Shown: positions 1 through 32,000 of the stretch, in pieces
Layout of the letters: every line of letters starts with the position of its first letter
Position numbering within the stretch: position 1 is the first letter of the stretch
Origin: Candidatus Saccharimonadota bacterium
Lineage (GTDB): Bacteria > Patescibacteriota > Microgenomatia > UBA1406 > GWC2-37-13
Direction: 5' to 3'
NCBI GenBank assembly: GCA_016699265.1
Contig: CP064967.1
Span: 870,001 to 902,000 of the forward strand
DNA: 32,000 bases
Program-made: the position numbers and the translations under genes
Notes under the pieces: generated by a model
Databases searched by the model: none
What the model was told of the DNA's origin: nothing
What the model saw: only the letters and a program-made list of their open reading frames with translations

Positions 1-1609
1 TTTGAATTTTTTTATTTGTTTTCGTGTCTTTTGGTTTCCGGACAGCGATCAAATCTCCTTTAATCGTACCCTCTACCCCTACTCCCTCTACCTCCTTAAA
101 ATTTGTTACCCCAAGTAGTTTGACTCCCTGTTTCTTTGTGCGCTCCAGTATTGCCTGAGCTAGAGGATGAGAGGATTTTGATTCGACGCTTGAGGCAATT
201 TGGAGTAAGTAGCTTTTAGATATTTCTTTCGTAAACGGTACGACGTCCGTAACCTCAGGTCTTCCATTTGTGATCGTTCCGGTCTTGTCCATGACAACCG
301 TATTTATGCTTTTTAGTTTTTCCAGGCTTTCTGCATTTTTAATCAAAATACCATTTTCCGCTCCCTTTCCCACGCCCACGATGAGAGCTGTTGGTGTCGC
401 AAGTCCAAGAGCACACGGGCAGGCAATTACCAAAACTCCAACCATACAAACTAATCCAAAGGACAAAGCGCTCGAAAAACCAATGAAAGCTATCCCGATG
501 GTTATCCATGCAATAAAGGTACTGGCAGCAACAACCAGAACTACTGGCACAAAAACCGAAGAAACATTGTCTACAAGGTTCTGTATGGGAGCCCGTGAAC
601 CTTGGGCCTCCTCCACCATCTTAACGATCTGCGCAAGAATTGTAGCGGATCCAACTTTTGTTGCGGTAAATAGAAAATGACCTTGTCTGTTCATCGTTGA
701 GCCAATAACCGTATCTCCCACACGCTTATCGATCGGCATGGACTCACCGCTTATCATTGACTCATCAACTGAGGAACTTCCCTCTGTGATGGTACCGTCA
801 ACCGGTATCTTAGTGCCTGGTTTCACAACGACTATGTCGCCAACCACAACCTCGGCTAACGGAATTTCTACCTCAACTTCTTTTCTTAATACGAGTGCGG
901 TTTTTGCCTGAAGATTGATAAGTTTTTTAATAGCTTCGCCTGTTCTCAACTTCGATCTTGCCTCTAAGTATTTCCCAAGAGTAATGAAACCGATGACGAT
1001 TATGGTTACGTCATAATATGTATGCTTCACATCTATAAAAGCTCCGAGTGGACCTTCAAAAGCAGTAACGATAAAGCTGTAAATATAAGCCGCAAGAGTC
1101 CCGACTCCTACCAAAGTGTCCATATTTGCAGCACGGTACTTTATGAAGTTCCAGACACCCTTAAGATACGGAACACCGACCACGAACAACGCATATGTTG
1201 CAAATAGAGGAAGGAGGTGATGAAAAAATTCTTCAGTTACCATCGGCATTTCTGACCACAGGCCAAATGGTTTCGCTCCTATCTCCCACCCCATAACAAG
1301 TACACTTACGGCCATGATAGGCAGCATAGTGAATATCTGAAATCTTTGTCTCAGCAAATCGTTGTGAGATGAGCCATCTGACATCCGATGTTCGTTATCA
1401 ACAAATTGGTATCCGATCTTACTTATCTCCTCGTTCATTCGAATAACAGAAACGAGATGTGGATCGAAACTAACTCTTGCTTTCTCATTCGTGTAATTTA
1501 CGTCGCATGCTTTCACGCCGTTGAGTTTGCTTATTTTTCTCTTTATGATGGAGCTGCAGCTGGCACAGTGCATTCCTCTCACCTCGAATGTTTTTTGCTC
1601 TATAGACAT
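1..1609 (-). CDS. copA: Copper/heavy-metal translocating P-type (P1B) ATPase, N-terminal ~536 codons; the 3' end runs off the left edge of the window
   Basis: Absent from the supplied ORF track because no stop lies inside the window. My own minus-strand translation from the ATG at 1609-1607 gives [20 protein letters not shown] (HMA GMxCxxC motif), [14 protein letters not shown] (CPC motif, ~391-431) and [10 protein letters not shown] (DKTGT phosphorylation motif, 271-298). The frame stays open to position 2. Confidence 0.9.
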
Positions 1610-1613
1610 AGCG

Positions 1614-1886
1614 TTACCTCTTTTTCTTAAAGACCTCCATAATTTCTTCGATAGATTTATCAGCCTTCCCACTCTTTATGGCATTCGCAACGCAGGTTTT
1701 GAGATGATTCTCAAGTAGTAGATTCCCGGTTTCCTTGAGTCCCGCCTCAACCGCTATCAGTTGGTGCATGATGTCTATACAGTATGTATCATCCTCAAGC
1801 ATCGAAATTATCTTATCCAGATGACCCCGTGAAATCTTGAGACGATGCGCAATTCTTTCTTTTGTATTTTTTGGTTTATATGTCAT
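1614..1886 (-). CDS. csoR: CsoR-family copper-sensing transcriptional repressor
   Basis: 90-aa ORF with the typical CsoR/DUF156 layout ([12 protein letters not shown]..., YCIDIMHQ..., C-terminal TC) supplying Cys/His/Cys ligand positions. Its stop lies 4 nt upstream of the copA start on the same strand. Confidence 0.85.
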
Positions 1887-1905
1887 ATATTTATAAGACT
1901 TGAAG

Positions 1906-1926
1906 ATACCCCCCCCATAGGGATAT
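1906..1926 (-). promoter_or_regulatory. Candidate CsoR operator (C/G-tract pseudo-palindrome)
   Basis: The minus strand reads ATATCCCTATGGGGGGGGTAT, 20-40 nt upstream of the csoR ATG. It resembles the TACCC...GGGGGTA-type G/C-tract operators described for CsoR regulators (from memory, not searched). Confidence 0.4.
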
Positions 1927-1966
1927 GGTACACCTACTTTTTTCCACCTGCAAGTTCAACTGTTTG

Positions 1967-1972
1967 TATAAT
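1967..1972 (+). promoter_or_regulatory. -10 box TATAAT, 6 nt upstream of the ATG at 1979
   Basis: Exact TATAAT followed by gtatgt then ATG. No Shine-Dalgarno sequence. Confidence 0.5.
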
Positions 1973-1978
1973 GTATGT

Positions 1979-2311
1979 ATGATTGCCTACGAAGACTTTG
2001 AGAAAGTAGATATCAGAGTTGGCAAAGTAATCTCCGTTGAGGACTATCCCCAAGCACGCAAACCTTCCTACAAACTAGAGATAGATCTCGGACCTGCAAT
2101 AGGAATTAAAAAATCCGTTGGACAATTTGTAGCAAACTACACAAAAGATGAGCTGATGAATAAACTCGTAGCCTGCGTTGTAAACTTTCCGCCCCGTCAG
2201 ATCGGTCGAGCAGTCTCCGAGGTCCTTACCCTCGGTTTTGCCGATGAAAATGGCAACCCAACCTTAATAACACCAACCAGAAACGTGCCGCTCGGAGGAA
2301 AACTTTACTAG
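1979..2311 (+). CDS. csaA: tRNA-binding domain protein (CsaA/EMAP-like)
   Basis: MIAYEDFEKVDIRVGKVISVEDYPQARKPSYKLEIDLG...VVNFPPRQIG matches the CsaA-type OB-fold tRNA-binding domain. I chose the internal ATG at 1979 (110 aa) over the track start at 1925 because of the TATAAT-N6-ATG context and typical family length. Confidence 0.75.
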   Translation: MIAYEDFEKVDIRVGKVISVEDYPQARKPSYKLEIDLGPAIGIKKSVGQFVANYTKDELMNKLVACVVNFPPRQIGRAVSEVLTLGFADENGNPTLITPTRNVPLGGKLY

Positions 2312-2331
2312 TGATATAATTCAGACTCATT

Positions 2332-4218
2332 ATGACCACGCCAACTGAAGCGAAACGAGAACCCAATCCAGAAAAACTCCATCCCCATAAACGTATCTGC
2401 GCAATTCTTGATACTGGCGCACAGTACGGAAAGGTTGTAGATCGGAGAGTCAGAGAAGATGCCGTTGAGACGGTCATTCTTCCGCTGTCGACTCCATGGG
2501 AACAACTAAAAGAATATGGTGCAATCATTCTTCCCGGAGGTCCAGATGACGTGACGAAAAATGATGCTGTACTCTGTGACCCGCGCATCTTTACCGAAGA
2601 ACACGATGTTCCGGTACTTGGAATCTGTCTGGGAATGCACCTTATGACACAGGCTCTTGGAGGGAAACTTGAAAGACTTCCCACAAGAGAAGATGGTCAG
2701 GCAACTATAACTATGGATGGAAATTCGCCATTAATGAACGGTCTTGAGAATTACCAAGAGGTTCTTCTTACTCATGGCGTAAGCGTAACCAAGCCAGCTC
2801 CTGACTTTAAGGTAACTGCACACTCGGAAGATATCATTGCCGCGGTTGAGCATACCAAGCGGAAGTTCTTTGGAGTACAGTTCCATCCCGAAGTAGATCT
2901 CACGGTTCATGGTAAAGAGATGATTCACAACTTTCTCTACGATGTCGCAGGTTTTGAAGGCGACTTCACCATTGAGGACCGTGAAGAGGCGGCGATCAAG
3001 GCAATACGAGAACAGGTCGGGACGAGTCCTGTATCGCTTTTGGTTAGTGGCGGAGTTGACTCAACAGTACTTGCAGCTCTTCTGGCAAAAGCACTACCAC
3101 CAGAACAGATCCATGCATTCCATTTTGATAACGGCTTTATGCGCAAGGATGAGAGTAAAAAAGTAAAAGAAGCGCTTGAAAAAATCGGCCTTAATCTTGA
3201 GGTAATCGACGCCTCAAATGATTTTTATAACGCAATCGGCAACTCTATTGATCCTGAGTTTAAGAGGAAGACCATTGGTGATGTTTTTTTGACGAAGGCA
3301 CGTCAGCTGATGATAGACCGAGGATTTAATTCTGATGAAGTTTTTTTTGCTCAAGGAACATTACGACCAGATCTTATCGAGAGCGCCTCATCTGCGGCGA
3401 GTAGTAAAGCGGATGGTATAAAGACACATCATAATGACTCTCCACTTGCACGTGAGTTTCGAGCAGCAGGTAGACTCGTTGAGCCACTTCAAGAGCTCCA
3501 TAAAGACGAGGTGCGAGAGCTTGGAGCGAAACTTGGCCTACCAACTGAAATCGTCTGGAGACAGCCATTTCCAGGACCTGGACTTGCTATTAGAATTATT
3601 GGCTCCGATCACGTATATGGCGTTCCGAATCCTCATACCCTCAATCAATTAAGGCCGTTTACAACCAGTGATATCCAGGCAACGTTGCTCCCGGTAAAGA
3701 CGGTGGGGGTACAGGGCGATGAACGAAGTTATAAACACACGGTAGCATTGAGTGGAGATCAAAATTGGGAGGAGCTAAAGAAACTCGCACTGGCCATTCC
3801 TCGTAAGGCGCATGATGTGAATAGAGTTCTTTATGTTTTTGGAGATAAACTTCAGAAGGAGGCGGAAACGGGACTGACCAAGACACATCTTGAGCCAGAT
3901 ACAATTCGCCAGTTACAGGAAGCTGACGAAATCGTAAACCAGACTCTTCTTAAATATGATCTTGTCCGAAAATTAAGTCAGGTTCCGGTCATACTTCATC
4001 CAACTGATTTTGGCGAAGAGGGTAAACGAACCATTGTTATTCGAACATTTATCACCAATGATTTTATGACCGGTGTTGCCGCTATTCCGGGCACTGAGTA
4101 CATGCCATTAGAGGCGCTCAAAGAGATGGTTGATCGCATCATGGCAGAGGTTCCGGGTATTGCTCGTGTCGCCTACGACCTAACCTCAAAACCACCAGGG
4201 ACAACAGAACACGAATAG
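2332..4218 (+). CDS. guaA: GMP synthase (glutamine-hydrolysing), long eukaryote-like form
   Basis: 628 aa. GATase Cys motif VLGICLGMH, QFHPEV, PP-loop SGGVDSTV, GTLRPDLIESAS, HHND, PFPGPGLAIR, VGVQGDERSY, and C-terminal DLTSKPPGTTEHE. Confidence 0.95.
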   Translation: MTTPTEAKREPNPEKLHPHKRICAILDTGAQYGKVVDRRVREDAVETVILPLSTPWEQLKEYGAIILPGGPDDVTKNDAVLCDPRIFTEEHDVPVLGICLGMHLMTQALGGKLERLPTREDGQATITMDGNSPLMNGLENYQEVLLTHGVSVTKPAPDFKVTAHSEDIIAAVEHTKRKFFGVQFHPEVDLTVHGKEMIHNFLYDVAGFEGDFTIEDREEAAIKAIREQVGTSPVSLLVSGGVDSTVLAALLAKALPPEQIHAFHFDNGFMRKDESKKVKEALEKIGLNLEVIDASNDFYNAIGNSIDPEFKRKTIGDVFLTKARQLMIDRGFNSDEVFFAQGTLRPDLIESASSAASSKADGIKTHHNDSPLAREFRAAGRLVEPLQELHKDEVRELGAKLGLPTEIVWRQPFPGPGLAIRIIGSDHVYGVPNPHTLNQLRPFTTSDIQATLLPVKTVGVQGDERSYKHTVALSGDQNWEELKKLALAIPRKAHDVNRVLYVFGDKLQKEAETGLTKTHLEPDTIRQLQEADEIVNQTLLKYDLVRKLSQVPVILHPTDFGEEGKRTIVIRTFITNDFMTGVAAIPGTEYMPLEALKEMVDRIMAEVPGIARVAYDLTSKPPGTTEHE

Positions 4219-4234
4219 GTTACAATATTTTCAT

Positions 4235-4591
4235 ATGTTAAAACTAAACTCAATCATGCTCGGTTCTGAAAATGCGAAGGCTCTGGCTGAATTTTATGAA
4301 AAGGTTCTGGAGAAAAAACCAGATATGGAGGAAGAAGGTTGGTATGGATGGAACACGGGAAGTTGTTTCTTTGCGATCGGTGATCACTCAGAGGTAAAGG
4401 GATCCTCAAAGAATCCTGAGCGTATTTTGTACACCTTCGAGACCGCAGAAGTTCAAAAAGAATTTGACCGCTTGGTTAAAGAAGGCGCCAAGGCAGTAAA
4501 GGAACCCTATGAAATGGGTGAAGGCTTCATCGCGACACTCGCTGATCCTGAAGGGAACTTCTTTCAGCTCATGACTCCCTGGAAAGAGTAA
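4235..4591 (+). CDS. VOC/glyoxalase-bleomycin-resistance family protein
   Basis: 118 aa with the pattern typical of small VOC proteins (LGSENAKALAEFYEKVL..., ATLADPEGNFFQLM). Confidence 0.65.
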   Translation: MLKLNSIMLGSENAKALAEFYEKVLEKKPDMEEEGWYGWNTGSCFFAIGDHSEVKGSSKNPERILYTFETAEVQKEFDRLVKEGAKAVKEPYEMGEGFIATLADPEGNFFQLMTPWKE

Positions 4592-5167
4592 CTAAAACGG
4601 GAGCGTTAGATAGGAATGATCGTCCTTATCGGGCGTGAGGTAGTGCTTCCAGTTTGTGGGAATACTCACCTTCCCTCTTTCATTGAGGTAAATAATTTCG
4701 TTGTGCTCTGCGCCGTAGTCAAATAATTCCTTAGTTAACATAACGTCGTCCATACAGTAACTTCTCAATTGCTCGATTTTACCCTCGCGGAAGTACTCGA
4801 TCGCAAGGAGTCCATGTCCAGACTTTCGTTTATTTAAGGTCCCATGGACCATATCATTTAGCGATAACCTTCTACCTATCGTGTCCTTTATGTAGTCGAG
4901 AATATCGAAGGTTTTGAAGTTTGTAACCTTTCCTGGATAGTATGGTTGCAATACTGGTAGATCGAAACTATTTATATTGAATCCGACAACCAAACTTGCG
5001 TTCTCAAGAAGAGGAAAAGCTTTGCCCAACTCATGCTCCTCGAATGAATACTGTTTTTGATCAGCATAGTTATAAAGACCAAGCATCGAAACACCAAGGT
5101 CTTTATTATCCTTTACCTCTCTGAATGTTTTTTTTGTTTCCAAATCAATAACGACGGGCGCGCTCAT
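4592..5167 (-). CDS. DEDD-type 3'-5' exonuclease / RNase H-fold protein
   Basis: 191 aa. Exo motifs VIDLET, GFNINSFDLPVL and H(x)nDD (GHGLLAIEY...CMDDV). Confidence 0.6.
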   Translation of the reverse strand: MSAPVVIDLETKKTFREVKDNKDLGVSMLGLYNYADQKQYSFEEHELGKAFPLLENASLVVGFNINSFDLPVLQPYYPGKVTNFKTFDILDYIKDTIGRRLSLNDMVHGTLNKRKSGHGLLAIEYFREGKIEQLRSYCMDDVMLTKELFDYGAEHNEIIYLNERGKVSIPTNWKHYLTPDKDDHSYLTLPF

Positions 5168-5182
5168 ATAAATTCGTGTAGA

Positions 5183-5599
5183 TTAATTAACTTTTCGCTT
5201 GCGAGGAGTCTCTCTGAATACCTCCATCTCAAGGACGTTTGTCGAGTCTAACTGTTCGTTGTTCACTAGTTTTAAAAGTCCCAAATCTTTTTGAAACTTA
5301 TCGTGAACCGACTCAAAGAACTTCAAAAATAATTTTCTGTCTTTAGACTTCAGGAGATTTTCTTTTTCTCTATATAATTGATCTAGCTTTCCTAGATTCC
5401 AAATCATCTCAATGAGCTTACTATCCATTCCATTTATTACCGAAAAGTCGCCGGAAAGAGGTCGTATCTTGAAGTTCATCATCTTGATCTCATCCATCAT
5501 GATGTCGAGTGATGGCTTATTTGCCATGACAGTTTTCTGGTAGTAACTAAGGAGGCTGATGACATCTTCTCTCTTATCGTTTTTGCCGATTGCCTTCAT
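5183..5599 (-). CDS. Hypothetical protein
   Basis: Open frame with no recognisable motifs. The start was moved to the ATG at 5599 (MKAIGKNDK...), so it does not overlap the divergent yqeY-like gene. Confidence 0.45.
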   Translation of the reverse strand: MKAIGKNDKREDVISLLSYYQKTVMANKPSLDIMMDEIKMMNFKIRPLSGDFSVINGMDSKLIEMIWNLGKLDQLYREKENLLKSKDRKLFLKFFESVHDKFQKDLGLLKLVNNEQLDSTNVLEMEVFRETPRKRKVN

Positions 5600-5604
5600 A
5601 GTGG

Positions 5605-5610
5605 TATAAT
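5605..5610 (+). promoter_or_regulatory. -10 box TATAAT (with upstream TGG), 6 nt upstream of the ATG at 5617
   Basis: gtggTATAATtatggtATG. It lies within a 17-bp divergent intergenic gap. Confidence 0.5.
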
Positions 5611-5616
5611 TATGGT

Positions 5617-6057
5617 ATGCTACGACAGAAATTGCAAGACGATCAGCTAAACGCACTTAAGACGGGAAACAAAGAAGTTCTAGAGATTCTCCGCTTCGTA
5701 ATCGCAAAAATAAAGAATCAGGAGATTGAAAAGAAGACCGAGCTTACTGATGAGGAAACCGTTGCAGTACTCAAGAAAGTAGTTCGAGAGCTAAATGAGT
5801 CAAAAGATGCTGCGGTCAAGGCAGTCCGACAAGATTTAATTGAACAAAACGAGAAACAAATCTCAATAATTTCACCTTATTTACCTCAGGAGCTTTCCGA
5901 TGAAGCGCTTGAAAAAGAAATTCAAACCGTGCTAGACAACAACAAAGAGTTATTCGATACGAATAAAAAAGCAATTATAGGAATCTGCATGAAGGAACTT
6001 CGATCTAAGGCTGACGGAACAAGAATTATGAAGCTTCTTCAACCTCACCTCGCCTAA
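5617..6057 (+). CDS. yqeY: GatB/YqeY domain-containing protein
   Basis: 146 aa. MLRQKLQDDQLNALKTGNKEVLEILRFVIAKIKNQEIEK... is typical of the YqeY family. Confidence 0.85.
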   Translation: MLRQKLQDDQLNALKTGNKEVLEILRFVIAKIKNQEIEKKTELTDEETVAVLKKVVRELNESKDAAVKAVRQDLIEQNEKQISIISPYLPQELSDEALEKEIQTVLDNNKELFDTNKKAIIGICMKELRSKADGTRIMKLLQPHLA

Positions 6058-6074
6058 GTCTTGACGAAGGCGGT

Positions 6075-6080
6075 TATAAT
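6075..6080 (+). promoter_or_regulatory. -10 box TATAAT, 6 nt upstream of the ATG at 6087
   Basis: cggtTATAATtaggtcATG. Confidence 0.5.
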
Positions 6081-6086
6081 TAGGTC

Positions 6087-6425
6087 ATGCAATTAGCTAG
6101 GCGGATCCTGTACATAATTATCGTTTTGTTTCTTTTCTTCTCGCTTACAAAAAATCTCTTCGATTATGGAAACTCCGTTCAATTCTATGAGAGCTATAAG
6201 AAAGACTTTGAGGAGCAAAAAAAGAAAAATCTGACCATAAAAACAAATATTTTAAAATCAAAAGACCCTAATGAACTCGAAAGAACTATTAGGAATAAAT
6301 TAAATCTAACTAAAGAGGGAGAGGTCGCGATTATCGTACCGGAGCCGACTGTGGTACCAACTACCCCAACTCCGCCTCCTCTACCAAACTACCGAAGATG
6401 GTGGAATGTTTTTTTTGGAGGTTGA
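6087..6425 (+). CDS. Septum formation initiator family protein (FtsB/DivIC-like)
   Basis: 112 aa with an N-terminal TM helix, a K/E-rich coiled-coil stretch, then DPNELERTIRNKLNLTKEGE, resembling the DivIC/FtsB C-terminal motif. Confidence 0.6.
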   Translation: MQLARRILYIIIVLFLFFSLTKNLFDYGNSVQFYESYKKDFEEQKKKNLTIKTNILKSKDPNELERTIRNKLNLTKEGEVAIIVPEPTVVPTTPTPPPLPNYRRWWNVFFGG

Positions 6426-6429
6426 AGTG

Positions 6430-6500
6430 TTACGGGGCCGGGAGTTGAACCACGGCCTAGGAGATTATGAGCCTCCTGTGCAACCGTACACTACCCCGTA
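6430..6500 (-). tRNA. tRNA with anticodon CAT (Met, or Ile2 if lysidinylated); atypical T-stem
   Basis: Hand-folded from the reverse complement. Acceptor TACGGGG/CCCCGTA (7 bp); D-arm GTGT-ACGGTT-GCAC; anticodon arm GGAGG-CTCATAA-TCTCC. The T-arm is CCG(T)GG-TTCAACT-CCCGG with one bulged base; discriminator A; no encoded CCA. Confidence 0.7.
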
Positions 6501-6568
6501 TATCACGACAAGTAGAAACCAGAGAAGAACGTACCTCTATTATATCCTACTATCCAGCTCTTATCAAT

Positions 6569-6574
6569 TATAAT
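6569..6574 (+). promoter_or_regulatory. -10 box TATAAT, 6 nt upstream of the ATG at 6581
   Basis: caatTATAATgaacctATG. Confidence 0.5.
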
Positions 6575-6580
6575 GAACCT

Positions 6581-7522
6581 ATGAAGCAAGATTTTCTCCT
6601 ATCCCTTATCATTCCGGTCTACAACGAAGAAAGTAATATAACGCCTCTTCTCAACAAACTGCTTCCACTTCTCAAACCATATCGATATGAAATTCTATTT
6701 GTGAACGATGGTTCAATTGATGAAACCTCAAAAGAAATTCAAAAACACACAAAAGATAAGTCTATAAAATATATAGAGTTTAACCGAAACTTCGGACACC
6801 AAATGGCTCTTTCGTGCGGCTACGCTATGGCAAATGGCGATGCCGTTATTTCGATGGATGCAGATCTTCAGGATCCGCCTGAAGTAATAGGAGAAATGGT
6901 GGAGGCGTGGCAGAAAGGATCTCTGATCGTATATGCGCAACGAGCAGAACGTGACGTAGACTCCGCCTTCAAACGCTGGTCTGCGCGACAGTTCTATAAT
7001 TTCATTAATTCCCTTTCAGACACACCCATTCCTCGGGACGTTGGGGACTTTCGATTACTAGACCGACAGGTTGTTGAGTATTTAAATGAACTTCCTGAGC
7101 AATCCCGATTTTACCGAGGACTCGTTGCATGGGGTGGATTTCCCTCATCATGTATACAGTTCCGACGAGAGGCGCGATTCAGTGGTAAGACCCACTACAC
7201 GTTCTCAAAGATGGCCAACTTTGCCCTCGATGGCATCACGTCCTTTTCAACCAAACCACTTCGAATGGCGACGCTTGTAGGATTCTGGACTGCTGTAATT
7301 GGTTTTCTCGGAATTATTTATGCCTTAGTTGGTAGATTTTTGCATCCCGCTTTCTTCCCTCAGGAATGGGTAACTGGTTGGACCGGACTATTTGTTGCAA
7401 TTATGTTTCTTGGTGGAATTCAGTTAGTGACCATAGGGATAATCGGTGAGTATATAGGCAAGATTTATACTCAGGTCCAGCAACGTCCCAGATATATCAT
7501 CAAAGAAAAAATAAATGTATGA
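6581..7522 (+). CDS. Family 2 glycosyltransferase (polyprenyl-phosphate sugar transferase type, with C-terminal TM helices)
   Basis: LIIPVYNEE, FVNDGSIDET, DADLQDPPE (DxD) and two C-terminal TM helices. The track start at 6467 overlaps the tRNA, so the ATG at 6581 is preferred. Confidence 0.85.
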   Translation: MKQDFLLSLIIPVYNEESNITPLLNKLLPLLKPYRYEILFVNDGSIDETSKEIQKHTKDKSIKYIEFNRNFGHQMALSCGYAMANGDAVISMDADLQDPPEVIGEMVEAWQKGSLIVYAQRAERDVDSAFKRWSARQFYNFINSLSDTPIPRDVGDFRLLDRQVVEYLNELPEQSRFYRGLVAWGGFPSSCIQFRREARFSGKTHYTFSKMANFALDGITSFSTKPLRMATLVGFWTAVIGFLGIIYALVGRFLHPAFFPQEWVTGWTGLFVAIMFLGGIQLVTIGIIGEYIGKIYTQVQQRPRYIIKEKINV

Positions 7523-7668
7523 AGATTGTGGGGACCTTCTTAATAGTTGTGGGTTTAGGACTTTTGCTTTTTATCGTGTATAGCTACTTTAAAGATACAA
7601 GTCGTACGCTTTCTCCAGTGCCAGACGACCAAGGCGTGAAGGTCATATTCGTAACTCCCACTCCATAA
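7519..7668 (+). CDS. Possible 49-aa single-TM mini-protein, ATGA-coupled to the GT2 gene
   Basis: My own translation is MKIVGTFLIVVGLGLLLFIVYSYFKDTSRTLSPVPDDQGVKVIFVTPTP*. It falls below the ORF-track size cutoff. Its ATG overlaps the GT2 stop codon (ATGA). Confidence 0.4.
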   Translation: MKIVGTFLIVVGLGLLLFIVYSYFKDTSRTLSPVPDDQGVKVIFVTPTP

Positions 7669-7739
7669 GTCGTGTATCGCAATTCGTAGATCGCAAGGAA
7701 CTTGGGTTACGCTCTCTACGATTCTCGCGTTTCGCGACT

Positions 7740-8087
7740 TTACTGCTCAAGATTAAGCTGAAAGAGAGTTCCTGCTCCGCCAAGGAACAAGATATCAATG
7801 ACCTTAATGATCAGGAATGAGGCAAGAAAAAGAACGAATCCAACTATGGCATAACGAAGTGTGGCCTGTGCCTTCTTCAACTTTCCCGGATCTCCAAATG
7901 AGGTGAGATACTGAAATGCTCCTACCACAATCATAATAAAAAGAAGAAAAACTATAAGGGTTGAGGCCATAAAAATTATGTTTCCGAAAACTACCTCAAA
8001 ACATTTTAATGTAGGGACACCATCGACCACACAATTACCCCATTCTTGAATTCCCTGCGCATACACTGGCGAAGCTAGTCCAAACAT
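7740..8087 (-). CDS. Small two-TM protein, TrbC/VirB2- or T4SS-pilin-like
   Basis: 115 aa with two hydrophobic helices flanking the loop QYLTSFGDPGKLKKAQATLRYAIVG. It is a paralogue of the upstream gene and has a Cys pair in the N-terminal part. Confidence 0.5.
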   Translation of the reverse strand: MFGLASPVYAQGIQEWGNCVVDGVPTLKCFEVVFGNIIFMASTLIVFLLFIMIVVGAFQYLTSFGDPGKLKKAQATLRYAIVGFVLFLASFLIIKVIDILFLGGAGTLFQLNLEQ

Positions 8088-8090
8088 AGA

Positions 8091-8534
8091 TTACAAAAGA
8101 GAAGGTAAGGTAAGGGGGCATGATATTCCGAAACAGATCTTCTGTTGAAACACCACATTTTCAAGTGTCCAGACTACAGCAAGCACAATAACGATCATCA
8201 AAACTCCCACAATCGCTGCCTGTATTTTATCTCGTGCTTTTTCAACACCACCCTTGTCTCCGCCTGAAGTGATCCATGCAAGTGCTCCAAGTAAAAGATA
8301 GAGAAGAGCCATGATACCGGCCACAACGAAAAATGCTCGAATGACGAAGGTTAGCAAATCTCCAATTGTTGGTATTGAGAAACCTAACGCTACGGGATCA
8401 ACCATTACATCACTGTCTGCTGGAGCTGCAAAAACCGAAACATATGAAGTGACATACGTGGCTGCAGTAAGAACGAGGGCATTAATCTTTTTCATTGCTA
8501 ACCTGATAGTAACTAATAATAAAAGTCGTGTCAA
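8091..8534 (-). CDS. Small signal-peptide/two-TM protein, TrbC/VirB2- or T4SS-pilin-like
   Basis: 147 aa. Signal-like N-terminus (...YVSVFAAPA), then helix / loop AWITSGGDKGGVEKARDKIQAAIVG / helix. Confidence 0.5.
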   Translation of the reverse strand: MTRLLLLVTIRLAMKKINALVLTAATYVTSYVSVFAAPADSDVMVDPVALGFSIPTIGDLLTFVIRAFFVVAGIMALLYLLLGALAWITSGGDKGGVEKARDKIQAAIVGVLMIVIVLAVVWTLENVVFQQKICFGISCPLTLPSLL

Positions 8535-8537
8535 GCC

Positions 8538-10052
8538 CTATTCATCTCGTGGTCTGTATTGAAGCGCCTCTGATATGTGCGTAGTCGAAATTGTTGGACT
8601 TCCTTCAAGGTCTGCGATGGTCTGACTGAGTTTAATCACCTTGAAATACGTTCTTGCGGATAATGAGAGTTTCATGATGGCTTGCTTGAGCAGCGCGGTT
8701 CCCTCCTCAGAGATAGTGCATAGTTTTTTGATATCTGATGGTCTCATCTCTGAATTTGAGTAAATTTTTGTACCAGCAAAACGTCTTCTTTGTAATATGC
8801 GAGCTCTATCAATCCTCCTCCGAATTGTCTCACTTCTCTCAGCATTCGCTTCTTCGAGAAGTTGGTCCTCAGTTACTGGAGGTACATCTATATGTAGATC
8901 GATCCTGTCAATAATTGGACCGGATAATCTTTTTCTATACTTCATGACCGCGCCAGGCATGCACTTACAGACTCTTTTCGGGTGGCCTAAGTATCCACAA
9001 GGACAGGGGTTAGAGGTCGCTATCAGAATAAATCTTGATGGATATTCCACACTGCCTGATGCTCGAGATATGATTACGCTGCCGTCCTCCAGCGGTTGAC
9101 GAAGAGCCTCTATTACATGTCGGGGGAACTCGGAAAACTCATCAAGAAATAAAACGCCACGATGAGCCAAAGATATCTCCCCTGGTTTCGGATTAGCTCC
9201 ACCTCCGATGAGTCCTATTCTTGATGTTGTATGGTGGGGTGAACGAAATGGTCTTGTCTGCGCGAGTGTGTGTTTATGAAGTAGACCGGCAACCGAGTGA
9301 ATAGCCGTAATTTCCAAGACCTCCTCCTTTGTAAGCTCTGGAAGAATTGAGACGAACGCTCTAGACAGCAGGGTCTTACCAGCGCCTGGCGGCCCTTTTA
9401 GGTGAATGTTATGAAAACCACATGACGCAATCTCAAGAGCTCTTTTTGCAACGTGCTGTCCTTTAATTTCACTGAAGTCATTCTCATACTCGGTGATGGG
9501 AGTTGAATTTTTACTTCTTACAGACTCCTGTAAATGTACATTTCCATTCAGATGTAAGATAAGAGAAGAAAGAGTTGGAACTCCATACACTATAATGTCA
9601 TCGATTAATAAGGCTTCATCAACGCTTTCTGACGAGGCGTAAATAACCTTTTTCCTTAACCGCTTTGCCAACTGCGTAATTGATATTACTCCTGGGACAG
9701 GTCGGATCATTCCCTCAAGAGAGAGTTCCCCGATGAATAGAGCATTTTCACATTCATTCTTATCAACGTACCCACATGCCGCTAGTATGCCAACTGCAAT
9801 TGGTAAATCCAGTCCCGACGTATCCTTTGGAATGTCTGCTGGAGCAAGATTTACGGTAAGTCGTGAGTCCGGCATATCAAATGAAGCGTTGTGAATCGCG
9901 GTTCTCACTCGTTCCTTAGATTCATCTACTGACTTTGCAGGTAGCCCAACTATAGTAAAGTGTGGAAAGCCACGACTAGCTACATCAACCTCAACTATAA
10001 TAGCGACACCCTCCAACCCCACCGTCACCCCGGATAATATTTTAGCTAACAT
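8538..10052 (-). CDS. comM: YifB/ComM family Mg-chelatase-like ATPase
   Basis: 504 aa. N-terminal Lon-protease-like domain, Walker A GPPGAGKT, LFLDEF, and a C-terminal ChlI-like domain. Confidence 0.9.
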   Translation of the reverse strand: MLAKILSGVTVGLEGVAIIVEVDVASRGFPHFTIVGLPAKSVDESKERVRTAIHNASFDMPDSRLTVNLAPADIPKDTSGLDLPIAVGILAACGYVDKNECENALFIGELSLEGMIRPVPGVISITQLAKRLRKKVIYASSESVDEALLIDDIIVYGVPTLSSLILHLNGNVHLQESVRSKNSTPITEYENDFSEIKGQHVAKRALEIASCGFHNIHLKGPPGAGKTLLSRAFVSILPELTKEEVLEITAIHSVAGLLHKHTLAQTRPFRSPHHTTSRIGLIGGGANPKPGEISLAHRGVLFLDEFSEFPRHVIEALRQPLEDGSVIISRASGSVEYPSRFILIATSNPCPCGYLGHPKRVCKCMPGAVMKYRKRLSGPIIDRIDLHIDVPPVTEDQLLEEANAERSETIRRRIDRARILQRRRFAGTKIYSNSEMRPSDIKKLCTISEEGTALLKQAIMKLSLSARTYFKVIKLSQTIADLEGSPTISTTHISEALQYRPRDE

Positions 10053-10068
10053 ATTTTGTTATCTTGCG

Positions 10069-10086
10069 ACCTGCCTGCAGGCAGGT
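10069..10086. repeat. Perfect 18-bp GC-rich palindrome ACCTGCCTGCAGGCAGGT
   Basis: Self-complementary, 17 nt upstream of the comM ATG. No U-tract on either strand. Confidence 0.8.
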
Positions 10087-10217
10087 AAGGCCTCCATTAC
10101 AAGCTACACATTACACGCTACACGATTAGTTGTCAGTCGCATATATGCTACAAAAAATACTATTTAGCGCTTCCTGACGGTCTCAAAATGAGGATGTATG
10201 TATTCAGTATGTCCATA

Positions 10218-10241
10218 CTTTAATTATTTAAATAATTAAAG
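10218..10241. repeat. Perfect 24-bp AT-only palindrome CTTTAATTATTTAAATAATTAAAG
   Basis: Self-complementary, 4 nt downstream of the stop of the DipZ-like gene. Confidence 0.8.
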
Positions 10242-10245
10242 TGAA

Positions 10246-11943
10246 TTAACCAAAGGTGAAGGCGAAGGCGCGAATGCCAGGGGATTTAAACCTTAATCTG
10301 AGTTGATGCTGAGCAGAATCACCTTTTAGATCTATTAGTTCATATAGTCGGGCAGTGTCCAACTCCACGACGCCGTTTTTTACATCTTTACCGCTTAGCG
10401 TTACTGGCACAACCTTACCATCGAGATTAACCTCAAACGATCCATAACTCTCTGAAGTTATGACAAGAAAAACTTTATTGGCATGGAACTGAAGATCTAT
10501 CGTTGATCCAGCTTTTGACTCTGCGTACTCTGGCATTGTCTTCCAGTCATCACTCAGCTGAAGATATGAGTTAGGCTCTGCTCGAAGAGAGCCCAAATAT
10601 GTCTCACGAGTTTTCACATCTTTTGGAGTGGTTTCTTCAAGCTGTGACTTTTCTTCGGTTACTTTTTTTCCCGCCTCCGCTAATAACTTTCTGATATTTT
10701 CCTCGGTTATATCGTAGTCACCCTCACCAAAATGGGTGTAACGAACATTACCATCAACATCGATAAGATATTTTGCCGGCCAGTAATGGTTGCTGTAAGC
10801 ATTCCATGTACTAAAATCGTTATCCTGCGCAACTGGATATTTTATTCCAAACTGTTTAATTGCATTTTGAACATTCTCTGTCTTTTTCTCAAACTCAAAC
10901 TCTGGTGTATGAACCCCAATGACAACAAATCCTTGGTCTTTGTACTTTTCATGCCAACTCGTTACAAACGGTAAAGTTCGAATGCAGTTGATACATGTAT
11001 AGGTCCAGAAATCGATCAAAACGACCTTGCCTTTAAGTTGAGCTATTGAAACCGAAGCATTGCCGTCAGCAGGAAGATTTAACCATTTCTCTATGCCGAC
11101 AAACTCAGGGGCTTTTCCTAATTTAGGTAAAATATCGTTGACTGAGTTCATTGGCTTGCCCTCAATAATCGTGCTTTGACCTCCTTTTTTTCCTTTCAAT
11201 TTGTTAAGTTGCGCCTTGACCACATCGTTACTTTCTAAATTGACTAGGAATTTAGAGTATTGTGGAAATGTATCAAGTAGTCTTGCCTGAATTACCTTAT
11301 CCTGATTTGTTAAAATCAAAGCCGCGGTCAAAATCATTACCACCCCAAAAACCTGTTGAATTCGACCTGTGTATTTTGAGAGTGCTTTGCTTTTTGCAAA
11401 AACACGATTCCCCAATAAAGCAAAAAGGAATAGAGGTATCCCCACACCAATTACATAAACTGTAGTAACGAGCACTATCTGAAAGTTAACTGCTTGAGTA
11501 GCTGCGAGTGTTGCGATCGTCGCAAGAATGGGCCCTGCGCATGGAGTCCACACTAACCCAAGAGCTAGTCCAGTTATAAAGCCGCTTGTAAATCCTGTCC
11601 CCTCCCTGTGCGTAAGCCCTCCCAGCCTTCCACTTAGACGACTTACTACGCCCTCCACTATTTGATTAAGTTGAGGTATGAGTAAGGTGAAACCAAAAAA
11701 TGCAATTATTCCTACCGCAAACATCCGCAGTAAGTCTAGGTCTAAAGGAATAATTGATACTATGTAGGAAATAGTAAGCGTGAAAATCGCAAAACTAGAC
11801 ATTATTCCAACGGTAATACCAAGAGGTTTGCGGTGACCACTTTGTGCGCTGGATGAAAGAATAATAGGGAGTAAGGGCCATATACAAGGCGCCGCTATCG
11901 TTACAAGCCCAGATAAAAATGCGAATATTAAAAGAACTACCAT
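10246..11943 (-). CDS. DipZ-like fusion: CcdA/DsbD-type thiol-disulfide transporter + thioredoxin-like (TlpA/redoxin) domain + C-terminal beta domain
   Basis: 565 aa. TM-embedded Cys motifs IAAPCIWPLLP and WTPCAGPIL; redoxin motif FWTYTCINCIRTLP followed by GVHTPEFEFEK...YWPAKYLID. Confidence 0.85.
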   Translation of the reverse strand: MVVLLIFAFLSGLVTIAAPCIWPLLPIILSSSAQSGHRKPLGITVGIMSSFAIFTLTISYIVSIIPLDLDLLRMFAVGIIAFFGFTLLIPQLNQIVEGVVSRLSGRLGGLTHREGTGFTSGFITGLALGLVWTPCAGPILATIATLAATQAVNFQIVLVTTVYVIGVGIPLFLFALLGNRVFAKSKALSKYTGRIQQVFGVVMILTAALILTNQDKVIQARLLDTFPQYSKFLVNLESNDVVKAQLNKLKGKKGGQSTIIEGKPMNSVNDILPKLGKAPEFVGIEKWLNLPADGNASVSIAQLKGKVVLIDFWTYTCINCIRTLPFVTSWHEKYKDQGFVVIGVHTPEFEFEKKTENVQNAIKQFGIKYPVAQDNDFSTWNAYSNHYWPAKYLIDVDGNVRYTHFGEGDYDITEENIRKLLAEAGKKVTEEKSQLEETTPKDVKTRETYLGSLRAEPNSYLQLSDDWKTMPEYAESKAGSTIDLQFHANKVFLVITSESYGSFEVNLDGKVVPVTLSGKDVKNGVVELDTARLYELIDLKGDSAQHQLRLRFKSPGIRAFAFTFG

Positions 11944-11944
11944 T

Positions 11945-12526
11945 TTATAAATTCGAGAGTTCCGACACTAGAGTCTGCACGTCCCAAGTATCGGCTGAGT
12001 TAATTACTACCTGCCCACCCTTCAGAACAATCTTATGATGTTGGTAAGGAATCTTAAATTTTTCTGCGAGAGATTTTTCATCTTCATCGGTCTGATCATC
12101 CTTAAAGTTCACTCTAAACCCAGCGACATCGTCTCTCTTTAGCTTGTTGAAGCCTTCGATAAGTTCCGTTTCCTGAGCTCTACAGATTGGACACCAGTTC
12201 GCATAAAATTCTAGGTAAACAATCTTGCCTTCACTCAATGCTTTTTCATAATCCTTCAGGTTAAATTCAGAGAAGGTACTATTTTTTTTAGCAAGTATCT
12301 TTGCCATCATTACCCCATCTTTTTGTACCGTTTCATTATCGCTAACTGCCATTACTTCTTTTTTCTCCATCGCCTCGGTTTCAGCAGATTCTATATTCTC
12401 TCTCTTGGTCATTGCTTCCTTACCGGCGCTCTGCAATTGCCAAAAAAAGAATCCTCCAACTACTAAAAATAGTATTATCATCGCCACCACAACAATCTGC
12501 ACATTACCCTTTTTGAATTTATTCAT
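11945..12526 (-). CDS. Membrane-anchored thioredoxin-fold protein
   Basis: 193 aa with an N-terminal TM helix and the CxxC motif FYANWCPICRAQE. Confidence 0.75.
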   Translation of the reverse strand: MNKFKKGNVQIVVVAMIILFLVVGGFFFWQLQSAGKEAMTKRENIESAETEAMEKKEVMAVSDNETVQKDGVMMAKILAKKNSTFSEFNLKDYEKALSEGKIVYLEFYANWCPICRAQETELIEGFNKLKRDDVAGFRVNFKDDQTDEDEKSLAEKFKIPYQHHKIVLKGGQVVINSADTWDVQTLVSELSNL

Positions 12527-12534
12527 ACATGTAT

Positions 12535-12900
12535 TTAATTTGTAATACGAGTAAAAATCTGACTTAAAACCTTAGATAGAATCATCACTAATAGGGCGAC
12601 CGTCAGCCAAGGATCGCTCTGATGATAAAAGCTTTGAATAACGAATCCAACCATTAATATACTGAGACCTCCTATGTAACCTGCTCTTCCAGCCTTATCT
12701 CGTAATACCATCTCGCGCTCATCTTCGGCTTTCTCATACCATACGAGTCCAGCAAAAAACATGAAAAATATTGTCACCCCAGCAAGTAGCAGCATATGCG
12801 CAGGTTGAGGCATCCATAGATTAGTCGGATTAACTAACCCAACTACGAGTAAAATTAGAGTGATTGATACGACTATCTCTTTCTTTATTTTTTTATACAT
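12535..12900 (-). CDS. Integral membrane protein (3-4 TM), unknown function
   Basis: Hydrophobic ORF. The ATG at 12900 overlaps the XRE gene stop by 8 nt; the track alternative start is 12927. Confidence 0.5.
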   Translation of the reverse strand: MYKKIKKEIVVSITLILLVVGLVNPTNLWMPQPAHMLLLAGVTIFFMFFAGLVWYEKAEDEREMVLRDKAGRAGYIGGLSILMVGFVIQSFYHQSDPWLTVALLVMILSKVLSQIFTRITN

Positions 12901-13102
12901 TTTTGAATGTGAATGCTTTTTCAACATTTGTTTTAAAGTATCTGGCTATCTTAAATCCCAAAAGCAAAGAGGGACTATAGTTGCCTTTTTCAATTGCAAT
13001 TACTGTCTGCCTCGTTACTCCCACTGCCTCAGCTAGATGTTCTTGAGTTACTCCGTTGTCCTTGCGTAGTTTATGGACATTGCTGGTTATAATTCCGTTC
13101 AT
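12893..13102 (-). CDS. XRE/Cro-family helix-turn-helix transcriptional regulator
   Basis: 69 aa. LRKDNGVTQEHLAEAVGVTRQTVIAIEKGNYSPSLLLGFKIARYF is a canonical HTH_3 signature. Confidence 0.85.
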   Translation of the reverse strand: MNGIITSNVHKLRKDNGVTQEHLAEAVGVTRQTVIAIEKGNYSPSLLLGFKIARYFKTNVEKAFTFKNV

Positions 13103-13108
13103 TTCCTA

Positions 13109-13136
13109 ACATTGTAAAGTTACAATTTTACAATGT
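13109..13136. promoter_or_regulatory. Candidate operator: perfect 10-bp inverted repeat ACATTGTAAA-N8-TTTACAATGT overlapping the -10 of the XRE gene
   Basis: Arms at 13109-13118 and 13127-13136 are exact reverse complements. On the minus strand, TACAAT (13116-13111) sits 8 nt upstream of the ATG at 13102. Confidence 0.5.
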
Positions 13137-13195
13137 CAAGTTAACTTAACATTACGATTTTCGGTAATCATATTGAATTATATCTTCGATTAGCC

Positions 13196-13201
13196 TATCA
13201 T
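13196..13201 (+). promoter_or_regulatory. -10-like TATCAT, 6 nt upstream of the ATG at 13208
   Basis: gccTATCATctgataATG. Confidence 0.4.
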
Positions 13202-13207
13202 CTGATA

Positions 13208-13792
13208 ATGGACCTAGATGACTCTCTTCGACGAAGGCTTTACGTATCATTCATCACTATTGGAATTTTCTTTCCTCTTGTAACATTTTTTTTCCTACAA
13301 TTTTTCATTCTAAAATCTTTTGCGAAAGCAGATATACTAGCGGATGCCTCACATGTTACCGTAAACATCAATCACAACTGGAGGATGCTTGCGAAAGGTT
13401 CTCAGATAAACTCTTTCCGAGTTGTTGCTCTGACGGTAAGCAAAATTACCGATAAAAAACTCCGTGGTGAAGCTGAACAGATGGTTGATTCTTTCGAGGG
13501 GTCTCGCATGAGACTTGAGGGAGAAGGAGACTTTGTGAGAGCTGTGGGAGCTCGTAGTCAAGGTAAATACTCGCTTATTTTAGTGAACTACGATCCAAAA
13601 AATCGTAATAAGGAACTCGCACCGATTACTCTCACTCATCTTGAGAATGGCACCTATTCAACATCCATCACTACGGTAGGTGGAGTGACGGTCAAAAACG
13701 AAGGTTCAATCGTAGTAGATGGAATTATGAAGAGAACGATATTCATGGCACCGAATCAAATCACTTTGATTACGCTCGAGAGAGAAAAATAG
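13208..13792 (+). CDS. Hypothetical membrane-anchored protein
   Basis: 194 aa with one N-terminal TM helix (ITIGIFFPLVTFFFLQFFIL), then a beta-rich region with no recognised motif. Confidence 0.5.
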   Translation: MDLDDSLRRRLYVSFITIGIFFPLVTFFFLQFFILKSFAKADILADASHVTVNINHNWRMLAKGSQINSFRVVALTVSKITDKKLRGEAEQMVDSFEGSRMRLEGEGDFVRAVGARSQGKYSLILVNYDPKNRNKELAPITLTHLENGTYSTSITTVGGVTVKNEGSIVVDGIMKRTIFMAPNQITLITLEREK

Positions 13793-13793
13793 A

Positions 13794-14033
13794 TTATTTC
13801 TTAGAAGAACCTGAATTAAGCTGCTCGGTTATAGTTTTCATTGTATCTGCTCCATTCCTATCATATCGAACTCCTTTTCCTTCCTTTAACTCCATTGTGG
13901 TTACGCTTATCATGGTCTTAACGCTTTGAATATTTCGGTAGAGAATAACCTGTCCAACGGCAAGTAAAATAACCGCTAAGATAATTACTCGGATCAAGGT
14001 GTCGTAGTTTTGCTCTTGCGTATTTTTTACCAT
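13794..14033 (-). CDS. Hypothetical small single-TM protein
   Basis: 79 aa with one TM helix (VIILAVILLAVGQVILY). Confidence 0.4.
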   Translation of the reverse strand: MVKNTQEQNYDTLIRVIILAVILLAVGQVILYRNIQSVKTMISVTTMELKEGKGVRYDRNGADTMKTITEQLNSGSSKK

Positions 14034-14095
14034 GAATATATCTTAGACAAGATTATATCTAAGAACGACCGCAATAATCAAGCTCAATGCTTTGT

Positions 14096-14101
14096 TACAA
14101 T
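14096..14101 (+). promoter_or_regulatory. -10 box TACAAT, 6 nt upstream of the ATG at 14108
   Basis: ttgtTACAATacttgtATG. Confidence 0.5.
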
Positions 14102-14107
14102 ACTTGT

Positions 14108-14557
14108 ATGAAAATTGTGAATCGAAAACTCCAACGCGACTATGAAATTTTAGAGACACTTGAGGTTGGCGTTATGCTTACAGGACCTGAGGTTAAGTCC
14201 ATTCGTGAGGAAAAAATAAATCTTGACAACTCCCACGTCAAAATTCTTGGCAATGAGCTCTTTCTTGTGAACGCAGATATTTATCCTTACCTTCTGGCTC
14301 CAAAGACCGTGCAAGAAACAAAAAGGAGTCGTAAATTACTCATCCATAAAAAGGAATTATTACGCCTACAGACAAAGATGCATGGAGTGTCAGGGCTTAC
14401 TATAGCGCCTGTTTCATGCTATAATAAGGGTGCGCTAATAAAGGTCGCAATAGCCCTCGTCCGAGGTCGAAAAGACATTGAAAAACGCAAATTAGAAAAG
14501 CAAAGAGACATGGCACGAAACGAAAAAAGAGAAGTAAAAGAGTACCTTAAGAACTAA
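14108..14557 (+). CDS. smpB: SsrA-binding protein SmpB
   Basis: MKIVNRKLQRDYEILETLEVGVMLTGPEVKSIRE...RKLLIHKKEL and a basic C-terminal tail. The start is taken at the internal ATG at 14108. Confidence 0.92.
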   Translation: MKIVNRKLQRDYEILETLEVGVMLTGPEVKSIREEKINLDNSHVKILGNELFLVNADIYPYLLAPKTVQETKRSRKLLIHKKELLRLQTKMHGVSGLTIAPVSCYNKGALIKVAIALVRGRKDIEKRKLEKQRDMARNEKREVKEYLKN

Positions 14558-14581
14558 GAAATTAGAACTTAAAAATAACAT

Positions 14582-14981
14582 GGGGATGTACAGAATCGAT
14601 GAGGAATTTGCACGTTTACAAATGGTTAGGGCGTACTAGAACGTCACTCAGGAAAAATCTAACTGCAGATGAACAATCACATGCAGCCGAAGCTTTTGCC
14701 TACAGCAATGCTTATAGCAATAACATGCAATTTGCGTTTGCCTAAGTAAAACTTTAGCCTCGATATTAGTTTCCCTTGATTCTACTAATATTTGAGGTAA
14801 ACCAATCAAGGTGAGGCAACATTACATTTTCAGTTGGTAATGAAGTCGAAAAACCCATAACTGACTGTCAGACAGTAGTTTGTTTGTTTACTTTGTCCGA
14901 CATGCGTGAAAACAATCTATCCCTAACTAAACCTTTGTATTTGTGTTTCTTCAGACGGGGGCTCAACACCCCCCATCTCCA
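14582..14981 (+). ncRNA. ssrA: tmRNA (ssrA), about 400 nt
   Basis: 5' GGGGATG pairs with 3' CATCTCC, including the G3:U wobble. T-arm GGGGG-CTCAACA-CCCCC, discriminator A. The internal tag ORF at 14665-14742 reads ADEQSHAAEAFAYSNAYSNNMQFAFA, followed by TAA at 14743-14745. It lies directly downstream of smpB. Confidence 0.9.
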
Positions 14982-15105
14982 CACTCCGCTCTCGACATTA
15001 AGCCGGAGCTTCGTGTGTCAGTCCACCATTAGGATCTTTATCTGTGCTTCCGTAATAGACGTCTTCGCAACATTCCTAAATCGTGTAATATAGTCTTACA
15101 AATCT

Positions 15106-15798
15106 ATGTCAGACCTTGAAGCCACTGTCCCATCTGAAATTCCTCGACTACCCTCTCCCGATCGGTTTGGAAATTTTAGGTCCGGTAAATTTCTGATCTC
15201 TCAACATGGGAAAGACGCTCTCACACAACATAAAATCGATCCACAGTTGCTGTTTGGGAAAATCGATCATCTCAGAGAAATGCTTGATCAAGATGGAGCA
15301 TTAAAGACAGCGCACGAAAGTGGTATGGAGTTACAAAGATATGAGGCTGGAGAGTACTCTCGTCTTTATCGTCTTGATTTTGATGGTCATCAATATATTG
15401 TAAAGATACCATCTCAGAAACACCATACTCCGCATACTCCTTATTCTCAGCACATGTTGCAGAAGCAGGCAATCGCAAAAGATCTTGAGACTCAGCTATC
15501 TGAGCTTCAGATTACGGTACCAAAGCCACTTATAGCGTCTGACGATTTTTACCTCGAGGAATACACTGAAGGCCGATTGCCCTACCTAACCGGCGAAGAT
15601 CATATCTACGACGCCTTAAACAAAGCTCGAGGCATACTGAGTACATATTTACAAACAGCAAAACAAAAAGAACCTGAAATCTGGGCGAACACCGGCATCG
15701 AAATCGTGCCTCCATATGAGCGAATTCACACAATGAGAGTGCGACCCGATGGAATGCTTTCATGGGTAGCCCCTGTTTTTAATACATCGCTTAAATAA
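15106..15798 (+). CDS. Hypothetical protein (230 aa)
   Basis: Long clean ORF, no TM segment and no motif I can name. Confidence 0.5.
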   Translation: MSDLEATVPSEIPRLPSPDRFGNFRSGKFLISQHGKDALTQHKIDPQLLFGKIDHLREMLDQDGALKTAHESGMELQRYEAGEYSRLYRLDFDGHQYIVKIPSQKHHTPHTPYSQHMLQKQAIAKDLETQLSELQITVPKPLIASDDFYLEEYTEGRLPYLTGEDHIYDALNKARGILSTYLQTAKQKEPEIWANTGIEIVPPYERIHTMRVRPDGMLSWVAPVFNTSLK

Positions 15799-15850
15799 TT
15801 GAGCCCTCCTTCATATCGCTTTGCTAAAAGCTTGAAAAATATTTCTTTGC

Positions 15851-15856
15851 TATAAT
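15851..15856 (+). promoter_or_regulatory. -10 box TATAAT, 6 nt upstream of the ATG at 15863
   Basis: tgcTATAATgcgtgcATG. Confidence 0.5.
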
Positions 15857-15862
15857 GCGTGC

Positions 15863-16324
15863 ATGCTGGAAGCTCGTACGCACGTTGAAGACCAAGGTGT
15901 CGCGAATTACAATCGTGCAGCCGGTCTAATAACGCGAATCAATCCCCATCTACTTTCCTTGCCTCAATACACCGAAGCTTTGCAAAAAAATTTCGGACTA
16001 GATCAGCGCGAAGTGCCATTCAACCTCGAGTTCCCAGACGGTACTACTGTCGGATACGAGATCACGGTCGAATTTGGAAATACTCAAAAACAAAATCCTT
16101 CAAGACTGTTCGTTGCAAAGTACTCATTAATACCAAGAGGTCCTGCTTTTCGAAAAATTCCAATAGCCAAACTTCAATTAATAGCGGAAGATAGAGCGCA
16201 AAGAGCCAACGAGACTCATTATGGGTATGTCGCAATTATTGTTGGACGAAATGACACCACACAGATTGAAAGAGATGATCAATTACCTCTCGTGGTTACT
16301 CACTTTTCCGAATTCCTTCCTTGA
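15863..16324 (+). CDS. Hypothetical protein (153 aa)
   Basis: Clean ORF with no recognisable motif. Confidence 0.5.
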   Translation: MLEARTHVEDQGVANYNRAAGLITRINPHLLSLPQYTEALQKNFGLDQREVPFNLEFPDGTTVGYEITVEFGNTQKQNPSRLFVAKYSLIPRGPAFRKIPIAKLQLIAEDRAQRANETHYGYVAIIVGRNDTTQIERDDQLPLVVTHFSEFLP

Positions 16325-16343
16325 TTTTAAATCGCTAAGCCGC

Positions 16344-16349
16344 TACAAT
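16344..16349 (+). promoter_or_regulatory. -10 box TACAAT, 6 nt upstream of the GTG at 16356
   Basis: cgcTACAATccgttcGTG. Confidence 0.45.
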
Positions 16350-16355
16350 CCGTTC

Positions 16356-17537
16356 GTGAAGAATCGCAAAAGCTATCTTATTTTACTTCTTGGATTTTTA
16401 CTTCCCACGCAATTTGGCAAACATTTTTTTCTCTCATTCTCATATTTGTCTGGTGTGCGAATTGATTACCTTGCACCTACGATCTATGTACTTGATCTTG
16501 TTGTGGTAGGTCTTTACCTAGCATATTTAAATGACTATAAAAGACTTCTAAAAAATGTGTGGATACAAGCATTTTTACTGGCTACGGCAGTTGGTCTTTT
16601 CTTTGCTTTCTCAAAAGAGGTTGCATTGTACAGATATATTAAGACAATTGAGCTCCTTGTGGTTTTTGCTTCACTGCAGCAGTATAAGAAAAATCCTCTT
16701 ATATTTCTCTACGGGCTTCTCGCCTCAACGGTTCTCCAATTCTTTATAGCAATGTCGCAGTTTGTGCAAAAGGCCTCGCTTGACGGAATCTTTTATTTTC
16801 TCGGGGAACGCCATCTTTCGCTCTCAACACCTGGAATCGCAAAGACCGCACTTGACGGTATTGAGTTCTTACGGGCGTACGGAACATTTTCTCACCCCAA
16901 TTCTATGGCCGGATTTTATTTATTACTTACCGCGTTTCTATTATTTCAGAGCAAAAAAATTCTTCCTTCCGCAGTGCATGCTACATTCCTACTTCTAAAT
17001 TCATTACTCATAATTCTTTCGTTCTCAAAAGTAGCGATATTTGGTCTTTTACTACTCACTATAAAGTACTTTGTGATTCACTGGAAAGATTACAAAAACT
17101 GTATCCCCTGCGTAATATCTCGGCTATTGGCGATACTGATTCCTTTAGGAATTATCGCTAGTTCGGTTGGAGATCCATTATCTGGACAGAAAAGAGTAGA
17201 GCTCATGCAGAATGCCCTAAACATAATCTCACTGCATCCCTTCACCGGAGTTGGTCTTGGAAACTACGTGATCGCGCAGGAATCACTATATCCTTCTTTT
17301 TCTGGTCTGATTGGCCAACCCGTACATAATATCTTTCTCTTACTTACGAGTGAATTTGGAGTATTAATTACGAGCGCACTGATAGTTGCAACACTCAGCT
17401 ACCTTAAAAAAAATAAGCGCAATTATCAGGTTACCGCTGTATTTTTTGTGTTATTTCTGACAGGAATGTTCGACCACTATTGGATAACTCTTGAGCAGAA
17501 CTGGCTTCTTGTGGCATCGCTCGTTGCATTACTTTAG
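16356..17537 (+). CDS. O-antigen ligase/polymerase family (Wzy_C-like) membrane protein
   Basis: Polytopic membrane protein with FSHPNSMAGFYLL, GVGLGNY and PVHNIFLLLTSEFG motifs. The GTG at 16356 (in frame with the track ORF at 16221) removes the overlap with the preceding gene and fits the -10-N6-start pattern. Confidence 0.7.
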   Translation: MKNRKSYLILLLGFLLPTQFGKHFFLSFSYLSGVRIDYLAPTIYVLDLVVVGLYLAYLNDYKRLLKNVWIQAFLLATAVGLFFAFSKEVALYRYIKTIELLVVFASLQQYKKNPLIFLYGLLASTVLQFFIAMSQFVQKASLDGIFYFLGERHLSLSTPGIAKTALDGIEFLRAYGTFSHPNSMAGFYLLLTAFLLFQSKKILPSAVHATFLLLNSLLIILSFSKVAIFGLLLLTIKYFVIHWKDYKNCIPCVISRLLAILIPLGIIASSVGDPLSGQKRVELMQNALNIISLHPFTGVGLGNYVIAQESLYPSFSGLIGQPVHNIFLLLTSEFGVLITSALIVATLSYLKKNKRNYQVTAVFFVLFLTGMFDHYWITLEQNWLLVASLVALL

Positions 17538-18077
17538 GGACTGAAGCTTGTTTCTATTCTTCTTATTCAGAGTCAGAACGAGGTCGAACTCTGACCTCAA
17601 TGAAGAATCAAACTTCTTTGAGCTCCTCATTAGAATTTCACCGTGCTTAAGATTACTCCTTTTCATCTGTTCAACCATGCCTGCAGTAGGCGCCTGTCCC
17701 TGAGTTTGCGCAGCCTCAGATGTTTCTATGGCTTGCTCGAAATATCTTTCGCCCTTAGAGAATACAGTTAACGCGAGCTCATATTTTTCTTCGCCCATTA
17801 AAAGCTCGCCGGCTCGAATTCTTTTGTCAGAAAGCTCCAACTGAATCTTGGCTCTTTTTTCGTAATCTTGCGTTACAAAAACGAGAGTTCGATCTCTAAA
17901 GGTCTTCAGAAGATATAAAGGATGATCTGGCAATAATCCTGGATATGGTAGTTCATACGCAGTTTTGTTATCCATGTTTGGAGACGTTGGTGGAATATAG
18001 TTAAAAAAATAAAAAAAAGGGGGAATGGCAAGAAGGAAGAGAGATAAAAGAACGGGCCTTTGGAAGCGCTTAAACAT
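17529..18077 (-). CDS. N-terminally anchored helical protein, DUF5667-like
   Basis: 182 aa. TM helix, then YELPYPGLLPDHPLYLLKTFRD, a motif I associate with DUF5667 proteins common in CPR genomes (from memory). Confidence 0.45.
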   Translation of the reverse strand: MFKRFQRPVLLSLFLLAIPPFFYFFNYIPPTSPNMDNKTAYELPYPGLLPDHPLYLLKTFRDRTLVFVTQDYEKRAKIQLELSDKRIRAGELLMGEEKYELALTVFSKGERYFEQAIETSEAAQTQGQAPTAGMVEQMKRSNLKHGEILMRSSKKFDSSLRSEFDLVLTLNKKNRNKLQSLK

Positions 18078-18150
18078 ACGTAATTATACTGGAAGTTTCT
18101 CAAATAAAACAACCCCGTTACACGAAACACGGGGTTGTTTATCAATTCAA

Positions 18151-18423
18151 TTATTTGACCATTCTCTTAAGAGACTTACCTGCTGTAAATCCTGGAGTCT
18201 TGGTTGATGGAATCTGAATTTCTGCACCTGTTTGTGGGTTACGACCCTTACGAGAAGCGCGTCGTCGTACTACAAAGGTACCGAATCCAGTCACAACTAC
18301 TTTTTCACCTCTTTTCATGGCTGCGGAAATTGATGAGAATACAGTGTTTACTGCATCCTTCGCTGCCTTTGAGGTAAGTCCTGCTTTTTTAGCAACCTGT
18401 GCTACTAAATCTGCTTTTGTCAT
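18151..18423 (-). CDS. hup: HU family DNA-binding protein
   Basis: 90 aa. MTKADLVAQVAKKAGLT...GFGTFVVRRRASRKGRNPQTGAEIQIPSTKTPGFTAGK. It is preceded by a genuine SD-like AAAGGTGGTGA. Confidence 0.93.
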   Translation of the reverse strand: MTKADLVAQVAKKAGLTSKAAKDAVNTVFSSISAAMKRGEKVVVTGFGTFVVRRRASRKGRNPQTGAEIQIPSTKTPGFTAGKSLKRMVK

Positions 18424-18636
18424 TTACAATCACCACCTTTAGATTGACCTGAACTGTTAATTAAAAACTATGTTTTTAGATTAGCTGTTGCAACAGCGAA
18501 TCACGAAAAGAATAGTATTTTTTTACTGTTGTGTCAATCTATATTTAATTGATCTTAGTAGATCAATCCAAATCAAAACAGGAATGAAGTTTGGAGCATA
18601 TGGGAAGGCAGTTGAAAATACGGATGTTCAAACGAT

Positions 18637-18664
18637 ATACGCTATACGAAATACGATATACGAG
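18637..18664. repeat. Tandem heptamer array ATACGCT ATACGAA ATACGAT ATACGAG
   Basis: Four ATACGnn units with exact 7-nt spacing abut the rny stop codon (18665-18667). A fifth ATACG lies at 18618. Confidence 0.8.
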
Positions 18665-20179
18665 CTATATTTTCGTCACTGCCTCGGCGCGTGATTCACG
18701 TATAATCGTGACCTTAATCTGGCCTGGGAAGACGTCGAACTTTTTCTCAAGCTCTTCTCTGATCTTCTGTGCCATTATTGTCATCTCGTCATCTGATACT
18801 TCGTCTGGTCGTACGATGACTCGAAGTTCGCGGCCAGCCTGAAGAGCATAGGCATCTCTTACCCCTTTTTGGCCTCTCGCAGCCTCTTCAATCGTCTTAA
18901 TTCTTTTGAGGTATTCTTCAAAATCCTCATGACGTGCTCCCGGTCTTCCTCCAGATACTGCGTCCGAGATATACACGATAACTCCCTCTACGGAAGTAAA
19001 TGGTGTATCTTCATGATGTGAGGCAATGGTATCAATGACCGCTTGGGGGAATCGATGTTTTTTTGCAAACTCTACTCCTAGAGTGACGTGATTTCCACCT
19101 TCTGCAGAATCGATAACCTTTCCAATGTCGTGAAGTAGACATCCGAGTTTTACCACATTTACATCGGCTCCAAGTTCTTGAGCAATGCCGATACCGATCT
19201 TTGTTTCTTCAAGAGTGTGAAGAATCATGTTCTGACCATATGAGTATCTGTATTTAAATTTTCCCAATGCCTGTGTGACCTCAGCTGGAAGGTTGTAGAC
19301 GCCTACCTTATGTGCAAGCTCCTCTCCGGCCTGAAACATTATTCGATCTAACTCCTTGCGGACCTGAGACACTATCTCCTCTATTCTTTGGGGCTGAATG
19401 CGACCATCTCGAATCAATCGCTCAAGTGAAATTTTTGCGATTTCTCGCTTAACTGCATTGAAGGAAGAGAGCTTAATAACGCCTTCTTCCTCAAGATCGA
19501 CGTCAACTCCAGTTGCGAGCTCGAATGATCTAATGTTTCTTCCGTCTTTTCCAATAATTCTTCCTTTTACATCGTCGCTTGGAAGAGCAAAGGTGGAAAG
19601 AGTGTATTCGGCCACGTAGTCAGTAGCACCATGCTTCATTGAATCTACCAATATGTCTTTGGCTTTTGCCTCTGCAATAATCTTTATTTCTTCTTCGGCA
19701 GCCTTAATGCGTTTCGCAATATCTCCTTTTAACTTCTCCTCCCAACCAGTCAAAAGAACTTGCTTTGCCTCATCTTTAGACATTCCCGCGACCTTCTCGA
19801 CCTTCTGAAGAAGAGTATCTTTCGCAGTCTCTAGATCTTTGCGGAGCTTTTCTATAGATTGCATCTCTTTTTCAGAGTCATGCTCCTTCTGACCCAAGAG
19901 CTGTTCACGTTTGACAAGCTGCTTCTCTAATTCCATAGCGTCTTGTGTGAGCTTGCGCGATTCCTGCTGTGCTTGTTCCTTTATTCTGTACGCCTCGTCA
20001 CGTGCGCGCTGTACCATAGCCTGCACATCAGGAGTTGGAGCAACTGGACGCTGTGGTTGTTGCTGAACTGGCTCTGGTTGAGCCTCACGTTTAGCCGAAG
20101 AAGAAGTCTCTTTCGCATTCTGTTTTTCAAGATTTTCTAATAGTTTACGTAGGAGAGCCTCGAGTGCTGCGGTATTCAT
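18665..20179 (-). CDS. rny: Ribonuclease Y
   Basis: 504 aa. KH domain (GRIIGKDGRNIRSFE), HD domain (LLHDIGK...HH), and a coiled-coil N-terminal half. Confidence 0.93.
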   Translation of the reverse strand: MNTAALEALLRKLLENLEKQNAKETSSSAKREAQPEPVQQQPQRPVAPTPDVQAMVQRARDEAYRIKEQAQQESRKLTQDAMELEKQLVKREQLLGQKEHDSEKEMQSIEKLRKDLETAKDTLLQKVEKVAGMSKDEAKQVLLTGWEEKLKGDIAKRIKAAEEEIKIIAEAKAKDILVDSMKHGATDYVAEYTLSTFALPSDDVKGRIIGKDGRNIRSFELATGVDVDLEEEGVIKLSSFNAVKREIAKISLERLIRDGRIQPQRIEEIVSQVRKELDRIMFQAGEELAHKVGVYNLPAEVTQALGKFKYRYSYGQNMILHTLEETKIGIGIAQELGADVNVVKLGCLLHDIGKVIDSAEGGNHVTLGVEFAKKHRFPQAVIDTIASHHEDTPFTSVEGVIVYISDAVSGGRPGARHEDFEEYLKRIKTIEEAARGQKGVRDAYALQAGRELRVIVRPDEVSDDEMTIMAQKIREELEKKFDVFPGQIKVTIIRESRAEAVTKI

Positions 20180-20346
20180 ATGTTTAAAAATAATAAGGAG
20201 AAGGTTGTAGGAGAATGATTACATTAAGCTCTCAATAAATCGCCCATCACTGTGCGAGAAACGGTAGAGTTAATAATGTAGTCCATACTCATGAATACAA
20301 TCTTCTAAAATAGATAATAAAGAATAACTTACTAATACTCTCAATT

Positions 20347-20823
20347 TTACTCTTTTCCCTCCAGATCTGCAATCGCTCTTTTGATTACGCCGTAGTTAAA
20401 TCCCTTCCTTTGAAGATAGTTAGCCGATCTTTGGAAGCGCTTTTTTTCATTCTCATTCTGAAACTTCCTCCACTGAGACCGAAGAGCTTTTATCGCTGCC
20501 TCATATTCGTCGACCATATTTTCATCAAAATAAAAAGAGATGACCTCGTTTGGCACTCCTCGCACTCTCAGCTCATTTTTTAGTAACGCTACTGATTTTT
20601 TTTTGGAGCTACTCCTTATCTCCATAAACCATGTCATAAACTCCTTATCGTCTATTAGTTTTTGATCAACAAGCTTCATTATTGCTTTATTAACAGATTG
20701 TTCGGTGTAGGAAAATTTCTTAGCTTTTTTGTCAAGATATTTTTTCATTTCATCTTCGGTTCGTGGTCTAAATCGAAGATAGAAATATGCGAAGTTAAGA
20801 AGTCGGGAAACCTCAGTGTCCAT
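20347..20823 (-). CDS. recX: Recombination regulator RecX
   Basis: 158 aa, located directly downstream of recA. Repeated helical RecX pattern (YFYLRFRPRTEDEMKKYL..., LIDDKEF..., LKNELRVRGVP...). Confidence 0.85.
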   Translation of the reverse strand: MDTEVSRLLNFAYFYLRFRPRTEDEMKKYLDKKAKKFSYTEQSVNKAIMKLVDQKLIDDKEFMTWFMEIRSSSKKKSVALLKNELRVRGVPNEVISFYFDENMVDEYEAAIKALRSQWRKFQNENEKKRFQRSANYLQRKGFNYGVIKRAIADLEGKE

Positions 20824-20837
20824 TTTAAAATTACAGT

Positions 20838-21854
20838 TTATTTCTTTATGCTCTTTTTCTCGAGTTCATCGACTATATGTTTGCGTAGCTTTTCGTCCTG
20901 CATGAATGTTTCTTTTAGCTGCTCTTTGCCCTGTGCGAGAACCTTTTCTCCCATCTTTAGGAACGCTCCGCTCTTTGTGATTATTCCCGCTCCAATTGCT
21001 GCCTCGATAATACTCTCATCGCGATCTATACCAGCGCTATTTATTACAAACTCAGCTTCCTTGAAGGGAGGAGCCATCTTATTCTTCACGATCTTGACAC
21101 GATGTCTAGAACCATAGACCATGTTATTTTTTTTGAGTGTCTCTATTTTACGTACGTCCATACGAACCGATGCGTAAAACTTTGTAGCGAGTCCCCCTGG
21201 AGTTGTCTCTGGATTTCCAAACATAATTCCAATTTTGAGTCGGAGCTGATTTGTGAAAAGGATCGTGGTTTTAGATTTTGAAACTACGCCGGTAAGTTTA
21301 CGAAGCGCCTGCGACATTAATCTTGCCTGAAGTCCCATCTGCGCATCTCCCATCTCGCCTTCAATCTCTGCACGAGGAACAAGAGCCGCAATCGAATCAA
21401 CGACAACTATGTCGACTCCACCTGAACGAATGAGAGCCTCTACAATCTCTAGAGCTTGCTCTCCGGTGTCTGGTTGAGAAATCAAAAGATCGTTCAGTTT
21501 CACTCCAAGAATTTCTGCCCAGACCGGATCAAGCGCATGCTCCACATCAACGAATGCTGCTATACCTCCTGCCTTCTGTACCTCAGCTATTACAGATAAG
21601 CAGACCGTTGTTTTTCCGGACGCCTCTGGTCCGAAGATTTCCAAGATCCGTCCTTTTGGAAGTCCTCCTATTCCCAGTGCAACGTCAAGTGGAAGGATTC
21701 CGGTCTTAATAACGTCGTCGGGGTGTGGGGCTGGTTTTTCTCCAAGTCGCATTATGGAGCCGCGTCCAAACTGTTTTTGAATTTGCTCAATAGCAAGATT
21801 TACAGCCTCATTCTTTGGGCTAAGTTTCTCATGAGCTTTTTCTGAAGTTTTCAT
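20838..21854 (-). CDS. recA: Recombinase RecA
   Basis: 338 aa. GPEASGKTT (Walker A), IVVDSIAAL and [12 protein letters not shown]. Confidence 0.97.
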
Positions 21855-21900
21855 CGCCCCTATTTTTACACTCTTTTACAGTAGTTTGCAAGAAGAAAAT

Positions 21901-22833
21901 TTAGAGAATATAAAGAAGTAAAATAACGGTCAGTCCCCATAGTACCATCGTAGCGATAAGTGGTCTGTCCTTTGTAATTGTTTTTTCTGGACGCTCCCCT
22001 TCTGATTTATCGTATAGGAGCTGTGCATAGCGAGCGATACCATAAACCACAAATGGGATCGTCACCATCATCCATTTTCGTGCCTCAAACTGAGGAACAA
22101 TTTTATTAAAGAACTCAGAAAATCCGGTGTTTTCACTCGATATTCTTTCAAAATATGTATAGAACGAGTACGCGAGAATTGTAGATGTCGCAAAGGTTGT
22201 TGTAAGAAAACCAAGGAGATGTTCTCGATATGAGACTAGCGCTGCTCTTGCCTCTCTCCCAAAGTTTGCGAGCTCAGCATCTCGTTTAACCGTCGCGACA
22301 AACAACGAACCAAAAAAGATCGTGAACATAAGCCATATTGGGATTGAGAATCCAGTTGCTACGACTCCTGCAAAGGCTCGTATCATAAATGAAAACGATA
22401 TGGAAAAAATATCGATAATTGGGTGTTTTTTTAGATAGAGCGAGTAGACCACATGTAGAGCTAGAAACAGTACCGATATGAGAAAAAACTGAACAGAGAA
22501 AGTAAGAGCGAGCACGAGAGAGATAATTACTAAAATAAATACAGTGAAGGTTGCTTCCTGTATCGAGATCTTTCCCGACGCTATTGGTCGAAATCTCTTT
22601 ATCGGGTGCTTTTTATCATTTGGGTAATCAATAATGTCGTTAAATACATATGAAGTAGATGACAGCAAACAGAATATAAAAAAGGCTCCAATCGTCTCGA
22701 TTAAAACTGGTTGATTAAACAACTCGCCTGAGAAAATGATCGCAGTAAATACAACTAGATTCTTGATCCACTGATTAACGCGAAGCGACCTCATTATGAG
22801 TAGCAGTCTGTTGTCCATGTTCACATCTTGCAT
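21901..22833 (-). CDS. UbiA-family prenyltransferase, decaprenyl-phosphate phosphoribosyltransferase-like
   Basis: 310 aa, polytopic. LRVNQWIKNLVVF and NDIIDYPNDKKHP (NDxxDxxxD). An alternative start exists at 22818. Confidence 0.75.
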   Translation of the reverse strand: MQDVNMDNRLLLIMRSLRVNQWIKNLVVFTAIIFSGELFNQPVLIETIGAFFIFCLLSSTSYVFNDIIDYPNDKKHPIKRFRPIASGKISIQEATFTVFILVIISLVLALTFSVQFFLISVLFLALHVVYSLYLKKHPIIDIFSISFSFMIRAFAGVVATGFSIPIWLMFTIFFGSLFVATVKRDAELANFGREARAALVSYREHLLGFLTTTFATSTILAYSFYTYFERISSENTGFSEFFNKIVPQFEARKWMMVTIPFVVYGIARYAQLLYDKSEGERPEKTITKDRPLIATMVLWGLTVILLLYIL

Positions 22834-22848
22834 TATACTATAAAAATT

Positions 22849-23967
22849 ATGTTTCCTAGGCGCCCCTACCTTGTCATTCCCAAGCTAATTGAACAGCCTA
22901 CATGGGGCGGAACATACATCCCAACGGCAAAACAGTGGAGCGAAAAAAAAGGTATTGTAGGAAAAAAGTTTGGTCAAAGTTACGAGCTTTTTGGCAAATC
23001 CAAATTTCGACTCGACGTCACCTCAACCGACGACCCATCCTTCATTCCAGAAGTTGGTAATCCAGATAATGACCGCATCGCTCCTCTTGCCTTAATAGAG
23101 GGCAGGCAGTACTGCGGACTCACAACAATTACCGCTCAACCAGTACCTATTCTTATAAAACTAACTCAGGCCCTCGGCAACTCCTTTCAAATTCATGTTA
23201 AACCTGGCGCCGTCACCGATCGATGGAAACCAAAACCTGAAACCTGGTTCTATTTTGAAGATGGTATGGCGACTTGCGGTCTCGCCGAAGGAGTAAATAT
23301 CGATGCTTATAAAAAATGCTGTGAAGAGATTAATTCTTTTATGTTGATTCTAAGTAAGCAAGTTCAGGAAAAGCAACTCTCTCTTTCTGAGGGACAGTCG
23401 CAGGCAAAAACATTTATTCAAGAAAAGAATCCGTGGCAGTATGTAAACACTATCCAAATAAAAAAGGATGAAGTTGTCGATATGTCGGCGGGTGGCATTC
23501 ATCACTCTTGGGAAGAAGATCGAGAAAAATATCCTCTTGGAAATGTTCTGTATGAAATTCAGCTCGATGCAATGGATCCTGTCTCCACGCTCCGTTCCTT
23601 CGATCAGGGCAAAATAAAAAACGACGGATCGATTAGGCCAATTCAGGTCGACGAGTACTTCAAGTTCCTCGACACAGATCCTGGACACAACAGAACGGCA
23701 AACATCGTTTCTCATCCCGATGGTACCCTTATCTGTAAAACTCCTCACTATTCACTCGACCGACTTAAAGTCTCATCGCCGATAAAAGAAACAACTTACA
23801 ATTCTTTCGTCCATCTTTTCGTAAAAGAAGGCACCGTTAAGGTTCTAGCTACTGACGGTGAAGTGATAGTTGGTACGGGACACTCTTGCTTCATTCCACA
23901 AGAAGTTGGCGAGTATAGTTTGGAAAATATTGGAGAATCTTGTACCGTTTTAAAGACGTATATATAA
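22849..23967 (+). CDS. Cupin-type sugar-phosphate isomerase, class I phosphomannose isomerase-like
   Basis: PTWGGTYIP, FGQSYELFG, LIKLTQALGNSFQIHV and GGIHHSWEE resemble type I PMI motifs. The start is taken at the ATG at 22849. Confidence 0.5.
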   Translation: MFPRRPYLVIPKLIEQPTWGGTYIPTAKQWSEKKGIVGKKFGQSYELFGKSKFRLDVTSTDDPSFIPEVGNPDNDRIAPLALIEGRQYCGLTTITAQPVPILIKLTQALGNSFQIHVKPGAVTDRWKPKPETWFYFEDGMATCGLAEGVNIDAYKKCCEEINSFMLILSKQVQEKQLSLSEGQSQAKTFIQEKNPWQYVNTIQIKKDEVVDMSAGGIHHSWEEDREKYPLGNVLYEIQLDAMDPVSTLRSFDQGKIKNDGSIRPIQVDEYFKFLDTDPGHNRTANIVSHPDGTLICKTPHYSLDRLKVSSPIKETTYNSFVHLFVKEGTVKVLATDGEVIVGTGHSCFIPQEVGEYSLENIGESCTVLKTYI

Positions 23968-23968
23968 T
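23963..23968 (+). promoter_or_regulatory. -10 box TATAAT, 7 nt upstream of the ATG at 23976, overlapping the stop codon of the preceding gene
   Basis: tataTATAATaagcaatATG. Confidence 0.45.
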
Positions 23969-23975
23969 AAGCAAT

Positions 23976-24893
23976 ATGAAAATACCAACATTAGATGAAG
24001 TCGTACTTCAGGCTTTGGATTTTTTTATAAAAACTCCTCCACCCACTTTAGATATAACTAAGATTTCATTTCCGTTTGTTGTGGGGAGCGGTAATGCGAG
24101 CCATACAGGGAAAATTATTTTTTCAGGAAGATCTGCAATTCTTAGTGACGAAACAACATTTAAATCGTTTACCAAGTCTTATGCAGGTGCTGTTAAACAA
24201 AAACTTATTAAAGACGCTGTTATTATTTCGTCCTCTGGGGAAAAAGATTCGGTATGGGAAGTTGAGCTTGCGAAATCCTTAGGTTTAAAAACCACGCTTC
24301 TCACCTGTAAGCCAAATTCCACAGCAGCCAAAATCGCAGATAATGTTGTCGTATATAAGAGTATTGCCGAACCTTATACCTACAACACTTCCACATATCT
24401 TGGGATGATTCTTTCAACAACCAACGAAAGTGCTCAAGATATAAAATCTTTTATAGAAGCTCTGCAGATTCCAAAAAACTTTTCAACTTACGAGGCCTAT
24501 GCTTTTGTGCTTCCCGATGAATATTCGAATGTAGCCCCAATGATTGAAATCAAACGAGATGAGTTATTTGGTCCGCATCTTATGATTCGCGCAAATTCTC
24601 AAGGCTTTTCAAGACATGCGAAGTTCGTTCATCCATGGGAAAAGGAGCTGGTTATATCGATCGGTAATGAGAATCCGTACTTTGGCCACCCAGACCACCG
24701 TTGGTTTATACCTCTCCCCCAGAATGCAGGATTCGGTCTAATCAAAGCAATGACTTATTATCTTTGCGGACTTTTACAAAGAGATAAATATCCTTATTTT
24801 ATTGAAAATGTAGAAAATTTCTGCAATGACTACGGACCAAAAGCCTATGGGGCACCTCAGAAATTTGATGTGATTGTAGCTGCAAATAATTAA
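23976..24893 (+). CDS. SIS (sugar isomerase)-domain-like protein
   Basis: FVVGSGNASHTG and AVIISSSGEKDS resemble SIS phosphosugar-binding motifs. It follows the PMI-like gene. Confidence 0.45.
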   Translation: MKIPTLDEVVLQALDFFIKTPPPTLDITKISFPFVVGSGNASHTGKIIFSGRSAILSDETTFKSFTKSYAGAVKQKLIKDAVIISSSGEKDSVWEVELAKSLGLKTTLLTCKPNSTAAKIADNVVVYKSIAEPYTYNTSTYLGMILSTTNESAQDIKSFIEALQIPKNFSTYEAYAFVLPDEYSNVAPMIEIKRDELFGPHLMIRANSQGFSRHAKFVHPWEKELVISIGNENPYFGHPDHRWFIPLPQNAGFGLIKAMTYYLCGLLQRDKYPYFIENVENFCNDYGPKAYGAPQKFDVIVAANN

Positions 24894-24902
24894 TAGATTG
24901 TA

Positions 24903-24970
24903 ATTACCGTAAGATTAACGCAGATTACCCGCAAACTATTCCCGCAGATTTAACGCAGATTAACCGCAAG
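24903..24970. repeat. Six degenerate tandem copies of about 11 nt (ATTAaCcGCAG)
   Basis: Units are attaccgtaag, attaacgcag, attacccgcaaact, attcccgcag, atttaacgcag and attaaccgcaag. The plus strand has 18 C and 11 G by hand count. The array lies between two convergent genes. Confidence 0.75.
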
Positions 24971-24979
24971 CACCACGAC

Positions 24980-25984
24980 CTACGCAGTTTGCTCCGACTT
25001 TAGCCTCAGGTTAGCCATTTCATTAATTACCGTCTCTATACAAAGAGTTATAGGGATGGCGAGAAGCAAGCCTAAAATACCTCCGAGCTTGCCTCCAATA
25101 ATGAGAGCTGTGAGAGTAACGATGGGGTTTAGTCCTACTGCACGTCTCATTACTACTGGAACTAGGACCTGGTTCTCTACTTGTTGAATGATGAAGTACA
25201 GTACAACTACACTTAAACCAGCAAATATATTCTGAGAGGCTGTCACGATAAAGGCGGGTACAGCAGAGATCGTCGGACCTAAAATTGGAACAACTTCAAG
25301 TAGTCCTGCAAATACCGCGAGTGGAAGAGCGTATCTCACTCCAAGAACTGTAAGCCCTATGTAAGTTACGAGTCCGATTGACAACATCAGAATTAGTTGA
25401 CCCCATAGCCAAGCCCTCATCCTAAGTTCTGCTTTTTCAAAAATCTCAGAGATGGTGTCAGCATTTTTTTTATCAAAAAATTTCATAAGTAAACGTCTAA
25501 TTACATGTTCTTCAATTAGGAAATAAAAACTAAAGAAAATTGTTGAGATTAGAAAAATTACGTTTGAAAATGTACTTTTTACAAAATCAAACGCCCCATT
25601 CGTGACACTAGATCCGTACTGAGAAAATAAATTTTCACTCAGCTTTATATCGCTACCTAGCTCAATATTTTTAAGATAGTCTGGGAAGTTTTTGAATAAG
25701 ACTGCTGATTCCTTGGCAACTGGGGGGATCAGCCATGCAAATAAAGATCCTATCCCGATAATTGTAAGAGCAAAAACAACAAGAGTTGAAGCGACACGAG
25801 GAATTCGTAGCTTTTCAAACCAAGAAACAACCGGGTTGAATGCGCTCATGATGATAAACGCAATGATGAACGAAAATAAAAGCTCACGAACAACCCATAC
25901 AGCCTGTATCAGAACCAGAAAAACTACAGTAAAGACGATGGTCTTAGCTGATATCTCTATTTTATGCACGTGTTGATCCTTCAT
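24980..25984 (-). CDS. AI-2E family transporter (PerM/UPF0118)
   Basis: 334 aa, polytopic, with the family-typical C-terminal region QQVENQVLVPVVMRRAVGLNP...GILGLLLAIP. Confidence 0.85.
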   Translation of the reverse strand: MKDQHVHKIEISAKTIVFTVVFLVLIQAVWVVRELLFSFIIAFIIMSAFNPVVSWFEKLRIPRVASTLVVFALTIIGIGSLFAWLIPPVAKESAVLFKNFPDYLKNIELGSDIKLSENLFSQYGSSVTNGAFDFVKSTFSNVIFLISTIFFSFYFLIEEHVIRRLLMKFFDKKNADTISEIFEKAELRMRAWLWGQLILMLSIGLVTYIGLTVLGVRYALPLAVFAGLLEVVPILGPTISAVPAFIVTASQNIFAGLSVVVLYFIIQQVENQVLVPVVMRRAVGLNPIVTLTALIIGGKLGGILGLLLAIPITLCIETVINEMANLRLKSEQTA

Positions 25985-26012
25985 ATATATACATATAGTA
26001 CAACATCTATTA

Positions 26013-26054
26013 GTTCTTCGTTCTTCGTTCTTAGTTCTTCGTTCTTAGTTCTTT
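26013..26054. repeat. Six perfect-register tandem heptamers GTTCTT(C/A/T)
   Basis: gttcttc gttcttc gttctta gttcttc gttctta gttcttt. The last unit overlaps the comF stop codon. The array lies 29-71 nt upstream of the AI-2E transporter start on the minus strand, where it reads (G/T/A)AAGAAC. Confidence 0.85.
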
Positions 26055-26739
26055 ACCCATGCCCAAGAGAGAAGGCGTACACACGCTTTACCCCCGCTCT
26101 TTTTAATACCTCGGTTGCGGACCTAATAGTGGATCCTGTCGTGATGACGTCGTCGACCAACATCACCTCGGAGGGAAGAAGCTTTTTTTTGACCTTAAAA
26201 GCAGAGGTCGTGTTTAGATATCTTTTTAGTTTCGATTTCAATTGCGCCTGTGCGGGAGTATTGCGGACTCTTTCCAGAAGATCTATAATCTCAACTTCCG
26301 GTCTGAGCGATCGCATAAACTTACAGATTATATCTGACTGATTAAAGCCACGTGCGCTCATCCTTGAGCGATGGAGAGGTATTGGGAGTAGCGGAAGAGT
26401 CTTAAAGGGGGACCTAGATGAAAAGAGGAGAAGTCCGGTTGGAGTTATCGATAAATTCAAAAGTTCATTCAGCGCTTCTTTTGCCAGTCTGTACTTTGCG
26501 GTCTTCAGTAGCTTTTTTAAAAATGGATTATATACGTATAGTGAAACTACCCCATCTAGACCAAAGTTTCTCCTACATGAAGGGTGAGTAAAACCATACA
26601 AACTTGGCTCCCTACACTGAAAACATCTCTGTTTTTCACTAAATATCAGTCGGTTTTGACAGTTAAAACAGATGAAGCTTCCTATGGCCCCACATCCAAC
26701 GCATATCTTCGGAAATAGCAAATCCTTGATAAAATGCAT
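26053..26739 (-). CDS. comF: ComF family protein (phosphoribosyltransferase domain with N-terminal Cys4 zinc finger)
   Basis: CVGCG...CFNCQ...CFQC...HPSC, and the PRT motif VMLVDDVITTGSTI. Confidence 0.85.
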   Translation of the reverse strand: MHFIKDLLFPKICVGCGAIGSFICFNCQNRLIFSEKQRCFQCREPSLYGFTHPSCRRNFGLDGVVSLYVYNPFLKKLLKTAKYRLAKEALNELLNLSITPTGLLLFSSRSPFKTLPLLPIPLHRSRMSARGFNQSDIICKFMRSLRPEVEIIDLLERVRNTPAQAQLKSKLKRYLNTTSAFKVKKKLLPSEVMLVDDVITTGSTIRSATEVLKRAGVKRVYAFSLGHG

Positions 26740-26930
26740 GAAATAAAAGACATCTTAATAATAGAGTTACAGAACAACAAAATCAATCAACTTCGTTCAA
26801 ATAAATTAGGGCACTTCCTGACGGAATCAACACAAGTTGCAAATTTGAGGCTAAAAATTGACACTGATGTGGTTTATGGGTAGTTTGATACACTATTTAT
26901 ACTACAATTAGTGCTTGACAAGTGCTCGGT

Positions 26931-26946
26931 ACACCATATATATTGT
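26931..26946. promoter_or_regulatory. Candidate NrdR box ACACCATATATATTGT
   Basis: Matches 14 of 16 positions of the published NrdR-box consensus acaCwAtATaTwGtgt (from memory). It overlaps a TTGACA(26915-26920)-N16/17-TATATA-like promoter upstream of nrdR. A weaker box, ACACTATTTATACTAC, lies at 26890-26905. Confidence 0.45.
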
Positions 26947-26954
26947 TTTTGCGC

Positions 26955-26960
26955 TATAAT
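26955..26960 (+). promoter_or_regulatory. -10 box TATAAT, 7 nt upstream of the ATG at 26968
   Basis: gcgcTATAATattacttATG. Confidence 0.45.
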
Positions 26961-26967
26961 ATTACTT

Positions 26968-27414
26968 ATGATATGTCCGTTTTGTAAGAACGCCGATACA
27001 GAGGTCATAGAGACAAGAGTGTCAGAACAGGGTAATGTTATTCGCCGAAGAAGGAACTGTCCTAAGTGCGAGAAGCGTTTCACTACCTATGAGCGAATAG
27101 AGGAGATTCCGATGCTAGTTATCAAAAGAGATGGTAAGCGAGAACGATTTAACCCTGAGAAATTAAGAGACGGAATTCTAAGAGCTACGGGAAAGACAAC
27201 GGTCACCGCAGGGCAGATTGATGAAATAGTTTCAAATGTAGAGTCTGAGATGAGACAAAAGGATGAGACCGAGATCGACAGCAAGATAATCGGAAACTTG
27301 GTTGCTAAGTACCTTAAGAAGCTCGATAAAGTTGCGTACATCCGGTTCGCGTCGGTATTTAGACGCTTTGTGGACGTAGAAGACTTTGATAAAGAAGTAC
27401 AAAAGCTTAAGTAA
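26968..27414 (+). CDS. nrdR: Transcriptional repressor NrdR (zinc ribbon + ATP-cone)
   Basis: MICPFCKNADTEVIETR...RRRRNCPKCEKRFTTYE, then an ATP-cone (VIKRDGKRERFNPEKL...). The start is taken at the internal ATG at 26968. Confidence 0.93.
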   Translation: MICPFCKNADTEVIETRVSEQGNVIRRRRNCPKCEKRFTTYERIEEIPMLVIKRDGKRERFNPEKLRDGILRATGKTTVTAGQIDEIVSNVESEMRQKDETEIDSKIIGNLVAKYLKKLDKVAYIRFASVFRRFVDVEDFDKEVQKLK

Positions 27415-27542
27415 TTGCTTTTTGGTTATAGCGTTATATTTACATACATATAGCACTACAGCAAGATGACAATTGTAGGCGATAAGGGCGACCTAAAAAT
27501 ATCATTGCGACAATTATTAATTTTAGTATTATATAAACCCTT

Positions 27543-28727
27543 ATGAAACTCACCGGAATCTCACAAAAAGCATTCCTCGATCGATATTCGTTAAAAGATA
27601 AAAAAGGTAAACCTGTTGAAAAGACACCGGACCAAATGTGGCGTCGAATTGCAAAGTCAGTTGCCGAAATTGAAAAAAAACCTGCACGAAAACGTTGGGA
27701 AAAGGAGTTTTATGATGCTATGGACAACTTCAAGTATGTCCCAGGCGGACGAATCTTAGCCGGTGCTGGTACGGGATACGATGTAAGTTTTTATAACTGT
27801 TTTGTTATTCCATCTCCAAAAGATTCACGTGGAGGCATTTTAGACACTCTAAAACAGATGGTTGAGATTATGGCTCACGGAGGTGGAGTAGGAATCAATC
27901 TTTCATCACTTCGACCAAAAGGCGCTCGTGTTAGAAAAGTAAATGGTTTCTCCTCAGGGCCTATGAACTGGGCTGAGCTTTTCTCACTCGCCACTAAGGA
28001 TATCATTCAGCAGGGAGGAACCCGACGCGGCGCTCTTATGCTTATGCTGTGGGACTGGCACCCTGATATTGAGGAGTTTATCACCGTTAAGCAAGATCTG
28101 AATAGAATTAATGGAGCCAATCTTTCACTCTGCATTTCCGATAGCTTTATGGATGCGGTAAAAAAAGATGCTGATTGGCCATTGGTTTTCCCCGACGTCA
28201 CAGATCCTGAGTACGATGAAAAATGGAACGGCGACCTTGAGGTCTGGAAGAAGCTAGGAAAAAAAGTTAAGGTGCAACGAGTTGTGAAAGCTCGCTATAT
28301 CTGGGATCTTATTGCGGAGGCAGCATGGAAGTCTGCAGAACCAGGAGTAGTGTTTATGGAACGCTACAACAAGATGCACAACAACTACTACTGGAATCGC
28401 ATCAACTGCGTAAATCCGTGTGGTGAAGAGGGTCTCCCAGCATGGGGAGTCTGTAATCTTGGCTCAATTAATCTATCGGCCTTTGTAAGTGGCAACGATA
28501 TTGATAAAAAGGGAGTCTTTGACTATAAAGAACTCAAAAAGACAGTTGCTCAGGCAGTGCGTTTTCAGGATAACGTCGTCGATATGGATCCGTATATATT
28601 TGAGGGGATCCGTGAAACACAGTTGAATGGAGAAAGAAGGATTGGACTTGGCACAATGGGCCTTGGGGACACATTAATCAAGATGCACATTAGATATGGA
28701 TCACCCGGAGAGTCTCGAGTTCATTGA
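27543..28727 (+). CDS. nrdJ: Adenosylcobalamin-dependent (class II) ribonucleotide reductase, N-terminal segment; the frame ends after a +1 shift site
   Basis: YVPGGRILAGAG, GGGVGINLSSLRPKG and the active-site NPCGEEGLPAWGVCNLGSINL. The segment ends ...IRYGSPGESRVH*, whereas homologues continue ...IRYGSPESLEF.... Confidence 0.85.
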   Translation: MKLTGISQKAFLDRYSLKDKKGKPVEKTPDQMWRRIAKSVAEIEKKPARKRWEKEFYDAMDNFKYVPGGRILAGAGTGYDVSFYNCFVIPSPKDSRGGILDTLKQMVEIMAHGGGVGINLSSLRPKGARVRKVNGFSSGPMNWAELFSLATKDIIQQGGTRRGALMLMLWDWHPDIEEFITVKQDLNRINGANLSLCISDSFMDAVKKDADWPLVFPDVTDPEYDEKWNGDLEVWKKLGKKVKVQRVVKARYIWDLIAEAAWKSAEPGVVFMERYNKMHNNYYWNRINCVNPCGEEGLPAWGVCNLGSINLSAFVSGNDIDKKGVFDYKELKKTVAQAVRFQDNVVDMDPYIFEGIRETQLNGERRIGLGTMGLGDTLIKMHIRYGSPGESRVH

Positions 28728-29970
28728 GGAAATCTATAGACTTATTAGAGATGAAGCGTATAGGGCATCTATGGAAATCTCCCGTGAAAAAGGTTCGTTC
28801 CCTAAGTTCGAACCAGTTCCATTCTCTAAAGGTCTTTTCATTAAACAGCTACCTCAAGATCTACAGACTCAGATTAAAAAATACGGAGTCAGAAACTCTG
28901 TAATTTTGATGCAGGCTCCTACTGGAACAACGGCTCTCGTAGCCAACACTACCTCAGGAATTGAGCCTGTTTTCGAGTATGAGTTTACAAGAAAGTCCCG
29001 TCTTGGCGAAGACATTATCAGACATCACCTATACGATCAGTGGTTTAAAAAGCACGGTGAAGCATTCAAGAAAGGTGAGATCGAAAAACCAGAATACTTT
29101 GTATCCGCAAACGATCTTTCACCTGAGGACCATGTAAGAGTTCAGGCTATTATTCAGAAATACGTTGATGCCTCTATCTCAAAAACGGTTAACGCTCCCA
29201 ACTCTCAAACAGTTGAGGATGTTAAGAGGATCTATACCTTAGCCTATGATCTTGGCTGCAAAGGGATTGCATATATGAGAGACGGATCGAGACAGGGCGT
29301 CTTAATAAGGAAAGAGGAACCAGTCGCAGTAAAAGCCGTTGAGGTTTCGACTACTCCACAGTATGCGGTTCACCCACGACCTATGGTCGTACAGGGCTCA
29401 ACCTATCGTATGAATACCCCCGTTGGAACCGCCTTTATCACCATTAACACAAATGGTGGTGGGGAGCCTCTTGAGGTCTTTATTAATGTGGGCAAAGCCG
29501 GAACAGATGTCTATGCGATGGCAGAGGGATTGGGCAGAATCGTCTCATTAGCCCTTCGTTTTTCGTCACATCTTGCTCCTCATGTACGAATTAAGGAGAT
29601 AGTTGATCAGTTAGGTAGTATTGGTGGAGCTCGTGCAATGGGCTTTGGGAAAGAAAGAATCAAAAGTCTTCCTGATGCTGTTGCCAAAGCACTCGCGATG
29701 CACTATCACCTAGGAGCCTATGCTGAAGCCCCAAATGCAAATGGTCACAGTAATGGAAATGGCCACGTTACAAATGGACATGGGTCTAATCATGATGAGC
29801 CGAAACTTGTAACTGAGGTTACTCAGCCGATGCTTACAGCTGTTGCTCCAGTACCACCGCCAGTCGTCCACACTCAAAGCTTTGATATATGTCCGAGCTG
29901 CGGTGAAGCCTTATTGGCTCATGAGGAAGGTTGTACCAAGTGCTATGGATGCGGATTTAGCGCATGCTAG
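28696..29970 (+). CDS. nrdJ: Class II ribonucleotide reductase, C-terminal segment (frame +1 relative to the N-terminal segment)
   Basis: ...PESLEFIEEIYRLIRDEAYRASMEISREKGSFPKF, LMQAPTGTT, SISKTVNAP and a C-terminal Cys-rich tail CPSCG...CTKCYGCGFSAC. Confidence 0.85.
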   Translation: MDHPESLEFIEEIYRLIRDEAYRASMEISREKGSFPKFEPVPFSKGLFIKQLPQDLQTQIKKYGVRNSVILMQAPTGTTALVANTTSGIEPVFEYEFTRKSRLGEDIIRHHLYDQWFKKHGEAFKKGEIEKPEYFVSANDLSPEDHVRVQAIIQKYVDASISKTVNAPNSQTVEDVKRIYTLAYDLGCKGIAYMRDGSRQGVLIRKEEPVAVKAVEVSTTPQYAVHPRPMVVQGSTYRMNTPVGTAFITINTNGGGEPLEVFINVGKAGTDVYAMAEGLGRIVSLALRFSSHLAPHVRIKEIVDQLGSIGGARAMGFGKERIKSLPDAVAKALAMHYHLGAYAEAPNANGHSNGNGHVTNGHGSNHDEPKLVTEVTQPMLTAVAPVPPPVVHTQSFDICPSCGEALLAHEEGCTKCYGCGFSAC

Positions 29971-30101
29971 AGTGGTTGAAAAGTTATGAAGGTTGTAAAG
30001 TTAAAAAGCTTGTTAACTGGTTAATTAGTTAGCCGGTTAACCAGCATACTCACAAACAAACCTTTAAAAACCTGTAACTTTCTGAACTTTTAAAATTATT
30101 T

Positions 30102-30611
30102 ATGGCTATTTATACGCGTACTGGGGATAAAGGGACGACCGGTCTCTTCGGAGGGAAGAGGGTCTCCAAAGCTAGTGTGCTGATTGAGGCTGCGGGAGTA
30201 ATTGACGAACTTACAACGTATGTGGGTTATGTTGCGCAAGCAATTCCCGGCGTTGAAACACAAAAATCTTTAGTAGAAATACAAAAAGATCTTTACAGAA
30301 TAATGTCGGTTGTCGCCGGAGCAAATATACCTATAGCGTATCTCGAGGGTAGAGCCAAAGATTTTGAACTAAACATAGATAGAATCACGCTAAAGCTGTC
30401 AAATCTCAATAGCTTTATATTACCTGGTGGAACCAAAGATGCGTCCCTATTTCATATCCTTAGAGTATTGACTCGCAGGGCAGAAAGAGCAGTTGTTTCG
30501 GCAAAATCTGACGCTATAATAATTCAGTACTTAAATCGGTTATCCGATTTATTTTTTACATTAGCACGGAAATACGCAAAAGGAAAAGAAATTAAAATAA
30601 AAACTTTGTAA
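30102..30611 (+). CDS. pduO: PduO-type ATP:cob(I)alamin adenosyltransferase
   Basis: MAIYTRTGDKGTTGLFGGKRVSK...DELTTYVG...LPGG...LHILRVLTRRAER is the canonical PduO/MMAB N-terminal domain. Confidence 0.9.
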   Translation: MAIYTRTGDKGTTGLFGGKRVSKASVLIEAAGVIDELTTYVGYVAQAIPGVETQKSLVEIQKDLYRIMSVVAGANIPIAYLEGRAKDFELNIDRITLKLSNLNSFILPGGTKDASLFHILRVLTRRAERAVVSAKSDAIIIQYLNRLSDLFFTLARKYAKGKEIKIKTL

Positions 30612-30770
30612 ATGCTGGTTTGGGGAATCCCGTGTAATTCGGGAACAGTGCCGCTACGGTGATGCCGGTGGTCAGCAATCAGGAGTCAGATCTCAGAACT
30701 GACGACTGAAAACTGAAAACTAGTTAGTCCGACTACCAAACAAGCTCAAAACCCCGAGCAGGGAATATAT
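30612..30770 (+). promoter_or_regulatory. Cobalamin riboswitch-like 5' leader (compact, class-II/variant-like aptamer plus expression platform)
   Basis: GCUGGUUUGGGGAAUCCCGUGUAAUUCGGGAACAGUGCCGCUACGGUGAUGCCGGUGGUCAGC carries the conserved cobalamin-aptamer strings GGGAA, CGUGnAAUUCG hairpin, CCGCnACnGU and AUGCC. It is closed by GCUGG/UCAGC. A B12-box-like AAUCAGGAGUC follows. The SD-like AGGGA at 30760-30764 lies 6 nt before the ATG at 30771. Confidence 0.65.
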
Positions 30771-31892
30771 ATGACAGTAGAACAAGTACGACCTCGCGTC
30801 GAAGAAGCTAAGCCTCAGACAACCTCAGATATTTTTAAGTACTACAGCGTTCCCAACGAAATCGCGTTTCTTGACAGAGTTCGTCAAGGTGGTGTTGGCC
30901 TGCAAGATTCTGACATATATGTCCAGGAAAATGTCGAGCGCTTTTTAGGAGAGTTTGCGGGGCAGGTCCCTTACACTAGAATTTCATATCTGCAGAAGGA
31001 CGGCCTACTAAAGTATGCTGGAATGGACCTTACCGAATCGTACAGGAGTACTAGCAAAAACAGTGATAGGGAGCTTGATGAATGTATCGGGTATGAAAAA
31101 ATTCAGGCAGGATTTGGAAACGGCGCTCATACGGCTGTGTGGATTAGCCCACCCAAAATCGCGGACTACGGGTTTGTATTCTTCTTTCAGAGAGACCCAC
31201 AAAATCCAGAACATGTCCGTGAATTCATACTTAGATATAATGAGCGTAAGGGCGATCTGGCAACGAGCCAAAAGATTCTGGACAGGATCGATCCACTCCA
31301 GTCGTTCTCAACAGATAGAGATTATCTGCAGCGGCCACACATATTTTTCGAACAAGACGGTAACCATCCAACTCTACAAACTATCATGGCTGGTGTTGGA
31401 ATTTCTTCCAAGCAGATTGAAAGCTCCAAACAATTTGAAGAGCGAGTCCGCGCCGAACTTGGTGGCTGGACCAATCAATATTCTCAAGCAGTTTCTCATG
31501 GAGATGTTGATCTGGCTAAATTAGTACTCCGATCGATTTATAACCGAGCATGCGAAATTAAAAAAGAGATCGATGGTGGTGCGGGCACATATGCTCCACC
31601 TAGGGCGCTTCCTATTGACGGCACTTTACTACACTTTTATGCGAAGCAGGAAAGACCAGTGAGTCAGGGGAGCTGCCCTGTCTCACAAACCAACTTTGAA
31701 GATCCTTTTAGTCCAACCTCTATCATGGACCAACTCGTTGCAGGAAATACACTAAACAACGTCGTCACGGAGACTCAACATTTCACATGCCCAAACTGTA
31801 ATCACAAAGCAGATGGACCCGTAGGCGATCAGTGTCCTTCATGCAGTATTACCCGCGCTCAATGGGCAGAAAAGGGCAATAAGGTCTGTTAA
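30771..31892 (+). CDS. Hypothetical cytosolic protein (373 aa) with a C-terminal CxxC...CxxC zinc ribbon
   Basis: Clean ORF with no TM segment or signal peptide. The C-terminus reads HFTCPNCNHKADGPVGDQCPSCSI. I recognise no other family motif. Confidence 0.6.
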   Translation: MTVEQVRPRVEEAKPQTTSDIFKYYSVPNEIAFLDRVRQGGVGLQDSDIYVQENVERFLGEFAGQVPYTRISYLQKDGLLKYAGMDLTESYRSTSKNSDRELDECIGYEKIQAGFGNGAHTAVWISPPKIADYGFVFFFQRDPQNPEHVREFILRYNERKGDLATSQKILDRIDPLQSFSTDRDYLQRPHIFFEQDGNHPTLQTIMAGVGISSKQIESSKQFEERVRAELGGWTNQYSQAVSHGDVDLAKLVLRSIYNRACEIKKEIDGGAGTYAPPRALPIDGTLLHFYAKQERPVSQGSCPVSQTNFEDPFSPTSIMDQLVAGNTLNNVVTETQHFTCPNCNHKADGPVGDQCPSCSITRAQWAEKGNKVC

Positions 31893-31901
31893 GATGAAAG
31901 A

Positions 31902-32000
31902 ATGGATGACTCTCACACGCCACTAAAAAATCCTTTGATAAGCACCCCTACAAGCGGTAAGGAGACGGAACCTGCACCACACCAACCTCAAGAAATGATG
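31902..32000 (+). CDS. Possible start of a further ORF (open to the window end)
   Basis: ATG at 31902, then MDDSHTPLKNPLISTPTSGKETEPAPHQPQEMM... with no stop before the window edge. It begins 10 nt after the preceding stop. Confidence 0.3.
   Translation, partial: MDDSHTPLKNPLISTPTSGKETEPAPHQPQEMM

Follow-up and report, generated by a model that had tools for sequence, protein, structure and literature searches.

The window, by which we mean the whole 32,000-nucleotide stretch of DNA analysed here, contains an nrdR-nrdJ-pduO cluster that is directly followed by a gene we call X, in the position assigned to it by the first-pass annotation. The 159-nt spacer described there is also present (30612–30770), lying between pduO and the intact 373-residue open reading frame of X. 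On comparative sequence grounds, this spacer carries a genuine cobalamin riboswitch just 3′ of pduO and in the orientation of the nrdR-nrdJ-pduO genes (Table 1). X is followed by the start of a second gene, Y, which is complete in record L050 (99.6% identical to the window) and encodes 130 residues. The pduO gene lies upstream of the riboswitch and outside its control. The only B12-dependent gene seen in the DNA surveyed is nrdJ. A scan of positions 29900–32000 for sigma-70-type promoters found none. TATAAT-like strings were noticed by eye upstream of several of the leaders.

Table 1. Features of the pduO–X–Y region, in window coordinates.
Feature	Position	Strand	Basis or remark
pduO-type ATP:cob(I)alamin adenosyltransferase gene	30102–30611	+	PF01923, E 7.6e-45
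Cobalamin riboswitch aptamer (predicted)	30611–30748	+	Four-way-junction core, no P2 module, 66-nt P6 extension; R1 and covariation
P1/P3 5′ strand, GCUGGUUUGG	30614–30623	+	Pairs with 30736–45
P4 stem (30628–32 with 30640–44) and L4 loop UGUAAUU	30628–30644	+	Covariation
P5 (AG/CU) and loop L5 UGCCG at 30649–53	30647–30655	+	Covariation; L5 pairs with L13
Variable P6 extension	30660–30725	+	66-nt insertion in R1 alignment; holds decoy GCCGGUGGUCAGC and the AAUCAGGAGUC of the first-pass annotation
B12 box, AGUCCGACUACC	30726–30737	+	Leader alignment; P6 3′ strand CCG at 30729–31
P1/P3 3′ strand, CCAAACAAGC	30736–30745	+	Duplex survey, R1, folding, covariation; 'alternative partner' of the first-pass annotation
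Expression-platform hairpin P13 (CCC/GGG), loop L13 CGAGCA at 30755–60	30752–30763	+	In every leader
SD-like AGGGA	30760–30764	+	Overlaps P13 3′ strand; 6 nt before ATG (30771)
Gene X, 373 aa, new family, cytosolic	30771–31892	+	ORF and family alignments
Gene Y (start)	31902–32000	+	Truncated by window end; partner of X

The proposal that the leader is a cobalamin riboswitch is borne out by a covariance model, R1, that was built from orthologous leaders only, with the window left out of training. R1 matches the window once in 64 kb (both strands), over the full model, with 61.5 bits and an E-value of 8e-16. The Rfam search suggested by the first-pass annotation falls short. At the gathering threshold the whole window yields a tmRNA and one tRNA and no cobalamin riboswitch, and with relaxed thresholds on 261 nt the best model, RF01689, reaches 28.3 bits, short of its gathering score of 36.5 (E 7.7e-5), in a partial alignment, RF00174 scoring lower still. 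The window is sub-threshold in Rfam because its 66-nt P6 insertion makes the model take a decoy 3′ half. On the comparative evidence we reject the reading that no riboswitch is present. The Rfam gathering score is reached directly upstream of X in 14 of 16 genome loci, by RF00174 or RF01689, and every X homologue with upstream DNA has the same riboswitch. A cobalamin riboswitch precedes X-family genes in 39 of 39 non-redundant sources, with one R1 match per source, and in a further locus (L054) whose leader has a 34-nt insertion in L4. This survey of homologues had been proposed as a check, and it passed strongly. The one solitary X (L012) retains the riboswitch, and a locus that has lost X (L053) has lost the riboswitch too.

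Comparison of the leader sequences shows how the RNA is structured, that this structure is conserved and that it is universally linked to X. Covariation, another of the proposed checks, supports P1/P3, P4, P5, P6, P13 and the L5–L13 kissing loop. Paired cells make up 98.5% of the core alignment, compared with 85.7% in shuffles and 20–45% in slid controls, and 9 of 18 pairs, the kissing loop included, show compensatory change; a second pair survey of 37 leaders that includes P1/P3 finds compensatory change in 17 of 20 pairs. The P1/P3 helix has compensatory changes at 10 of 10 pairs across those 37 leaders. Four of the five P4 pairs covary (98.8% of cells paired), P5 varies between UA and AU (29 and 5 leaders), and the middle P6 pair occurs as GC, CG and UA (29, 4 and 1). 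The B12 box lies immediately 5′ of the P3/P1 3′ strand, and its A, G, C and G positions are invariant in 34 leaders.

These assignments retain most of the core strings listed in the first-pass annotation, namely GGGAA (30623–27), the CGUGUAAUUCG hairpin (P4/L4, 30628–44) and CCGCUACGGU (L5/P5/P6, 30651–60). Its B12-box assignment does not stand: the supposed box, AAUCAGGAGUC, and the AUGCC listed with it fall in the variable P6 extension, and the true box is AGUCCGACUACC.

The aptamer has the features shared by Rfam clan CL00101 (RF00174 Cobalamin and RF01689 AdoCbl-II; Cbl-I, Cbl-IIa and Cbl-IIb). These are the P3–P6 four-way junction, GGGAA in J3/4, a 7-nt L4, GCCGC in L5, a P3/P1 3′ strand that comes after a B12 box, and an L5–L13 kissing loop to a hairpin that bears the ribosome-binding site; a translational OFF switch is likewise expected. 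Like Cbl-II, the window aptamer is P2-less, with P1 running continuously into P3 with one mismatch, but its P6 is long, and the 66-nt extension is Cbl-I-like even though the P2 module of Cbl-I is missing. It is the converse hybrid of the aptamer of B. subtilis yvrC (PMC7367189). Across the orthologues the P6 extension varies from 2 to 102 nt. It is short in L001, L002, L007, L012, L015, L022, L024, L028, L038, L044 and L045, and L004, L008 and L009 combine a P2 module with a large P6 extension. A single orthologous gene family has leaders as simple as minimal Cbl-II-like forms whose P6 is just a loop and as elaborate as Cbl-I-like forms in which P2 and a long P6 extension are both present.

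The first-pass annotation had proposed that GCUGGUUUGG toggles between two partners, UCAGC (30672–76), which would close a compact ligand-bound aptamer, and CCAAACAAGC, which would form an anti-aptamer helix beside the ribosome-binding site. Both partners do exist and both pairings are feasible, but CCAAACAAGC is the aptamer's own closing helix, and we consider a switch of this kind very improbable. The proximal half is what the Rfam RF01689 alignment takes, the proximal-only stretch scores 50.3 bits with R1, and R1 itself chooses the proximal half in L025, the one related leader with the same architecture, in which GCCGGUGGUCAGC is identical to that of the window. Against this, distal closure gains 11 bits with R1 despite the 66-nt insertion and is 10 kcal/mol more stable (−45.8 versus −35.8). 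A compact aptamer closing at 30676 is not supported. The strand after the B12 box pairs with the 5′ strand in every leader surveyed, whereas the look-alike is found only in the window, the near-identical L050 and L025. The proximal copy departs from the invariant B12-box positions, the conserved GCCGGUGGUCAG in L025 is folded into the helix at the base of the P6 extension, and the universally conserved regulatory element is P13/L13 rather than the P1/P3 helix. The compact RF01689 alignment (30605–30682) was accordingly rejected as the true aptamer on R1 scores, folding energies and covariation.

Regulation is most likely exerted by kissing-loop occlusion of the ribosome-binding site. P13 is paired in 100% of cases, with CG-to-AU pair changes, and in some orthologues the AUG itself lies inside it. 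L5 (UGCCG) pairs with CG-A-GCA of L13, the pair being GC in 31 leaders and AU in three (L006, L016 and L034). All Cbl classes share an L5–L13 kissing loop (PMC7367189). A transcription-terminator platform was rejected, as a scan of the + strand of the leader found no terminator-like site, and none after the aptamer. We infer the translational OFF logic from the known mechanism of the riboswitch family. Upon cobalamin binding, L5 would kiss L13 of P13, the SD-like AGGGA beside the start codon would be locked into structure, and translation of the two-gene unit X and Y would be switched off. X and Y would then be produced only under B12 scarcity.

In Roizmanbacteria/Microgenomates, the X–Y pair is part of nrdR-nrdJ-pduO(-DUF6580) clusters. 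The order nrdR-nrdJ-pduO and then X persists even in family members of only 21–25% identity, and of the X-family loci surveyed all but one (L012) adjoin nrdJ/pduO. A conserved Y follows X, and a search that starts from independently chosen Y homologues arrives at the same cluster. Both proteins are cytosolic and restricted to Roizmanbacteria/Microgenomates (CPR). A search with PduO homologues, aimed at lineages without X, returned Roizmanbacteria only. Thirteen X-containing loci have, between pduO and the riboswitch, a gene for the S-component-like membrane protein DUF6580, and DUF6580 follows pduO in L053 as well, which has neither X nor riboswitch. With DUF6580 beside pduO, the cluster resembles a B12 supply unit. 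We rejected DUF6580 as a replacement for X because the two co-occur in those 13 loci. In some loci a 518-aa gene separates pduO from the riboswitch; it was likewise rejected as B12-related, as it encodes a divergent PurF-like amidophosphoribosyltransferase. SpoIID, PIN_5 and dnaA also recur near the cluster, and given the general synteny among these closely related small genomes, neighbourhood by itself is weak evidence.

X is a genuine, cytosolic and fast-evolving protein whose family, clustered at 50% identity, has at least 459 clusters. Its sequence diverges far more rapidly than those of NrdJ, PduO, Trx and even Y, with 49% identity where NrdJ has 90%. The absence of a transmembrane segment, claimed in the first-pass annotation, agrees with a maximum Kyte–Doolittle value of 0.92 (19-residue window), compared with 2.36 for DUF6580 as control and 0.23 for Y. 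Neither X nor Y has the transmembrane character of B12 transporters (BtuM, ECF S-component, BtuCD). The claim that X belongs to no recognisable family also held. We found no relative in Pfam, NCBIfam, PHROGs, PADLOC, the PDB (by sequence and by profile), or by Foldseek against the PDB and BFVD; what Pfam and NCBIfam returned was zinc-ribbon noise. The AlphaFold model of X is confident (pLDDT 83, pTM 0.78), and its best Foldseek match in the PDB has an E-value of 0.15 with TM below 0.2. Comparison with known B12-handling families (PduO/CobA/EutT, PF02310, CblC, CobU/S/T, CbiZ, BtuF) gave neither sequence nor fold similarity, and comparison with RNR classes I–III (PF02867, NrdD barrel) gave no Pfam and no fold match. 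In the literature we found no description of the X family or of DUF6580.

Several residues of X are near-invariant, namely E61, R100-E101, S126-P127-P128, Y133, P189, Cys302 and those of the C-terminal ribbon. Cys302 lies in a flexible loop and is 98–99% conserved among 172 representatives; a terminal Cys is usual. The ribbon is of the two-CxxC-knuckle zinc ribbon or rubredoxin-like type, its four Cys being 88–96% conserved in the same representatives, and the spacing must be corrected from CxxC-N12-CxxC to CxxC-x11-CxxC (C340-x2-C343-x11-C355-x2-C358). Two resemblances to NrdJ were rejected. The GSCP motif of X is not related to the TSCPD domain, as X has no Pfam TSCPD match and the NrdJ of the window lacks that Cys, and the match between the C-tail of X and the zinc-finger tail of NrdJ is limited to one CPSC knuckle.

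We infer the biochemical role of X and Y solely from context. In our preferred reading, to which we give about an even chance, the riboswitch turns off translation of X and Y, and the two proteins serve in corrinoid acquisition, trapping or processing for PduO and NrdJ. The first-pass guess of corrinoid trafficking, processing, salvage or a B12-sparing backup is plausible. X and Y would acquire, trap or process imported corrinoid and hand it on to the adjacent PduO adenosyltransferase and AdoCbl-dependent NrdJ. Cys302 could be a cobalt ligand or a redox thiol, and a redox or docking tail could be formed by the terminal Cys together with the C-terminal ribbon (Zn or Fe). Somewhat more tentatively, at a little below an even chance, X may be a new-fold corrinoid trap, chaperone or thiol-dependent enzyme acting through Cys302, which together with Y and DUF6580 would form a new B12 salvage route to PduO and NrdJ in CPR. 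Several observations weigh against a role in acquisition. X lacks similarity to any known B12-binding or -processing fold. Its fast evolution is odd for a core enzyme, and a binder or a regulator would fit equally well. Furthermore, the genes most obviously concerned with supply, pduO and DUF6580, are located upstream of the riboswitch and thus escape its regulation.

The predicted folds bear on a second reading, in which X and Y are a regulatory pair made at low B12 that reprogrammes nrd, for example by antagonising NrdR, or restrains replication until dNTP synthesis is possible. The models predict that X combines a PAS-like alpha/beta core with a helical hairpin and a zinc ribbon, and that Y is disordered in its N-terminal region and has a small domain of helix-helix-hairpin type. 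Among the weak fold matches of the X core, the best are with PAS/PYP-like folds (target TM about 0.4). The confidently modelled C-terminal domain of Y (pLDDT above 90) has weak, recurrent Foldseek matches to winged-helix proteins, among them ArsR, NmtR, CzrA, MecI, ScpA and Rpc34. All of these fold matches are non-significant (E at least 0.15 for X and at least 2 for Y), and searches of Pfam, NCBIfam and Foldseek with Y gave nothing significant. Zinc ribbons are common in nucleic-acid binders, the neighbouring NrdR having one, fast evolution suits a non-catalytic protein, and dnaA and dnaN are close to the cluster at several loci. On the other hand, the Cys, conserved at 99%, and the set of invariant acidic and basic residues are more suggestive of an active or ligand site, and we know of no case in which a Cbl riboswitch controls a protein that regulates RNR. 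We regard such a regulatory role as unlikely, at about one chance in five.

In other bacteria, B12-independent isozymes (nrdAB, nrdDG, metE) are repressed by Cbl riboswitches. By the same classical logic, X and Y might be a B12-sparing backup that sustains deoxynucleotide supply, or another NrdJ-dependent process, without cobalamin. X lies right beside nrdJ and a thioredoxin gene, its Cys302, ribbon and terminal Cys recall in style the thioredoxin-reduced C-terminal tails of RNRs, and the PurF-like insertion in some loci suggests a nucleotide-metabolism theme. The likeness to riboswitch-repressed isozymes (nrdAB/nrdEF/nrdDG, metE) extends to regulatory logic and adjacency to the B12-dependent nrdJ, but no domain that defines an RNR class or MetE is present in X or Y. 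X lacks an RNR barrel as well as radical-SAM, glycyl-radical and kinase motifs, it has no match in Pfam, its 373 residues and fast evolution are unlike a central enzyme, its tail shares with that of NrdJ the single knuckle mentioned above, and the solitary X of L012 has no nrd context. We regard a backup function as improbable, and its bolder form, with X and Y as a cobalamin-independent bypass for deoxynucleotide supply, slightly more so.

As in riboswitch-controlled B12 salvage and uptake operons (btuFCD, ECF-CbrT, BtuM, with pduO/cobA-type adenosyltransferases), genes repressed by B12 are linked to an adenosyltransferase and a B12-dependent enzyme, and the cluster of many relatives includes a small S-component-like membrane protein, DUF6580. 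Unlike in those operons, the regulated proteins X and Y are soluble, and the putative permease and PduO are outside riboswitch control. X and Y show no similarity to BtuF, BtuM, CbrT, BtuG, BtuH, CblC, CobU, CobS, CobT or CbiZ. In thiol-assisted corrinoid processing, BtuM uses Cys ligation and CblC/MMACHC performs dealkylation. By analogy only, the single near-invariant Cys of X, in its flexible segment, could ligate cobalt or be a nucleophile; X has no sequence or fold similarity to either protein, is not a membrane protein and lacks a flavin or nitroreductase-like fold.

Cbl riboswitches rank with the best markers of B12-related genes, and here one flags a large protein family that is without known relatives and whose fold is predicted with confidence but matches nothing. 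The orthologous leaders form a natural series that spans Cbl-I and Cbl-II and would be useful for studying the evolution of peripheral elements and ligand selectivity. The finding also exposes a blind spot of the Rfam models, in which long P6 or L4 insertions drop true riboswitches under threshold. The riboswitch and the X–Y pair beside nrdJ recur across a group of tiny uncultured bacteria, which suggests an undescribed part of B12 handling. The hosts belong to the CPR/Patescibacteria, and X, Y and DUF6580 are testable candidates for their pathway of B12 acquisition and handling.

The genome holding the window belongs to Microgenomates/Roizmanbacteria, within the CPR. Pfam confirms the neighbours named by the first-pass annotation, nrdR, the class II ribonucleotide reductase gene nrdJ and pduO, and a 159-nt spacer separates pduO from X, an intact ORF of 373 aa (30771–31892). 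Rfam at gathering thresholds reports no cobalamin riboswitch in the window; at relaxed thresholds, RF01689 (AdoCbl-II) scores 28.3 bits (gathering score 36.5) over 30605–30682, with four non-canonical pairs in the alignment. The comparison drew on loci with X homologues, 16 from GTDB genomes, 22 from JGI metagenomes and others found by exact look-up. Among the genome loci, 14 of 16 have an Rfam hit that exceeds gathering, to RF00174 or RF01689, immediately before X. The core string GU[GA]CCGCnnCnGU occurs once per locus, always before X, in 492 kb searched on both strands; the sole extra match is an isolated one in L002, on the other strand. A covariance model, R1, was trained without the window, on 11 short leaders from orthologous loci. 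It finds a single match in the window, at full model length (30611–30748, 61.5 bits, E 8e-16), exactly one in each of 39/39 non-redundant sources, and one in the divergent locus L054 too. The comparative evidence thus bears out the proposal that the leader is a cobalamin riboswitch, and the window RNA is a member of that clan in everything testable save its own Rfam score. The leaders of L005, L013, L054 and the window all score under the Rfam gathering threshold, yet are plainly genuine.

Features of the window cluster and riboswitch, and loci with a DUF6580 gene
Feature	Position	Detail
nrdR	26911–27414	Pfam
Class II RNR nrdJ	27543–29970	two ORFs; Pfam
pduO	30102–30611	Pfam
P1/P3 5' strand	30614–30623	
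J3/4	30624–30627	GGAA
P4	30628–30632 with 30640–30644	L4 UGUAAUU between
P5	30647–30648 with 30654–30655	
L5	30649–30653	UGCCG
P6	30657–30659 with 30729–30731	CGG with CCG
P6 extension	30660–30725	66 nt
B12 box	30726–30737	AGUCCGACUACC
P1/P3 3' strand	30736–30745	
Hairpin P13, after linker	30752–30754 with 30761–30763	CCC with GGG
L13	30755–30760	CGAGCA
SD-like sequence	30760–30764	AGGGA
X start codon	30771	ATG
DUF6580 loci	e.g. L008 5207–5692, L053 5534–6061	L004, L008, L009, L011, L029, L031, L036, L037, L039–L042, L047, L053

The window leader has the structure of a cobalamin riboswitch. It is like Cbl-II in being without the P2 module and like Cbl-I in its long P6 extension, and its architecture is an unusual hybrid. 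Some orthologous leaders are minimal and Cbl-II-like, with 2–3 nt in the P6 loop (L001, L002, L007 and others), and others are Cbl-I-like, with P2 and P6 extensions of 19–102 nt (L004, L008–L011, L014 and others); the L054 leader (5542–5647) carries a 34-nt insertion in L4. The leaders of one orthologous gene family (L001–L054) span both RF01689 and RF00174, as in L002 (4464–4540) versus L010 (5710–5904).

We aligned the core of 34 distinct leaders after excising the P2 module, P6 extension and linker by script. Helices P4, P5, P6 and P13 and the L5–L13 kissing loop are 98.5% paired, as against 85.7% in shuffled controls (0/500 reach the observed value) and 20–45% in slid registers. Compensatory change is seen in 9 of the 18 pairs; among the clearest examples, the kissing-loop pair changes from G-C to A-U in L006, L016 and L034, a P5 pair from U-A to A-U, the middle P6 pair from G-C to C-G or U-A, and a P13 pair from C-G to A-U. 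All 10 pairs of P1/P3 show compensatory change in the model-based alignment, an alignment that is by its making biased towards the model. A leader-by-leader duplex survey finds the closing helix at an unchanged position, formed by sequences that vary widely.

The two-partner switch that the first-pass annotation had assigned to the 5' strand is not supported. Both partners exist, but CCAAACAAGC is the aptamer's own P1/P3 3' strand, which follows the B12 box in every leader; 'AUGCC' and 'AAUCAGGAGUC', read as core elements, are both located in the variable P6 extension and do not belong to the core. RF01689 picked the proximal GCCGGUGGUCAGC because it resembles the 3' half. The evidence favours distal closure, which R1 scores at 61.5 bits despite the 66-nt insertion, versus 50.3 bits for the proximal-only stretch, and the distal fold is more stable by 10 kcal/mol. 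The proximal look-alike departs from invariant B12-box positions and is present only in the window, the near-identical record L050 and L025; the L025 copy makes up the basal helix of the P6 extension. R1 nonetheless chooses the proximal half in L025 (47.3 bits), so the proximal fold may exist as a minor alternative.

A P13 hairpin with a CG-n-GCA/GUA loop lies 6–10 nt ahead of the start codon in 34/34 core-aligned leaders, and the AUG is inside P13 in L006, L009, L016, L034, L037 and L041. The L5–L13 kissing loop is the regulatory contact common to all cobalamin riboswitch classes (PMC7367189), and the + strand has no terminator-like structure after the aptamer. From the position of P13 near or over the start, the common contact and the lack of a + strand terminator, we infer translational repression. 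Bound cobalamin would stabilise the kissing loop and with it P13, burying the SD or AUG. The RNA would bind cobalamin and act as an OFF switch, and X and Y would be made only when B12 is low.

Upstream, a terminator-like hairpin with a T-run (30532–30561, + strand; 8 pairs, 3 G-C) lies inside the 3'-terminal part of pduO, with ~50 nt left before the stop; it is probably a chance structure, as it is not evident at the same place in L001.

X belongs to a large family. A word-indexed search found 35 unannotated clusters, and an exhaustive profile search 459 representatives at 50% identity with E ≤1e-3 (292 at E ≤1e-10). The best 150 of the 459 are mostly 350–540 aa, a few being shorter fragments, and almost every one aligns in a single continuous stretch that covers most of the profile. 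No Pfam domain was found in the members sampled, and none of 10 representatives looked up has an informative name. Across 172 representatives, E61, R100, E101, G107, S126, P127, Y133 and P189 are near-invariant, Cys302 is 98–99% conserved, the ribbon cysteines C340, C343, C355 and C358 are 88–96% conserved, and 77% have a Cys at the extreme C-terminus. The AlphaFold model is confident (pLDDT 83, pTM 0.78), with a pair of helices at the N-terminus, a PAS-like sheet of five strands that has helical insertions (residues 69–157), a long helical hairpin (213–269), Cys302 in a disordered loop, and then the ribbon. Foldseek searches of the PDB (best E 0.15, query TM <0.2) and of BFVD yielded nothing, and no TM segment is present, in agreement with the earlier description of a soluble protein of no recognised family. 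Identities to L025 are 97% for NrdR, 90% for NrdJ and Trx, 86% for Y, 76% for PduO and 49% for X, which evolves faster than all its neighbours. Purifying selection on X is nevertheless evident, since 4/4 differences from L050 inside X are synonymous. Classical logic would make X and Y a B12-independent backup for dNTP supply, but no domain supports this reading and we consider it improbable.

The partner Y follows X after ~9–60 nt and comprises 130–150 aa of no family, the N-terminal two-thirds disordered and the C-terminal domain a confident helix-helix-hairpin; its family counts at least 141 clusters. Two independently picked Y homologues led to the same nrdR-nrdJ-pduO-X-Y cluster with trx convergent. 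Two Y homologues bear the names 'Nanoarchaeia' and 'Weeksellaceae'. Y has a weak but recurrent winged-helix resemblance, which together with the PAS-like core of X would suit a B12-starvation regulator, a role we regard as unlikely though less so than the backup.

The cluster is kept in members only 21–25% identical to X (L048, L049) and in L054, where X is barely recognisable (profile E 5e-10). Homologues of X are indeed preceded by cobalamin riboswitches and stand beside nrdJ and pduO, with L012 an exception to the neighbourhood. There (5847–7203) a solitary X follows an RF01689 riboswitch (46.7 bits); nrdJ, pduO and Y are all absent within 6 kb, and the neighbours are MgtC/DUF4010, BipA, DUF2130 and a 5S rRNA. 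In L053 (Roizmanbacteria, 5001–8430), X and the riboswitch are lost together, pduO-DUF6580 and Y-trx remain, and an IS200/REP-type tyrosine transposase, a 106-aa ORF and a NUDIX gene occupy their place. As the solitary X keeps the riboswitch and L053 has lost both, the riboswitch is X's own leader rather than a feature of the nrd cluster. The records L001–L004, L006, L008 and L012–L016, GTDB representative MAGs with the Roizmanbacteria-type cluster, are titled 'uncultured Gammaproteobacteria bacterium', an evident mislabel.

A membrane protein of family DUF6580 is encoded between pduO and the riboswitch in 13 of the loci with X. This multi-TM protein of 160–175 aa directly follows pduO, upstream of the riboswitch wherever one is present, and in L053 it is also behind pduO though X and riboswitch are absent. 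It matches PF20221 at 165 bits with a faint likeness to the ECF riboflavin S-component, and may be the corrinoid permease of these bacteria; the 32-kb window was found to have no copy. L002, L013, L014, L017, L022, L023 and L024 encode a divergent PurF-like amidophosphoribosyltransferase of ~518 aa between pduO and the riboswitch (e.g. L022 4305–5861; TIGR01134 231 bits, under the 350-bit cut-off).

Window positions 25901–32000 are 99.6% identical to L050 (GCA_049642925.1, contig JBARPI010000049.1), whose proteins bear the label 'Microgenomates group bacterium'. One extra G at 28707 relative to L050, where the gene is intact (808 aa), breaks the window nrdJ into two overlapping ORFs (27543–28727 and 28696–29970). 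Either the assembly is wrong at this point or the strain has its own frameshift in the one B12-dependent enzyme that is visible. Between an AI-2E-family permease gene and a comF-like gene, the heptamer GTTCTTM forms a short tandem run (~26010–26050), which differs from L050 at C/A positions 26019, 26026 and 26040. The window also holds a tmRNA gene (14582–14984, +; RF00023, 69.3 bits), one tRNA gene (6430–6500, −; RF00005, 43 bits), a 564-aa DsbD-TM/redoxin/thioredoxin-like fusion (10246–12526, −) adjoining a second thioredoxin-like protein, and further housekeeping genes such as guaA, a comM-like Mg-chelatase ATPase, RNase Y, recA and ubiA.

X and Y are linked to NrdJ, the one B12 user that is visible, to PduO, which makes the NrdJ coenzyme, and often to the candidate permease. 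Both are soluble. The near-invariant Cys of X sits in a mobile loop, and X also has a Cys4 ribbon and, in many cases, a Cys at its end. We tentatively propose, at somewhat under an even chance, a role in capture or processing of imported corrinoid upstream of PduO. X would then act as a cytosolic corrinoid trap or chaperone with Cys–Co ligation, or alternatively as an enzyme for deligation or reduction that depends on a thiol or on thioredoxin. Our literature search found no description of the X/Y proteins or of DUF6580. The RNA belongs to a known clan, but X and Y fit no known family or fold. The system is therefore a regulon of a familiar kind, a cobalamin riboswitch with B12 homeostasis genes, whose effector proteins are entirely new, and it offers a good starting point for understanding how CPR bacteria handle B12.
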